From: Blasia pusilla
Lineage: Eukaryota
Direction: 5' to 3'
Length of the DNA: 64,000 bases
Assembly: GCA_050084515.1 (NCBI GenBank)
Contig: CM114271.1
Location: 28,706,001 to 28,770,000 of the forward strand
In this document: in pieces, positions 1 to 64,000 of the stretch
How positions within the stretch are numbered: the first letter of the stretch is position 1
Layout of the letters: the number at the start of each line of letters is the position of its first letter
Program-made: the position numbers and the translations under genes
Notes under the pieces: generated by a model
Database searches by the model: none
Seen by the model: only the letters and a program-made list of their open reading frames with translations
What the model was told of the DNA's origin: nothing

Positions 1-430
1 TGTGTGATCAGGCGCTGATCGACCACCGCACAACTTCGCGAGATCATCCCGAGGTGGATGGATTAGCAGAGAGAGTTGTGCAGAAGGTGAAGAGGGGTTT
101 ACGCAAGTATGGCTTGTAGAGAGGTCACCTGGGAGATTGGGACCTCCAGTTGCCATGGTTGGCGATGGGATACAGATTCTGCAGGCAGGCATCCTTAGCG
201 TCTTTTTCATCGTACTTGCTACTTTATGTTCGAGAGCCAGATTTACCTGCGGCCATTCGTCAAGATGCTAGTGAGGTGTTGGACCTTGATGACCCTGATG
301 TATGGATGCAAGCATGTTCTCAGAATGCTGAGTTATTTCGGAGAGTGATGCCCATGGCGTTCGAGAACTTGGCGATTGCGCAACATCGGGATACGTTGAG
401 GTATGCGACTATTCGGGGTGGTGGTTATTG
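1..430 (+). mobile_element. Ty3/gypsy integrase C-terminal fragment
   Basis: HPEVDGLAERVVQKVKRGLRKY...WDLQLPWLAMGYR...SYLLLY. Nucleotide homology to 4012-4490 and 38190-38700. Truncated at about 430. Confidence 0.85.
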
Positions 431-456
431 ACCAACTAAAGATTTCATGAATTTGA

Positions 457-619
457 AATGTGGTCCACTTGCTACTCTCTTCTAAAGATTTCATGAATTT
501 GAAAGCAAACAAAAATTTCAAATATGTCAAAAAGTTTTGAAGAGAGGAGGCGGATTTTGCCCTTTTTTTTGAAGAGAGACTCTCCTCTCTTCCTCTCTCC
601 TGCCAGAATACCAGCCCCC
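457..619 (-). mobile_element. Inverted, truncated left (MTase-side) terminus of the Mutator-like element
   Basis: Reverse complement of 939-1112 and homologous to 62395-62579. Homology stops at GGGGGCTGG. The flank 620-628 reads GCTCGGTGC on the minus strand. Confidence 0.75.
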
Positions 620-938
620 GCACCGAGCGCGCCATGTGTGCCCTAGGCGCCAACTTAGGGCCTGCAAAAATTGGTCAGCTGGACCAAAACTTTGCGGGCT
701 TCTAGCCCACACTCTGCCTGTAGTGCGGGCTCAAGGCTTGCACTAAGCCCGCATCGAGCCTCGTATTTCCTAGGCACGGGCTCGAGGCCCACAAGTTTTG
801 GACTCCATGTGGATAAGGTGCATGCAGGTAGGCACGGGCTTAAGGCCCACCATGAGCTTGCACCCAAAGCCCGCAAAAATTTGGTCCGATGGACCAACAT
901 TTGCTACGGCATATGTTGGTCAGGCCCTAAGTCTGCCC
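620..938. repeat. GC-rich repeat-rich target sequence; probable continuation at 15325-15640
   Basis: 820-875 is homologous to the reverse complement of 15331-15388. It has its own TTGGTC-N5-GACCAA palindromes at about 671 and 881. Confidence 0.55.
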
Positions 939-2287
939 GGGGGCTGGTAATTTAGCAGGAGAGAGTAAGAGAGGAGAGGAAGAGAGGAGAGTCTCTGTTA
1001 AAAAAAGGGCACAATCCGCCTCCTCTCTTCAAAACTTTTTGACATTTTTGAAATTTTTGTTTGCTTTCAAATTGATGAAATCTTTAGAAGAGAGTAGCAA
1101 GTGGACCACATTCGGGCCTAAAGTAACCTTCTTTTTCCAGGCTGGGAAAAACAAGTAGACATCATAAGACCACTACAAACATTCTTCCATCACTCTCCAT
1201 GTGAACCCAATTTTCTTCACATTGCGTGTCTAAGCCAGCTCTATAGTAAGTCGGGCTGAGGGGTATTATTGTTGGAGGACCGTCGGCATATAATATGACC
1301 AGAAGTAGCAATTTCATCTCAATGAAAGGTTCAAATAAAGACTCTAACTATGGTCTCAATAGACTCCTGTGCCCTTTAAGGTTTAACTTCTCTGAAGATG
1401 TGGTTGACATTATGGATTGTTGACTCTTCTTGCAAAAGGCATTAAATATCCCATCCGATCAATACTCATCCATGAGGGGGTTTTCCACAACAAAACAAAT
1501 CACTCATCACTGATGGTAGCCGAAGACTTTCATGACAACATTGGATGATATTGGCTCATGAATGGATGCATAAATTATACCATGGAGTGCTATGCATTTG
1601 ACAACTTGGTTTCACCATTCTCTCAGCCACTGAGAAATATATGCATCAAGAAGAAAATGTGATGAGATTGAGAGGATAATCGCGTCAAAAGGTTGATAGC
1701 TGTCAGGAGGAAAGAGGAACTGATGCACCCATGTCCCTTCATTCATACCCTAAATGTCAGAATCCGACAGGTTGCACCCCTTCCAACCCGTCGAAATCCG
1801 ATGGGTTGCACCCCTTGCAAGCAAACACACCACAACAAAAGAAGGATCTTGAGAAGTGATTCCATTCCATCCTGCAACCCATGAGAATCCGACTGGTTGG
1901 GAATTTGACATGAGAATCCGACAGGTAGTAGGAATCCAACACGTCTATGAAATACCGTGTTAGAGAAGAATGGTGTGACGATAATGGGGGAACGAGGCAA
2001 AAGTGAAGAAGCCTGCCAAAATACGAGAGCCTGAAAAGTTGGACTAACAAGAAAAGAGTGGAATCACTCAAGTAGCCAACCTGTCGGAATCTGACAAGTT
2101 GCCTGCAAGGGGTTTAAATTATTGTGACAAGATGCAACCCGTCGGAATCTGACGGGTTGCAAAATAAACAGCCTCGAGTAGATAGACCAACGCAATCGAC
2201 AAGAACGAAAAACAATTCAGCAAAAGTTTACAAAAACCATCATGGTTCAAAACCTTCGTGTCCTTTATTACATCCGAGGGAAGCTCA

Positions 2288-3520
2288 CAAATTGCCATTG
2301 TGTCAGGCGCCTCTAATACTCGCCCCTGATAGGCCCACTAAGTCAAAGACCAAGTCACCCGGCCTGGAATAGAGCTCGATGAGCGTTTGCATCAAGGCAG
2401 GTGACTTTTCCCTTCCTCCAAGTAAGGGGTTCACGTCTTGCATGTAAATTCCCAAGGGGGACTTGTAGAGACTATCTAAGTTGTACCCATCGGAGCATGT
2501 ATCCACTGGATCCGGGATACGAAACACCTGGAAGTTGTGCTTGGGCCTTACAAAGTAGTGGACAAATGAGTGGTCCATGTGTAAACAAGGAGGTAAAAAA
2601 TAACGTCAGCAAAAAGAAAAAGCTAATAGACTGCTGGTCTACTCTCCATAAACTGAAACAATGTGCAAACCGTCAGGATCCGACGGGTTGCTTTTCAACC
2701 CGTCGTACTAGTCCATAGTAATTACCAACTTGTCCGAACTTGGCCTATAGGCCTGACAGAACAGCGACCAGTCGGAGTCCGACGGGTTGTCTTACAACTC
2801 TAAGACCCTTTTTTGGCCATGAGCAATCCTTCGAAAGCCGATAGGTTACTCATCTTGCTAGACAGAAGCTCCACTGTTTAGAGTGCGATGGTTGGCTTAC
2901 AACTAAATACAATTGTTAAGAGTTGAGAAGTTCCTAATATAAGAGCAACCCGTCGCTTTTAGACGGGTTGTATCACTCCAAAAACATGGGGAAAAGCAGT
3001 GCTATTTGCAACCCGTAGGGTTGCAGTCAATGGGGACTTGTTGGTGAATTTGCAACCCGTCATTTTCAGACGGATTGCAACACCACAGACACAAGCTATT
3101 GGGATTCGACGGGTGGCATGCATATATGGAACCCGTCGGAGCCCGATGGGTTGAATTTTTGTTAAACTCAATTCGTTGAATAAGAGAACTTACCCGGACT
3201 TGACTTGTCGCCGATCGAAGTGGATACTCATTTTTTATTACCCATGATTGCGTCGTCCTCCACTTCAACGACCTCTTCACGCATTGAAGGTTGAAGAGCT
3301 TGTCTTTGCTCCCTCTAGTGAGGACCAAGAAACAACCCCTGTCACTCTGATACGTGTCAGCAAAAGAAAACCACAGTGCGATTTGGTCGTATGAAAGCGA
3401 GACATTACAGTCTCGGACAGTATCAGACGGATTGTTGTCCCACAAGCAAAACCCAGAAGGCAAATCCGCAATGAGGAGGTCCACCGCCACTTCCTCAACC
3501 ACCCCATGCACCGTCTAGCT
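2288..3520 (-). pseudogene. Second copy of the last two exons of the N4/N6 DNA-methyltransferase-like gene
   Basis: VDLLIADLPSG (motif IV position)...SATSQVR|gtaag, intron 3193-2528, cag|VFRI...REKSPALMQTLIELYSRPGDLVFDLVGLSGAS. Same splice sites as the 5019-9754 copy. Premature TGA. Confidence 0.75.
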
Positions 3521-3672
3521 CGAGATAGCCATCTATCCCTACCTACCATGATATACATCTCTTGGACGCTAAGAGCAAGAAGGCCGAGTGCTCATGTGGC
3601 CCCATTGTTAGTGGCCTTCTTGTCATCCATGTCACGGACACAAGTCAAAATGTAGAACTACCTACTCTATGA

Positions 3673-4860
3673 TCATCTGGGATACATCCATCGTCCCTGA
3701 GGAACCCTAGTGAGTGGTGGCGTCAAACATGCCATATGCCATCCTCTTGAACACCTATCATAGACTACCATAGTGGCTGCACCACGGGCGGAACCACACA
3801 ACATACACCGCAAGCCTGCAGAAACTATTGCTAAGCTCGGATTAATTATACTGTCAATGTTTGGAAGATGACATGGCGCAGAGTTACGCACATGGTCCTT
3901 CCAAACCATACCATCGCGTCCCTCCAATAAGAGAACACTGGATGGCAAAACCTCACGCACTCTCAAGATGGTGCGCCTTGCAGTCACATCCAACATCGTG
4001 GATGCCGTCTACTATAAGTAGACATAGTCTCCTTGATGAAACCTCCGGATATTAGGTTGATAACAACCTCCTCGAATAGTCGCATACCTCAATATATCCC
4101 GATGTTGCGCAATCGCCAAGTTCTCAAATGCCATGGAGATCACTATCCAAAAGAACTCAATCCTCAGAGAACATGCTCGCATCCATACATCAGGGTCATC
4201 AAGGTTCAACACCTCACCAACATCTGGACGAATGGTGGCTGGTAAATCTGGCTCTCGACCATAAAGCAACAAGAACGGTGAGAAAGACGCTAAGGATGCC
4301 TCCATGCTAAATCTGTATCCCATCTCCAACCATGGAAACTAAAGGTCCCAATCCCCTATGTGACCCCTCTACAAGCCATACTTGTGTAGTCATCTCTTCA
4401 TTGTCTGCACAACCCGCTCCGCTAGTCCATCCGCCTCAAGATGATCTCGCGAAGTAGTGCGGCGGTCGATCAGTGCCTGATCACACAAGGCTTAAAACTC
4501 CCCGCGGAACTCTATACCTTGGTATGTCAACAACTTAGCTGGTACGCCATAATGACTCAACACTTGATCTAGGGAGGCATACACTACTCCCTCACGTGCT
4601 TTGTCAAGCAATGCAACCAACTCTATCCACTTCGAGAAGTGCTCGACCATGACCAATACATAACAACTATGGCGCTCCGTCAAAAGAAAAGGTCCTGCAA
4701 AATCCAAACTCCATCTACAATCTAAACCCATGATCCGAAGTGGATGCAACTGTGGAGTCGGAGCATTGAACGATGCTCAGACTTGATCACACACCATGCA
4801 TGTGGCAACAAATTGCTGAACGTCAGTCTGCATGCCTCGCCCTCAATATTGAATCTTGAG
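3673..4860 (-). mobile_element. Ty3/gypsy integrase core plus C-terminal PHD finger (fragment)
   Basis: WSLDFAGP...VMVEHFSKWIELVAL...YGVPAKLLTYQGIEF; C-terminal CMLCGS...DRCSRGWHMACLTPPLTRVPQGRW (PHD). Stops and frameshifts. Confidence 0.85.
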
Positions 4861-5018
4861 AACTCCATCATCGTTCGAAAAAATCTTGTCCTTAATTACA
4901 TCCGAAGGAAACTCGGAACTGTACATTTGATCTATTCTATGAATTCTTTTGCCTCGTCATCAAATAAATCCCTACTCCAAAATGCTGCACTCGAGCTAGG
5001 TCTTTGAGTTCTTTGAAC

Positions 5019-8000
5019 TCACTTGTCATCGTCCGAGAGCTCTTCCAGAATTACTATCGGCCTTGCCCTGCCAATTTTTGGAATCGTGGGAAGTGACGAT
5101 GGTGTCACTACCAATGGTGGGCTTGGAACCGGAGCTCTCGGCTTCGGAGGAGAGTTGTACGCCCCAACTAGCGTGTCGTAATCTGCCTTTGCCTCTTTGC
5201 AAAGGTCAAACAGTTCTTGCCTTCCCTCAAGGCAGAGAATGTTCTTGCCCCTCTGCCAGGCGCCTCTGATACTCGCCCCTGAAAGTCCCACTAAGTCGAA
5301 CACCAAGTCACCCGGCCTTGAGCAGAGCTTGATGAGCGTTTGCAACAACGCTAGCGACTTTTCCCTTCCTCCAAGTAAGGGGGTACCATTTTGCATGTAA
5401 ATTCCATGGGGGGAATTGTTTAAACTATCTAAGCTGTACCCATCAGAGCATGGATCCACAGGATCCTGGATCTTAAACACCTGGAAGTTGTGCTGGGGCC
5501 GAACAAAGCAGTAAACATAGGAGTGGTCCATGTGTAAAGAAACAGGTTGGAAAAAATGTCAGCAACAAGAAAGAGCTAATTTCAGTATGCAACAACAAGA
5601 AAGGTATACTATCATAATGGTGACATAATGTGCAACTCGTTCCCAAAGAACTTCGCTTAACCCCAAAGAACTTAGTTATAGTCCTAACATTGGAGCAACC
5701 TGTCGGAGTCCGACGGGTTGTTTTACAAGTGTTAGTGATTTTTTTTGCCATGAGCAACCCGTTGGAAGGCGACATGTTGCTGGCTTAGAGCATCCCATGG
5801 TTGGCTAAGAGCAACCCGTCACATTCAGACAGGTTGCATCATTCCAGAAACACAAGGAAAAGCATAAGCACTTGCAACCCGTCGAGTTCCGATGGGTTGT
5901 ATTCATCTAATGGAGACTTGCGGTAAATTTGCAACCCGTCGCTTTCAGACGGATTGCACCACCGAAGTCTCTAGCTCAGACAATCTGACGGATTGCATGC
6001 AAAGATGCAACCCGTCGGAGCAAGATAATTTGGATATGGATTTAGAGCCCTTACCCGGATTTGACTCGTCGCGGATCGGAGTGGGTACTCGTTCTTGATG
6101 ATCCACGATTGCGCCGTCCTCCACTTCAACGACTTCTTGACGCACTGCAGGTTGAAGAGCTTGTCCTCGCTCCTTCCAGTTAAGACCAAGAAATAGCCCT
6201 TGTCACTGGGATAAGCGTCTGCAAAGGAAAACAGGAGCGCGATCTGGTCATAAGAAAGAGGGACATTCAAGTCTGGGACACCATAGGACGGATTCTCGTC
6301 CCAAAAGCGCAACCGTGAGGAAAAATCAGCGACAAGGAGATCCACCGCCACTTCCTCAACTTCCCTATGGACCGTCCAAGGAGCATGCCCATGTCGTTGA
6401 AGCTTCCAGCGTTGTCAATTTGTCGATGGCGGGTGTCGACGCTTAGGAACTGAAACTTTGCAGCTCATCCAGAAGATTCGTGCAGTGAATGATGGCGCTT
6501 GTTCGGGTCATTGTTTCTCTATGTCTTCCCAAGGATGATGGAGTGTATTCCACATACACTCGAGGGCTTGCTCCTCCGCATCTCCTTCGAAAAAGTCTTC
6601 AGGCTGCACCAAATTGGGGATGTCGTCCTTACCTGGAGCCACAGCATCATAGAGCAGGCGTAGATTTTTCTCGGTTATGTCCTCAGGGTCGTTGAAGTCC
6701 AGCCAGATGGGACAATTCTCCATCTCCCAGTCGGACATGCTTTGAGCCATCTCCATGTCGTACATGGAAAATGTCTCTCCATCAGGCGGAGAAGCCCACA
6801 ATTTGCAGGCGGCCGGTATTTTTTGCCACGTACCTGCATTCTTACAATGGACAAGGTACCTGAACACCATGCGTTGGGCAATTCTTAGTCTAGATGTATC
6901 GGCCGCCTGCTCCTAAAGATCTCGCTTTTTCTTTGCAAAATCCCTTTTCTTCACCTCTATTTCTTCATCAAGGTCCGCCTGAGGGAGGATGTGATCCTTG
7001 AACATCGTCCAGAAGCCTGGGTTTTTTATGGGCTCGTCCCAGATGTCATCCTGCCAAAATTTAAAATCTTCAGCACTCTCCAGGTTTTCTTCCTCCGGAA
7101 CAGGCTCTATTTTTTTCAGCTCCGCTTGAAGATCCACAAGCATGGACTTCCCGAGAAGCTGCAACGCGTCCCAAAATGACCATTCACGGAGCCAGTGGGA
7201 GATCACTGGATCAGAGACACCCGGAGGATGGTGTGCCGCCCTCTTTTGGGCCTCTGTGCCCTCGAGATTGATTTTCATCAATCGGATTCTCCTAAATTCC
7301 AAAATTCCAGACAAGGCAAATCGATGGACGCGGTCGAGAGACACTTTCTCCCCAATCCGACCATGCAGATCTTCATCCCTCTTCCGCTCGCGCTTGATTA
7401 TCGCCTTCAGCTCCTTGTAGAAATTGGGGCCAAGTTTTGGGTCGAGAATGGTGATGTAGTGTTGCATCTTTCTTGGAGTGTACTTCGTAGCTGTAGATAC
7501 TGCAACTTGGATGAACTTAGTACGCTCAGACAGAGACACTTTCTCCCTCCGCTCTAGCTCCAATGAAGCGCTCTTCTTGGCGGCCTGTATCTTCGACCAG
7601 CAAAGGATTGTCACGGCTGCATCTTGGGAAATAAATGTATTTGCCCAAGTCTTTTTTTTTTATTTGAGCCCCCTCCGCCAGCATCTCATTTACAAGGGCG
7701 TCGCCCAAGAACCCCTTGTACTCTATCGGGTGCGTCGTTACCACTTTCTTCACCCGATCGTAATCCTGGATCCAGTGGTGGGTGACATTCCCCTCGGATA
7801 CAATCCTGCACATCCAAACTCAATATAAGAAATTTTGCAAGCTACATGGGTTCCTGCAACCCGTCAGACTCTGACATGTCGTCACAACTCATGGTCGGAA
7901 TGGTAGCTACGAGCTAAATTTTGCAACGCATTGGAGTCCGACGGATTGCATTCAGATTTGTGATTGCCTGGTTTCAACCCGTCAGACTCTAACGGGTTGT

Positions 8001-9754
8001 AAGAGAATTTGTATTTAGAGAGGTCTCCGCGAGAAAAGTGAACATATCAACCCGTCGGAGTCCGACAAGTTGCACAATTTCAAGTAAAGCTGCAATTTGA
8101 CGCCAAAAATCAAGCTCCCCTACTCCGATCACCTTCCCGTGCCGACGAATGCAACCCGTCAGAGTCTGACGAGTTGCTTTCGACCAAAAACATCCTAAAA
8201 AAAGTGGCCAGTCGAGCAACTCGTCGGACTCCGACGAGTTGCTTTCGGCCAAAAACATCCTAAAAATAGCGGCCAGTCTAGCAACTCGTCGGACTCCGAC
8301 GAGTTGCTTTTGGCCAAAAACATCCTAAAAACAGCTGTCAGTCAAGCAAATTGTCGGACTCTGAGAAGTTGCTTTCGGCCAAAAATATCCTAAAAACAAC
8401 GGCCAGTCAAGCAACTGGTCGGACTTTGACGAGTTGCTTTAAGGCACCCGATGTTTTGTTACCACTAGTTAAACAACTCGTCGGAGTCCGACGGTTTGCA
8501 ACAATCAAAATAAAGGAAGAGGAAACTTACGTGTTCATGGCATGCATGGCCATCTCCACCGTGGCCATGTGATGAGGGTATGGATGTAGCACGACTGCCT
8601 TCACGCGGAAATGCGCCTCCAATGAGTTTTGGCGCTCCTCTGCAAACTGGGTCCACGCCATGAACCTGTGGTTTCCATCCCAGATGAAGAAATACAGGTT
8701 CCGCATCCAACTAAATTCCGTCCCCTCAATCGCCCTTCTGAATTCCTGATCTCTCATCCTCCAGAATGTGTCGAGCGCTTCCAAGTCCTCCTCCGTCACC
8801 AACGCTTGGGTTCCATGTTCATTGTAAGGCTGAACATAGAACGGAGGAAAGCTGTCAACATAGGATGTTGTCGCTGCCGATTGTTTCAGCTTTGCAATAT
8901 CCTCGTTAGACTGAATTTCGCGGTCGTACTCCATTGTCCGCAATCCGCAAAGTGGAATTCTTGGGGCGTTCTGGCCGTCCATCAGTGCCATCTGCTTTAC
9001 CACCTGTCACAACGGGGACAAGGTCAATAAACTTCACTAAATTGCCAATGAATTGCAACATGGGCCTTCACATAACTCAAAGAACAAAGATTGTATCTTA
9101 CTTGCTCGAAGATTGGGTCGGTGTCTTGGCCCGCCAACTTCTCTAGGAGAGCAGCTGGAAAGTCCACTGGAAACTCGTCGATCCGATAGAGGTCTATTTC
9201 TTCCACCAGGCTAAGAGACGAGGAAGATTGCTCTCCTTCTTCTTAAGAGATGTCCACCATCTCCACGCTGGCGGTCCTCATGACCTGATCGTCCATCACT
9301 TAAACTTCGTACGTTTCCTCAGCCGATTTTATATTGATTGTGTCCCCACTTTTCATCGGAGATATTTCCTACATCTCAATACTTTTGGTTGGACGGGCTG
9401 GGCTTTCTTCAATGGCAATCACTTTTTCCCTTCGAGCTTTTTCCAATTCTGCTCTTCTCACCGACGCGTCCATACGTTTCTTTTCACGCTTCTCCTTGGT
9501 AATCCTTTTCTTCAAGGTCGCGATGCCTCAGCCTTTGCATTCTGTTTTTCAAGCGCCTCCTTAACACGTTTTGCAAGAAGCTCTTGCCTGTGCATCTCCA
9601 CTTCCCTTTTGCGCTCCTCGATCTCTTGCTGCCTTATCTCATTGGCCGAACGAGGCCCTAGAGATGGTGACGCAGGAAACCTAGACTTGGGAGTGAAGTT
9701 CCTAGCCTTGCTTGCTTGAGTTTTTTTCCTTGTCATTGTTCCCGAAAATGCCAC
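5019..9754 (-). pseudogene. Spliced ParB/Srx-like + beta-class N4C/N6A DNA methyltransferase-like gene (transposon cargo)
   Basis: Phase-compatible GT-AG introns 9101-9004, 8530-7806 and 6054-5481. FFIWDGNHRFMAW (8665-8679). VDLLVADFSS at about 6320. REKSLALLQTLIKLCSRPGDLVFDLVGLSGAS...GKNILCLE (about 5220-5370), matching beta-class order IV...X-I-II. Start position uncertain; several stops and frameshifts. Confidence 0.75.
8151..8440. repeat. Tandem repeat, 65-bp period, about 4.5 units, each starting with the palindrome
   Basis: Units start at 8151, 8216, 8281, 8346 and 8411 (gcaactcgtcggactccgacgagttgc...aaaaacatcctaaaa). Lies inside intron 7806-8530. Confidence 0.9.
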
Positions 9755-10025
9755 CTCCTCGACAACGAAATTACTTTCTATGCACGATGAGTCGCTCAGA
9801 TGAGTCTCCTCGATGAGTCACCTTGATGAGACGCCGTGTAAAGCGCCCCTTGGTATCTGGTCCGCTGCTGCGTTGAAGAGCAATCGAGATCACGAAACAA
9901 AAAACCTAAAATGAGCAAACCCTAGCCTATTTATACTTTTCGAGCCGTTGGGCTGACCGTTGGGTTGCACCATTGTTCCGACGGTGACGTGTCGGCCATT
10001 ATGGAGGTGTGGACGTGAAAACCAC

Positions 10026-10375
10026 CAACCTGACGATCTCCGACGGGTTGGAGGCATCCGTCCTAGCCGAGCTATCCTGGCAACCCGTCGGAGTCCGACA
10101 GGTTGCGCGCCTCCACCATTTTGGGGGAAGAATGCAAGGTACCCGCCCAACCCGTCGAAGACCGACGGGTTGCACCCTTCCCTCGTCTTGGGATAACAAG
10201 GCGGGGTAACTGCGCAACTCATCGGAGGCCAACGGGTTGTACGCTTCCTTCATGTAAGCATTATAAGGCGAGGCACTTGCGCAACCCGTCGGAGGCCGAA
10301 GGGCTGCACGCTTCCCTCATCTTGGGGTTATAGGCGAGATACCTGAGCAACTCGTCGCTTACAGACAGGTTGCAC
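10026..10375. repeat. Palindrome array (about 67-bp period) between the divergent MTase and transposase genes
   Basis: CAACCCGTCGGANNCCGACGGGTTG variants at about 10027, 10081, 10148, 10215, 10282 and 10348. The intervening sequences resemble each other. Confidence 0.85.
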
Positions 10376-10895
10376 TCATTTCTATCCCTTGGGTAACAAT
10401 GCGACAACGGATAGTTCCGAGGCAACCTCTTGCAATCCGACGGGTCTGAAGGTCTACCCTGAGTTGGACAATCCCGTAACAGTCCCCAGCGATTAGTTAC
10501 CTTAGCAAATGCAAGCGATGTCTCATGTTTGATGCTAGCAAAATCGTCTCAAAAGACCATTGGTCGGCATGAAGGGGGTACCAACCCAACGAACTTCGAC
10601 GTCTTCCAATTTGCATTGGGACACGGAAACAAAAAATGGAACTAAGTGCTTCGCAACCCACGTCTCTGATTCCCAAATTTTGCAACCCATCGGACTCCGA
10701 CAGGTTGCAACAGAATTGAATCCATCATGTCAAACAATCTCACCTACCAAACTTCATCTTGTCAGTCAAATTATGTTAAGAGAATCTGAGTCCCTATTCA
10801 CTATAAATTGAACATTCTCATTCTCATTCTCATTCCCATACCTATTCTTATCCTCATTCTTATTCTCTGTCTCCTTCCAGAGGAATCTTCTGGGA

Positions 10896-13800
10896 ATGGA
10901 TAATTATGTGAAGCTCACTTGTGGCAGTCATCTAGCGGCCCTTTCTCAATGAGAAATCGTTCGACCGCAAGCTCATGAGTCTTTCATAGCAGTGGATGAA
11001 AATTTTCTCTCCGTTCGATGTCTTCTCCAAATTGGAACCATCTTTGTGTCCAAGGATGTTAGGGTGGACGGTACAAAGGACATAATAGGTGAGACAATCC
11101 AGCCAATGATTGCAGACCGTAAAGTATGGAATCTCCTACCTATAGCAAATGGTCAATATAGAGTTTACGGCTTGCCTCTGAATTCCTATGTTTCCCAAGT
11201 AGACGGTCGAGAATTTCCTAGTGCACCGAGCTCTACGTTTGCAACTCCTAGCTCAGTAGATCCCGCATCGACTCCAACTTCATCTGTTCGTTACAATGTT
11301 GTACTTCCTGAAGAAATTCCCGATGTTGTCAACCTTAGTGGATTTTTCGGACACCAACCGGGCCCTCTGTCCGCCTACTTGTTCCTCTTACGAATATCAG
11401 GAAATAGTTTGCTATCTTCTATGGCCTTGAAAATGTTCAAGCACATTCTTGTTGACGAGCTGCCGCCCACGTATGATGGTAATTGTATTTTTGAGTTGCC
11501 TCCACTTGCTGCTCCTGCTCAAAAGAAAGATGGAGGAGGCTTGAAGGGTATGGACAGAAAGTCTGATTGTCATCGATGGTGCACGCTTCAACGGACTAGT
11601 GCTTCAATTTCAGATGGTCCTTGGATTGTCTCCCGCCGCCAATGCATTGGAGCCTTGGAGTGTAGAAGTCCAGCATGCCCATATCTAGAGCGCAACGAGC
11701 GGGTCAATACGTTGCAATTCCCCCCCAAGAATGCAAAAACTCCATATGAGGTCGGTGTCACCATACCATCGGGAGGCCATCGATGTCCTCATTGTCAAGC
11801 ATCCCCTTTCTGCGTTGGAGCGTGTCCTGCATACATATTTTTCACTGTCCACGACTTGGGCTCCACGTCAGAGTACACAAGGCTGGCAGTTCATGTTGGC
11901 TCCCACACTCATCCTGTGATCGATGCAATTCAGAGACACATCAAGGAGGATGTGGCGAAGAAAGTGGCCGAGGTCTACAGAAACTCTTCAGGTTCAAAGC
12001 CCGGAGTGATCAAGCTCACAACAACATCACAAATTTATGAACAATTGCTTGGAATCCCTGGACAGGGTGAGATCACGGCTGTTGAGGAGAAACAACTCTG
12101 GGAAAATCTCGCATTTCTCCCTGATCTTGAATGCTTCCGGAATTTTCGACGTCAAATTCGTGTACTGGATGGAAAGACGGCCGAAATGGATGCCATTGCT
12201 AGAATAAAGGCCAACTCCAGATTTCCATTCATTGAGAGATGGCAGTTCATGGGCTAGGGAGGCGAAGGATCCAGGGCCTATATCTTCAAAATATCAACGA
12301 CAGGTCCGTCGAGTGGCCTCGATCTTATAGATCGAATGTGAGAAGGGGAAGATCTTTACGGCAACTGGGTAAGCTTTGATATTTGCTACAGAGTGTTGAA
12401 CGGATGGTTGACGATGGATGCTCACGTTTATGACCATTGCAGAAGGGACTCAAAACTATATTTGTCTGTGAAGTAAAAGCAGAAGACGTTGGCAGTTTGA
12501 AGATGTGCTGGTTACTCTTATTGGAGGTGGTGAAGGAAAACAAAAGGCCACCTCCATAAATTTACGGGTTCATGGCGGACAATGCACAAATTGGGTGGAT
12601 TGCTATTACGGAAGTGTTTTGGGATGGGGAGGTTCAACCGGAGAGAGAAAGGTCGGATGCTTTCCATTGGCAACAGTCTGTGACCCGGTACACCAAATCT
12701 TGCATCAAGGAGAATAAGAGGACGGGGCATGTCACTCTACTCCAACGCTGCAAGGACAACAAAACCTTGAAATAGGCCATGGAATGCCAAGAAGAAATTC
12801 ATGGGTGGTGGAGGAAACATGCGATTGAGGGGAAGTACAAAGAGTTATGCTCTTGGTTGAGTTGGTGGACTGGACAAGTGAGACAATGGGAAAACTTCAT
12901 GCGGGAGGTGAGTTCACTAGTTTGTCTCGCTGAAAATTGTTTGAAGAGTTGCAACTAAAGGTGAGAATCGTGGGCACTATAGGGATTTCAAACGAAGAAA
13001 CCAAGCAACTTGTCAGATGCAACAAGTTGCCTCCCTGAGTGTTCAACCTGTCGCTTACTAACAGGTTGCCTGAGTGTGCAACCAGTCGAAACCCGACGGG
13101 TTGCAAGTCGCATGACCAAATTTACTTGCAACCCGTTGGAATCAGACGGGTTGACGGGTTGCCTAAGAGTGCAACCAGTCGGAAAAGGACGGGTTGCAAG
13201 TCCCATGGCCAAATTTACTTGTAACCCGTCGAAATCCGACGGGTTGCACTAGGTGGTTCCTGGGTGTTGCAACACGTGAGAAACCAACGGGTTACAGATT
13301 CATTCATGGGATGCCTCTGACTTGCAACCCGTCTGGTTTCGACAGGTAGCTTTTTTCTTTGCTTATAAAGCTATTTTGGTTCCCTTCTTCCAGTGCCGTT
13401 GTTGCAGGGATTGAACATTCATGAAAATGCCCTCTGCCCCAACACAAGTGAAAGTGTTCATTCCTCCTGGAGGTTGTCACAAGCATGCCAAAGAATTTCA
13501 CTTGTGGAGGCATGCCAACAAGACCACGCAAGAGCAATGCTACAGTCTGCAGCATCCCATATCTTCCTCACAAAAGGTATAACAAAAGGAAGGGGGCCTT
13601 CGATCTATGAGCTCTATGTCAAGGAAACTATGAGATTGGGTGATGAGAAACTCTATGTAGAAGCCTTCAATCGGTGCGTAGTAGGAACTCCCCTCGAGCA
13701 AGAAGTACACATTGGTGGGGATATTCCTGGGCGCGTTTCAAGACGTCCCATACATATGGTGGAAGAGTTGTCCGAGCGAGACTCGTGGAGACCAGATAAG

Positions 13801-14901
13801 TATCAAACTTCAGGTAGGTGAAGAGGCAACATCGAGGAACGAATCCGGTGATTGATTTGTATGAGGAAATTACGCCGCCCAGGTATTCGAGCACCTTGAA
13901 CTGCTCCCAAATCCATGATGGAGTAACTTCTCCAAAATCAGTGAATTTTTTATTTCAAAGCCCTCCGTTGCTGGAAGTTCGCAACATCCGGTCGATGGGT
14001 TGGTTCAACAATATGGGATTCTGGTCATGGAGGTGGATTGCAACCTAAAACGGTGGCATATATCTCGGAGCAACCCTGGACGTGGACCCACTTGTAGGGC
14101 AAGATCTTATGGCATTAGGAGAGCATGCGGCACTTTCCTAAATAAGAACTGTACAAGGACTAGACGACCACTGCCTGGGTTTTGGGGACTCAAAACCTTT
14201 GATCGTTTCATGAGGACCGGGATCAATTGAAGTACTTCTTCTTCCCAAATGAATCTTGCGCTTTCCGTAAGTCTTATCCGGCTGCCATTGGAGCTCCGGG
14301 GAATACCCCCACGATTTGGCCCATTGCCGCAGGTACGTATTGCACTCAAGACGAAGTGGACAATCTTACAAGTGCCGATTTCAGACTCATAGACGGAGGA
14401 AGTTGAGAGCATGTTTGCATTACAAAGATCTTCGCATTTCGTATTTAACTCAAGATTGACGTCAACATGTACTCGGAGAAGGTGGATGATCTCAATCCAC
14501 TATTTCTGTTTGAGTCTGGAAATGGGGTGAAGAGAAACAGAATGTGTATGCCAACGGTGGAGAGAGCAAAGCGAATTGCATCAACTCGAGAGGCAAAAAT
14601 GGAGATCATCGCCACAAAAGATGTCCACATTGGCAATGGAATAGGAAGGATGTATTGGGTCACGAACAACACTGTAAATTCAAGTGTCATAGGGGTGTAT
14701 GTGGTGCACATCTGTTGCTTTCCCACATGTTCATGTGATGACTTTGTCCAAAGAGAGACAAGTGGCAAAAGGTATTTCCCTTGTAAGCACATGTACTATG
14801 TGTTGCTTGTAGTTTTAAGAAGGTCAGAGGTAGGAGTAGGAATCCACCAACCAATTCTGTCCCTCAAAGAAGTGCAAAGTATTTTAAACAAACCACTTTA
14901 A
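10896..14901 (+). pseudogene. Mutator-like DDE transposase with N-terminal Cys/His (GCM/WRKY-like) region and C-terminal SWIM zinc finger
   Basis: Putative D at 12378 (VSFD), D at 12578 (FMADNA), AFHW at 12662, E at 13450 (NTSESVH). SWIM CSCDDF...PCKH (14727-14790). Phase-0 intron 12908-13407 (FMRE|GLNI). Multiple TAG/TGA stops and frameshifts. Confidence 0.8.
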
Positions 14902-15649
14902 GGATGCAAAATGAGGTTTTAGACTATACTTTCATTTTTCCAAAACCTTCACTTTGAGCTTGAACTCTATTAAGCGTAGGGCAAATGATAGATTTTTTCC
15001 AGACCTTGGATGGAAAAAGTGATTGGTTCCACACTTATGATTCCACTGATTTTTCAATTTTCTAAATTTTGTGCAATTTGCAACTTGTCGGACTCAGAGG
15101 GGTTGCCAAAATGTGGAAGAGGAAAAAAAACTGTGGGAGTGCTTAAGAATTGAGCAGAAAAGTGCAATAAAATTCACACAAAAATTTTCCTCTCTTCAAC
15201 CCAACGGAAACTCTCTTCAAATCACAGGAAACTCTCTCCAAAAAAAAGTATCTCTTTCGGTTGAAGGTAGTTTCCTCTCTCCTCTCTCCTTTCTTCCTTT
15301 CTTCCTCTCCTCTTACCGCACCTCGCTCGGTGCGGGCCTTGGATGCAGGCTTAGGGTGGGCCTTGAGCCCACACCTGCCTACATGGATCCCGCAACAGCC
15401 TGTTGAGAGCCCATGCCTAACCAACCCTGAGCCCGCGCCTACACGCCCTAGCCTGCACCCAAGGCTCACAAGGCGGGCTTTAGGCTTGCACCAAGCCCAC
15501 CTTGGCTGGGTTGCGGGCCACGCAACGGGTGCTAGCTATGGGTGGGCTCGGGTGCGGACTGGGATGCGGACTCGGGTGCGGGTCTCGGGTACCTGGACTC
15601 GGACCCGCACGAACATGGACATGACCGCGGACACGGAATTTTTCTGTGT

Positions 15650-16380
15650 GCAACCTTGGGCTTATGGGGACTAAAAGCCTTTTATTGTCTTACAAGGATA
15701 TGGGATCAATTGAAGTACTTCTTCTGCCCAAATGAATCATGCGTGTTCAAAAAGTCCTATCCATCCGCCATTGGAGCTCTAGGGAATACCCCCATGATTT
15801 GGCCCATTGTTGTAGGAACCAATTGCACTCAGGAGGAAGTGGACAATATATCTTACAAGTTCAGGGTTCAGTTTGGTACACAAAGGGAATACGTATTACT
15901 GAGATATTACATTTTGGATCCAACCTAAGATTGATGTCAACTTGTATCTAGAGAAGGTGGATAATTTCAATCCTCTATTTTTGTTCGACTCAAGAAATGG
16001 AGTGAAGTGAAAGAGAATGTGCAGGCCATCGATGGAGAGGGCAAAGTGAATCGTATTGGCTTGGGAGGCCAACATGGAAATAATTGCCACAAAAGATGTG
16101 CATAGTGGGAATGGAATAGGAACAATACCGTGAATTCTAGTGTTTTTGGGATGTATGTTGTACAGATATGTTGCTTTCCCATATGTTCATGTGATGATTT
16201 TGTCCATAGAGAGACAATAGGGAAAAGGCATTTCCACTGTAAGCACATGTATTATCTTTTGCTCGTAGAGATTAAGAGAGCTTTAAGAGAGTTGGAGCTA
16301 GGAGTAGGAATCTACCAACCAATTTTGTCCCTGAAAGAAGTGCAAAGTATCCTAAACAAGCCACTTTGAGGATGCAACAT
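15650..16380 (+). mobile_element. Additional decayed 3' fragment of the same transposase (SWIM region)
   Basis: Homologous to 14175-14910; ends CSCDDFVHRE...CKHMYY...SILNKPL*. Confidence 0.85.
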
Positions 16381-17348
16381 CAAGTATGAGAGTGTTGTTT
16401 GTACCACTTTGGGAAGGCATTCATGATTCATAACCATGTCATGCCATCCCCAACTCCAAAAATTATTCCTATTTTAATGTACGGAAGGATATAGTATTGT
16501 ACTTTGTATGTCCTTATATAACGATTATGTTGGATTCTCAACATCCACTTCTCTGAGCACCATTAATCTGATCGGCCCCCTTGTATGAGGAGAAGCCTAG
16601 ATTGATGGTTCCGACTTTGACGTCGAAGAAGTCTTAGTAATATGACGTAGGTGGCTTATGGATTAGCGTCACTAGGATTATCTAACCCTATATTGCATCA
16701 AGGTGCGGGATATCCTGATTCGTCACAAGGCTCCGGGAACGCAACCCTTTGTAAAAATTTTCTATTAATAGAAATAAATAAAAATAGGTAAAAAAGCCCT
16801 AGTTTCGTGAGTATTGAAGAAGTCATGAGCCGCAGCGGTAGCGTATTTTTGTACGTCTAGTTTTTCCTCCATGCTCAGGTTCCATCGAAGCTATTCGGTG
16901 AGCGCAGTGACGGACTAGGCTACTTTGTATCTCCAAGTTGTGAAATATATTTTAGTGATTTTGTCACTTTTTTTATTCTCACAGATCTATGGATGTTAAT
17001 AGGCTTGCTAGAGTAGTGTTTAACATTAGTTGTGTCATTTTTCTTGTGTAGAATGGTAAAGTAGTTTATACATAGTTTATAGTCAAGAATTTCGGGGTTA
17101 GATGTTATGAAGAAGTGATCGCCTTGACAATACCATTAGCGATTCTTGTCATGAGAGAATGGAGAGCGCATGTAGTAATTATGTACTGAGGAGCAGGACT
17201 TCTTAGAGGGTTCATCTTGCAATAACTTTTGTCATAGCTAGAAGGTTTGCCGTTATTCAAAGAAAAAATCTCGACACGACAACCTGCTTATTTGATGAAA
17301 ATTGAATATGTATAGCAGTACGAGGACTGCAACAAGGGGGCTGCAACC

Positions 17349-17402
17349 TGCAATATGCATTGCGTTTGCAATATGCGTTATGTTTGCAATATGCGTTATG
17401 TT
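17349..17402. repeat. 18-bp tandem repeat x3
   Basis: tgcaatatgc(a/g)tt(g/a)(c/t)gtt at 17349, 17367 and 17385. Confidence 0.8.
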
Positions 17403-17819
17403 TGGCGGCGATCTTCATGTTCATTGTTAATAGTCGTGTTATTTTCTAGCGCTCAGCAATGAGACTCAATTCTCCTTGCTACCCAGTTCTTGTTGATCAC
17501 TGTTGGGATGTAGTGAAGTCCACTTTATGATGACTACTCAAGAGGAAATCTTGAATCTAGTACAAGCGGCCTTGCATGAAATGAAAGAGTTTTGACAAGA
17601 ATTCACGAAATATTGCACGACCTCCAATCAAGTAGAGCAAAATCTCCAACACCACACAACTTCTTCTATATAAGTTGGTTGTGCTTGAAAGTTTTAGGAG
17701 TTATGACCCTTGGAAACTAACACCGTCCCTGAAAATTTCAGCTTTAGATTACAACCTACCACAAAGATACAGCCTCTGCAAGATTCTTAGATCCTATCCT
17801 CAAAAATTATTAACTTCAT

Positions 17820-17930
17820 ATCTAACTCATCGTCATGCATTCAAGGTTGTGAATCGCACTTTACAAGATATTATGGGAGTTATTTCTGATTATCTACAGA
17901 AAAAACCATTTGGCGGAAAACTTATGAAGG
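17820..17930 (+). mobile_element. Helitron/PIF1 helicase fragment
   Basis: HRHAFKVVNRTLQDIMG...KPFGGK resembles the PIF1 segment between motifs II and III. Confidence 0.6.
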
Positions 17931-17939
17931 AATTATTCC

Positions 17940-18215
17940 TTAGAGAGGAAGGAAATTTTTTAGCATATTTCACAATATTGTTCTCTATTCTTAGTCACTC
18001 CCACAAATGTTCTTCCTCTTCCCCATTATGGCATCCCGTTTGAATCCGATGGTTTGCAATTTCACGAAACATTCTTTCTCCAATAATCCATCAACACATA
18101 ATTTAAAAATTGGAATCACAATGTGGGACAAATCACTTTTTCCATCCAAGGTCTCAAAAAATATATCATTTAAGCATGCTGATAAGAGTTCAAGCTCATA
18201 GTGAACAATCTGGCA
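17940..18215 (-). mobile_element. Fragment of the right subterminal region of the Mutator-like element
   Basis: Homologous to 56660-56920 and 62780-63050; includes one palindrome at about 18031. Confidence 0.7.
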
Positions 18216-21200
18216 TCTATCGAGGAGGGGTTGTAGTGATCATCCTTGTATCTAACACAAGAGCTAAAAGAGATGTTCCAAGTGCACAAACAAATGCATG
18301 AGAATTTAGTAAGTACAAACGCGCTACATCATTGGTGGTAACCCGCCCGCCCAATCATAGTCTTCATCCTCGAAGAACATCAGCTTACGTCCAGAAGAAT
18401 GTGCGAAAGTGATTAAGGATACTTAATAGCAATAGAAATGGAAGTGTGTATGGGGCTCCTCAAGTGCAAATAGGTAGAAGTGAATTAAAATGAACATAAC
18501 ACTAACAAAAATAGGAAAATCTTGAAACAATAGGTAAGTAATAGATTCCCACGAAATATAGGTAGGCATCATAGAAACATATTTGAGATAAACATAAGTG
18601 AATGCGCACTTTGTCATTTCACTCCTACCAATTAGATCACTCTCCTCACATTTCACTCCTAGCATTTGATTTCACTCTCGAATAATCTACTTGTCGCGTG
18701 AATTAATTGCGCATATCCTACTCTTTCATGATCTCATTCAAAGCTTTCATGAGATTTCTTCGATGATCACTCCAAATGCTTACAAGGGAATAGAAGTGAA
18801 AGAAATTTAATTGGAGGAAGATAGGAGCCATTGATACAAACTTCTCAATTGAACCTTGCACATATTCATATCAGAGAACTGAAGGCAACGCAAGAGAACT
18901 TGAAGAAGCTGTTGAATGATAACTCTATTGTGATGATGGATCTTTCCAAATTTGTTGCCAATGTTCAAGGGAAGGCATCATCATTAGCGACTACTCCTAA
19001 TAGTTCAGGATTGCATGAGGGTGTTGAAACTTTGGAAGTGAAAATGAAAACTCATGCTGAAGCTAAAAAGGTTGCTCATATCTGTGTCTGTCAAGAGCAA
19101 GAGATAAAAAAGGAAAACCAATTTGCAGATAGAAAGAATGTGAGAATCTTAAGATTTCCGAAAATAGAGAGTTAAGAGGTGAAGAGTGTTGTCACCAAGT
19201 TCTTGGTTGATACACTTCATGTTCATAACCCGGACTTGGGTTAAGCTTTCTGCATTGGGGAAAAGGAAACACAACCTTGTGTTATTCTAGTTAAGTTTGT
19301 TGATCAAACTCGACGTGATACTTCGATGGCTAACAAGGCCATTCTCAAAGGAAGGAGGATATGGTTGGATCTTGATCTTACAACTCTACAAGTTGAAGTT
19401 ACGAGAAAGGAGCTTGCAAAGCTCAAAGAGGCTCAAGAAGCAGGTTTTATTGCCTTTCTACGCGATGGTCGAGCAATTGTTACCCCGAGAAAGAGAGACT
19501 TATCAACAAAGCAATCTAAGAAGCTGAGAGTGTTGATATGGAATATACGCGGCCTTTCAACAACAAAGTATGTGAGTGCTCTACTAGTTTGGGAGATGGG
19601 GGATATCATCAATATTGTGGAGACTTGGGAACATGAAAGAAATACTATTGCAGAGATGCAAGGGTTTACTTTGGTGGGATCGACATGGAACAAAAGAAGG
19701 CAACAAGCAAGAAGGGGTTATGGCAATATTGCTACTTTCATCAGGTCTCAATTTCTACCTCTCATACATCTAGAAGATCAAGACATCGGGGGCCAATATC
19801 ATAGCATTGGCTACGTCTTGGTTTGGTTGGGGGATCTTATTGTTATCTGGAAATTTGTTATTTTGCACCATTGTCCATGCCTATCTACTCAAATTGCACT
19901 TGTAGTCGGAGTCAACCATTTCATCGACTTATTGGGGATGTTCTCAAATATCAAAGCAAAGGTGAAGTCTTTCTAGTTGGGGCTTGCAATGCTCTCACAC
20001 GTATTGCTCAATTTACCCAATTCAGTAACTCCTTGACTTCTCTTCTCGAAGAACTAGTGGATGGTTTGTGGTCTAGAATCTCTTCAAGTCTTTCTACAAA
20101 TCTTTTGACAAAGTATTTTTTAACTTTTCAAGCCACTTGTTATTTGAAAGTTCTTAATGGAACTTCTCATTTACCCTACTCTCACTCCAATACATGATTC
20201 TCTTCTACTGGTGCTAGCACCATCGACTATCTTCTCTCCTCACTCACTAATAACTCTCATATCTGTACATTTGAAATTTTAGAACCTCAGCCTGAATCAG
20301 ATCATTCGCCTCTTTTGTTTTCTCTCATTGTCAAAGATAATTCCTCTCTCAACATGTCACTCCGTTTTAGCTTCTCCCAAGTTTCACTTAGATCCTCGTA
20401 AAAAAGATAGTTACATGCTAGATTTACAAGAACTCTTGACTCACATTGCATGGAGCCCTAATCCACAGATAGCAAGTTTGTAACTAATCGAATTCCTCAA
20501 GAACACTGCATCCAAGTTCTTTTCTCGGCATAGGGGTAGAAGTGCTAGGGGATTATCTTGGAATGGGTGGTTTGACTATGAATGCAAGCAAGCAAGCAAA
20601 GTTAAGATCAATGGAAAAATCTTTGGATATCCAAAGTCTGCTTATCATGACAAGCCTTTACAAACCAAAATGATCCCAAATCATTTCGGAAACGGTTAGT
20701 AGTACAGTCTTCAAAACCTACTCTTGATCTCAAGTCTTTGATATCTTTTTCCAAAAAGCTCTATTTCTTCCCCCATGCTATATGTATGCCCTCTTGTGGA
20801 GGCATACGAGGCTTATTCTCTGAAGTAGAGGTGATGACTTAACTAAGAAAATTAGCAAATGGCAAATGTGAGGATTTGGATGGTCTTTCTGTTGAACCTC
20901 TCAAGTGGGGAGGAGATCCTCACCAGAGTATAGGGTGATGTTGCTATCAATGGTTTTCCTTTTACTTGGTTGCTATGGGAGATTATTCCTATTCACAAAT
21001 GAGGAAGGAAGGATTTGGTGACAAACTATCGCACTATCATGGTGGATAGTGTTTTTGCCAAGCTGTTTGGGAAATTGATGGAGTCAAAGTTGAGCACATA
21101 GAGAGAGTCTTTCCAAAAGAGAGCACAAGTCCAAGCTCGTTTTCGACCAACATGCAACACCATCGACCATATCTTGGCCTTACGTGTTATATGGGAGAAA

Positions 21201-24200
21201 TCTAAGGACAATGGGAAAGCTTTATTTTGCGATTTCAATGATTTCAAGAAAGCTTTTGATACAATACCTCGTAAGCTCTTATGGGAAAGGCTGCAAGCCA
21301 TTCCCATAAGAGTACCACAAAATCTCCTAGCAACCGTGGCCACGTTGTACCATTCCGTTCGGCCCAAGATCAAAGATTCAGAAACTCAAGAGATCCTGAG
21401 TACTATCGAAGTCATTCAAGATTGCCCTCTCTCCCCTACTCTATTTGGAGTTTTCAGAGATGATATTGAAAAGTGGTTGGAGGAATCTAACAATAAAGGT
21501 GTAAAGCTTGGAGATTTTGTCATCAAAGCTTTATTATATGCATATCATATCATATTACTAGCATATGATGGCATTTGTTTACAATAACACCTCAATATTT
21601 TGGCAAGTTTTTGTACCCAGAATCAGATGGAAGTTAATATGGAGAAGTCTAAAGTCATTATAGTGGGTACTAGATCCAAGTTCTTTTACAAAGGTCTACA
21701 ATTAGAATAAATGAAGAGTCACAAATATCTAGGCATTGATTTTTCTCATGACTATAGTTGGGCATTTTGCTTGCAAAAGAGAGTAGAAACTGATTACGAA
21801 GCTCTATATTTATTTTTAAATCGATGTAGAAAAGCTCATTTTTTATCGTGGGATCTTAGGAAGTTCTTATTTAGGAGCTTAATGTTGCCAATGGTTTTAC
21901 ATGGGACCCAAGTTTGGGGCCCTAATTGTAAGAAGACGTGTTGGAAACGCGTGGAAAAGGTGCAAAAGATCTTTCTACAAGAAGAATTTAGTGTAAGAAA
22001 CCAAACTCCTTATGCTATTCTTCTTTCAAAAACAAGTTGGCTTCCTCTGGAGGCTGAAGCTCTCTACTTAACCATCACTTATATTGCAAGGGTCAGATCT
22101 CTTGATGTTTCTCGCCTCCCTCAACAAGCTTTGCGAGCCACACGTTCCATAAGGTGGATTGTGGATGTGGTGACTTGGTCTTCAAAATGGAATGTGGCGG
22201 AACGGGATTGGGACTTAAAACCGATGGCACTCCGAGACCATCTATAGAAGTAATTTTTCAATATTATTTGGAGAAACCCGCGCACAAAAATGGAGTATGA
22301 TCAACTTCATGTTAATCCTATACTTGTATATTGTGAACAAGGGTACCTACTTGTGGATCTCCACATTCTTACGTTATATTATCGCACGACATATGCGACG
22401 GAGAAAGTATTGAAGATAAAGAGCATGTGTTTGTTACATGTCCAAGGTATGAAGAGATTAGACTAGCTCATGAAATAGATGTGGAGAATTTCTATTCTTT
22501 ACTACAGCTAGTGCCTTATGATTTAGGTTGTTATATTAGGGATATCATTATTCATCACTCACATGTTCTAGGCATTAGATAAGAGAAGGCCTTTAGGGTC
22601 TCTTTCTGAGTTAGTGTATTACTTGTAAAGTGTTTCTTAGCCTTTTGACCCTTTGGGTCTCTGGGGCTTGATCTGTTTACCATATACCATAGATGCTTCT
22701 TCCCATATAATGAACATTGCCTCATAGATTAAGCGTGCTCCATCACTTCATAGTGATAAACTATAAATGATAGAGGAAAATATTTTTTGTCACCTTAAGT
22801 GGGTTCATAAGAAGAAAACTTGATAAAGAAAATGAAAATTTAAATAGGGATCCGTACATGATCCAACTTAACACTCCATGGGACTCGCTCTAAACATACT
22901 AGTTGGGGCTATAAAATTTAAATACAGATAGTGCATTGCATTGCTTCTATTTAAAATTTCATTGTCTTTATCAAATTTTCTTCTTATGATCCCACTTAAG
23001 GTGAATTTTCTTTTTTAACAAAAATCCACCGACGGTTAACGGTGGAAAAAAAATCATCTTCCAATTACTATGATAGCCCATGATAGACCGTGGATTGTGC
23101 ATATATGCGTTCCGTGCATATACGTCCCCTCTTATATACCCATCCATGCATATACGTCCCCTCTTGAAGTGCACGTAGGATTTCTGATGACAGATGTCGT
23201 GTTCTGCGGGTGTCGCCATGTCAAAACCACTTTGCAAATTATAGTATACTAGTAAGGTGCACGGGAAAGAAAAAAGTGTTTGAAGAGCTTTTGGTTGCGT
23301 ATAATCCATGAAGAGAAGAGATTAATGATGTTGCACACAAATTCAAACTTTTTCCTTGATACGTGTAAGATATGAAACATTCAAACATTTTCTTGTTGCC
23401 CAAGTTACCACGTGTCAAATCAAGAAGGCACTCACCCATAACAAAGTAGACTAGTAAGCTGCCAGTGCGATGCACGGGAAATAAAAAATGTTTGAAGAGT
23501 TAATGTTTATCCCGTATTAACATACATTCAATTTTTTTTTCTTGTTGCTCGTAGCATCTGAAACTTTTTCTAACCGCCCAATTACCACTTGTAATGGATA
23601 GAGATGTTTGCAAATCAAGAAAACACTTTCCCATAATAATATAGAAGTCCTTTCCTCTGCCACGTCCTATTTAAGACACGGCATAGGAAAGGACTTCAAT
23701 ATTAGAGCCACTCATTTCCTCCCGACGGGGAATAAATACAGGGACGGAAGAAATTCCCGTGTAGTCCACACCAGTGGACATTATTGCATAATAATAATAA
23801 CTTCTTATGAACAAGAATTTAAAAATTAATATCATCCGAAAGAGGAGAAAAATCTGTTTCGGACGTCCCTAAAAATGGAGTGGTGTGTAGGCCACGACTC
23901 CCGGGGCCTCCCAACTCCGGCCCTATTATTATTATCCCATGGAAGGATCCAGAATCCTACCTTGCCAAAAAAATTGATGAAACCTACTGATTTTCCCGGG
24001 ACAAGCCTATGGGGTCCGGGAGTGGCCCGGACTTGCCGTGGGCTAGCTTTGAGTAGCCCTAGCAAACATCACATGATCAGCACCGGCGGTCGTGAGTTCG
24101 GGGAATTGGAAGGACCCCGTGTCCATGCCAATCGAAGGTACTCACACGTTGCAGCCGACACCTGGAGAGGGTGCTGTGTAAATGACAGCTGTCGGCACTA

Positions 24201-24574
24201 TTCTTCTTTCGATGAAAGTCCATGGATTCCCAATCACCCGAGTCCTCATTGGTGAGACCATTGAACCGAACGAGCAGTAGTGTTCCGGACCGTGGTTGGG
24301 CAAATTCTTGTGGGTCGGCGATCGAATGCAATTGTTCACCATAATACAAATGTAATCCAGGAAGATTTCAGGAAAGTATGTGTGGAGTGCAATTCGTCAT
24401 AGTTGCACGAATCCGGGGGTCCCTGGAACAGATGCGAAGCAGTCGGTGAGACTTGTGAATTAAAATAAAGGGTTGATTGGGTCGTGGATTAGATTCGCAG
24501 GCAGAGAGAGACGGGATTCGTTAAATAGCGTCTGCCGGAGCCTTGCGATCATAGACCTCGCGACCTGATTTAGC

Positions 24575-24620
<46 letters not shown>
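24575..24620. repeat. (TG)n(AG)n microsatellite upstream of the DUF2045 gene
   Basis: Directly visible. Confidence 0.95.
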
Positions 24621-24623
<3 letters not shown>

Positions 24624-24787
24624 TTAATAGAAGAAGATATTTCTGTGCGAGGGACAGCGTTGTTGGGGAACTCTGAGTTGAAGAGGAATAGGTGGTGGCT
24701 GCTTTTGTTAATCGTTTGAAGATTAGCAAGTCACACTGCTCCTTGTTCCGCTGTTAAGGTCTTTGAAGAATCCGTCTTTCAGAATTG

Positions 24788-27700
24788 ATGGAGCTCGAGA
24801 ATTCGGAAAAGTCCAGGTATGGAAATATAATTGTACTCCTGCCTCTGTGGAGTCGACTTTCAATTCATTCCTTGAATTCTCGTCTTACTACAGCCTCTAT
24901 ATGAGATTTCAGTTCGCCCTTGCATAGTAGAGGTTTGGGCTAGTGTCATAGCTTTGGGATCCACTCGTTTTAGTGCCATCTGTCTATCGGGTGGATGTCT
25001 CTCCGGCGTCAAAAGATGACACTGAGGCACAGGAAGAACATGTACAGTGTAGATATGTATGGAACCCGGTCTCGAGGCACGCGATGGTCCATGGATGCAG
25101 GTCACAAGGAATAGGAGAGGAAGATGAGTGGCAACAGGTGGATTTGGCATCCTCCCTGATTCCCCCTGAAGGGTATGTATATTGTGCCAATAATGCCCTC
25201 CTTTCAGAGAGTGTACAGGTAGGAGCTTTCGTGCTCGAACGTGCCGTGTTATTCTAGAAACGTTCCCAGGTTTCTGAATCTACCGGGGATTTTGGGCTAG
25301 AGAGGAATTCTCGCTGAATGTGGACTAGCCCTGTGTTTCAATCTGAGCTTCTCATAATCCTCGGAGCTTTGGTAATAAAGAATGGCCCGATTCCGTCGAG
25401 AGACTTGGAATAATGATAGCTTGCACGAGTTTGGACAGGATGAAGGCATGATAGAACGTTAATATCTTAAGCAAGATTATTGCAGTACAATAGATTTCAA
25501 ACCTTATTCATGGGAACCACTTACACCAGGTTTGGAAGAAGAAAATCTCAAACAAAAGTATTCACTTGTAAGGTCTGATACTAATAGCATGTAACTCCTG
25601 TAAACCAATCACTCAGAAATGAGAGCTGGATGTGTGTCCTGATGTCTCACTCAGGGTATCTCTTCGGGAGGTTATGTCTACTATTCTTCGCTTCAGTGCA
25701 GGAAGTGAGATGCTCTTCTTTTGTCTGGTGTTGCTGGAACCATTCTGCTTCTAAGAACTTCTAGTCTCTTTTTCATGATTCGTTTCAGTGCAGTCCGGGT
25801 CCATAATCTTTAGGTCTCTTGAATTTATAGTGAATTTGTGTTTTGAGCCTCGGTCCTTCCCATAATTAGATTATTTTACTGGAAGATATTTTCGTTAACT
25901 TGTAGGAATGTGTATCTCATGAATGGGAAGTTGAGAGAAAAACTTTCCTTGACTTTAATTTAGAGCTCCTGTTTGAACCCTCATAATGTTTTGCGATGGA
26001 CTTGAAGAATGTGTGTGTAGTAGAGCCTACGCTATTCTTTCCGGTTCATTGCCAGATGATGCCAAAGATTTCAGCTTTTCCCAGATTCACTGGCATAACC
26101 CAGTGGATGTGCAACATAACAAACCAGTTAGCCTATTCCAATATGTCATTGTTGATTTCAGACATTTGGAAGGTGTAGTTAGTATGATCATCTCCTATAC
26201 TGTGAGACTTGAAATGGGTCTACCTCTCCAATTGGATCCACACTGGAGAAACAAGAGAAAGGGACCTAAATTTGACCTGCTGACAGCGGATTTGTTTAGG
26301 TGGATTGTACCTTGGGTGGGTTCTGGTAAGATCTTGTATCACCATTCTGCTTTTGTTAGGAACATCATCTTGGGACAGGTATCTGGCGGATGTACTCCGG
26401 GAAATAAAATCCACCAGTCCATTATGAGTCTAAAGTCTAGAAAGCAGAACTGACAGGCCGGGTTCTAAGAAACCAATTTCTTCAACCTGTGCAGGAGGGT
26501 TTATGCAACACCAGAAGGAAGTTGTCGTATACTACCATCTCGGTACTCTCCAGTCTTCCATTCTGCATAATACAGTAGAAGAAAGAGAAACAGGTTGTAA
26601 GTTATGAATATCTGTGCAGAGTTTTAGCAGGAATGTGTTTACAGTGTGATGGTAATCATGGAAATTTGTTTTAATGTCCATGGTATGTTTAATGTACAGG
26701 AAAGAGCTGCTTAGTATTGTACGTAAGCATTCTGGAGCTATCGGTAATGCACAAGGAGCGTATTCTAGTCATTGTTTGGAACAAAATGATCAGCTGGACA
26801 TCCACTTTTGGCAACAGATGATGGACATGTTCTTTGTCCGGGGTTTGGTGGAGACCAAAGCGGCGAAGTCTGGTGAAGATGATGACTTAATTTTCTTTGT
26901 CCGCTTAGAGGTTTCTTTCTCCATCTGTCTCTTGGAGATCTGGTCAAAGTCCTAATTGTTTGTGGCATTAGAAAATGTAGAAGTTGTGGGCAGTTATTCA
27001 GAGCGATGACTGCTTCTTTTTTTCATGTGACAATCAGTTCTTTGGGTACTTCTACACAAACACATATTCTCAAGTAACCCTTTTAAGACTAAATGTACTC
27101 TTGTTGTTTTCTCTACTAGAAGGTATGTCCGAGTGATAGAATTGGACATTATACATGTCTGAAGGCTCTGTTTCAGACGCTTGAGAGAGTCATTATCTGA
27201 ATTGTTTCACTGAACAACATGAATCGAAAGACTGAAAAACACTGGCTGACTTATCATTGAGAAGAAGTTCTTAAAAGTCTGTTCTACCTTGAAGATACCC
27301 TTGTGTGACTGTAAGACTGCTTAATGGTTCAAAAAATTGCAGGTTTGATTGGCAGGATGGGCTATAGGCAACAAATTTTGTGCATTGCAAGTTCCACAAA
27401 ATAGGGTCTCACCTGCTCTTTGTAAGTTTGCTCACCATGCTTTATCCTGTCTACAATCGTCAGGGTGTGCAGCTTGGAAATGGAAGATCCAATGAGTCAG
27501 ATGATTCTTCTGTGCAACCATACTTTGTTCGCAGGTGGGCACCCGAGGTGCGTTGCTGAATGTTTTCTAGTTGGGCTGTCTGTGCAGCCTTAGTTACAGA
27601 TTCTTTTCAAGCCATGTTAGATTTAAATGCACAAACGGATAATGTACTTTCGTTGCTAATATCCTACTTACTCAGTCTTTCTTGCTATGTAGATGGTATT

Positions 27701-30700
27701 TTGTTTGTTCAGAGTTTAATGGAAGCCTGAGCTTCAAGTGCTATTTTGAAGAACCGGAAGACCACTTATTGAACATCTCTGAACATCGGCATGAGAGGTT
27801 TCATGCATTCCCTGGTGATGTATCTAATCAATGGACGTTGACATTTGTAGCTGGAGAAAGTCATTGGAAACAGTGCTTGGGAGGTGGACTGGAGTCGCAC
27901 ATTCTACTTAAATCTTATTGCTCATACGTCTTTCTCTCTGACTATTTCTATTTGCAGGCAAGTCATGCTCGAACGCTTCCTCGTGTCCTTGATGAATTTT
28001 TGGTTTTCAAACTTTTGATTTAGAAAGTTTAAGTTGAGAGGGTTTAAATCTGGGAAGGGTAGTAGTTGATCCTATAAGAATCCTTGTATACTTGATATGT
28101 TGAGTTTGTTTGCATTTTGTAGATCGCATCTCACCCCTCTTGCACTTAATTGGGATAGATCTTGGCATTTTCTTTCAACTTTCATCAGAAGTGAGATCAG
28201 TTCTCTACCGTCACAGTCATACCAAAAGTGTACCAGGTATTGTGATACCTTAATAGTTGATGGTTAGTACCCAAAGATGAGTTGTTGCTCTATGTCAGCA
28301 GTGGTGAGTTGGATGTTAAATGGTAAATAAATCAAGCCCATGGGACCCAAAGGGTCAAAAAGTTAAAAAATCATGTGTCTGATGTTGCCTGGTGTGTCAT
28401 GCAGTCATGAATCTCTTCAAAATCTTTCACAATCTTCCGTGGGTGCCTTAACACCCTTATGTAAGGTGCAGCTTAATATTTCTTTCTGTGGATTTCGCCT
28501 TTTTCTTGCAACAAAATCAGTGCCATAGGAGGACGATTGTGTTGGAGTCTTCATTTCACACGAGCTTGCAAAATCTAGAGTAGAGTGCCTTGCTACCTAG
28601 TCTTGCACAACTAACTTCATGGTTAATAGTGCCTAGCTAGTCCTTTCTAAAATTGTAGCTGTGCATCTATGGCAGGTTACGAAGACAGTCTATGCTTCAG
28701 CAAGTCGTACTAATTTTCAGCCGGACTCTAAGGTTAGACTGGCCGAGTCAAGAAAACAAAAATCTTGTCGTGCCTACTGAACTTTGTTGGCAATTACATC
28801 CTGAAGAAGGCTAGTTGCTATTTTTGTATGGACTGTTACCTTGCTTGCACTTTAACATAGGTAGAGAGAAGTACAGATGTCAGGGTAGGGTTCATGAGCT
28901 TGGGGTAGATCTTTCAAGCAGAGGGGTTATTTTAAGTGTTTAGGATTTCGTTTGGGAATTGCAGTTGTGCAAAATGTTTCACTTAGGAAGTGACTAACAC
29001 TGAGTCACCCATGACCAGGCAACGGAGACAGTTGCAGCATACCCAAACATCTGCTTTGTCGTTGATGACTATGACGACACATTCAATGATGTGGTGAGCA
29101 CTAACTTTGAAGCTTCGGCGATTGTGTGACCTCAAATGCCTCAGATGGGATTCATGCATTGACAAGGCCCCACTTTGAATCAAAGACCCTTACTTTTATG
29201 ATCGAATGATTGTTGAAGGGGGTATGGGGATTGTTTCCACTTACAATGTGATACAGATTGGCAGATGCCTGGGCTTTTGCTTGCAGAATTTCCTTCTTTT
29301 TCTTGAAATTTAAACGTGTCAAAAAAAATAAATGTGCAGGTCCTGACTGAACCAGATCACTGCTATTGTGTACTTTTGAATGCTCATGGTGGTGCTGCTT
29401 TTCCTCATGAAGATGATGACATTGTAGAACATAAAAGAACCAGCCGTGAAGCCCGAATGATGGGAGAGGTACCCCAGGGGTCTCATTCACCAAAGGTTCA
29501 ATCTTTTCTGTTATATTTTCCCTGCAGTCTCTTTATTTGGATATATTACTGATGATATTAATCCCTTCCACTTATGATGACAAGTGCCTCAAAGATAAAA
29601 TGGAGGTGCCTGAGCAAAAAATATTCAAGAATTCATTCAAATTCTTATCTTTGTTCGGATTTGCATAAGCACATTTGTTCCTTCCCTGCTTTACAGATGA
29701 TTTTCTGAAACTAATAAACACTTCAGTCTTCCAGGTCACCTTGTTTTCAGGGTTTGTGAACTATCAGATGGTGCGCCATGCTTTTGAAGGTGAGTGGAAA
29801 CTTCCAGTGTCATTTGAGACGTTTTACCAATTTCACCACATGAATCAACAACAAACTTGATGAGATTAAGCTAAGATGTTTAGGTAGAAGAAATGGGAAT
29901 GACTCAGCATCTGCAAAAGTTGGATTCATAGCATGGTCTTTCCAGCCATGAGCCCAGTAGAGAAACGGGCCTATCCCCTATTGGTTAAAAATAAAAAAAT
30001 GTAGGTAAGAAAGTAAGGAATCTGTAAGGGTGGTGTGCTGTTGTTTGTTTTGTAGCATATTAGATTTAGCTGAACTGGGTTGTCTTAGTGTGCATGAGGA
30101 CCCTGCATAGTTTCCTAGTGACTTGGATGGATGGATCGAATGAAGTTTGGAATTTAAGATTGGAGCTGTAGCTACATTTTGGAAAGGTGAAGCAAAGTTT
30201 TTGATGTCTCCATAGTACCAACACTAGCTTTATTCGGCTTTACCCTCATTTTGATGCATTCGTTGAATGTTTTGTGTTTATAGGAGGGAAGAGAACAAAG
30301 TTTGAAGACCTGTTCCATGTGGGCCCTAATACAAGATCTGAGCGGCTTATTATGCGAGGGCCTGGTGGGCGTGGAGAGGTTGAAGTTGCTGTGGGAACTG
30401 TGGCAGGCATGGAATCATCTTCCTGTAGTTGACCTGTTTGTAGTTTCAGAATGTGATGCCTTAAATTTGGCACTATATCCAACTTGAATGAAAGCATATC
30501 AGGAATATCGTCTCTGAACTGTGATGTGAACTGGGTAGTGTTTAGGAGCTGCGACTGGTAGCTCAATGTCAGAGGTTTCATTTTAGGTTAATCATTCACA
30601 CTTATGTGTTGTCCATAACTTAAAGAATTTCTCTTTCATTCTTGTTCATCCGATGAGGTCTTCATTGGTTTTGTATATGTATAGTGTTTGTAGCCTAGTG

Positions 30701-31003
30701 TAGTAGTGACTTTAATGGGGAAACAATGGGTGCTCCGCAGGTTCTCATGACTCGAATGAGATGAGCGATCCCAAACCCAAACCACCACCTTCTCCTACAA
30801 AACCAGGAACGAAGATGGCTCTTGGCTCAATCATGCGTCGAGCGGCTGTTGTTGCACAAGTTGTGGCAAAAAATGTTGTGGCTGCTGCCTCTGATGGAAG
30901 GCATGATAATGAAGAAGCAATCCCTCTACGCTGTTGTTTAATGGCCCTGTCTCTGCCATGGGATATACTTGCACGCGATCTCCTTTTCAAGGTACAGTAC
31001 TGA
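24788..31003 (+). CDS. DUF2045 / KIAA0930-like protein, multi-exon host gene
   Basis: Phase-consistent exons 24788-24816, 26700-26910, 27464-27547, 27851-27957, 28405-28465, 28676-28732, 29019-29093, 29340-29495, 29735-29789, 30284-~30406, 30741-~31003. Motifs ELLSIVRKHS, DDLIFFVR, PYFVRRWAP, VDWSRTFYLNLI, KTVYASASR, AYPNICFVVDDYDD, HCYCVLL, TLFSGFVNY. Last donor and exact C-terminus uncertain. Confidence 0.85.
28318..28370 (-). mobile_element. About 50-bp 3' stub of the RTEX-like LINE in an intron
   Basis: aaatggtaaataaatcaagcccatgggacccaaagggtcaaaag matches the LINE 3' ends at 33947 and 57618. Confidence 0.8.
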
Positions 31004-33946
31004 CAGCGTTTGTAGGACAACCATAGGAAATTAACCAAAAAAGGCATTCCCTTCCACTTTCAGATCACATCCCAGAACCGACATACACCAAATTTATATG
31101 ATTTCATATGTCCACGTATGTTTGATCTTTGAAGGACAGTAACATCGACTTTGAAGGACAAATCACTCACAAAATGGGACCTTCAAAGTCAATGTCAAAG
31201 TCATGAGTGATTTGTCCATAAAATTCATGTCTTCCTTTTTTTTATCCAAGTGTACAGGGTTGAGATTTTGTCAATTTCTTTGAGCTGTCATTTCGTAACT
31301 GTAGTGTTTGTATCACCTCTGCCGACACCATTTAGTTTCTATTTTGAGTATTTGTGACCACTGACATGTGCAGGAGCTTCCGAAGTGAAAAGATGGGAAG
31401 TGACTTGGAAGGAGAGCAATTGGTTTGTGTAGAACATAATTCTCGAAATTTAGGATTTTCAAGGTTTTTGTATATAAACTGTATTTTGCAGCTGCAAATG
31501 TAGCAATGGTCTTATCCAAGTTTTACATACAAGCATTTCAGTGTTTAACAGAGGTGATGTGAGATCATTCCTTGGGATCCATGTTGAGAGGTCCACATTC
31601 TGAGCTAGGTTTGATTTCATGCCATGTCAGGTATGCAATGGTGGAAGTATCTTCTATGTTTGGCGAGTGCTTTGCTGTGTTTGGATAGACTTGATTTGTG
31701 TAGCAACTTTGATATAGGAGATATGAGGGAGAGTTGATTGCAGCATGTGAATGCCACCTCCAACTTCAGGTGATGGGATCAATTTCTTTAATGACCATAA
31801 ATGGCTTGCAAGGATCGGAGTTTGTGTTTGCTTGCTGCTCTCGGAAGTTCTCATCCTTGAACAATTATGATGATCCTCTCCATGTAGTATTATGTCGTAG
31901 TTGAAGCAGAAGTGTTCTCCACTCATGATTCCTCCAATCATACCCTAGCACATTAGGGAGTGTAATGGTTCACATGACAACTGCAGTCTTGGTCACCTTG
32001 AAAGTACCAGAGGACTTGACTCGATGGGCATAGCTGTGTCACGATTCAGTTCTGTTTGGAAGATTTCAGGTTGCGTTGAGGATCCATGTACAGAATCTTG
32101 AGTTTGCTTTGAGAATTTGAAGCATCCACCTATAGAATCTGGAAACTTTGGCGCAGCCATTGACAAAATTGTGAGTTGTGAGAAGTTGGTTTTATGGATA
32201 TTTGACTGTGGAGAGACAGCGTAAGGGGAGTCCAAAAAATGTGACAAGCAATTACCACAATATTCTTTCAATGATCCAAACTAGTTAAGAAACATCTTCC
32301 TGTACACGACGAATCAGATGCTATCATAACGAACAATCCTTGTATTTTTTAATGAGTTTTTGATGATTGTGTGTATACTTGCTTACTACAATTAGAGAAA
32401 TTTTTGAGGTTCACTCAGATATCAAGAAGAAAATATTTAAGTGAGGTTGAAGACACAAGTAAACATGTGCTTTGGAAATGAATCTTATTATATGACACAA
32501 AACCTCATTGCAATAGGAGCATTGTTGACTCCCTTGAAGTTTGGAATATGTATGAATTTTTTTGGAACAATTTCTATGCCCAAAAAAGTTGGATAGTGGG
32601 TTGGGTTTAGGATTTAGATTGAGACCTCTAAGATGTTGGGTTGAGGATCAGCATAGAGGATTGAGCTTATTATGTTCGTGGATGTTATGAGCTTTTGGCT
32701 TGCTTTGATGCATGCATCTTGCGTAAGGTGGGCTGCCCAATTTTGTGCGGGCTTGCCAACATTCTTGTGTAGCACAGGGATTTTTGGCTGCTTTGGAGGA
32801 TGTTGGGAGCCCTAATAATTTTGCGGATGTTGGGAGCTACTACCAACCGCGTCACTTGGCCTACCACTGTAACACTCTTGCGTACCCTAGGCGAGTTTAG
32901 GCTAGTTGACCCACCTTCATCACGTGTGACTATTCTTGACGTTCAGACAAGTTGTTTCGATCGTCAGCTACTAGGCTTTGACCCAACAACCGCAATGCTA
33001 TTGATCTCGCCCTTTTGCGGCTGCTCCGCTCTTCAGAGCTATTTGCGGCCCCTACTATAGCCCTTAAACTTTGCAATTAAGCGTGGTGACCACACATCGC
33101 ATAACCGAACACATAGGGCAACGGAACTATCGTCGAGCACTCGTGGAAATAGTAGAACCGCTAGATTGACTCCCCAGCTGGCTCTTCATTTGGGGATGTG
33201 GTATGGCATGAATCTATGTGATAGGGTGGGCCGTGGCGTAGGAGCGTGCACGGAGTGCTCCGTGAGAGGAGTGCGTCGCAAGGAGGAAATAAATAATGAA
33301 GGCTCGGCACCATCTGCCCCTTTTGAATCTTACCTTTTTTCGCGCAGGTAGTGGTGTTTCGTTCTTCTTCTTTGTTGTGCTTGTCTTTCGTGTGTAAACT
33401 GTGAGTTCTCGATGCGAGAGGTAGGAACGACATGCACTAGTAATCGGTTGGCACTACGCGCCAAATCTGGGCCCCATTTCCACTTCAAGCTGTGGAATTT
33501 TCTCCCCTTCTCTTCCGGCTTTCCTACTTTCAGCAACGTCGCAGGAATGCCAACGCTCACCAGACCTTCAGTCTTCTCAAGTTTGAATGTGCCTTGCACT
33601 TCGAGCTCGACCAACGCACCGTCGATATGTCACTAAGGATTGCTTGTGGTTGGTGGCGGATCAGAGCGTCGTCGACACCTCAGGAGGGAGTAATCAGGAT
33701 GAAGGAACAAGCAAAGATCTTCTCCCCTTGCTTTCTCCCGCTATGCTATTAGGTCTCCTTGCTACACTCTGCACCATGCGCATTCGTGATCAGGGTTGCA
33801 GTGTGTGTGAGTGGCATTCCAATTTCAGCTCTCATTTGTACTACCAATTTCATTGCGCACATTTGTGACGGCTCCATCCGAATAAGTGCATTTGTGAACA
33901 TTCGATTGGTCCATATTTGTATCCCTCTATATGAATGAATTTCAGA

Positions 33947-36900
33947 AATGGTAAATGGTAAATGGTAAATAGATCAAGCCCGTGGGACCCAAAGGGTTTA
34001 AAGGCTGAAAACCACATTACAAGTCATTCATTCACTGATCCGGAAAAAGATCCTAAAGACCTTCTCCTCGCTACTGCCTAGAGCACTTGAGCGATGAATA
34101 ATGACATCCATAATATTACAATCATAAGGCACAAGTTGTAGTAAAGAATAGAAATTCTCCACATCTATTTTATGAGCTAGTCTAATCTATTCATACCTTG
34201 GATATGTAACAAACACATGCTCTTCATCCTCAATATTTTCTCCGTCACATAACCTACAAATTCGTTCACATAACCTACAAACCATCATCCTTCCTCAATT
34301 CCTAGCCTATGAGACTCAGTTCTATGTCGTGCGATAATATGATGTAAGAACGTGGAGATCCCCGCAAGTAGGTATCCTTGTTCACAATATACAAGCATAG
34401 GATTAACATGAAGTTGATAATACTCCATTTTGGTGCCCGGGCTGCTCAAAATAATATTGAGAAATTTCTTCTGTACATGCTCATGGAGTGCCATGGGTTT
34501 CAAGTCCCAATATATCCCGTTCCACCACATTCCACTTTGAAGACCAAGTCACCACATCTTCAATCCACCCTATGGACCGTGTGGCTCGCAAAGCTAGATG
34601 ACGCAAGCGAGAAACATCAAGAGATCTTACCCTTGCGATGTAAGTGATGGTCAAGTAAAGAGCTTCAGCCTCTAGAGGAAGACAACCTGTTTCCGCAAGA
34701 AGAAGAGCATGAGGAGTTTGGTTTCTTACACCCAATTCTTCTTGTAAAAAGATCTTTTGCACCCTCTCCACGTGCTCCCAACCTGTCTTCTTACAACTAG
34801 GACCTCAAACTTGGGTCCCATATAAGACCACCGGCAACACTAAGCTCCTAAATAAGAACTTCCTAAGACCCCAAGACAAAAGATGAGCTCTTCTACACCG
34901 GTTTAAAAAATGAATATAGAGCTTTGTAACCAGCTTCTATTCTCTTTTGCACGCAAGTGCCCAACTATAGTCATGAGAGAAATCGATGCCTAGATATTTG
35001 TAACTCTTCACTTGTTCTAATTGTAGACCTTTGTAAAAGAACGAGAACTTGGATCTAGTACCCACTATAATGACTTTAGACTTCTCCATATTAACCTCCA
35101 TCTGATTTTGGGTACAAAACCTTGCCAAAGTATCGAGGTGTTTTTTTAAACTAATACCATCACGTGCTAGTAATATGATATCATCTGCATACAATAGAGC
35201 TTTGATGACAAAGTCCCCAAGCTTGACACCTTCACTATCACATTCCTCCAACCACTTTTCGATATCATCTATGAAAACTCCAAAGAGAGTAGGGGAGAGA
35301 GGGCAACCTTGAATGACTCCGATGGTACTCAAGATCTCTTGAGTTTGTGAACCGTTGATCTTGGCCCCAACGGAATGGTATAACGTGGCCACGGCTGCTA
35401 GGAGATTTGGTGGTACTCCAATGGCTTGCATCCTTTCCCATAAGAGCTTACGAGGTATAGTATCAAAAGCTTTCTTGAAATCGATGAAGCCGCAAAACAA
35501 ATCTTTTCCATTGCCCTTAGATTTCTCCCATAAAACACGCAAGGCCAAGATATGGTCGATGGTGTTGTATGTTGGGCAAAAACCAGCTTTGACTCGTGCT
35601 CTCTTTTGGAAAGACTCTGTCCATGCGCTCAACTTTGACTCCACCAATTTCCCAAACAGATTGGTAAAAAAACTACCCACCATGATAGTACAATAGTTTG
35701 TCACCAAGTGCTTCCTTTCTGATTTGTGAATAGGAACAATCTCCCATAGCGATTAGGTTGAAGGAAAACCATAGATAGCAGCATCACCCAATACTTTGGT
35801 GAGGATCGGTCCAATAAAATCTCCTCCCCACTTGAAAAGTTCAATAGAAAGACCATCCAAATCCTCACATTTACCATTTGCTAATCTTCTTAGTTGAGTC
35901 ATCACCTCTGCTTCAAAGAATAAGCCAGGTATTCCTTCACAACGTGGCAAAGATGTAGCGTCGGGGAAGAAATAGAGCTTTTCGGCAAAAGATTTCAAAG
36001 ACTTGGGATCAAGAGTAGGTTTTGAAGACTGTACTACTAACCGTCTCCAAAAATGATTTGGGGTCCTCATGCAGCTCCCTTGTCAAGGACTCTTGCTTCC
36101 GCCGCAAGAAAGCTCATTTCTTAGATTTCACCAAGTCTTTGTAAAGGCTCGTCATAATAAGCCGATTTTGGATATCCAAAGATTTATCAACTGATCTTGC
36201 CCTTGCTTGCTTGCATTCCGAGTCAAACTACCCATTACAAGGCAGCCTCCTAGCACTTCTCTCCATGTGCCGCAAAAAGAACTTAGATGCAGTGTTGTTG
36301 AGCACTTTGGTTAATTGCAAACTTGCCGTGTGTGGATCTGGGCTCCATACAATGCGAGTCAAGAGTTCTTGTAAATATAGCGTATAAGGATATTTTTTAC
36401 CAGGATCTAAGCAAAACTTGGGAGAAGCTAAAACAGATTGACATGTCGAGAGAGGAATTTCCTTTGAGAGTGAGAGAGTAAACAAAAGAGGTGCCTGATC
36501 AGATTCAGGCTGAGGTTCTAGAATATCAAATGTAGAGATAAGGGAGCTATTAGCGGGCGAGGACAGAAGATAATCGATGGTGCTAGCGCCGGTAGAGGAG
36601 AAACACATATTGGGAGTTGGGAAAATGAGAGGTTCCATTAAGAACTTTCAAATTACAAGTGGCTCCAAGGGTTAAAAAATGCTCTGTCAAAGGATTTATA
36701 GAAAGATCTGAAGAGATTCTAGACCACAAACCATCCTCATGTTCTTCGAGAAGAGGAGAAGTCAAGGAATCACTGAATGGGTGAATTGAGCAGTACGTGT
36801 GCGAGCCTTGAAATCCCCAACTAGAAACACTTCACCTTTGCTTTGATATTTGAGAACATCCCCAATAAGTCGATGGAACGGTTGACTTCGATTATAAGTG

Positions 36901-38062
36901 CGTGTTGAGTAGATAGGCATGGACAGTGGTGCAAAATAACAAACTGCCAAATAACAATAAGATCCCCCAACCAAACCAAGACGTAGCCAATGATATTGGC
37001 CCCCGATATCTTGATCTTCTAGATGTATGAGAGGTAGAAATTGAGACCTGATGAAAGTAGCAATACCGCCATAACCCCTTCTTGCCCGTTGGCTTCTTTG
37101 GTTCCGTGTCGATCCCACCAAAGTAAACCCTTGCATCTCTGCAATAATATTGCTCTCATGTTCCCAAGTCTCCACAATATTGATGATGTCCGCCATCTCC
37201 CAAATTGGTCGAGCACTCACATACTTTGTTGTTGAAAGCCCTCGTATATTCCACATCAACACTCTCAGCTTCTTGGATTGCTAGGTTGATAACTCTCTTT
37301 TTCTCTGGGTAACAATTGCTAGACCATCGCGTAGATAAGCAATAAAACGTGCTTCTTGAGCCTCTTTGACCTTTGCAAAAACCTTTCTTCTAGCTTCGAC
37401 TTGTAGAGGTGTGAGATCAGGATCCAACCATATCCTCCGGCCTTTGAGAATGGCCTTATTAGCCATGGCAGTATCACGTTGAGTTTGATCAACAAACTTA
37501 ACTAGAATGGCACGAGGTTGTGTTCTCGCTTTCCCAATACGGAAAGCTTGAGCCAAGTCTAGGTTATGAACATGAAGTGTATCAACCAAGAACTTGGTGA
37601 CAACACTCTTCACCTCTGCGCTCTCTGTTTCTGCCAGACCTGAGATTCTCACATTCTTTCTACGGGCAAATTAGTTTTCCTTTTCTATCTCTTGCTCTTG
37701 ACAAAAAGAGATATGAGCAACCTTTGTAGCTTCAGCATAAGATTTCATTTTCACTTTGAAAGTTTCAACAACCTCATGCAATCCAGGACTATTGGGAGTA
37801 GTCGCTAATGATGATGCCTTCTCTTGAACATCCGCAACAGATTTGGAAAGATCGAGCATCACACTAGAACTATCTTTCAACACTTTCTTCAAAACCTCTT
37901 GCGTTGCCTTCAACTCTCGGATTTGAATATATGCAAGGTTTAATTGAGAAGTTTGTACCTTGAATTCTTGTCGAAGCTCTTTCAATTCATGCAAGACCAC
38001 TTGCACTAGATTCAAGATTTTGTCTTGAGTAGTCATCATGTAGTCGACTTCACAACATCCCA
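33947..38062 (-). mobile_element. RTEX-like LINE copy B, near full coding length, decayed
   Basis: ORF1 coiled coil plus RRM-like region (AFRIGK...PRAILVKF...IWLDPDLT). APE (WNIRG, GDF, STIDY). RT LLYADD. C-terminal CCHC finger (HRLGIEEG...EEHVFVTC). (GGTAAAT)3 tail on the plus strand. Confidence 0.9.
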
Positions 38063-38188
38063 GATATTGCACGACGTCCAATAAAGTATAACCGAATCTC
38101 CAACACCACACAACTTCTGCTCTAGAAGTTGGTTGTACTTGAAATTCTCAGAGCTAGGACGCCTCTTGACACTCCACGTTGTCTCTAA

Positions 38189-41100
38189 ATCTCAGCTTCA
38201 ACATCGTGGGTGCCGTCTGCTGCAAGTAGACATAGTCTCCTTGATGAAACCTCTAGATAGTAGGTCGATAACCACCTCCCCGAATAGTCGCATACCTAAA
38301 CGTATCCCGATGTTACGCAATCGCCAACTTCTCAAACGCCATGGGCATCACTCTCCAAAACAGCTCAACCCTTTGAGAACATGCTCGTATCCATACATCA
38401 GGGTCATCAAGGTTCAACACCTCACCAAAATCTTGACAAATGGCCGCAGGTAAATCTGCTCTTGGCCATAAAACAACAAGTACGATGAGAAAGATGCTAA
38501 GGATGCATGCTTGCTGAATCTATATCCCATCGCCAAGCACGGCAACTGAAGGTCCCAATCTCCTAGGTGACCTCTCTACAAGCCATACTTTTGTAGTCCT
38601 CTCTTCACCGTCTGCACCACTCGCTCCGCTAGTCCATCTGCCTCTGGATGATCTTGCAAAGTAGTGCAGTGGTCGATCAGTGCCTCATCACACAAGGCCT
38701 GAAACTCCCCTCGAAACTATGTACCCTGGTCTGTCAACACCTCAGCTGGTGTGCCGTTATGACTCAACACTCGATCTAGGAAGGCATAGCTACTCCCTCA
38801 CTTGCTTTGTCAGGCAACGCAACCAACTCTATCCACTTCAAGAAGTGCTCGACCATCACCAACATATAACGACTATGGCGCTTCGTCAAAGGCAAAGGTC
38901 CTGCAAAATCCAAACTTCATCTATAACCTAAACCCATGATCGAGAGTGGATGCAACTATGGAGTTGGAGCTTTCAACGATGCTCGAACTTGATCACACAC
39001 CATGCATCTGGCAACAAACTGTTGAACGTCAGTCTGCATGCCTTGCCACCAATACTGAATCTGGAGCAAGCTGTACGTCTGCTTCACTCCAAAATGACCC
39101 AACTCCTCGTGGGCATGACGCACCAAACGTGCTCTCTACGAAGGATGAGGCAATACACGCACTCTACCATCCTCCCACACTCGCAATACATGTGTGCCCT
39201 CCCACCAGAATCGTCTGGCTCACTGTAGGATCCGATCCCGCTCTCTAGCACCTATTGTGCTCGCGACGCTGCTAGTAGGTAGATACTCCAAGACTACTCC
39301 ATCATCATGAATATCTCGGCCACAAGACTACTCCATCAACATGCTTCAATTTGTGTGCAACATGAAAGTACGCCCCATGATCGGTTTCTTGAAGATGGGC
39401 GGGGATGTTAATCTATCCTTGAGCAACTGAAATACTCGCTCTTGCTCATCCCCGCAGTGCCACTCATGATCCACCTTGGTCAGCAAGGTCAGTGGCTTTG
39501 CAATCGAACTAAATCCCTTGACGTACCGCCAATAGAAGTTCGCCAATCCCATGAATGCACGAACGCGGCTCACATCTGTAGGGCGTGGAATGCGTGAAAT
39601 AGCCTCTACCTTCGTCTGCTGAACACGAAGGCCACCTAGGTATATTGTATGACCCAAGTACTAAATGTGGTCGTAGAAGAACTTACACTTGCCTGGATGT
39701 AGCTTCAGCCCATGTAACTGCAATCGTCAAAACACCTCCTCTAGATGTCGCTCATGCTCTTTAACCATGGCACTAAAGACTACGATGTCATCAATATAAG
39801 ACCCAGCAAAATCCAGACCTGCCAAGATCCTATCCATGACCCTCTGAAACTCATCCGGGGAATTCTTTAACCCAAATGGTAAGAACCGCCACTAGTACAA
39901 ACAATCCTTCCCGTGAGGATTGATGCCCCAAAATGCCGTCTTTTGCATGTCCTCCAATCTGGTAGGCAATTGATGGTATCCGACTCGCAAATCCAATGAA
40001 CTAAAGACCTTTTTGTGACCAATTGCATCAAAGATCTCCTCAAGAGTGGGCATGGCATACCTATCGAACTTCATCTGCCGATTGATAGGTTGGTAATCCC
40101 CACACATCCGCCTACCCGTCCAGTTGCCATGCACATCCTTCTTGGCAGGCATGACAATGACAGATGTATACTCCCCATGCAATATCTCCACTAGTCCTGC
40201 TCCAACCAAGTCCTGGCTCCTACTGTGAATCAGAGCCCTCTCCATATCATTGTACCTGTAGGGTTGTCGGAAGATCTGCGCATCACTCGACAATTCAATG
40301 CGGATCCCTGGTCCCTTTAGAGTACCTAAATCCTCCATGCTAAACGCAAAGCAGCTCCTATAACTCCTAAGGAACTGATGTATCCGGCGCTGCTCTTCTC
40401 CTGTCAACTTAGGGCCCATATCTGGCTCCCAAGTCTCCATCGTGACTAGGGAAGGACTCTCCGGCGTGGGTATCGATGGTTGCTATGGTGCAACCCCGTC
40501 TCAAACACCAACACTTGACCGCTCTCCTGCAACCAAATGCAAACTCTGATCTCCTCCACATGGAGTGCCCGTAACCACGCTCCATGTTATGGCTATCATC
40601 TCCTGGCGTACCTGCAAAACATCTCAAGAAGTCCAAGGGTGTCTCTCCCGATCTTCCCTGGTGTGTCGATCTCCTTGGGTCTCGCCCCCAGCCACTGCCT
40701 CCACCATCTCGGTAGGCATGGGGCTCACCAACGCAACCGCTGTGATCTGTCGCGATCTCATCCGACGCTGCTCAGCCACTCCCAAGCTAAAGATCCATGT
40801 CAAGCAGTTCAGGTCCATCGCCTAACCCAAGACATGGTGTCATGATGCCTCTGACAGTGACGGTACTGCCGTCACTCCCGTGGGAAATCCCATCGCCCGC
40901 TTTCTCTCGTCGGCGTTGGGCTCCACCAACCTCTGAACCTGGTCATCCCAAACCAAGCCAAGACCGGCCTCCTTGTATGCCTAGGAAGCGGAAAAACTCA
41001 CAAACGTGAGAAAGGCTACCCGCGGCCGACCTACCCTGTTGACTAGAGTCAACGGCGGTTGATCATCGTGCCTCACTGCCAATGATCGATGACCCGGATC

Positions 41101-44100
41101 CAGAATGAAATCCACTAACAAGTGGGAGGGGCGCTCCACTCTTGCATACGCCCTCCGCAACACCTCGTGTGGTACCATGTTGGTCCACCATAGACGCGGG
41201 CGATGTGCTCCGTAATCCACACTCGCCGCATCCAAAACTAAAGCTGGGCCGATCCAGGCACGCATCTGATGTGCACTCGTCACCACCCGTGACCCTAAAT
41301 CGCCCAAGATCGGTACATTCTCCAGAATGTAAGCCAAAGAACGGGACTAATGCTCTTGCAAATATCTCAAGACCCTCAGCATCTCCCAAAATATCCTAGA
41401 TCGAGTGTCAGCCAACTTGATGCCTTGTCCAGCACTCGATTGACGGTGACATGGCCAACCTGCAATGACCAAATCAATGGTCCCTACTCGCTCCAAATCC
41501 TGCGCCCCCAGCAACGAAATATCCCTCGGTAGGGAACTCTGGTACCCCTGTACCGCGAACGTAGATAATAAGTTGGGAAAACGTAGGCGTAACTACGCCA
41601 CATGTCATAGTGAGACGTGCCTTGCAACATCATCACTCTCCATATACAGGTACTGATGCACTCGCACTCTTGCTTGCAAAACAACAGCTAACCCGGTGCT
41701 AATCCCTCCAAAGAGATCTAACACCTGAATATCCTCCTCCAGAATACGCCACACAATGGGTGTGGTATCCAAGGGTGTCATCGTAGTCCTCCTTGGTACC
41801 TCGGGTTCCTCAGACCCATTACGCTCCGATGCAAACGCCTCGCTCCACGCGGTCTGCACGTGCTCATATGCCAATTGTCGAAGCTCCTCAATCAAGCCCC
41901 AAAGTGGCACCTCTCCTCCACGGAATAATACGGCTACCATAACACTCCTTTCCATAGAAATTTCATGAACATGAGTATCCTCTGCATGGACATGTCCCTC
42001 AATCAAATCACTAGGCCAAGTGATGGCACTGCTAAATGCTGCTAAGGTCGCCACCTCTCCTGGCCGTCGCTCGATCACTGCACCTGCGAATCGAACGGGT
42101 AATGAGCTAAGGCGCCCATCACCTGAGTGCCATCCTGGTCTGTAGGACGCTGACTCCTCCCAGTAGTCGAGGGAAAATCCCATCGGGTATAACACTGCTC
42201 CACCAACCAAGACGTCGTAGGACTCTGCAGCAGTCACTATTGCCTTGGCTCGCACAACAGACTTATTGGTAGGATGTCCCAAGAAAATCCTCACCACGAC
42301 CTCCTGTCACGTGATATACTATGTGGACTCACTCCACCCATGGATGTCTGTATTCGAAATGGACAACGCTCCACATCAGCTCTCGTCAAGCCCAATCCTC
42401 TGATTGACGCTTTCCCCAACATCAAGGATTACGCTCCTGAATCCAACAAGACGCGATGTGGACTAAAAGCTCTACCTCCGGGACTCACCAACTCGAAGAC
42501 CTCTCCTTGATTATCCAACAACTCAACACTAGGAGAAGCCATGGCACCCTCTATGGCGGGTCTAGCGGGCATCTCCGCCATCCTAGCAGCCGCAGCCTGC
42601 CATCAATTTGCCTAGTCTATTTTTTGGCTTCCCTTCGTTGTGGATCCAACTCTACAGCTGCTCCATGCGTCACAACTGCCGTGGCCTCCATTTGGGCAAC
42701 CGTGCACATCCAACCAGGATCCTCCATATCTGTGGCTGCTCAATATGATGCCGATACCACGGATCCAGCATCGGGTAATCTCAATGGCATAGCGGCAATC
42801 TGCTCCTGTAGCTGTTGTCTCTAATCAGCCATCCCAACCTCATGTCTGGCGTCTCCCTCGGCGCGTCTAGGTGGTGGTACTCTACCTCCTCCATGGGCAG
42901 CTCCACCACCATGTCGGGAAACTCCAGCTCCTTGTCCCCCAACTGGACCACCTGATGCACGATCTCTAGCCCACCCGGACCGGCTACTCGCTTTGGTGCC
43001 CTCTATGGCCCTCGGTCGAGACGTAACTCAGGATGTAAACTGAAACACATGGCGCGTGTATGACCATACCTCTGAAAATAGTCATATTGATAACCTCCTA
43101 GTGCAGCACCATCTCCTCCTCCATATTGAGGCACACGTCCATGACCCTGACGAGTGCAATCGCGCTGATAATGGGCTCCACCACATGACCAACAAGTAAT
43201 AGTATGTAGCTACTGCTGAGCCGCATATGAAGGCGCAAGTCTCTGTGGCACGGCCTCCCGGTATCCTCTCTCAGCTCGTGGTCCCACAGTCGACCTATCT
43301 CGAAGTCCACGTTGCTGCACAGGTGGTGCAGACAATCGTGACTACTCTCGCCCAGAACCCATGGTGGCTACGCTCTCCTCCGCCATGTTGCGCTCAATAT
43401 TCTCGGCGGTCCTAAAAACGTCTCTCAACGTATGGGAGGTGTTCATAAGAAGCACCTCCTCCCATACCCGTGCCCGCATGATCCGGTCCAGCATCACGTA
43501 CCATGTCTGGATAGCCTGAGCCTCTGTCACCCCCTGAGTGACGTTGATCAACCAACGCAAGCGAGTATAAGCCTCACACAAACTCTCACCCGGGCGCCTC
43601 TAGAAGTCGTAGATACTCCGCAACTTCCCCGTCCGTAGCCCCTGGTAGCTCGCCCTCAACTCAATAAAGAACTCAACCATAGGGTTGAACCTGGGACAAA
43701 CCCGACTAGAGGGTGCAACTGCTCCAGCGCGAGTGACCCCTCCTAAAACATCATTGGTGGAAGAGGAAGTAGCCTCTCTTGACTCTTCCTCCTCATCAGG
43801 GAACCGCTCCGTCCATGACATATAGTGTGGGTCATAGTAGAGTCGCCATGCCTCAATCTCCTAGGCATATCTGTTGGAGAACTCATGGTAATCGTCCATG
43901 GGCGCCCCCTCTAAATGTTGGAACATACCAATCCATGTTGTATACGGGTTGAATTATCTAGAGTTCTTAGCCCACTATGAGTCACACCAACTCCTAAACT
44001 CCGCAATGAAGTCGTGTAGCTCTATAGTGCCTACATCACCGGAAAACCGACATGGTCTTCTACCCCGGTCGTCCATCTCGTACGTCCAACTGGTAGGACC

Positions 44101-44300
44101 ACTCAATCTGTGGGTCACTAACACAATCCTCTATATGCTCCCCTCGTCTGAAGACGACAGAGAAAGAGATCGAGGTGGTCTCTCACGTGAAGACCCTCGA
44201 AACCTCGCACCACTCCGCGTAAACCCTCCAGAGCTACTCTCAGGTCCACTACCTCGCCTCTCAAAATCCTGAAAGGATGCCGTGATGGCCCTCGTGCCCC
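38189..44300 (-). mobile_element. Ty3/gypsy retrotransposon internal region: gag-PR-[C5 DNMT]-RT-(RH partly deleted)-IN
   Basis: gag at about 44120-43340, zinc knuckle at about 43040-43095, protease LLDSGA at about 42440, RT YIDD at about 39790, integrase at about 39180-38190. LTRs not identified. Confidence 0.88.
40785..41735 (-). pseudogene. DNMT3-like C5 cytosine methyltransferase domain within gypsy pol
   Basis: I VLDLFGGISTG; II YMESD; IV IDLVIAGWPC (about 41450); VI ILENV; VIII AHRPRLWWTNM; IX ERKRAMGFPTGVT; X RHHVLG*AMD. Frameshifts and stops. Confidence 0.88.
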
Positions 44301-45851
44301 TCGTGCCCCTCTCACATGATCACTCTCAATCTTGCGAGTAATCCCTCAATCACTCAAACTAAACATGCGGCACTCAATCTACACTCTCTCACTCAGACGT
44401 GTGTTGTGCGGCAACAAGCAGCGTGGTGCGGCAAATCACTGATCTATCGTCTCATCGACAAACCATCCTCAACTCTGGACGTCCCACACAGGTCTATGTC
44501 CCCAAAACCCATAAATCATCAATGCTCCTACCATCAACAAAACAACACACAAAACCCAATATCCCAAATAACTTCCCAATATTCGAAAATCCCTCATACG
44601 TGCAGGATAAGAGACCAGAATGGGTAACCTGACAATAATGTCGATGTCGCTCCTCGGCAATTGTAAATCTCGACTCCAACTCGGTCGTGAAGACAACTCC
44701 TCCAATCAGAAAGTCGTATTCCTCTCATACTGACGCTGCTCAACCTCCTCGATGTGCGGTGCAAGTCGAGCGGTCCGGTGCGGCACTAGCGGCACGCAAC
44801 GGCTACAAACAACACGGCACTCGGGAATGGGGTGCGGCACTCGGCGGCATATCCTCCTCAATCAGAAATTCACACACTCTGCTCCTTAGTGAAGGAGCGG
44901 TTCCGCGATCGAGACGATGCGGTGCGGCCACGACCGGCACGGCGCAGCAACCGACGGCGCGTTGCAGCTATGGGTGTCACGGCACGGTACTCGATCGTCG
45001 TCGAGCGGCTACCAATCATAACATAGCAACATGAAATCAAAACTCAAACACCATAACCCGAGGTCATCTGCCATCACTCGTTGATGATGAAACTGCGATG
45101 ATAGCGGCGGCCAAAACAAAGTATGTGGTGGCGACGCAAGTCAGAGAATCAACGAACGTCATGGAAGACCCTCCACTCCGTAATGGCGGAAATAGCAACC
45201 AAAGGGTGGACAACGGACGATAGATCGTTGACGGTAACGGTTGACCATTGCTGGTGATAGTTGACCGTTGACGGTGATGGTTGACCGTCGATGGCGGACC
45301 GTTGGCGATTACTGCAGCCGGCTTGGCGGCTGATTTAGGGTTTGAACAATTTAACCCTAAAAATCGCCTAGCAATGGAAGTTTTGCAAGATTGACCCTAA
45401 ACTTTTTGCTTGCAACTCCAAATTCCAAATGGTTTGTTGCACAGTGTGTACAGTTTCACGATCTACGACAGCGTTAAAAAATATTTTTAATCGGACATTC
45501 CAGTAAAAATTGACAGGGACCGTTGTAAAGCCCAATGTCTTTTCCTCCTACACAAAATTTGGCAGCGCTTCCGCTCTGATTTCTCCCAACAAAAATGAAA
45601 AACCTATAAAAATACAAATGAGCAAGCTACATGGTGCTTCTGAGAGCACCGGCATGGGGCAACCCACCCTCATAATCAATCCCTATCAAAAATTGGGCAG
45701 CGCTTCCACTCTTCCCCACTAAAAATCGGCAAATGCAAAGAACAATCAAAGCAGCCCTTGCTCCGGTGAGCACTCCCATGAGCCGCTGAACATGGAACAC
45801 GGTCCCCAACCTCCAAAAACAGCAAGTGACCAGCGAGCTCCCCCATAAAGC

Positions 45852-48800
45852 TCAATATTCTGGAGACTTCGGAACATAAGAGCAATACTATTGCATAGAT
45901 GCAAGGTTTACTTTGGTGGGATCGACACGGAACCAAAGAAGCCAATGGGCAAGAAGGGGTTATGGCGGTATTGCTTCTTTCATCAGGTCTCAATTTCTAC
46001 CTCTCATACATCTAGAAGATCAAGATATCGGGGGCCAATATCATTGGCTACGTCTTGGTTTGGTTGGGGGATCTTATTGTTATTTGGAAGTTTGTTATTT
46101 TGCACCACTGTCCATGCCTATCTACTCAACACGCACTTATAATCGAAGTCAACCGTTCCATCGACTTATTGGGGATGTTCTCAAATATCAAAGCAAAGGT
46201 GAAGTCTTTCTAGTTGGGGATTTCAATGCTCGCACACGTACTGCTCTATTCACCCAATTCAATGATTCCTTGACTTCTCCTCTTCTTGAAGAACATGAGG
46301 ATGGTTTGTGGTCTAGAATCTCTTCAGATCTTTCTACAAATCCTTTGACATAGCATTTTTTAACCTTCGGAGCCACTTGTAATTTAAAAGTTCATAATGG
46401 AACCTCTCATTTTCCCAACTCTCACTCCAATATGTGTTTCTCCTCTACCGGCGCTAGCACCATCGATTATCTTCTATCCTCGCCCGCTAATAGCTCTCTT
46501 ATCTCTACATTTGATATTCTAGAACCTCAGCATGAATCAAATCATGCATCTCTTTTGTTTACTCTTTCACTGTCAAAGGCAATTCCTCTCTCGATATGTC
46601 AATCTATTTTAGCTTCTCCCAGGTTTGCTTAGAACCTGGTAAAAAATATACGCTTCATTTACAAGAACTCTTGACTCGCATTGTATGGAGCCCAGATCCA
46701 CACACGGCAAGTTTGCATCTAACCGAATTGTTCAAAAACACTGCATCTAAGTTCTTTTCGCGACACAGGGATAGAAGTGCTAGGAGGCAACCTTGTAATG
46801 GATGGTTTGACTCTGAATGCAAGCAAGCAAGGGCAAGATCAGCCGATAAATCTTTGGATATCCAAAGTCGGCTTATTATGACGAGCCTTTACAAAGACTT
46901 GGTGAAATCTAAGAAACGAGCTTTCTTGCAGCGGAAGCAAGAGTCCTTGACAAGGGAGCTGCATGAGGACCCCAAATCATTTTGGAGACGGTTAGTAGTA
47001 CGGTCTTCAAAACCTACTGTTGATACCAAGTCTTTGATATCTTTTTCCGAAAAGCTCTATTTCTTCCCCGACGCTACATCTATGCCACGTTGTGAAGGAA
47101 TACCTGGCTTATTCTCTGAAGCAGAGATGATGACTCAACTAAGAAGATTAGCAAATGGTAAATGTGAGGATTTGGATGGTCTTTCTATTGAACTTTTCAA
47201 GTGGGGAGGAGATTGTATTGGACCAATCCTCACCAAAGTATTGAGTGATACTGTTATCTATGGTTTTCCTTCAATTTGGTCGCTACGAGAGATTATTCTT
47301 ATTCACAAATCAGGAAGGAAGGACTTGGTGACAAACTATCGCACTATCATGGTGGGTAGTGTTTTTGCCAAGTTATTTGGAAAATTGGTGGAGTCAAAGT
47401 TGAGCACATGGACAGAGTCTTTCCAAAAGAGAGCACGGGTACAAGCTGGTTTTTGCCCAACATACAACACCATCGACCATATCTTGGCCTTGCGTGTTTT
47501 ATGGGAGAAATCTAAGGGCAATGGAAAAGCTTTGTTTTGCGGCTTCATTGATTTCAAGAAAGCTTTTGATATTGTACCTCGTAAGCTCTTATGGGAAAGG
47601 CTGCAAGCCATTGGAGTACCACCAAATCTCTTAGCAGCCGTGGCCACGTTATACCATTCCGTTCGGGCCAAGATCAAAGGTTCATAAACTCAAGAGTTCT
47701 TGAGTACAATCGGAGTCATTCAAGGTTGCCCTCTCTCCCCTACTCTCTTTGGAGTTTTCATAGATGATATCGAAAAGTGGTTGGAGGAATGTGATAGTGA
47801 AGGTGTCAAGCTTGGGGACTTTGTCATCAAAGCTCTATTATATGCATATGATATCATATTACTAGCACGTGATGGCATTAGCTTACAAAAACACCTCGAC
47901 ACTTTGGCAAGGTTTTTGTACCCAGAGTGAGATGGAAGTTAATATGGAGAAGTCTAAAGTCATTATAGTGGGTACTAGATCCAAATTCTCGTTCTTTTAC
48001 AAAGGTCTACAATTAGAACAAGTGAAGAGTTACAAATATCTAGGCATCGATTTCTCTCATCACTATAGTTGGGCACTTTGCGTGCAAAAGAGAGTAGAAG
48101 CTGGTTACAAAGCTCTATATTCATTTTTAAACCGGTGTAGAAGAGCTAATCTTGTGTCTTGGGGTCTTAGGAAGTTCTTATTTAGGAGCTTAGTGTTGCC
48201 GGTGGTCTTATATTGGGACCCAAGTTTGGGGGCCTAGTTGTAAGAAGACAGGTTGGGAGCGCGTGGAGAGGGTGCAAAAGATCTTTCTACAAGAAGAATT
48301 GGGTGTAAGAAATCAAACTCCATATGCTATTCTTCTTGCGGAAATAGGTTGTCTTCCTCTAGAGGCTGAAGCTATTTACTTGACCATCACTTACATCGCA
48401 AGGGTGACATTTCTTGATGTTTCTCGCCTCCCTCATCAAGCTTTGCGAGCCACACGTTCCATGGGGTGGATGGCGGATGTGGTGACTTGGTCTTCAAAGT
48501 GGAAAATGGCGGAATGTGATTGGGACTTGAAACTGATGGCACTACGCGAGCATCTACAGAAGTAATTTCTCAACATTATTTGGAGGAGCTTGAGCACCAA
48601 AATGGAGTTTCATCAACTTCATGTTAATCCTATGCTTGTATATTGTGAGCAAGGATACCTACTTGCGGGGGTCTCCACGTTCTTACGTCATATTATCGCA
48701 CGACATAGAACTGGGTCTCATACGCTAGGAATTGAGGAAGGACGATGGTTTAATATCAATAGAAGTGAACAAATTTGTAGGTTATGTGACGGAGAAAATA

Positions 48801-49080
48801 TTGAGGATGAAGAGCATGTGTTTGTTACATGTCCAAGATATGAAGAGATTAGACTAGCTCATAAAATAGATGTGGAGAATTTCTATTCTTTACTACAGCT
48901 AGTGCCTTATAATTTAGGTTGTTATATTAGGGACGTCATTGTTCATCGCTCAAGTGCTCTAGGCAGTAACTAGGAGAAGGTCTTTAGGATCTTTTTCTGG
49001 GTCAGTGAATGAATGACTTGTAATGTATTTTTCAGCCTTTTGACCCTTTGGGTCCCACGGGCTTGATCTATTTACCATTT
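45852..49080 (+). mobile_element. RTEX-like LINE copy C, 5'-truncated within the endonuclease
   Basis: GDFNAR, GWFDSEC, DFKKAFD, QGCPLSP, ICRLC...EEHVFVTC; ends gcttgatctatttaccattt. Confidence 0.9.
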
Positions 49081-52000
49081 AATCCTCAACTAGTTCAATT
49101 ATCAGCTTTGCATCACCTGCCAGTCCTTGCCCTTGGTAAAACTACATGCCCATTATCTGTTACATCATATTTAGGTACATGTATCCACTTTTGCTATGAG
49201 CAATTACTTACACCATTTCAGACCATGTCAGTCTACATCGGAACTTCATTTTGTCATAGAAAAAAATGTATTTCCAAAATCTCTTCATTTCTATTCCAAT
49301 CAGTTCCTCGAATGCTAGTGTGTTAGGATTCTCATGGGTTTGGCTCATTCTTGCAGCCTCTTTTTCAGATCTTCTTGAATTCGATGCTTGCCCATTCCAT
49401 GCTTTGAGAACAACAAGCTCATGAAGGCATCTCTATGCACACAGTATTCTGTCCAACACACTCCACTCAATTTTTTGTTGTTTATTAATACAAGAGAAAT
49501 CACATTGAATGTCCATATGTCCATTCTATATTTCTTTTACTGGTTTTGTAGCACAAACTCCCACTTGTGCATTTCTAGCATAGTTATCAAAGTGTTACAC
49601 TTCTTTTGATTCTTTCCTATTCAAATCAATTGCTATGACATGCCATTTGAGCTCTGTGCTCCGCAAGCTACTCCACCGCACCTCAGCTTTACTACATAAC
49701 TACATCCATTTACTACTTGCAGAGAACTTTCACCCCACCTTGCGCATCCACTATTCTCTGTGCACTGCAAATCACAAAGCAGCTTCCAATCTTTATCAAC
49801 TTCGTGACAATATTATCAGAACAAATAATGTGAACTATAGAGACAAATTCAGAATACCATCTATGTACCATGACCAACTATCTGAAAAAAACATGTTATT
49901 ACCCGGATGATGTTTCCTTCAATTCCAACTTCATATAATCTATTTTCTTAGCAGCTGCCTACCAAATGAACACATGTATATTTGAGAACCAAAAGAATCT
50001 CACTACAGAAAGCCAAGGCATTGTTGCGCCGTTACTTTATTACAGGGCCTCCAATAGCACCCATCTACCTCATGTCAATGCCTTACTAGTTCATTCATCT
50101 TCTCTTATCTCATATTTCCGCTCCTATGAGCCTCGTTATTAACTTAGCAATCCTAGGCCACACCCAATATAATTTTATATCCCACAAATTTTCAAACAAA
50201 CTTGCATTCCAATATGGATACCAATGGCATGCCGTTTTCTACTTTTACAATTACCATTATCATTATAATTACAACCATTTTGTACTTTCCACAATATTAA
50301 TCACACTACTTAGGCGGCATTCTTGTTTTATAAGTGGCCCTGCGTGTTCTCCGGTCACTGAATTCGGGCCGTGAGGCTACGTTTTTTGTGCACTTGGGAT
50401 GAGGCCCTAAGGTAGCGGCGAATTTTCTTCGTGGGGTTTGATAGCTGAAGTGTCTATCATAAAGTTGTTTCGGTGCAACTTCAAGCCCTAAATTCCATCC
50501 TGTCAACAGTCTGACTTCATTTGCGATACTTTATTGCAGGCAACGGGTCTCCATAGCTTTGCAACGTGCCCAAGAAAATGGGCTTTTGGTTGGAGACGCC
50601 AATGTTAGAGGCCCACTTAATAGTAGCCATAATTTTGTAGGTGTTCTCATGTGACAATTTTGGTCGTTATGTCTCTTAGGGGCGGTTTTGGCTCTTGGGG
50701 TTTTTAGTTTTCTATGCCCCTCTTCGTATCCCGATGGGTTTCCATCCTATTTTTATTTATGTTTTATATTTCACTTTCCTGTCAACGGTCATGTAGTGAC
50801 CGTTGACAGGAAAATGAAATGTGACGTGACCGTTGTTGAACGGGTCATTAGTTACCGTTGTAGAATCCCATACAGCGGTTGCCGAGAATCGATCGACGAT
50901 AAACATGCAAGTATACGGCTAAACCAGTCGGTGCCCTTGGTCTGCACGCGTGAAAAAAGCCTATAATAATTTAACTAAACTATAAGGGATCTTTGTTCCG
51001 AGATCCCTGCGACAGTGTGACTAATAATATTCTAGTAGATGTTGCTAATAATATTATAGTAATTGATGTGACAGTAAACTATGAAGAAAAAAATTGAATT
51101 GGCGCTTGAGATCAAAATGTCAACCTTTCTCTTCAACCTTTCTCAGTCAAACGCAGGGGACTTACATCATTCCGGTCAATGGGAAGGTGGTGGTGCTATT
51201 GGTATGTTATATTTGAATGAGGAATAACTATCCGTTCCAGACCTATCCATCTCACCGATAGGAGTTTCCTCAAGCATTTGTTCCTCCTTTCACCAAACTC
51301 ATTGAAGCCTTGCTACAATCGAATCTCCAGTAGTGAGGGTTGGGAACGCACACAGATTGAGGATTCTCGAGGAATCACGAAGTATCCAAACTGCTTTGCG
51401 CGCGAGCAGAGTCGAGCGGAATTGAGGAGCCAAAAACGTTTCCACGGGTTTATCGTATTATAGAGTAGGGAGTGCAGGATATACAAACCTACAGGTTACA
51501 TCTTGAATCCCAGCAGGCATTGTTAATGTCAGTCCCCGATGGAATCTCGCTACTTACTAATTAAATTTGCAGCTAATCTCAGATGACTACTTTTCGACAT
51601 CAAGAACGCGATAAGCATGTGAGTTTGTCGTGTGTGCCGATTGTTGGAAAGCCCTTGAGAACAGTCATGAAATGTGTCGTAGAGTCCCGTCGTCCCGGAC
51701 ACTTTCTGCCTCACGTTGTGATGCATGCTTGCCTTGGAGGATGAATGTGAGGGAAGTCATCACATCATAGGATAGCCAACGTGCGATAGCCGGATTTCTG
51801 CTGGCATTTCGTGGTTCATGGGATTGTGAGTTCTTACCTCGCTAGGAGCTGATGAAGTAAGTCCGAAATGCAACGAAGGCAGTTTCGTGCTAAAGCTCGC
51901 ATCGTAACACTAAAAGCGGGCGGTCAATTGATCGCATGGGGATCATTTTCAATCACCTTTTAGCCTGCACCTAGATCGAGCCTAGTTAGTATAGATCATT

Positions 52001-52124
52001 ACAGGTTCCCTTTAAGCGTAGCTTACCTCTCGAAGTACTTCTTACGTTTTGGTAGCCCTTAACTTCTGTCTGACGTGAGTTTGCAGTTGGTGGTCGGGGA
52101 AGAGAAAGGAAGTTTGGGGAAGAT

Positions 52125-54840
52125 ATGGGTATCACCGTAGCAGTTAAGATGGATCACCTGGCTTTGCCAAAGTCAACGGTAAGCGTCCCTCGTGATGTCT
52201 CGAAAATCATTTTAGTACCGAACGTGGAATATCGGGGAACGGTGAAGGCCACAGTAAAGGATTTCATTCGGCGCAATTTCTTCATTCCAGACGAGCTTCA
52301 AGTACTCCAGGCCCCCCTTTTTCGAAAACTTAGTGAGAAAGAAAACATCGAAGATCTCTACAAGCGGTACGCGTGCCAAACGGAAGTGGAAACTCCAGAT
52401 ATTCATGTGGAGGAGGATAGTTACACGTTCTTCTGTCGAGAGGGTGGTCGGACTATCGATCTTGAAGATACGCGAAGTTTGGAGGATTATCACATTCTTG
52501 ACAAAATGGTTCTTCAACTGAGGGTGAGTTTTGGTCTGGGTTTCTAGGACACTTTTACCATTTCCGTGGTTGGAGACTCCTATTTACGCAACAGACTGGC
52601 TTTGGCAGATTTCTTCCTCTCTTCCAGTGGCACTTTTTCATTAACTGATATTCTTTCGCAGAAATTGCCACAGCCGTTGCCGGGCGAAGGAGGTCGAATT
52701 TTCGTGGAGACAAAAGACGGCATCCTTCCTCTTCTGGACATCAATATTACGACGAAAGTCTCAGAAATAAAGAATGCTCTTGAGAGCATGACAGGGATTC
52801 CAGTTGAGCATCAAATTCTTTCTTCAGTCGGACGTATCATGCATGATGAATTTTTAATCAAGGATTTCAGTGGCCTGCACAGAGTGTGTGAAGACTCCAC
52901 ATTGGATCTTTGCAAATCAGGTACAGGCGCTAGCTCCCACCAAGCTGCATATTGGCACTGAAATGATTTGCTTCCAACTTTTGTTGAAGATCTCCCACGG
53001 ATGCCCACCTGCCATTTGTGTAATTTGTAAGTTTGATAGATCCAACAAAAGTTGAATGTCTCATTAGGTTCTTTTCAAGCAGGTGACTCTAATCTTGACC
53101 AAGCGCACAGGAGGATGGTGGTCTCCGTAGATGTGATGGGAGAGCAAAAATTCGCAATGATTGTTCAAGGTCGCGACGAAGTTCAGTCGGTCCTTCAAGT
53201 GGTTGAGGCGAGGACTAGTATCGCAATGTGGCAGCAACGCATAACCTTTTCTGGTGCGAATACAAGGGAATTTTGTTTTTGTTCTGTTCACCGGGTCTTC
53301 CAGCTTAGATAACATACAAAGTGCTTTTCAGTCGGTCAGTCATTGAGTTTGAGGAACTGAATGGGGATGCTTGATTCAACGTTGTGACCTAGGGAGAATA
53401 CTTCAGGAGAACAAACCTCTCAGTGACTACTACATACACCCTGAGTGTACGCTCCAGGTGACCATCTTCAAAAGTCCCTGCAAAGCTTCAACGAAGGTTG
53501 TCCATACCCTACACAACATGGAAAACTCAGGTACCCTAACGTAAAGCACTGCATGCAGAAGTGGAGTGGGAATTTTCTGGTTAAGCAGTCTACGAAATTC
53601 GAGGCTTAATGTTGGTGTTTTCCACGTGGTCGCTCTCATGGACTTGTTATATCAGTTAATTTCAGATTACGCTGTAAAACAAAATGACCGCATAGTGTAA
53701 GTAAGACCCATCTTTGACAGGCTTTGCTGGGGAGGAAGTTTGCGTTCCATCAATTGTCATTCTGAAATACATTAGCTATTGAACAATATATCGTGCGCTT
53801 CAAACCCAGCAGGGCAGGAGCCAAGACCAGCTGCTCGTAAGATACGATTGCTGCGGACAATCAGAGGGCGCAGCAACGGTACCATTACCATCCCTGTCCT
53901 CACGACTGACACAGTATCGGATTTGAAGCGAAAAGTACGGCGAACTCTTCAACCCCTGACCGAGCGAAATTTTATGGTGATTCACGCGCTGGGTGCTGAT
54001 TCTGGTGATAGTCCCAAGAGGGCAAGTCTTTCCCCAGGGCAAGCAAGCAACAACGACAGCGGGAAAAAAATGTTGCGTGAGCTGTCATTTAATGTAAAGA
54101 ATTTTCCCGGCTCACTGGTGAACGCCAGTCCGAGTACGTTGTCGGAGCGAACCCAAACACCTCCTATTTGCCAAATCTCCCGATCACCTGCAAGGTCTGG
54201 TGATGGTAGCAGCTCCAAGAAAGTGACGCGAATTCTCTCTTTCGAGCGGCCATCCGCCCGTCAGGTGAATCCGAGAAACCATGAGCTTTCAGAAGTCGCC
54301 CTCCAATCATCTGCTGCTCCACTTTTTCCTCCTCCGCTTGGCCCTCGTAGAGTTTTTCCAACGGAGGAGTCAATACTCGGTGTCACGGTTCCCACTACCG
54401 TTGTGAGTGGTAAGCTTCCTGAAGTGAAGTTAACACCACCTAAACTTGGCAATGTGGATGACTCGGCCTCCTCAAACGGACCCAAGTTAAACTCCGCACC
54501 TGAACGACTGGAAGTTACCTCGACTCTGCCCTGTACACATACGAGGGCTTGGTCAATGGGATCTGGTTGTGTTGCATGTAATGAATTTCTCCCTTTGCCA
54601 GATGAATTATCTCGCCCACAGAGCTCCGTAGAGCATATTCAAACACATGTTCCAACGTCACTTGCAAGTGACACTTCAACCTTGGCAGGAAGTACAAGTA
54701 GTCAACTACCATCTGTACCAATTGGTTGTATGCATCATCAGACTGCTGTGGTGGTAGAAAAGAAAGGTCTTGGTGCGTGGTTGACAGACAGCATACAGAA
54801 TTTAAAAGATCACATTAGGGTACCATTCACAGATAGATAA
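52125..54840 (+). CDS. Protein with tandem ubiquitin-like domains and a Ser/Pro-rich C-terminus
   Basis: Phase-consistent exons 52125-52523, 52662-52920, 53083-53253, 53393-53530, 53813-54840. Ubl-like segments DTRSLEDYHILDKMVLQL, KVSEIKNALESMTGIPVEHQIL, QQRITFSGRILQENKPLSDYYI, TDTVSDLKRKV. Confidence 0.75.
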
Positions 54841-55820
54841 TTGGGTTTGGTGCGTGGTTGACGTAGTGGTACCATAGTCTAAGAGATGTTAGCACCATTC
54901 ACGAATGGAGGAAGTGTAATTAACCATGTTACAGTAAAAAAAACAGGTTTTCAGTTTTGTAAATCATAGTGACACTGTAAATATGCATTTCTCATTTCTG
55001 GGTATGGTAGTTGAAAGAGAAGTTCGATGTTGAAATATGTCTTGAACAAAAGTTTTGGTTCTGTGAGCCGCTACCCTACCTATAGAGAAGAGAAAACTGG
55101 CCGGTATCCATGAAAACAGCTGACGCTGAAAGTGCAGATTTTGCAAGATGGAGAAATGTTTTCCCAAAGCAACTTGAATTTTATGTCTTGTTCCTAATAT
55201 ATACATAATATATCTATAAAAGCACAAGTATGTTTATATTTTGTTTAATCTAATACAAATTCTTAAAAATTTGCAACCTAAAGAAAACACATGAATTTTT
55301 TTTTTTTGAATTTCGAAATTGAATTGAAAAAGAGCAATGAAAGGATTCCTAAGATGAAAATATGACGAGGGGATTCTCCAATCAATCTCATCACCTCAAT
55401 GTGACAATCTCCTACTTCTCCTCCAAGCCCCACCAAGTGGGGCTCACCACCTCACCACCCTTTGTGAGGTAATTCGGAAAAAGAATCATTGCGACATACT
55501 GCTATATTATCCTAAACCCTTAATGTAACTTAATGTTGCCATTTTCATCCCTTACTAGTTAGTGCGCATGACAAAGTGAGCCTGCGCACATATGCCCTCT
55601 CCTGTACACTCACCCCGCGCATATATGCCCCTCTTCAAGTATAGGAAGGGATTATGGTGACACGTGTGGTGTATTGATGGTGTCGCCATGTTAGAACCAC
55701 TCCACCAATTATAATATAAATTTGAGGGAGGTGGAGAGGATAGGAAGGAGGAAAACGCAACTCTAGTTCCCATTATGCTCTTCAGTTGCGGTGGTTCTCT
55801 TTGCAGGGAGGTAGTGAAGG

Positions 55821-56183
55821 CAATTGAAACTCAAGTTCTGATCCTCTTTAGAGCGAACCTAAGAAGTAAGGTCGGAAATACTCTCTTAGTTTCAGCACAA
55901 CATTTAGACGAAGGAGAGAAAAATTGGAACTCAAGTTCCAATTCCGCGGCTTCTCAAGTGGGGCGCAGCTCTTCTTCAAGCGCGGCGAGAGGAAGGAGGA
56001 AGAATCGGAACTGTACCTCTTATTCTCCAGCTTCTCAAGTAGCCACTTTCTATCACGTGCGGCACGAGAAGCAGAGAGGGAGGACTGAACAATTGGAACT
56101 CAAGTTCCAATTTCGTCATTCTTATGTGAAGTGAGGAAGGAAGGAGTGACCTAAGAGCTTTCGGAACTCAAGTTCCAATTCGG
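55821..56183. repeat. Dispersed 22-bp palindrome AATTGGAACT-CA-AGTTCCAATT x4
   Basis: Perfect copies at 55922 and 56091; variants at 55822 and about 56161. Confidence 0.8.
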
Positions 56184-57615
56184 CACACTTTCTTTCAAGG
56201 GAAGGATTTTTGGCCGTCCAAGTTTCGGGCGAGTTGGCAAAGTGGCGTAGCAATCATAACCCAAGTTTACCTTGATGCTTACGGAGATGTTTTAGGGTAA
56301 TTTTTGGGTGACACGCATTATTGTTAGTGCATTGGTGAGTGCACAACACTATCGGGACTATTGTAGAGAACCTGATGGAATGGATGTTTACCACACTAGT
56401 TGGGAGTGACTTAGTGTGCGGGCTACTTGCCGAGTGTTGATCTCAAGTGAGATAAGTGGGGGAAAAATTTGGGCATTGTCTAGTGCAAAGCTAGTGGCTC
56501 ATGAGTGAGTCATACTCGTTTGGAGGTTTCGGGTGCTCCCATAGAGGAGGCGCGGCAAAAGGAGAGGAAGAGAGGAGAGAAGAAACTTCCTTCAATCCAA
56601 AGATAAATTTTTTTTTAGAGAGTTTCGTGTGATTTGAAGCGAGCTTCCCTTGGGTTGAAGATAGGAAGTTTTTTTTTAAACATATTTTTCAATTTTGTTC
56701 TATGTGCTTAGTCACTTCCTCAAATTGGTTTTTCCTCTTCCTCATTCTGGCAACCCGTCTGAATCTGACGGGTTGCAACTTGCACAGAATTAAACAAACT
56801 GAAAAATCATTGGAACCAGAATTGTGGAAAAAAATCACTTTGTCCATCCAAGGTCTGAATAAGATTCATCATTTTTCCTTTGCTGATTAGAGTTCAAGCT
56901 CATAGTGAACATTCTGGCACTTCAAAGTACAATCTAAGACCTCATGTTGCATCCTTATAGTGGTTTGTTCAGGATACTTTGCACTTCTTTGAGAGAAAAA
57001 ATTTGATGGTGGATTCCTAATCCTACCTTCGACTCTCTTAAAACTACAAGCAACACATAGTAGATGTGCTTACAAGGAAAATACCTTTTCCCACTTGTCT
57101 CTCTTTGGACAAATTCATTACAAGAACATGTGGGAAAGGAACAGATGTGTACCACATACACCCCTGTGACACTTGAATTCACAGTGTTATTCCTGACCCA
57201 ATACATCCTTCCTAATCCATTGCCATTATAAATATCTTTTGTGGCGATGATTTCCATGTTGGCCTCTCAAGCTGATGCGATTCGCTTTGCTCTCTCCACC
57301 GTTGGCCTACACAATCTGTTTCTCTTCACCTCATTTCTTGACTCAAACAGAAATAGTGGATTGAGATCATCCACCTTCTCTGGATACATGTTGGCAACAA
57401 TCTAAGTTTGCATCCAAAATGCGAAGGTCTCTGTAATGCGAACATGTTTCGAACTCCCTCCATCTACGAGTTTGAATCCAACACTTGTAAGATTGTCCAA
57501 TTGTAAGTCCAATTGGTACCAGCAGCAATGGGCCAAATCGTGGGGGAATTCCCTAGAGCTCCAATGGTAGCCGGATAAGACTTTCGGAAAGCGCATGATT
57601 CATTTGGGCAGAATC

Positions 57616-59505
57616 AATTGGTAATTGGTAAATAGATCAAGCCCGTGGGACGCAAAGGGTCAAAAGGCTGAAAAACACATTACAAGTCATTCATTCACTG
57701 ACCCTGAAAAAGATCCTAAAGACCTTCTCCTAGCTACTGCCTAGAGCACTTGAGCAATGAATAATGACGTCCCTAATATAACAACCTAAATCATAAGGCA
57801 CTAGCTGTAGTAAAGAATAGAAATTCTCCACATCTATTTTATGAGCTAGTCTAATCTCTTCATACCTTGGACATGTAACAAACACATGCTCTTCATCCTC
57901 AATATTTTCTCCGTCACATAACCTACAAATTCGTTCACTTCTATCAATATTAAACCATCGTCCTTCCTCAATTCCTAGCCTATGAGACCTAGTTCTATGT
58001 CGTGCGATAATATGACATAAGAATGTGGAGATCCCCGCAAGTAGGTATCCTTGTTCACAATATACAAGCATAAGATTAACATGAAGTTGATAAAACTCCA
58101 TTTTTGTGCGTGGGCTGCTCCAAATAATGTTGAGAAATTGCTTTTGTAGATGCTCGCGGAGTGCCATCGGTTTCAAGTCCCAATCGCATTCCTCCACATT
58201 CCGCTTTGAAGACCAAGTCACCACATCTGCCATCCACCCTATAAAATGTGTGGCTCGCAAAGCTTGATGAGGGAGGCAAGAAACATCAAGAGATCTCACC
58301 CTTGGGATATAAGTGATGATCAAGTAAAAAGCTTCAGCCTCTAGAGGAAGACAACCTGTTTCTACAAGAAGAATAGCATAAGGAGTTTGGTTTCTTATAC
58401 CTAATTCTTCTTGTAGAAAGATCTTTTGCACCCTCTCCACGCGCTCCCAACCTGTCTTCTCACAACAAAGGCCCCAAACTTGGGTCCCATATAAAACCAC
58501 CGGCAACACTAAGCTCTTAAATAAGAACTTCCTAAGACCCCAAGACACAAGATGAGCTCTTCTACACCGATTTAAAAATGAATATAGAGCTTTGTTACCA
58601 ACTTCTACTCTCTTTTGCACGCAAAGTGCCCAACTATAGTGATGAGAGAAATCGATGCCTAGATATTTGTAACTCTTCACTTGTTCTAATTGTAGACCTT
58701 TGTAAAAGAACGAGAACTTGGATCTAGTACCCACTATAATGACTTTAGACTCCTCCATATTAACCTCCATCTGATTCTGGGTACAAAACCTTGCCAAAGT
58801 GTCGAGGTGTATTTTTAAACTAATGCCATCACGTGCTAGTAAGATGATATCATTTGCATACAATAGAGCTTTGATGACAAAGTCCCCAAGCTTGACACCT
58901 TCACTATCACATTCTTCCAACCACTTTTTGATATCATCTATGAAAACTCTAAATAGAGTAGGGGAGAGAGGACAACCTTGAATGACTCCTATGGTACTCA
59001 AATTCTCTTGAGTTTGTAATCTTTGATCTTGGCCCGAACGGAATGGTATAACGTGACCACAGCTGCTAGGAGATTTGGTGGAACTCCAATGGCTTAGAGC
59101 CTATCCCATAAGAGCTTATAAGATACAGTATCAAAAGCTTTCTTGAGATCGATGAAACCGCAAAACAAAGCTTTCCCATTGTCCTTAGATTTCTCTCATA
59201 AAACACGCAAGGCCAAGATATGGTCAATGGTTTTGTATGTTGGGCTAAAACCAGCTTGGACCCGTGCTCTCTTTTGGAAAGACTCTGTCCATGTGCTCAA
59301 CTTTGACTCCACCAATCTCCCAAACACCTTGGCAAAAATACTACCCACCATGATAGTACGATAGTTTGTCACCAAGTCCTTCCTTCCTGATTTGTGAATA
59401 GAAACAATCTCCTGTAGCGACCAGGTTGAAGGAAAACCATAAATAGCAGCATCACCCAATACTTTGGTGAGGATCGGTCCAATACAATCTCCTCCCCACT
59501 TGAAA
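57616..59505 (-). mobile_element. RTEX-like LINE copy D, 5'-truncated, inserted into the transposase
   Basis: 423-aa RT/CCHC ORF 57730-59001; GGTAA(A/T)T tail. TCAATTG occurs at both junctions; the empty site is at 63745-63777. Confidence 0.9.
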
Positions 59506-60738
59506 ATACTTCAATTGATCCTTGGTCCTGGTTAAACGATCAATTTTTCAGCCCCTAGAAGCCTTGTACTGGTCGTCCAATCCTTATACAGTTCTTATTC
59601 AAGAAAGTGCCGCATGCTCTCCTTATGCCTTGGATCGTGCCCCGCAGGTGGGTCCACATCTAGGATTGCTTCAAGAAATATGCTACCTCTTCATATTGCA
59701 ATTTTCCACAATGACCAGAATCCCATATTATTCAATAGTCCTTGAGACTGGATGTAGCAAAGTCCTAGCTAAGAATAAGACATTCACTGATTTTGGAGAA
59801 GTTACTTCAACTCAAATTTGGGAGTAATCTTGTGTCTCCGAATATCTAGGCAAGGTAATTTCATCATCCAAATCAATCACCGGGTTTGTTCCTCGGTGGT
59901 GACGTCAAGATACCTATATGGTCTCCAAGAGTCTCGCTCAGATTGCTCTACCACCATCTATATGGGACGTCTCGAAACACGCTCACGAATGTCCCCACCA
60001 ATGTGGACATCTTTCTCGAGAGGAGTTCCGGCTATGTACCGATTGAAGGCTTCCACATACAATTTGTCACATCTTATTTCGACTTAGATAGAGTTCTATC
60101 ACGTCGACGACATAGAGAGGCAGCCGGTTGTTTGGATGTAACTTCATCCCGAGATTTCGGATGAGGTTGGCGACAAGTCTGCTGTGTTGGAAACCTCAAT
60201 TATGGCGATTTTCCTATTTTGGTTTTAGTGCGGCAGGTGAGCCGTTGACCGAGTGAACGGGTCACCCGGTAACCTTGCATGCAGATTACTGTTGGGAGGG
60301 CTATTTTTGGGGGAAGAGCCAAACCATCTTTCTCATGTTGAGCCTTAGGAGCGTCTCTCTTGCATAGACGTGTGTGGGTATGTAAGAGTTAGGGTGCTAG
60401 CGTCCGGATTCCCTCACAATAGCCCTAACATAGAGCTCGTAAATCGAAGGGCCCTTTCCTTTGGTTATGCCTTTTGTGAGGAAGATGTGGGATGCTGCAG
60501 ATTGTATCATTGCCCTTGCTTGATCTTTTGGTATGCCTCCACGAGTGAAATTTTTTGGCATCTTGTGATGACCTCCTGGAGGAATGAACACTCTCGGCTC
60601 CACTTGTGTTTGGGCAGAGGGCATTTTCATGAATATTCAATCCCTACGGAGACAAAAATATGAGAAGGGAATGGAAAAAGCTCTTTGGGTGAAGAAAATT
60701 GGTAAATGGTAAATAGATCAAGCCTGTGGGACCCTACT

Positions 60739-61912
60739 TGCAACTTCTCGGAACCCGACGGGTTGGAAGTAGGAGGCATCCTAGGAATGTCTATGTGCAA
60801 CCCGTCCCATTCTAATGGGTTGCAACACCCAAGAACCTCCTACTGCAACCCGTCAAAATCGGGCGGGTTGCAAGTAGGAGGCCAATGTGTCCTAGAAAAT
60901 CCATGTGCAACCCGTCGGATTCTAACGGGTTGCATAACACAGGAGCCTCCTATTGCAGTTGGACCAAATCCGACGGGTTGCAAGTAGGAGGAAATTTTTC
61001 CCTGCAATTTGTGTGTGCAACTCGTTGTAGTCTGATGGGTTGGAAGAAAAAAATTCCCCAAATTTCGGACTTTCAACCCGTCAGATTGTGAAAGGCTGCA
61101 AGAAGTGTCAACAAGGCAAAACTTGCAACCTGTCAGAATCCGATGGGTTGCAGACAAGTGCAACTTGCAACTAGTTGGAATCCGACAGTTTGCTGACTGA
61201 GTAAACTTGCACACTTGGAACTTGCAACCCGACGGGATCATATGGGTTGTAGACAGATGCACCTTGCAACCCGTCGGAAACCGACGATTTGCAGACTTAG
61301 TATACTTGCACACTTGGAACTTGCAAACCGTCGGGATCCGACGGGTTGCAGACTGATGCTCTCCTTTTCAGCCCTTTATGATTTCTTGATGGGATTCAAC
61401 CGGTCGGATTATGATAAGTTGCATGTCCAAATTGACTATTGTGAATTTTTGGGATCCTTCCCTCTATAACTTTTTTCGTACCTAGGTTATGTCATGCGTT
61501 AAAACTCTGTTGAACAAGATAAGTCTGCATAGTACTTTAATCCTTATGAATCCTAATCCTATCATGCAACCTCTCAAAATCCAACATGTTACAAGTCCGG
61601 ATTATTGGCTGGTTGCAAGTCCGGATGATTTCTTGTTATTGCAACCTGTCGGTTTCCGATGGGTTGCTTGTCTGCAGGCAGCATGTGGATGTCTTCTTCT
61701 GAGCCCTTTCAACCTTTCGGTTTCCGACAAGTTGCACGTACCGAGTACTCACTTATGTGAATTTCAGATTTAAAATTTTGCGAACCTACCAAGGTTATGT
61801 CACGATTAACAACAATTTTGAAACATGAAATGTCTAGATAATTTGTTCTTTTATTGTTTCCAAGTCCGGGTGATTGACAATAGTCGCAACCTGTCGATTT
61901 CCGACAGGTTGC
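60739..61912. repeat. Dense cluster of TGCAACCCGTCGGANTCCGACGGGTTGCA palindromes
   Basis: Copies at about 60739, 60796, 60844, 60906, 61222, 61265, 61322, 61640 and 61886, among others. Confidence 0.9.
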
Positions 61913-62645
61913 TCAAACGAGAAGCCACCAACTCATAAGAGAAAAGGTCTACAATTTTCCCCCAGGATTTTTCATGGATTTGTGCTTCGAGGGAGAGAAA
62001 AGTCCCCGGCATTGAGAAAGACTCTTATGAAGCTCTGCTCGAGAATCATTAACTTAATCCTAGATCTGGTGAGGGTTTCAAGGTCGAGTGTTAGAGCCGT
62101 TTGGTAGAGTGGAAGAAACATTCTTCCACTCGAGGGGAAGAGGAGGCAACTATTTGCACTTTGCGAAGAGACGCCAACTCATATGAGTTGGCGACCTATG
62201 CCAATTTCGGCAAGTATGTTGCCACAAATCATCTTTACTTTTACTTTGCCGATCATTTTTCATCTTCCCTGTTTTGCCCTACAATACTGAAATTCCACCT
62301 AAAAATTTGCTGATGATGGGGGGTTGGTCTCTCTTGCACTTTCATGACTGATCATTGATGTTTTTATTTCCATCTTCACATCTTGGTTTGAAAGAATGTG
62401 GTGCACTTTTTACTCTCTTTAAAAGCTTTCTTGCATTTGAAGTAGGGGTTAAACCTTAAAAAGTGATGAAAGTTTTGAAGTGAGTTTAAGGATTTGGCAA
62501 AAAAAATTTGAAGAGAGACTTTCCTCTCTCCCTCTCTTACTCTCCTCTCTTACTCTCTCCTGCCAGAATACCAGACCCCAGAGCTTTGCAACCTGTGAAA
62601 TTCTGATGGGTTGGAGAGAGATTTGTTTTTTTGAGCCTTGTTTGC

Positions 62646-64000
62646 GAGGCGCGATAAGAGGAGAGCAAGAGAGTAAGAGCGGAGAGAGGAAGAGAGGAAA
62701 GAGGAAACTACCTTCAACCCAAAGAGATATTTTTTTTAAGAGAGTTTCCTGTGATTTGGAGAGAATTTCCGTTGGGTTGAAGAGAGGAAACTTTTTGTGT
62801 GAATTTTTTTGCACTTTTCTTCTTAGTAAATGGTAAGTGGTAAATGGTGCTTAGGCACTCCCACAAATTTTTTTTTCCTCTTCCATATTTTGGCAACCTG
62901 TCTCAATCCGACGGGTTGCAACTTGCACAAAATTTTAAAACCTGAAAAATCATTGGAATCATAAATGTGGAACAAATCACTTTTTCCATCCAAGATCTGG
63001 AAAAATTCTATCATTTTCCCTTGGCTGAATAGAGTTCAAGCTCAAAGTGAAGGTTCTCGCAAATGAAAGTGCAATCTAAGACCTCATTTTGCATCCTCAA
63101 AGTGGTTTGTTTAAAATACTTCGCACTTTTTTTAGGGACAGAATTGGTTGGTGGATTCCTACTTCTACCTCTGACTCTCTTAAAACTACAAGCAACACAT
63201 AGTACATGTGCTTACATGGGAAATACCTTTCCCCACTTGTCTCTCTTTGGACAAAGTCATCACATGAACATGTGAGAAAGCAACAGATGTGCACCACATA
63301 CACCCCTTTGACACTTGAATTTACAATGTTGTTCCTGACCCAATACATCCTTCCTATTCCATTGCCACTCTAAATGTCTTTTGTGGCTATGATTTCCATG
63401 TTTTCCTCCCGAGCTGATGCGATTCGCTTTGCTCTCTCCACCGTTGGCCTATACATTATGTTTCTTTTCACCTCATTTCTAGACTCAAACAAAAATAGTG
63501 GATTGAGATCATCCACCTTCTTCGGGTACATGTTGACATCAATCTTGGTGAATCCAAAATCCAAAGGTCTCTGTAATGCGAACATGCTCCGAACTGCCTT
63601 CGTCTATGAGTCTGAAACCGGCACTTGTAAGATTGTCCACTTCGTCCTAAGTGCAATTCGTACCTGCAGCAATGGGCCAAATCGTGGGGATATTCCCTGG
63701 AGCTCCAATGGCATCCGGATAAGACTTTTGGATTGCGCAGGATTTATTTGGGCAGAAGAAGTACTTCAATTGATCCTCGGTCCTAGTGAAACGGTCAAAG
63801 GTTTTGAGCCCCTAGAAGCCAGACAATTATCGTCCAGTCCTTGTACAGTTCCTATTTAGGAAAGTGCCGCATGCTCTCCTAATGCCATCAGATCCTCCCT
63901 TGCAAGTGGATCCACGTCCAGGGTTGCTTCGAGATATATGCCACCTTTTGAGGTTGCAATCCACCTCAATTATCGGAATCCCATACTGTTAAACTACCCC
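62646..64000 (-). mobile_element. Third Mutator-like copy: right end and SWIM/transposase 3' part, running off the window
   Basis: GAGGCGCG terminus at 62646; SWIM ORF 63097-63348; colinear with 14005-15324. Confidence 0.85.

Follow-up and report, generated by a model that had tools for sequence, protein, structure and literature searches.

A 64,000-nucleotide stretch of Blasia pusilla DNA (the window) contains a dead, rearranged member of a family of cut-and-paste DNA transposons, probably of the Mutator superfamily, in which a transposase gene stands opposite a multi-exon accessory gene encoding a ParB/Srx-like and a methylase-like domain. Both genes of this copy are broken by in-frame stops. 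We favor the reading, with a probability of roughly 0.55, that the accessory protein of this family binds 27-bp palindromes arrayed within the element and regulates or shields the element mainly by non-catalytic means.

The ends of the family were defined from three copies each, as originally described. Left termini lie at 939, at 619 and at 62579. The first belongs to a fragmentary copy (copy 2; 939–1113, plus strand) and was set by the sequence that it has in common with the other two; the second is inverted and belongs to another leftward-running copy (457–619, minus strand). The sequence from 457 to 1112 is 71% self-complementary, and 579–619 is 95% identical to 62539–62579. Right termini were placed by comparison at 15326 (copy 1; 15267–15326, minus strand), at 62644 and at about 56545, with a further right-end fragment at 17942–18205. 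The stretch 13997–15326 is 87% identical to the reversed stretch 64000–62644, which constitutes copy C (62644–64000, minus strand), comprising a right end and the 3′ part of the transposase gene and extending beyond the window. Copy D (56545–62579, minus strand) runs from right end to left end and is a family member with an internal deletion: both ends are retained, together with 12 palindromes, part of the last methylase exon (61982–62173) and the transposase gene's 3′ half, which is split by a retroelement with a reverse transcriptase.

The view that 939–15324 forms one element had to be abandoned. The region 939–15326 is a composite of a left-end fragment, a retroelement integrase piece and a copy without a left end. 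A fragment of its own, 74–83% identical to the main copy (copy 1; 5019–15326), extends from 939 to about 3590. In the main copy no left end was recognizable, local alignment scores being at the level of shuffled sequence. Between copy 2 and copy 1 lies an integrase and PHD fragment (3673–4860, minus strand; Pfam rve E 1.3e-6, PHD E 1.9e-6) that is 87% identical to 38199–39066 and lies outside the transposon proper. No target-site duplication, for which 8–11 bp would be expected in a Mutator element, was common to the flanks of 939 and 15326 or to those of copy D, the copies being fragmentary, and the left and right termini show only a loose inverted match, in some 60 nt of GA-rich sequence. 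An intact member would run from a left end through the minus-strand accessory gene, a divergent intergenic region and the plus-strand transposase gene to a right end, about 10.5 kb in all.

The accessory gene was traced on the minus strand from 9740 to 5019. Frame views suggested a presumed N-terminal coding region (9027–9740), charged, of low complexity and with several in-frame stops, six of them in the read-through of 9027–9611. It is followed by an exon with a DGNHR motif (8533–8991), which ends at a GTAAGT donor at 8532, and by a central region of about 430 residues (6508–7798) that is collinear with residues 324–706 of a 1207-residue liverwort homologue, carries an in-frame TAG at 6913–6915, changes frame near 7650 at an A10 run, and had no match in Pfam and PDB searches. 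The family alignment and hhalign placed the N-terminal half of a methylase-like domain, from motif IV (DFSS) to motif VIII, in the exon 6052–6375, whose GTAAGG donor after 6052 is kept in copies 1 and 2. The C-terminal half, with motifs X and I (DLVGLSGAS), is encoded by the last exon (5019–5531; stop codon 5019–5021), for which both copies lack an AG acceptor in the interval from an in-frame TGA to the earliest conserved codons. Copy 2 has both methylase-like exons (2291–2602 and 3104–3514, within 2291–3514, minus strand), which are 75% and 67% identical to those of copy 1 in tblastn and are separated by an intron with five palindromes.

Homologues were found in other plants. Protein searches yielded 146 relatives at E ≤ 1e-3 (38 at E ≤ 1e-10), and among 20 that were looked up, nine came from the liverwort Riccia sorocarpa and two from Adiantum ferns. 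The 1207-residue homologue is collinear with the window exons; collinear homologues of about 1,200 residues are multi-copy in the liverwort, and those in ferns are shorter.

Comparison of copies revealed that the accessory gene is under purifying selection. Copy-to-copy omega (dN/dS) of the methylase exons was 0.32, 0.19 and 0.14 (Fisher p 3.6e-4, 3.5e-9 and 4e-8), and the exons aligned without gaps in both comparisons of copy 1 with copy 2 and with three gap positions against copy D; in the intron, omega was about 1.1 and 108 gaps were present. The accessory gene is therefore a long-standing gene of the transposon family and not a neighbor, in agreement with the original view of it as family cargo: the methylase segment recurs at 2291–2602 and 3104–3514 and at 61982–62173, each time upstream of, and adjoining, the same left end. 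One could argue from the mosaic of fragments in the region, and from the composite nature of the delimited element, that the gene belongs to the host or is a piece captured from it in the manner of a Pack-MULE, and merely lies beside transposon pieces. This is highly improbable given that these exons adjoin the family's left end in two further copies as well, that the introns hold family-specific palindromes, that the liverwort homologues are multi-copy, the methylase part being represented by 26 gene models spread over several chromosome-size contigs, and that omega is well under 1.

The ParB/Srx assignment is based on structure and motif. The exon 8533–8991 was predicted to adopt a ParB/Srx fold (pLDDT 92.5, pTM 0.86), and DGNHR occurs in this exon and in 84 of 153 protein records (146 matches, five cluster mates and two window read-throughs), with G111, N112, H113 and R114 nearly invariant in an alignment of 49 sequences. 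Pfam ParB_N (PF02195) matched 0 of 49 family members at E ≤ 1, the same Pfam search giving one weak DndB match (E 0.066); the family profile found no ParB by sequence in the PDB, and an Atlas cluster in which ParB_N has a share of 11% serves as a lead only. By predicted fold and motif, and with no sequence-profile match, the DGNHR domain is a member of the ParB/Srx superfamily, as its motif had originally suggested. The proposed prokaryotic origin of the whole module fared less evenly: the methylase part matches a phage and plasmid profile, but descent from a single ParB–methylase fusion lacks support, since hhalign gave a probability of 0.5% between the family ParB profile and a phage fusion of this kind.

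A further feature of the family is a 27-bp palindrome (13+1+13, consensus center GANTC), with 51 sites in the window versus none in each of 20 shuffles. Thirty-six sites fall in 939–15326, 14 in copies C and D and one in another right-end fragment, so that within the window the palindromes are restricted to sequence of the transposon family. Palindrome scans located seven between the divergent genes (10025–10708, with a 67-nt period at 10068–10357), eight in the intron that follows the ParB exon (7923–8499, with a 65-nt period at 8151–8440), five in the intron between the methylase exons (5695–5957) and six in a transposase intron (13078–13350). A single palindrome lies about 250 bp inside the right end (15080–15106), with counterparts in other right ends at 62893, 56750 and 18031.

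The palindromes could instead be transposase sites or inserted hairpin repeats. If they were unconnected to the accessory protein, being bound by the transposase zinc finger or spread within the family as hairpins, the protein would have other targets, such as transposition intermediates or silencing factors of the host, like mudrB or VANC in other Mutator elements. Plant DNA transposons commonly have subterminal repeats to which their transposase binds, and the conserved position of one palindrome in each of four right ends agrees with this explanation. So do the deletion breakpoints of copy D, which fall in palindrome arrays and suggest that the repeats are recombinogenic. However, 35 of the 36 sites in 939–15326 are internal and arrayed in introns and the intergenic region, not at the termini, and no site occurs in the left end's outermost 175 bp. 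Moreover, the available text on a red-algal transposon describes inverted-repeat arrays beside a ParB-domain gene (10.1101/2025.02.11.637652). We consider an unconnected origin of the palindromes unlikely, while taking it seriously.

The methyltransferase-like domain in beta-class order that had been read from the sequence was borne out by profile comparison, and the original check for profile or structural similarity thus yielded both amino-methyltransferase homology and, in the model, a ParB/Srx fold. Aligned by hhalign with six phage and plasmid N6_N4 methylases, the family alignment reached a probability of 98.5% (E 2.4e-15) over 200 columns, which span motif IV through motif I. All five PDB matches of the methylase profile at E ≤ 1 were beta-class adenine methylases, with CcrM giving the longest alignment (profile positions 123–323). 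The exon 5019–5531 matched Pfam N6_N4_Mtase (E 0.0018, 18.7 bits) and M.RsrI (E 0.004), and PF01555 was present on all five Atlas clusters among the matches listed. The PF01555 gathering threshold of 26.7 bits was missed by the window exon (18.7) and by liverwort homologues (23.7, 24.8 and 26.2), and the label was precomputed in four of the 26 liverwort gene models. The order of motifs is permuted, motif IV preceding motifs X and I, and homology spans the whole domain, although its predicted structure was poor (pLDDT 46.5). Judged by sequence homology, the exons 6052–6375 and 5019–5531 are a beta-class methylase-like domain.

Whether this domain methylates DNA was assessed from its motifs. In place of the canonical (D/N/S)PP(Y/F/W), motif IV reads DFSS in copy 1 and DLPSG in copy 2. 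Among 21 liverwort models it reads DLPS in nine, DMPT in four, DLPT in three, DMPS and DLSS in two each and DMSS in one. Accordingly, an aromatic residue (Y/F/W) at the fourth position is present in 0/21 liverwort models and 0/2 window copies. Stacking on the flipped base is the role of this residue, whose loss cripples known enzymes. Canonical 6mA or 4mC methylation is doubtful for this reason, and so is the original suggestion that the element marks its own DNA in this way. In motif I, the liverwort proteins have DFAGGWGA, with G-G-x-G kept in 19 of 20 models, whereas both window copies have DLVGLSGAS, which replaces the first glycine and departs from G-x-G. The acidic residue (E) after strand 2 is present in both window copies.

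An active amino-methyltransferase that marks or protects its own element with 6mA or 4mC, targeted by the ParB-like domain, would be in keeping with the homology to N6_N4 methylases along the full domain, the SAM-loop glycines of the liverwort models, the retained acidic residue and the purifying selection on the gene. GANTC, the center of the palindrome consensus, is the target site of CcrM-type beta-class enzymes, and CcrM is the longest PDB alignment. Furthermore, the reference phage and plasmid enzymes have DPPY, DLPY or DIPY at motif IV, so that D-L/I-P-Y, with the first proline replaced, occurs in annotated methylases (PF01555 E ≤ 1e-24), and one fern homologue has DVPF, keeping the aromatic residue. 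On these grounds part of the family may be catalytically active. For the accessory protein at large, this explanation nevertheless appears improbable in view of the missing aromatic residue, the VGLSG of motif I in the window and the residues right after the motif IV aspartate, which differ between the window copies despite the low overall omega. These motif changes suggest that catalysis has been lost in the accessory protein.

The transposase gene (10953–14901, plus strand) comprises several exons and has a Cys/His-rich N-terminal region, DDE-like motifs and a C-terminal SWIM motif, with in-frame stops at 12255, 12339, 12557 and 12773. The SWIM motif, CxCx16CxH, lies C-terminal to the catalytic region and was matched by Pfam SWIM at E 0.008–0.015, the best score of 16.2 bits being under the 19.6-bit cut-off. 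Candidate DDE-like residues were read by eye in the frames of 12200–13450, in the order D ... D-x(n)-D-x2-H ... W ... N-x2-E. This order fits the description of MULE transposases in the available part of PMC5225508 (an N-terminal zinc finger, a DDE triad, and a CH motif plus a W lying after the second D and before the E). The Cys/His-rich region had no Pfam match. No transposase profile was found on four read-through pieces (Pfam E ≤ 5, NCBIfam E ≤ 1); for a decayed gene interrupted by introns, the missing match to MULE or Transposase_mut models is weak evidence. Of the DDE-SWIM transposase originally described as facing away from the multi-exon gene, the divergent arrangement and the SWIM motif were recovered, but the DDE part drew no profile match, and the label Mutator-like draws on the SWIM motif and the motifs read by eye.

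A different or undescribed DDE superfamily with a SWIM-like zinc finger would also explain the failure of the transposase models, the only loosely inverted termini and the lack of a 9–10-bp target-site duplication at the examined flanks. In addition, the ParB–methylase accessory genes in the available literature belong to Sola1 and EnSpm/Plavaka elements, none of them Mutator. Against this stand the SWIM motif after the catalytic region, the Cys/His-rich N-terminal region and the agreement of the D/D/H/W/E order with the MULE description in the accessible part of PMC5225508, and we regard such an assignment as rather unlikely.

The accessory gene of the family encodes a protein of about 1,000–1,200 residues, with an N-terminal ParB/Srx domain (DGNHR), a central part of about 400 residues and a C-terminal methylase-like domain, which would keep SAM-loop features and has D-L/M/F-P/S-S/T, with no aromatic residue, at motif IV. 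We infer that this protein recognizes the palindromes arrayed in the intergenic region and in the introns of both genes, and assembles on its own element's DNA as ParB does on parS. The assembled protein would then regulate or shield the element with respect, for example, to expression, silencing by the host or transposition, its effect arising mainly through binding and not through canonical 6mA or 4mC methylation.

Second genes are known from plant Mutator elements, namely mudrB of MuDR and VANB/VANC of VANDAL, and VANC counters silencing by the host through a sequence-specific action on the repeats of its own element. The Blasia family resembles these in having a second gene beside the transposase, and the role proposed here is of the VANC kind; the protein folds, however, are unrelated, and mudrB and VANB/VANC are not known to have a ParB or methylase domain. 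Likenesses also come from algae. In Ectocarpus, the available text of Dinatale et al. (2025; PMC12477816) describes Sola1-1_Ec32 with a 1104-residue ParB plus N4/N6-methylase gene opposite the transposase and proposes that its protein binds and modifies its own element. Compared by description only, both systems have a ParB-like plus N4/N6-methylase protein of about 1,100 residues on the strand opposite the transposase within a large DNA transposon, but the Ectocarpus element is of the Sola1 superfamily in a brown alga, and the consulted part of that report mentions no palindrome arrays. In the Plavaka (EnSpm) elements of the red alga Bostrychia, PAG2 and PAG3 are accessory proteins with ParB and adenine-methylase domains, and tandem inverted-repeat arrays beside the ParB gene were proposed as self-binding sites, according to the available part of 10.1101/2025.02.11.637652. 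As described there, this too combines both domains with inverted-repeat arrays in DNA transposons, there giant ones; the superfamily and host are different, and the domains sit on two distinct proteins, in which they are joined to SET and to a 2OG oxygenase, whereas the Blasia family has them on one polypeptide. The original prediction did not recognize the architecture as described, but these algal genes precede it (PMC12477816; 10.1101/2025.02.11.637652). Within the literature available, similar ParB–methylase accessory genes are so far described only in algal transposons (brown, red and green), and the Blasia gene is thus a variant of an already known gene type.

Both domain types and the permuted methylase (E 2.4e-15) also occur in phages and plasmids, as fusions of ParB-N with a beta-class methylase or as leading-region pairs, such as a 415-residue methylase of Vibrio phage D93 and a Rahnella plasmid cluster of ParB, PsiB, PsiA and an orphan methylase. 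The prokaryotic proteins have 230–415 residues, no introns and D-P/L/I-P-Y at motif IV, in contrast to the plant family with its 400-residue insert between the domains, its introns and its motif IV lacking the aromatic residue; the ParB parts of the two have no sequence-profile match. Among eukaryotic beta-class N6_N4-type domains, Marchantia DN4MT1 (a preprint) and bdelloid N4CMT, both amino-methylases of bacterial origin, are described in the accessible sources as host genes with a canonical TSPPY and demonstrated 4mC activity. They are like the Blasia family in domain type and in the involvement of liverworts, and unlike it in that the latter is transposon-borne and lacks the motif IV aromatic residue; those sources mention no ParB domain for these enzymes.

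What is new here is the palindrome arrays, the low omega between copies and the collinear liverwort and shorter fern homologues. A much wider proposal, which we advance as a long shot, is that the accessory protein and the palindrome arrays form a self-recognition module conserved across land plants (liverworts, ferns and Blasia), in which a ParB-like clamp would load at GANTC-centered palindromes and spread along the element, and the SAM-binding methylase-like domain would set a non-canonical mark or read sequence. If this were true, the element would escape or tune host 5mC silencing, or its excised copies would be tethered. The module would then be a eukaryotic counterpart, in a Mutator-type element, of plasmid ParB/parS and leading-region methylases, and its assembly would have been independent of the Sola1 and Plavaka cases in algae.

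The arrangement of the element was evaluated by self-comparison of the window, a repeat-rich eukaryotic sequence that also contains reverse transcriptase and integrase fragments. Three left-end termini (939, 619 in inverted orientation, and 62579) and three right-end termini (15326, 62644, and ~56545) were located, together with a right-end fragment at 17942–18205. The left and right termini resemble each other only as a loose inversion over a GA-rich stretch of ~60 nt, and no target-site duplication was found when the flanks of 939/15326 and of the copy at 56545–62579 were compared. The original prediction had taken 939–15324 to be one transposon. The transposon family and its ends are real, but these boundaries enclose a composite, because the interval is broken up by a second copy of both methylase exons (2291–3514, 74–83% identical to the main copy), a minus-strand retroelement integrase/PHD fragment (3673–4860), and the lack of a left end for the main gene. 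Downstream of the stop codon of that gene (5019), no left end was detectable, and alignment scores stayed at shuffle level. The stretch from 939 to ~3590 (copy 2) is the left-end fragment of one copy, and 5019–15326 (copy 1) is a separate copy, now without its left end. In an internal-deletion derivative at 56545–62579 (copy D), both ends are present, along with the 3' half of the transposase gene and part of the last methylase exon; this copy allows the size of an intact element to be estimated at ~10.5 kb. The deletion in copy D joined two arrays of a palindromic repeat described below.

Several further features of the window were recorded. An integrase core followed by a PHD finger occurs in three fragment copies (3673–4776 on the minus strand, 1–438, and 38199–39066). 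GC-rich short motifs of the GGGCTT.AGCCCAC type are common to 620–938 and 15327–15658, just outside the left and right ends, and 821–875 is 80% complementary to 15331–15385; these shared motifs reflect either an insertion preference for one kind of repeat or true termini lying further out in some copies. Three times within 64 kb, ends of the family lie near one another (457–1112 and 62394–62735): two left ends stand head to head at a spacing of 319 nt, and a gap of 64 nt separates a right end from a left end. This closeness suggests nested or clustered insertion. The region 38000–46000 has raised G+C (0.48–0.53) and a strongly negative GC skew, and its minus-strand open frames at 39892–40482 and 41605–42306 had no Pfam match.

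The accessory gene forms a minus-strand chain of open frames from ~9740 to 5019. It begins with a charged N-terminal region, followed by a 159-aa frame carrying the DGNHR motif (8527–9006), a small frame (7658–7798), one frame split by a single TAG (6913–7659 and 6508–6912, with the TAG at 6913–6915), and two frames with methylase-like motifs (5971–6414 and 5019–5558). The N-terminal region contains several in-frame stops. In the central exon, the frame shifts within ten consecutive A near 7650 (7640–7660); this could be a genuine indel or a homopolymer error in the assembly. With stops in both the accessory gene and the transposase gene, this copy is decayed and dead. The central region had no Pfam, NCBIfam, or PDB match, and searches for longer homologous proteins with the last methylase exon and with the 248-aa central ORF found none.

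The splice donors after the ParB exon (GTAAGT) and after the first methylase exon (GTAAGG and GTAAGT in the two copies) are canonical, and a CAG acceptor lies ahead of 7798. At the last methylase exon, neither copy (5493–5561 and 2540–2622) has an AG in the interval from the in-frame TGA to the first conserved codons, which in copy 1 lie at 5559–5561 and near 5534, respectively. The nearest in-phase acceptor is the CAG at 5493–5495, whose use would cut 15 residues that both copies conserve and that can be aligned to the liverwort proteins. The conserved block of this exon begins at TTTACACATGG, within which lies an ATG in a good initiation context. Candidate acceptors are a site close to this ATG, near 5531, and the CAG at 5493–5495. 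The junction could be explained by an acceptor of non-canonical type, by an internal start, or by shortening of the exon by 15 residues. A U12-type or AT-AC intron was also considered and dropped, because the donor is of the U2-type GTAAG.

The proposal that this gene is cargo of the family was borne out. The last methylase exons adjoin a left end in two further copies, and the methylase exons gave omega values of 0.14–0.32: 0.32 for the last exon between copies 1 and 2 (Fisher p = 3.6e-4), 0.19 for the first exon between the same copies (p = 3.5e-9), and 0.14 for the last exon between copies 1 and D (p = 4e-8). Exon gaps were absent from both comparisons of copies 1 and 2 and amounted to three positions against copy D. 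For the intron that separates the methylase exons, omega was ~1.1 and the alignment had 108 gap positions. Because the exons combine low omega with nearly gap-free alignment and the intron does not, the accessory gene was functional as the copies diverged. The last exon of the transposase gave omega values of 0.29–0.47 in two comparisons (Fisher p = 5.9e-5 and 0.048).

The transposase-like gene lies on the plus strand (10953–14901), consists of a 434-aa Cys/His-rich first frame and several shorter frames, and diverges together with the accessory gene from 9800–10950. Its frame is interrupted by stops at 12255, 12339, 12557, and 12773 and otherwise continues. The SWIM part of the predicted DDE-SWIM Mutator-like transposase was seen directly in the sequence as a CxCx16CxH motif in the last frame, with a Pfam score under the cut-off (E = 0.008), but profile searches did not support the assignment, as no Pfam or NCBIfam transposase model matched. 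By eye, two D residues can be picked out in the frames at 12200–13450, the second followed by D-x2-H, along with tryptophans and N-x2-E. This order fits the published account of MULE transposases, which lists an N-terminal zinc finger, DDE, and a CH motif and W placed after the second D and before the E (PMC5225508). No transposase-like segment was found in 184 homologue proteins. A Mutator-like identity is probable.

The DGNHR exon was not recognised by Pfam or by PDB sequence search. A HMMER search of 1.84 billion representatives retrieved 146 related proteins at E ≤ 1e-3, of which 38 reached E ≤ 1e-10, with 23–46% identity overall and 29–41% among those 38. The DGNHR motif itself occurs in 84 of 153 protein records (the 146 matches, 5 cluster mates, and 2 window read-throughs). 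A model built from a 49-row alignment reached a pLDDT of 92.5 and a pTM of 0.86, and its top PDB fold matches in Foldseek were Noc (E = 2.1e-3) and ParB (E = 4.1e-3), both with a probability of 1.00, with no match reaching E 1e-3. Because the model is confident and Noc and ParB are the best matches, the predicted ParB fold assignment is sound. The ParB/Srx-type domain of the original prediction was thus retained at the level of fold but not of sequence profile: none of 49 family members matched Pfam ParB_N at E ≤ 1, the family profile found no ParB in the PDB by sequence, and hhalign gave a probability of 0.5% against the N-terminus of a phage ParB–methylase fusion.

For the methylase-like domain, the last exon taken by itself matched Pfam N6_N4_Mtase at E = 0.0018 (18.7 bits, under the 26.7-bit cut-off) and M.RsrI at E = 0.004, and in a language-model atlas PF01555 was assigned to every cluster among those listed. 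The two methylase exons of the window align end to end with 26 further liverwort gene models, which are also the relatives of the C-terminal domain of a 1207-aa liverwort protein. The family profile had five PDB matches at E ≤ 1, beta-class adenine methylases only, including DpnA/M1.HpyAVI (2.6e-4), CcrM (1.8e-3 over 200 positions), and RsrI (0.015). Moreover, hhalign aligned the family with six phage/plasmid N6_N4 methylases (five were scanned and carry PF01555 at E 1e-22 to 1e-36) with a probability of 98.5% and E = 2.4e-15 over 200 columns, from motif IV to motif I. Because of these profile matches, the homology and the beta-class motif order are established. The AlphaFold model, made for the liverwort homologue P0152 from an 18-row alignment, was poor (pLDDT 46.5); Foldseek found no match for it at E ≤ 1e-3, and its best match (M1.HpyAVI, E = 0.024, with CcrM at rank 12) comes from a model too poor to use. 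By tblastn, the liverwort domain matched phages and plasmids weakly (best E 0.01 and 0.003, identity below 40%), with 20/20 of the matches listed falling on annotated DNA methyltransferase genes, and no close prokaryotic donor emerged. Metagenome scans with alignments of the two methylase exons found nothing.

In amino-methyltransferases, the aromatic residue of motif IV stacks on the flipped target base. Motif IV reads DPPY, DLPY, or DIPY in the reference enzymes of the alignment, DLPS in copy 2, DFSS in copy 1, and DVPF in one fern homologue. Among 21 liverwort models it reads DLPS (9), DMPT (4), DLPT (3), DMPS (2), DLSS (2), or DMSS (1), with the aromatic residue in none (0/21). Motif I is DFAGGWGA in the liverwort, with G-G-x-G in 19 of 20 models, and both window copies carry DLVGLSGAS. 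The acidic residue following strand 2 is retained. The consistent occurrence of Ser or Thr in place of the base-stacking aromatic residue, with the SAM loop preserved, suggests a domain that is non-canonical or non-catalytic, and the original prediction went too far on methylation.

The ParB-domain search retrieved full-length relatives, among them a 1207-aa protein of Riccia sorocarpa that is collinear with the window exons. Its residues 165–321, 324–368, and 375–706 correspond to 8991–8533, 7798–7658, and 7647–6562, residues 956–1045 to the first methylase exon of copy 2 (3490–3221, E = 0.022), and residues 1057–1161 to 5525–5205. The first methylase exon of copy 1 had only a weak match, to the 1191-aa liverwort paralogue P0014 (residues 931–1038 to 6372–6052, E = 0.92). 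The 20 relatives looked up comprise nine proteins of Riccia sorocarpa, two of Adiantum ferns, and nine unnamed metagenome or read-assembly proteins. The liverwort proteins are annotated as 'hypothetical', 'DNA methylase N-4/N-6 domain-containing', or 'trimethylguanosine synthase', and both fern records as 'hypothetical'. One leading-region cluster of a Rahnella plasmid brings together a 697-aa ParB-family gene, psiB and psiA, and a small orphan beta-class methylase, a prokaryotic setting in which both domain types act next to each other.

In addition, a 27-bp palindrome that the original prediction did not mention, GCAACCCGTCGGA-N-TCCGACGGGTTGC, was found in the family. Allowing ≤5 mismatches across 24 scored positions, the scan returned 51 sites in the window and none in each of 20 shuffles. 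Thirty-six lie in 939–15326, 14 in the copies at 56750–62893, and one at 18031, within a further right-end fragment. The sites are arranged in arrays with periods of 65–67 nt and are confined to non-coding parts of the element: seven in the divergent intergenic region, eight in the intron after the ParB exon, five per copy in the intron between the methylase exons, six in a transposase intron, and a single conserved site ~250 bp inside each right end. Since position 13 is A in 38/51 sites and position 15 is T in 40/51, the consensus centre is GANTC, present exactly in 21 of the 51. C-to-T and G-to-A changes at the four CpG positions of the consensus account for many of the departures from it. 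Deamination of host 5-methylcytosine would leave such a pattern, and the family copies were thus probably once methylated and silenced.

The observation is largely real, and the original prediction read the two domains and the cargo status correctly. The most likely function of the accessory protein is sequence-specific assembly on the palindrome arrays of the element, regulating or shielding it. The methylase-like domain would then serve as a SAM-binding or DNA-reading module rather than as a canonical enzyme.

The architecture had not been recognised as a described MULE type, but ParB/methylase accessory genes have algal precedents in Sola1 and Plavaka. Ectocarpus Sola1-1_Ec32 carries a 1104-aa ParB + N4/N6-methylase gene opposite its transposase (PMC12477816), Bostrychia Plavaka encodes a methylase–SET protein and a separate ParB–2OG-oxygenase protein, with inverted-repeat arrays adjoining the gene for the latter (bioRxiv 10.1101/2025.02.11.637652), and chlorophytes and chytrids have Dam-type enzymes fused to ParB–HTH (PMC4738411). 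Marchantia DN4MT1 has a canonical TSPPY motif, with no ParB mentioned in the description consulted, in contrast to the window family with its DLPS/DFSS motif IV and ParB-like domain. A literature search of article texts for ParB/methylase genes in elements of land plants or of the Mutator type found algal cases only. The theme of ParB–methylase accessory genes is already known from algae, and the liverwort, fern, and window family extends it to land plants, probably in another transposon superfamily.

It has recently been recognised that transposons can carry accessory proteins of their own that bind or modify DNA; the published cases come from brown, red, and green algae. In the family described here, a 27-bp palindrome arrayed within the element is a candidate binding site, and the methylase-like domain has retained its SAM loop and lost the base-stacking residue over a deep phylogenetic span. 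The liverwort and fern members, whose current labels are given above, could receive proper annotation. If the protein binds the palindromes, the family would offer a simple system for transposon self-recognition and regulation in the face of host silencing; should the protein prove to be an active enzyme, plants would have in it a new source of non-5mC DNA marks.

What the first reader, a model, noticed from the sequence alone, without database searches (positions are those of the whole stretch)
1757..15106. About 50 copies of a 29-bp palindrome confined to the element's introns and intergenic DNA (parS-like?)
Seen: TGCAACCCGTCGGA-N-TCCGACGGGTTGCA (14-1-14) occurs roughly 45-50 times by eye, counting degenerate and half copies. 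It fills introns 2528-3193, 5481-6054, 7806-8530 and 12908-13407, the divergent promoter and the subtermini. I saw none in exons, host genes, LINEs or gypsy. It is embedded in different repeat units (65-bp, 67-bp, dispersed), so the palindrome itself is what is conserved. Known: ParB dimers load on palindromic parS sites, and transposases bind reiterated subterminal motifs. Inference: these are cis-sites for the element's ParB-MTase or transposase, placed in introns so they coat the whole element without breaking the ORFs. They could alternatively act as RNA hairpins.
Basis: partly seen in the sequence, partly recalled or inferred. Interest (0 to 1): 0.8.

Follow-up and report, generated by a model that had tools for sequence, protein, structure and literature searches.

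The report
Plant transposon with parS-like palindromes
A very abundant plant jumping gene packs about thirty copies of one 29-letter mirror sequence into all its non-coding DNA, most likely as docking sites for a bacterial-type DNA-binding protein that it carries, which would be a new way for a transposon to mark its own copies.

Summary
Observation confirmed. TGCAACCCGTCGGA-N-TCCGACGGGTTGCA occurs 45 times (at most 10 of 28 mismatches) in 1748-15107, none in exons; 178 perfect copies genome-wide. The host is a ~12.3-kb non-TIR Mutator-like transposon (9-10-bp target duplications, thousands of candidate copies) with a transposase gene and a divergent gene for a ParB-like N-domain, a helical domain resembling ParB/KorB DNA-binding domains, and a degenerate beta-class methyltransferase. 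The motif is family-specific (19 of 20 arbitrary 10-kb loci have none; the twentieth holds an element), absent from 218 kb of exons (0 of 1266), unchanged across lineages whose fourfold sites are near saturation, has a free centre base but a fixed 1-bp spacer, shows no RNA-pairing signature, and is kept in gene-less 340-710-bp miniature elements. So it is a selected double-stranded-DNA protein site. The layout copies Arabidopsis VANDAL/VANC anti-silencing targets; the likeliest binder is the ParB-like protein. Binding, nucleotide use and effect on silencing are untested, the fold matches are weak, and the methyltransferase lacks its catalytic aromatic residue.

The parts
939..1000 (+). Left end of the element (GGGGGCTGGTA... 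followed by GAGAGGAA-type purine repeats)
   Evidence: Homology to other copies stops sharply here; 472 exact copies of the terminal 27-mer in the genome
1748..2161 (.). Left subterminal cluster, 5 palindromes
2241..3540 (-). Second, partial copy of the 3' part of the ParB-methyltransferase gene; its intron 2528-3193 holds 7 palindromes
   Evidence: (D10, D12)
3541..4860 (-). Gypsy-type fragment (integrase, PHD finger) lying inside the element; no palindromes
   Evidence: Pfam rve and PHD
5019..5480 (-). ParB-MTase exon 4: C-terminal half of a beta-class N6/N4 methyltransferase domain, motif I read as DLVGLSG
   Evidence: Pfam N6_N4_Mtase E=0.0018, below cut-off; M.RsrI E=0.003; PHROG DNA methyltransferases E=2e-5
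5481..6054 (-). Intron 3, 6 palindromes
   Evidence: GT..AG
6055..7805 (-). Exon 3: helical domain (candidate ParB-type DNA-binding domain), linker, N-terminal half of the methyltransferase (motif IV DLPSG in most copies). Broken in this copy: stops, frameshifts, about 285 bp missing near 6555
7806..8530 (-). Intron 2, 10 palindromes, partly as a 65-bp tandem array (8151-8440)
8531..9003 (-). Exon 2: ParB/Srx-like domain with WDGNHR (GxxR) motif
   Evidence: ESM Atlas 0.94 to a cluster with PF02195 on 11% of members; Pfam DUF1015 E=0.005, below cut-off; conserved in Riccia homologues
9102..9736 (-). Exon 1 (low-complexity N-terminus); intron 1 at 9004-9101 has no palindrome
10024..10709 (.). 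Divergent intergenic region, 9 palindromes, partly a 67-bp tandem array (10068-10357)
10896..12907 (+). Transposase exon 1: Cys/His-rich N-terminal region (GCM/WRKY-like, by eye), D..D..DxxH core; broken in this copy
   Evidence: labels are by eye from recalled motifs, Pfam gave no hit
12908..13407 (+). Transposase intron, 7 palindromes
13408..14901 (+). Transposase exon 2: probable third catalytic residue (ES.H, by eye) and C-terminal SWIM finger
   Evidence: Pfam SWIM E=0.008, below cut-off
15079..15107 (.). Single right subterminal palindrome
15265..15324 (+). Right end (purine repeats on the other strand, ending ...CTCTTACCGCACCTC)
56562..64000 (-). Further reverse-oriented fragments of the family with 20 palindromes (56749; 60739-61913; 62587; 62892)

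Best explanation
The 29-bp palindrome is an operator on double-stranded DNA, bound by a dimer of the element's own second protein, a ParB-family derivative (ParB-like N-domain, ParB/KorB-type helical DNA-binding domain, degenerate methyltransferase). The element multiplies the site by tandem duplication in every intron, the shared promoter and both subtermini, so that the protein loads at intervals of at most about 2.3 kb along a 12-kb element and on any miniature derivative that keeps a site. The protein then spreads or remodels chromatin locally and keeps genes and ends accessible against host CG/CHG methylation, as VANC does for VANDAL and VirB does against H-NS. The transposase more likely uses the purine-rich repeats at the very ends. 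Shown: specificity, placement, selection, duplex-type signature, retention in gene-less elements. Inferred: the binder, dimerisation, nucleotide-gated sliding, the anti-silencing effect.
For: Family-specific: 18 of 20 perfect-site loci hold family exons, the other two are a miniature element and an intron-2 fragment; 19 of 20 arbitrary 10-kb loci have no site, the one with 17 holds an element. 0 of 1266 sites in 218 kb of exon hits over 46 loci. Same half-site majority in 20 of 22 loci (A for T at position 1 in 2), including lineage-B copy L081 picked by protein search, while fourfold sites between three lineages are 0.24-0.45 identical. Information 0.9-1.84 bits at arm positions 2-14, <=0.16 in flanks, 0.01 at the centre; spacer 1 bp in 541 of 552 partnered half-sites. 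Miniature elements, 343-708 bp, AT-rich, unrelated inside to the autonomous element, keep 1-4 sites; majority has three with 0, 0, 2 mismatches; 16 of 18 have target duplications. Four ParB-family DNA-binding domains are among the top 50 of 48,161 chains for the helical domain of a Riccia homologue (6s6h Z 5.1, rmsd 6.5, 124 aligned; 8qa8 Z 4.5, 3.9, 100; 1vz0 Z 4.3, 2.8, 91; 1r71 Z 4.2, 4.0, 103; two also), directly behind a GxxR domain, the canonical ParB order (PMC12704722, passages). KorB binds a 6-1-6 palindrome (PMC13768133, passages). VANC targets show the same placement and tandem growth (PMC5735166, passages). Copies carry CG and CHG transition excess, so silencing pressure exists.
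Against: No binding data. Fold Z-scores lie in the range that chance helical matches reach, Foldseek found nothing, the ParB N-domain was poorly modelled, Pfam ParB_N does not hit the family in the genome and a profile comparison with a phage-like ParB failed; models are of Riccia homologues at about 30% identity, not of this protein. CG sites in palindromes decayed almost as fast as exon CG sites (0.061 against 0.072): no lasting protection in inserted copies. One of the 2 short complete elements in the unbiased sample (L141, 181 bp) has no site. The miniature-element search was seeded with a palindrome. The site is the same in all lineages of this genome, unlike VANC motifs that diverge between families. 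A 29-bp site is long for a ParB dimer.
Confidence: 0.55

Rival explanations
1. The sites are bound by the transposase (its Cys/His-rich N-terminal domain), for autoregulation or transpososome assembly, as with reiterated subterminal motifs of Spm/TnpA or Mutator transposases.
For: Gene-less miniature elements keep the sites; MULE transposases carry WRKY-GCM1 DNA-binding domains (PMC1702500, passages); AtMu1 transposase activates cognate copies (10.64898/2026.08.24.746577, abstract); MURA hypomethylates TIRs of non-autonomous copies (PMC10398659, passages).
Against: Most sites are kilobases from the ends; the nearest lie about 780 bp from the left and 180-220 bp from the right end of full elements; both ends share a different, purine-rich repeat that is the natural transposase site; a second gene with a ParB-like layout would be left without a target.
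Confidence: 0.18
2. The ParB-like protein binds the sites, but for a structural job: bridging or compacting the element to bring two dissimilar non-TIR ends together, or repressing the divergent promoter as KorB does, not counter-silencing.
For: Ends are short and asymmetric; sites persist in elements with no genes to activate; no methylation shadow at the sites; KorB is a ParB-family repressor.
Against: About 30 sites deep in introns are more than end pairing needs; L141 has both ends and a target duplication without a site; the placement matches VANC targets.
Confidence: 0.17
3. The palindromes act as RNA hairpins (splicing, small-RNA decoys) or DNA cruciforms, or are kept by sequence conversion without function.
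For: The consensus folds at -24 kcal/mol; symmetric departures exceed independence (368 against 222; 8 against 3.1 in majority slots).
Against: The excess is almost all at positions 1, 7 and 8 in related tandem units; 73 departures are unpaired against 8 symmetric pairs; G-U and A-C mismatches on the transcribed strand are about equal (103 against 94); a 1-nt spacer cannot close a hairpin yet its length is fixed; identity, not just symmetry, is kept across saturated lineages; sites also lie outside transcribed introns and in miniature elements.
Confidence: 0.07
4. A host transcription factor binds the site and the element hoards it as an enhancer.
For: Amplification of host-factor sites in transposons is known (own knowledge).
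Against: No site in 19 of 19 element-free 10-kb loci or near the window's host genes; the site is long and strictly spaced.
Confidence: 0.03

Closest known systems
Arabidopsis VANDAL non-TIR MULEs with VANC anti-silencing proteins (PMC5735166; PMC10398659)
   Same: Mutator-like element with degenerate ends and an extra gene; a short motif piled up by tandem duplication in introns, intergenic and terminal non-coding DNA, family-specific, absent from exons.
   Different: VANC motifs are 9-bp, non-palindromic and arrayed in one orientation; here a 29-bp strict palindrome. The extra gene is ParB-like plus methyltransferase, with no VANC-type Pfam hit. One motif serves all lineages in this genome. 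Hypomethylation not shown.
ParB/parS family, especially the regulators KorB (operator TTTAGC-S-GCTAAA) and VirB (anti-silencer) (PMC13768133; PMC10770331; PMC12704722)
   Same: GxxR-type N-domain followed by a helical domain that aligns weakly with ParB, Spo0J and KorB DNA-binding domains; palindromic site with a 1-bp centre, present in many copies on the same mobile element.
   Different: Eukaryotic, intron-containing, about 30% identical only to liverwort proteins; large helical insertion; C-terminal methyltransferase-like domain; site about twice as long; nucleotide, dimer and clamp unproven.
Phage ParB + N6_N4 methyltransferase fusions (PMC12704722; PMC4738411) and eukaryotic beta-class enzymes such as MpDN4MT1 (10.1101/2021.02.12.428880)
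   Same: ParB-like domain and beta-class N6/N4 methyltransferase in one chain; nearest hits are M.RsrI and phage families.
   Different: Motif IV is D-[LM]-P-[STKI]-G without the aromatic residue, here and in Riccia; motif I altered; a long helical domain in between; carried by a DNA transposon. MpDN4MT1 has TSPPY.
Spm/TnpA and MuDR/MURA self-activation
   Same: Element-encoded protein acting on reiterated cis motifs, also on non-autonomous copies.
   Different: Those motifs are subterminal or in TIRs and the proteins are transposase-derived.

Membership tests
Mutator-like elements (MULE) | 8-11-bp target site duplication (PMC6446971) | tested here: met
   9-10 bp in 4 of 7 full copies with both ends inspected and 16 of 18 miniature elements
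Mutator-like elements (MULE) | MULE-type DDE transposase | tested here: inconclusive
   Conserved WVSFD, FMAD, DAFH motifs in 25-31 copies, read by eye; Pfam MULE does not hit; no homologue found
Mutator-like elements (MULE) | Zinc finger, often C-terminal SWIM | tested here: inconclusive
   Pfam SWIM E=0.008, below the cut-off; GCM family search uninformative, control silent
Mutator-like elements (MULE) | Long TIRs, or their absence in non-TIR families | tested here: met
   No long TIR; short asymmetric ends sharing GTAAGAG..GGAGAGGAAGAG: fits the non-TIR kind
VANDAL/VANC system | [quoted passage not shown] | tested here: met
   compare
VANDAL/VANC system | VANC-homologous gene | tested here: not met
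   Pfam scans of the exons and 30 homologues show methyltransferase and weak DUF1015 hits only; homologues found are Riccia or unnamed proteins (10 of 30 looked up)
VANDAL/VANC system | Protein binds the motif and causes loss of methylation in trans | not testable with these tools
   Indirect test gave little sign of protection
ParB/parS | N-terminal ParB-CTPase fold with Box II GxxR | tested here: inconclusive
   WDGNHR conserved; ESM Atlas lead; Pfam ParB_N no hit; low-confidence model
ParB/parS | Central HTH DNA-binding domain | tested here: inconclusive
   Four ParB-family chains at Z 4.2-5.1, within the chance range
ParB/parS | Palindromic loading site in cis | tested here: inconclusive
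   A strict palindrome is present in cis; binding not tested; no exact match in prokaryote genomes or metagenomes
ParB/parS | CTP binding, dimer clamp, sliding | not testable with these tools
   Nucleotide preference cannot be read from sequence (PMC12704722)
ParB/parS | ParA partner and segregation role | not tested
   No ParA search was run; only two genes were annotated in the element
Beta-class N6/N4 DNA methyltransferase | Motif IV before motif I; similarity to family | tested here: met
Beta-class N6/N4 DNA methyltransferase | Catalytic [DNS]-P-P-[YF] motif with aromatic fourth residue (motif recalled; TSPPY) | tested here: not met
   DLPSG is the commonest form among 40 matches; Riccia homologues DMPSG, DLPTG, DLPKG, DMPIG

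The most novel reading that the evidence does not exclude
A eukaryotic transposon has taken over a prokaryotic ParB/parS-type loading system: its ParB-derived protein loads as a nucleotide-gated clamp at dozens of self-amplified 29-bp palindromes and spreads along the element, with a disarmed methyltransferase domain acting as reader or shield, to hold the element open against host methylation and to license its miniature derivatives. This would be a parS-like system working on plant chromatin and a second, independent origin of VANC-like sequence-specific anti-silencing, probably shared across liverworts.
Probability: 0.35. Interest if true: 0.92.

Novelty: new variant of a known kind. Interest (0 to 1): 0.78.

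Why it matters
It gives a defined site and a defined candidate protein for a long-standing question: how a large transposon family marks all its copies as self and resists silencing. The only well-worked case, VANC, is confined to Brassicaceae and its mechanism is unclear; here the candidate belongs to a family whose load-and-slide chemistry is known. ParB-type site recognition has, in the searches run here, not been described for a eukaryotic transposon. A compact 29-bp operator and protein could also serve as an orthogonal targeting tool in plants.

Tried and rejected
Independent micro-repeat: rejected. The two apparent outliers resolved: L017 is an intron-2 fragment of lineage B inserted in another repeat beside a Helitron-like helicase, with an empty site at L083; L016 is a miniature element. 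RNA hairpin: rejected as main role. Helical phasing of sites: spacings of 35-76 bp peak at unit lengths 54-57 and 64-67, no clear phase. Methylation shadow: weak. A more distant family with another palindrome in this genome: a Riccia query returned hits of the same family in 15 of 15 loci fetched. Word-index homologue searches found nothing. Foldseek found nothing; ESM Atlas gave no hit for the helical domain. Homodimer prediction: no verdict. Sequencing runs: no RNA holder listed; expression and splice joints remain unchecked. A control on other MULE families (they exist) was not carried out. Motif not found in prokaryote genomes or metagenomes. Earlier findings of the scan: none. Literature: searches returned 0 papers; searches listed no description of this element; the library lacks most subscription journals and I opened no supplements, where Iyer et al. 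2016 or Riccia genome papers could list the protein.
Full report
Observation. The motif is real and far beyond chance. A half-site search gave 71 matches against 0.25 expected. A full-site scan gave 45 copies at up to 10 mismatches in 1748-15107, 40 at up to 8, with 0 expected at 8. Twenty-one further copies at 18030, 56749 and 60739-62920 sit in other fragments of the same family. The genome (390 Mb, 26 contigs) has 178 perfect copies, control 0.

The element. Ten copies chosen from paired protein hits define a unit of about 12.3 kb: left end, a four-exon gene on the minus strand, about 1.2 kb of shared promoter, a two-exon gene on the plus strand, right end. The ends are short, asymmetric and purine-rich; 4 of 7 copies with both ends inspected have 9-10-bp target duplications. 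With D..D..DxxH motifs (read by eye) and a weak SWIM hit this fits a non-TIR Mutator-like element (PMC6446971, passages; PMC1702500, passages), although Pfam MULE does not recognise the transposase. First-look candidates number 2888 and 3816 for the two genes (not copy numbers) and the terminal 27-mer occurs 472 times. The window's copy is dead: stops and frameshifts in both genes, about 285 bp missing from exon 3, a duplicated 3' part and a gypsy fragment. Named homologues of the second gene are Riccia proteins at about 30% identity (9 of the 10 looked up of 30 hits), so the host is probably a liverwort (inference).

Specificity. Of 20 loci centred on perfect sites, 18 contain family exons. 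One outlier is a 670-bp intron-2 fragment inserted elsewhere; the other is a 343-bp miniature element. Of 20 loci at round-number coordinates, 19 have no site and no element; one has an element and 17 sites. Over 46 loci, 0 of 1266 sites fall in 218 kb of exon matches. The majority sequence of nine copies has 34 sites in fixed slots.

Selection. At least three lineages differ at fourfold-degenerate sites of exon 2 to near saturation (0.24-0.45 identity; about 35-45 sites per pair), yet the half-site majority is the same in 20 of 22 loci and differs at one base in 2. The scan threshold favours the consensus, but perfect copies occur in lineages B and C, and L081, picked by protein search, has 21 sites at a mean of 4.1 mismatches. 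Across 882 instances (23 perfect anchors dropped; instances are related, not independent) information is 0.9-1.84 bits at arm positions 2-14, at most 0.16 in 20 bp of flank and 0.01 at the centre, and the spacer is 1 bp in 541 of 552 partnered strong half-sites (51 more had no partner).

Duplex site, not hairpin. The consensus can fold, and symmetric departures exceed independence (368 against 222), but this comes from positions 1, 7 and 8 in related tandem units. In majority slots 73 departures are unpaired against 8 symmetric pairs, and G-U and A-C mismatches on the transcribed strand are about equal (103 against 94). A free centre base with fixed spacing is what a dimeric protein on duplex DNA leaves.

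Miniature elements. A search seeded with the 343-bp element returned a family: 17 of 22 distinct loci had both ends within 343-708 bp, each with 1-4 sites. With one more from an unbiased sample, 16 of 18 have target duplications; the majority is 589 bp, 32% GC outside the sites, matches the autonomous element only at the ends and the sites, and holds three sites with 0, 0 and 2 mismatches. In the unbiased sample of 30 left ends, 24 have a site within 1.5 kb inside and 8 have one outside; of 2 short complete elements one has two sites and one (181 bp) has none. Retention without genes points to a role at the DNA level; the site-less element shows it may not be strictly required, or it is a deletion in place.

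The candidate binder. Exon 2 carries WDGNHR, conserved in Riccia; ESM Atlas places it near a cluster with ParB_N on 11% of members (0.94), Pfam gives a weak DUF1015 hit, but ParB_N itself does not hit and a profile comparison with a phage-like ParB failed. Models of two Riccia homologues have a confident helical domain behind a poorly modelled N-domain. Against 48,161 chains, ParB-parS, KorB (twice) and Spo0J DNA-binding domains all appear in the top 50 for that domain (two), at Z 4.2-5.1, a range that unrelated helical proteins also reach. The agreement of position and family is the evidence, not the score. The C-terminal part is a beta-class N6/N4 methyltransferase, a fusion common in phages (PMC12704722, passages), but motif IV lacks the aromatic residue in this family and in Riccia, so catalysis is doubtful.

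Mechanism. The layout is that of VANC targets: introns, intergenic and terminal non-coding DNA, built up by tandem repeats (PMC5735166, passages), on a MULE with degenerate ends (PMC10398659, passages). ParB-family proteins regulate mobile elements from palindromic loading sites; KorB's operator is 6-1-6 (PMC13768133, passages) and VirB is a load-and-slide anti-silencer (PMC10770331, abstract). Copies here show 4-5-fold transition excess at CG and CHG, so the host methylates them; the sites are only slightly spared (0.061 against 0.072 in exons and 0.089 in adjacent flanks), which gives no real support for protection in inserted copies. I put 0.9 on a selected duplex protein site, about 0.7 on the ParB-like protein as binder, and 0.55 on the full reading with counter-silencing.

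Novelty. The logic is known from VANDAL; the parts are not VANC. Searches found no paper; others listed none on this element; Iyer et al. (PMC4738411, passages) describe ParB-linked methyltransferases in algae, chytrids and phages but no such land-plant transposon in the main text; the Marchantia 4mC preprint (passages) does not mention ParB. Supplements were not opened. Verdict: a real, selected, family-specific operator in a large undescribed Mutator-like family; new variant of a known kind, with a fair chance of being a eukaryotic ParB/parS-type system.

Noticed in passing
window about 38200-45500, minus strand: A gypsy-type LTR retroelement carries a C5 cytosine methyltransferase domain inside pol, between a protease-like region and the reverse transcriptase (Pfam DNA_methylase E=1.2e-6, over the cut-off); related fragments with integrase and PHD finger lie at 1-438 and 3541-4860. 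Such captures are reported for dinoflagellates and charophytes (PMC5890265, abstract); here in a land plant.
   Followed up: partly
window 456-620 and 15325-15333: An inverted left end at about 620 is flanked by the same 9-mer (GCTCGGTGC) that follows the right end at 15324, while the left end at 939 is not: sign of an inversion or alternative transposition event.
   Followed up: partly
L016:4900-5245; L088-L117; L129: A non-autonomous miniature family (343-708 bp) with the element's ends and 1-4 near-perfect palindromes.
   Followed up: yes
L017:4679-5346: A 670-bp intron-2 fragment with 10 palindromes inserted, without an evident target duplication, in another repeat next to a Helitron-like Rep/helicase gene; empty site at L083. 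Could let an unrelated element use the system.
   Followed up: partly
window 10871-10880: A pyrimidine-rich acceptor-like site (ctccttccag) 16 bp upstream of the transposase ATG suggests a 5'UTR intron that would include some intergenic palindromes.
   Followed up: no
L148 (G000:C23:42397-45663): A small contig holds a phage-like parB gene among intron-less prokaryote-type ORFs, probably a contaminant.
   Followed up: partly
L027-L046: Family copies often insert into or beside one another (several of the ten 20-kb pieces hold parts of a second copy).
   Followed up: no
window 24500-33500 and 52000-54900: Host genes: a multi-exon DUF2045 gene and a ubiquitin-like-domain gene; neither has a palindrome.
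   Followed up: no

Follow-up and report, generated by a model that had tools for sequence, protein, structure and literature searches.

Retrotransposons bearing their own cytosine methyltransferase are a rare case in which the arms race between host and transposon is inverted, the transposon carrying the very enzyme normally used to silence transposons, and they have so far been described from dinoflagellates and one charophyte alga. The dinoflagellate systems SymbioDIRS-Dnmt3 and SymbioLINE-Dnmt resemble the element analysed here in being retrotransposons that carry cytosine methyltransferases, but they belong to other classes, DIRS and LINE. KnitGypsy-Dnmt3 of the charophyte Klebsormidium nitens (de Mendoza et al. 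2018, PMC5890265) is a Gypsy-type element which, compared by its description in the accessible part of that paper, shares with our locus a non-permuted DNMT3-type domain in the Gypsy Pol ORF of a streptophyte with conserved key catalytic residues, its purpose being left unexplained, and which differs in having DIRS-like repeats whereas our copy shows no terminal repeats. No K. nitens sequence was among the homologues retrieved. The hosts differ as well: the carriers reported here are bryophytes, whereas the accessible part of PMC5890265 reports none, Physcomitrella merely being a surveyed species there, and the names Marchantia and Sphagnum have 0 occurrences in the accessible text and supplements. 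EpiLTRs, as far as the available part of the preprint describes them (bioRxiv 10.64898/2026.05.21.726589), are likewise retrotransposons with a cytosine methyltransferase but theirs is DNMT4-related and accompanied by a chromodomain and an adenine methylase.

In the 64,000-nucleotide stretch of DNA analysed here (the window), an original prediction had placed a complete DNMT3-like methyltransferase between the protease (PR) and the reverse transcriptase (RT) of a self-methylating LTR element. We conclude with a probability of roughly 0.85 that this element is a pseudogenised, 3'-truncated Ty3/Gypsy-type retrotransposon containing a DNMT3-type domain between protease and RT in Pol.

Structure of the element and its methyltransferase domain

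The features of the element copy, from its 5' side, are as follows.
44062..45851, minus strand: region 5' of gag, possibly LTR or 5' UTR (no partner repeat)
43021..44061, minus strand: gag with zinc knuckle (CWSCGGAHYQRDC), pseudogenised (tblastn; knuckle from the translation)
42297..42841, minus strand: gag-PR junction and N-terminal half of the aspartic protease (LLDSGA) (tblastn)
41725..42354, minus strand: C-terminal half of the protease (YDVLVGGAVLYPMG, 42219-42178) and linker, in frame with the DNMT (tblastn)
40735..41742, minus strand: DNMT3-like C5 cytosine methyltransferase domain with six in-frame stops (Pfam PF00145, PDB profile search)
41724-41692, minus strand: motif I, VLDLFGGISTG
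41466-41428, minus strand: motif IV, IAGWPCHRQSSAG
41334-41311, minus strand: motif VI, AYILENVP
41205-41179, minus strand: motif VIII, HRPRLWWTN
40908-40882, minus strand: motif IX, ERKRAMGFP
40833-40792, minus strand: motif X, VLG*AMDLNCLTWI
40453..40734, minus strand: DNMT-RT linker, conserved in relatives (..PW.SWDV..) (alignments; tblastn HSPs to 40612)
39181..40452, minus strand: RT (YIDD, 39801-39772) and RNase H in the DNMT frame, with stops (Pfam, PDB)
38199..39135, minus strand: integrase (IN), zinc-binding domain and then core in two further frames (Pfam, tblastn)

The gag region is recognised by tblastn with residues 9-370 of the Marchantia proteins P0013 and P0018 (40-44% identity, E 1e-71 to 1e-75), and no Pfam gag family matches it at E<=0.01. 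At the gag-PR junction the HSPs lie in frames -1 (42841-42611) and -3 (42584-42297), gag and pol being in frame -2, which gives at least three frame changes compared to the single ORF of the Marchantia relatives. One frame is shared by the downstream protease half, the DNMT domain and the Ty3/Gypsy RT-RNase H following it. The read-through translation matches Pfam RVT_1 (2.3e-26) and RT_RNaseH_2 (0.0071; 16.8 bits, under the 29.8-bit cut-off), the best PDB match of the RT is Ty3 RT (6.2e-45), and RT-RNase H shows 57.5% identity to Marchantia P0012 (tblastn). That the domain lies in a Gypsy-type pol, after PR and ahead of RT, is thus borne out by tblastn, Pfam and the Ty3 RT match, and a DNMT3-type domain within the RT-RNase H ORF, which defines the Gypsy-DNMT3 elements of K. 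nitens, is found both in the window read-through and in P0012. The integrase region extends over frames -2, -1 and -3 (tblastn), with Integrase_H2C2 recovered in two Pfam scans (4.8e-18 and 1.4e-17) and rve at 18.5 bits, below its cut-off. It is cut by a LINE at 38198/38199: homology to another copy at 3991-4860 ends at 38199, where LINE homology starts. The LINE of the host suggests a liverwort-like bryophyte.

Upstream of gag, the coding strand of 44062..45851 contains four copies of TGCCGCAC, and apart from 53 nt of LINE no sequence similar to this region is found elsewhere in the window. Direct repeats of at least 40 nt are absent from 34000-50000 and no convincing ones of at least 18 nt occur in 37800-46200. 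An LTR pair, a PBS, a PPT and an intact 3' end were not found for the window copy; with up to 2 mismatches allowed, a single initiator-tRNA-Met PBS motif matched twice, away from the element in both cases, where chance predicts 4.9 matches. The predicted LTR element therefore holds as a Gypsy-type pol (PR-RT-RH-IN, Ty3-type RT) and not as a structure with LTR pair and intact 3' end, the designation 'LTR retrotransposon' deriving entirely from pol homology. As the 3' end is cut at 38199, the lack of LTRs in this copy is silent on the family.

C5 methyltransferases are marked by the motifs I (FxGxG), IV (PC), VI (ENV) and VIII (RxR), followed by IX and X. In the window, motifs I, IV, VI, VIII, IX and X are arranged in linear order on the minus strand (41724-40792), at the positions that had been predicted, and the protease-side ORF (42306-41605, 233 aa) indeed runs into motif I. 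A Pfam search had been proposed on a frameshift-corrected translation; the plain read-through reaches 28.5 bits against DNA_methylase (PF00145, cut-off 22), with no correction being needed in this single frame, and of the separate ORF pieces 1/11 scanned reaches the cut-off (41592-41347, 29.1 bits). The domain is interrupted by six in-frame stops (41607-41605, 41595-41593, 41349-41347, 40983-40981, 40842-40840 and 40824-40822) and no open frame able to yield an enzyme runs across it, so that the methyltransferase is complete in its motif set and not in its coding capacity: the window copy makes no enzyme. It shows 59-64% identity to 13 short homologues and has a His following the catalytic Cys, where the family has Gln in 94/101 rows.

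By PDB rankings rather than by a rooted tree, the domain is of the DNMT3 type. The family profile matches DNMT3A best (E 1.3e-13), ahead of DNMT3B, DRM (4.8e-8), DNMT2 (6.5e-6) and M.HhaI (3e-4), DNMT1 and CMT chains being absent at E<=1, and a single-sequence PDB search with the DNMT region returned DNMT3A/B/C matches only. For the intact relative P0006, the AF2 model (pLDDT 91.9) finds in Foldseek, among the matches listed, exclusively DNMT3A/B/C (E ~5e-20, target-normalised TM 0.82-0.84), the best including DNA-bound DNMT3A/B structures. The profile aligns collinearly with DNMT3A (positions 26-214 to chain 7-175 and 301-337 to 237-273). Profile and model agree with the DNMT3-like wording recognised originally, and the collinearity with the claim that the domain is not circularly permuted like DRM. 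With canonical DNMT3A/3B/3C and plant DNMT3 the domain shares the motif order, a short spacing between motifs VIII and IX (from the motif coordinates) and similar wording of motifs IX and X, and DNMT3A/B/C are its best profile and structural matches; in contrast to them, the element-family domain, only 20-24% identical, is devoid of PWWP or ADD and embedded in a retrotransposon polyprotein. To DRM there is distant homology (profile positions 24-153), but DRM is circularly permuted and matched by its C-terminal part alone (chain residues 227-350).

Relatives and domain order across the family

Homologues of the window domain comprise 26 matches at E 1e-12 to 1e-40, and all 13 that carry a species name are from bryophytes, i.e. 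nine Marchantia, three Calypogeia and one Sphagnum protein, being polyproteins in Marchantia polymorpha and shorter predicted proteins in Calypogeia fissa and Sphagnum troendelagicum. Since the nearest relatives reside in genomes of liverworts and mosses, elements of this rare kind occur in land plants as well, and the range extension that had been made dependent on the host holds whatever the host is. Marchantia polyproteins align to the window over 42354-40612 in a single frame (tblastn, E 1e-147 to 1e-175), Pfam DNA_methylase is present in 14/15 homologues scanned, and in the DNMT tree the window falls into a 14-row clade with Marchantia and Calypogeia (SH-aLRT 100). Near-identical full-length predicted proteins come from several Marchantia loci.

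This recurrence bears on whether the domain belongs to the element at all. That a processed host DNMT3 gene inserted once into this Gypsy copy, creating a locus-specific chimera, is extremely improbable: bryophytes do have host DNMT3 genes, according to the available parts of PMC6453930 and PMC10952607, and boundaries could be blurred in a degraded copy, but the domain recurs in the bryophyte proteins named above and many others, lies upstream of RT in the bryophyte proteins wherever RT is also present, continues in frame into PR and RT with no boundary, and diverges together with RT (identities in 35 polyproteins, r=0.72, reached by 0/999 Mantel permutations, shared ancestry being included in this correlation). 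Other copies lacking the domain, or insertion boundaries of its own, which would have spoken for such an event, are not what is seen, as P0012 has the domain (460-529) upstream of RVT_1 (833-919) and several other Marchantia polyproteins can be aligned without a frame change across the protease region and the DNMT domain. A host or domesticated methyltransferase gene located among TE debris, outside the element, is very improbable too. At least one Marchantia relative bears the UniRef name 'DNA (cytosine-5-)-methyltransferase' and 95/262 entries contain the domain alone ('M only'), but the latter are mostly short fragments from small contigs, RT and/or IN adjoin the domain in the other 167/262 related proteins, and in the window the domain contains six stops and is read in one unbroken frame with the PR before it and the RT after it. 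We therefore consider it very probable that the DNMT domain has long been inherited within the element lineage rather than captured recently.

The wider family includes 318 representative clusters at E<=1e-30, and the 150 representatives listed are all family members (E<1e-49). Two layouts are found: PR-DNMT-RT (A) in bryophytes and Closterium, and RT-RH-DNMT-IN-PHD (B) in chlorophytes, the order requiring one change on the DNMT tree (9 A, 35 B and 57 unlabelled rows). Proteins of the streptophyte alga Closterium have the order PR-DNMT-RT at 31-34% identity. Gypsy elements of chlorophytes and metagenomes (named hosts Haematococcus lacustris, Monoraphidium neglectum and the eukprot record Chrzof1) have a homologous DNMT (30-36% identity to the window, tblastn E 1e-37 to 1e-53), a Gypsy-type pol and a PHD finger, which follows IN as it does in a fragment in the window described below, but they differ in that the DNMT follows RNase H instead of preceding RT, in motif IV being EC where the window has PC, and in falling into a starred clade of their own in the DNMT tree. 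Across the family the catalytic Cys (101/101 rows), the Glu of ENV (100/101) and the Arg pair of motif VIII (98/101 and 101/101) are conserved, and EC replaces PC in motif IV in 54/101 rows.

Two more fragments of this kind are present in the window.
3676..4950, minus strand: second fragment, from this family or a sister family, 5'-truncated, integrase followed directly by a PHD finger (blastn, tblastn, Pfam)
1..438, plus strand: third integrase fragment of the family, incomplete at the window edge (blastn, tblastn)

The former is 86.9% identical to the element over 870 nt (blastn, 38199-39066 vs 3991-4860), aligns in one frame to P0147 residues 1202-1618 (tblastn, E 1.7e-86) and matches Pfam PHD (28.3 bits) and rve (29 bits), and the latter is 87% identical (38258-38694 vs 438-1). 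The element is laid out as gag, PR, DNMT, RT, RNase H and IN, probably followed by a PHD finger. Alternatively, the IN-PHD fragment may stem from a sister family devoid of the DNMT, and the type-A polyproteins with IN (P0145, P0350, P0354 and P0355) show no PHD. A second methyltransferase-like domain had been ascribed to a MULE in the window. It was not recovered by Pfam scans, which covered ORFs of at least 70 aa and a read-through: none of 50 ORFs of at least 110 aa gave a match, nor did 150/151 ORFs of 70-109 aa lying outside 34000-49100 or a read-through of 5001-16003 in all six frames.

That bryophytes harbour an undescribed Gypsy lineage in which a DNMT3-type domain separates protease from RT and a PHD finger probably follows integrase, being one branch of an old and very diverse radiation in the green lineage with the domain at two alternative positions in Pol, is a reading whose chances we rate slightly below even.

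Decay of the copy and possible function of intact relatives

Between 42354 and 39181 the copy contains 17 in-frame stops, all TAG or TGA and none TAA, and over these 3.17 kb no indels, with at least five frameshifts elsewhere. An aligned homologue residue exists for 15/17 stops, and 10/15 replace Arg, Gln or Trp. CpG o/e is 0.78 in the element compared to 0.54-0.58 in the flanks, and since its CpG depletion is milder than that of the flanks, a reading of the stops as methylation decay is only suggestive. The copy was disabled mainly by point mutations resembling C-to-T transitions and to a lesser extent by indels, and its 3' end was removed by a LINE. Directed hypermutation, RIP-like or deaminase-driven, in place of slow decay of methylated cytosines is an unlikely source of the stops: the exclusive use of TAG/TGA, the 3.17 kb without indels and the 10/15 stops compatible with single transitions fit it, but gag-PR and IN contain frameshifts and CpG is only mildly depleted.

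As the window copy is dead, the self-methylation originally ascribed to it is put forward as a family-level hypothesis only. We tentatively propose a model, to which we give clearly less than even chances, according to which the DNMT of intact relatives would be translated within Gag-Pol and travel with RT and IN, could methylate the element's new DNA copy or its insertion site de novo and thereby tune expression of the element or make it resemble host-methylated DNA, while the PHD finger after IN may steer integration by reading histone tails. Yeast assays in the accessible part of PMC5890265 detected de novo CG methylation by SymbioDIRS-Dnmt3 and none by KnitGypsy-Dnmt3, the one Gypsy-DNMT3 for which a test has been published, an outcome called inconclusive; human DNMT3B was likewise inactive, so the negative result says little. 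It is nevertheless compatible with a DNMT that the family has kept as a non-methylating DNA- or chromatin-binding module or as an enzyme acting on RNA or an RNA:DNA hybrid, as are the frequent EC in motif IV and the fact that DNMT2, which the profile ranks as the next class below, acts on RNA. We regard this as rather doubtful: binding alone would not demand an almost invariant catalytic Cys, ENV and RxR, and the P0006 model is best matched by DNA-bound DNMT3A/B structures.

Inert itself, the window copy is valuable for directing attention to its family. Land plants have been described as lacking such elements, a view that the relatives in Marchantia, Calypogeia and Sphagnum contradict for bryophytes. 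Should the Marchantia copies be active, land-plant methylomes would receive a contribution from transposon-encoded de novo methyltransferases. As Marchantia is a tractable model, the benefit that a transposon derives from encoding a methyltransferase can be tested there.

The methyltransferase domain within the pol frame

The DNMT3-like domain is encoded in one frame with the C-terminal half of the protease, the RT and the RNase H of a decayed Ty3/Gypsy-type copy, which confirms the original prediction of a methyltransferase lying in gypsy pol between protease and RT. In tblastn comparisons with Marchantia polymorpha polyproteins, 42354-40612 (minus strand) aligns in a single frame (50-54% identity, E 1e-147 to 1e-175), and this frame is shared by the RT-RNase H part at 40452-39337 (minus strand; 57.5% identity) and by the stop-to-stop ORFs 42306-41605, 41592-41347 and 41346-40981 (all minus strand). 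In order, it encodes the C-terminal half of the protease and a linker, then the DNMT domain; another conserved linker leads on to the RT with its YIDD motif and to the RNase H. The frameshift-corrected translation thought to be needed for a domain search proved unnecessary, the domain being in a single frame and 42354-39181 containing no frameshift. Reading through this interval with X at stops results in P0027, the translation of the window copy, with 1058 residues and 17 stops (nine TAG, eight TGA, no TAA), six of these inside the methyltransferase domain. P0027 matches Pfam RVT_1 (2.3e-26) and DNA_methylase (1.3e-6; 28.5 bits, cut-off 22). The 3.17 kb of 39181-42354 (minus strand) are also free of indels.

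Further parts of the Gypsy copy, and sister fragments in the window
44061-43021, minus strand: gag with a zinc knuckle
42841-42297, minus strand: protease N-terminal half with LLDSGA, in frames other than the main one
4950-3676, minus strand: integrase fragment running straight into a PHD finger, in one frame
1-438, plus strand: integrase fragment, 87% DNA identity to the integrase of the DNMT element

Compared with its Marchantia relatives, which have one ORF here, the protease N-terminal region shows at least three frame changes, and the integrase starts with an H2C2 zinc domain (4.8e-18) with its remainder in two further frames. The 3' end is lost: homology to one sister fragment (38199-39066 to 3991-4860, 86.9% identical) stops at 38199, and LINE sequence is found from there on. 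The other sister fragment matches 38258-38694 (to 438-1, 87%). The window copy is inert. As the fragment at 4950-3676 runs from integrase into PHD finger, the host family probably also ends in this IN-PHD module, which is the C-terminal module of the type-B elements described below as well; chromoviruses have a chromodomain at the position held here by the PHD finger. Alternatively, this fragment could derive from a sister family without DNMT.

Class of the enzyme and its place in the element family

Several comparisons place the domain with DNMT3. A single-sequence search of P0027 residues 206-393 against PDB sequences matches DNMT3A/B/C only (about 3e-7). A profile of the window's domain and nine relatives ranks DNMT3A (1.3e-13) first, followed by DNMT3B (4e-12), DNMT3C, DRM (4.8e-8), DNMT2 (6.5e-6) and M.HhaI (3e-4). 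The alignment is collinear with DNMT3A, and DRM is aligned through its C-terminal part only, as expected for a permuted enzyme. With 10 sequences, the read-through of the window copy gave a poor AF2 model (pLDDT 43.9); a 48-sequence alignment led by P0006, an intact relative sharing 62% identity with the domain in the window, was modelled in its place and reached pLDDT 91.9 and pTM 0.89. All Foldseek matches listed for this model are DNMT3A/B/C catalytic domains, with E-values down to 5e-20, target-normalised TM-scores of 0.82-0.84 and 20-24% identity. Every motif named for the original assignment across motifs I-X was found, from 41724 to 40792, and the reading as DNMT3-like and unpermuted, unlike DRM, is borne out by the profile ranking, the collinearity and the Foldseek matches.

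The original prediction had left room for a one-off insertion, with other copies of the family lacking the domain. A 121-residue piece (41346-40981) finds 26 homologous proteins with 43-65% identity, 13 of these from named hosts (nine Marchantia polymorpha, three Calypogeia fissa, one Sphagnum troendelagicum), and DNA_methylase is present in 14 of the 15 homologues scanned. The presence of the domain in Marchantia, Calypogeia and Sphagnum homologues contradicts a one-off event. One homologue, P0012, has the DNMT domain at 460-529 with RVT_1 and RNase H downstream; in another, P0023, a weak match to gag precedes the domain. HMMER with the domain profile against 1.84 billion representatives yields 5033 matches with E<=1e-3, of which 1148 reach <=1e-10 and 318 reach <=1e-30; the 150 matches listed are all below 1e-49, many being polyproteins of 1000-3400 residues. 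Judged from these sequences, the DNMT domain is part of the element family.

Two architectures can be distinguished. Among 23 long representatives, Pfam places the DNMT before the RT in two and after the RNase H in 19, where it precedes the integrase whenever an integrase is present, while two have the DNMT only; a PHD finger follows the integrase in 16 of the 23. Local domain mapping of 262 DNMT-bearing proteins assigns 15 to type A (DNMT before RT), including the window copy, two Marchantia and three Closterium proteins, 152 to type B (RT before DNMT and/or DNMT before IN) and 95 to DNMT only. The named type-B hosts are all chlorophytes, i.e. Haematococcus lacustris, Monoraphidium neglectum and the eukprot record coded Chrzof1, which we take to be Chromochloris zofingiensis. 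A large group of Gypsy polyproteins (P0140-P0361), in which the DNMT follows the RNase H and precedes the integrase and the C-terminus bears a PHD finger, comes mostly from environmental contigs, its named hosts being chlorophyte algae; some of its members also have a G-patch or Tudor domain. The type-B polyprotein P0323 carries the NCBI label of a 'Minisyncoccia bacterium' MAG and probably stems from a mis-binned eukaryotic contig.

In a quick IQ-TREE DNMT tree (LG+G4) of 101 rows, comprising all nine type-A and all 57 DNMT-only sequences that span 270 or more of the 349 profile positions, and 35 of 146 type-B sequences, the window copy falls into a 14-row clade with Marchantia and Calypogeia (SH-aLRT 100), its nearest neighbour being Calypogeia P0010 (64%). 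One change suffices on this tree to explain the type A versus type B order. DNMT and RT identities across 35 polyproteins, all from DNMT-bearing Gypsy lineages, correlate with r=0.72, with shared ancestry left in and none of 999 permutations reaching as high a value. This correlation fits a long co-inheritance of DNMT and RT as read from their sequences, rather than repeated capture.

Decay of the window copy and its surroundings

All 101 rows have the catalytic Cys; ENV retains E in 100 and N in 94, and motif VIII keeps its two Arg in 98 and 101 rows, with the W and the N behind them each present in 100. In motif IV, EC replaces PC in most type-B sequences (54 rows). The window copy retains PC, ENV and RxR and has a His at the post-Cys position where 94 rows have Gln. 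For 15 of its 17 stops a homologue residue is aligned, and at 10 of these 15 the stop replaces Arg, Gln or Trp. With ancestral codons being inferred, these ten could have arisen by transitions in a CG or CHG context (CGA>TGA, CAG>TAG, TGG>TGA/TAG), and a methylation-driven decay of the copy appears plausible. We rejected CpG depletion as proof of such decay, as the element (o/e 0.78) is more mildly depleted than the neighbouring LINEs and flanks (0.54-0.58).

The Gypsy copy is surrounded by two inverted, head-to-head copies of one LINE encoding endonuclease and RT (34000-38198, minus strand; 45852-49040, plus strand), which are 91-98% complementary to each other over 34000-37129 and 45905-49040, the left one adjoining the cut integrase at 38198/38199. 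Another RT ORF at 57733-59100 (minus strand), intact-looking and possibly of the same LINE family, has top matches of 66-80% identity from contigs and resembles a Marchantia protein (69% over a quarter of its length) and proteins of Calypogeia fissa (46%) and Riccia sorocarpa (41%). Judged by these matches, the host is probably a bryophyte of liverwort-like kind. No direct repeat pair that could represent LTRs was detected in 34000-50000, nor at lower stringency in 37800-46200; an initiator-tRNA motif had no match as a PBS near the element, and a search for tRNA genes found none. Nothing resembling the 1.8 kb upstream region was found in the rest of the window, not even beside the sister IN-PHD fragment. 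It contains a short tandem array with a GACCGTTGACGG-like unit of about 20 nt (45223-45294). The octamer TGCCGCAC occurs four times on the coding strand within about 430 bases upstream of gag (44406-44839) and elsewhere in the window only twice, on the opposite strand.

The further claim of a methyltransferase-like domain carried by a MULE found no Pfam match: no second methyltransferase was detected in 50 ORFs of at least 110 aa, in the shorter ORFs (70-109 aa) lying outside 34000-49100, of which 150 out of 151 were scanned, or in the six-frame read-through of 5001-16003. The only related match is a borderline SWIM zinc finger at 57266-56958 (minus strand; 19.5 bits, cut-off 19.6). Neither near it nor near a ubiquitin-family match at 52548-52958 (plus strand; 29.6 bits) was a MULE transposase or methyltransferase domain detected. 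The 434 aa ORF at 10953-12254 (plus strand), among the window's longest, has no Pfam match; in Atlas look-ups of the two longest unexplained ORFs, it was linked only weakly (score 0.76) with a cluster named FAR1 domain-containing, and the other gave nothing. ORF pieces at 26656-26952 and 30205-30429 (plus strand) match start and end of Pfam DUF2045 and probably represent a host gene with introns.

Possible working and distribution

The DNMT domain is encoded within Pol and conserved. We propose that it would be made within Gag-Pol, would accompany the machinery for reverse transcription and integration, and would methylate new element DNA de novo, with the PHD finger reading histone tails and thereby perhaps picking insertion sites. 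We give such self-methylation a probability of roughly one in three. In the accessible parts of PMC5890265, CG methylation in yeast is shown only for a dinoflagellate DIRS-borne DNMT3 domain, and a Klebsormidium Gypsy domain gave no methylation signal in yeast, a result its authors call 'inconclusive'. A role of the domain other than DNA methylation is considered unlikely.

A Gypsy element with DNMT3 domain was described in 2018 in Klebsormidium nitens; the accessible text and supplements of that report (PMC5890265) mention neither Marchantia nor Sphagnum. The accessible parts of PMC12344493 ('streptophytes (Gypsy-DNMT3)'; one supplement without match) and of bioRxiv 10.64898/2026.05.21.726589 (Gypsy-DNMT3 in 'streptophytes') leave bryophytes unnamed. 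Within the full-text literature, excluding preprint supplements and subscription journals, we found no description of a bryophyte Gypsy-DNMT3 lineage or of a chlorophyte RT-RH-DNMT-IN-PHD lineage. The window's feature belongs to a known kind, a Gypsy element with DNMT3 domain as first described in Klebsormidium nitens, and the extension of its range to land plants is independent of the host of the window copy.
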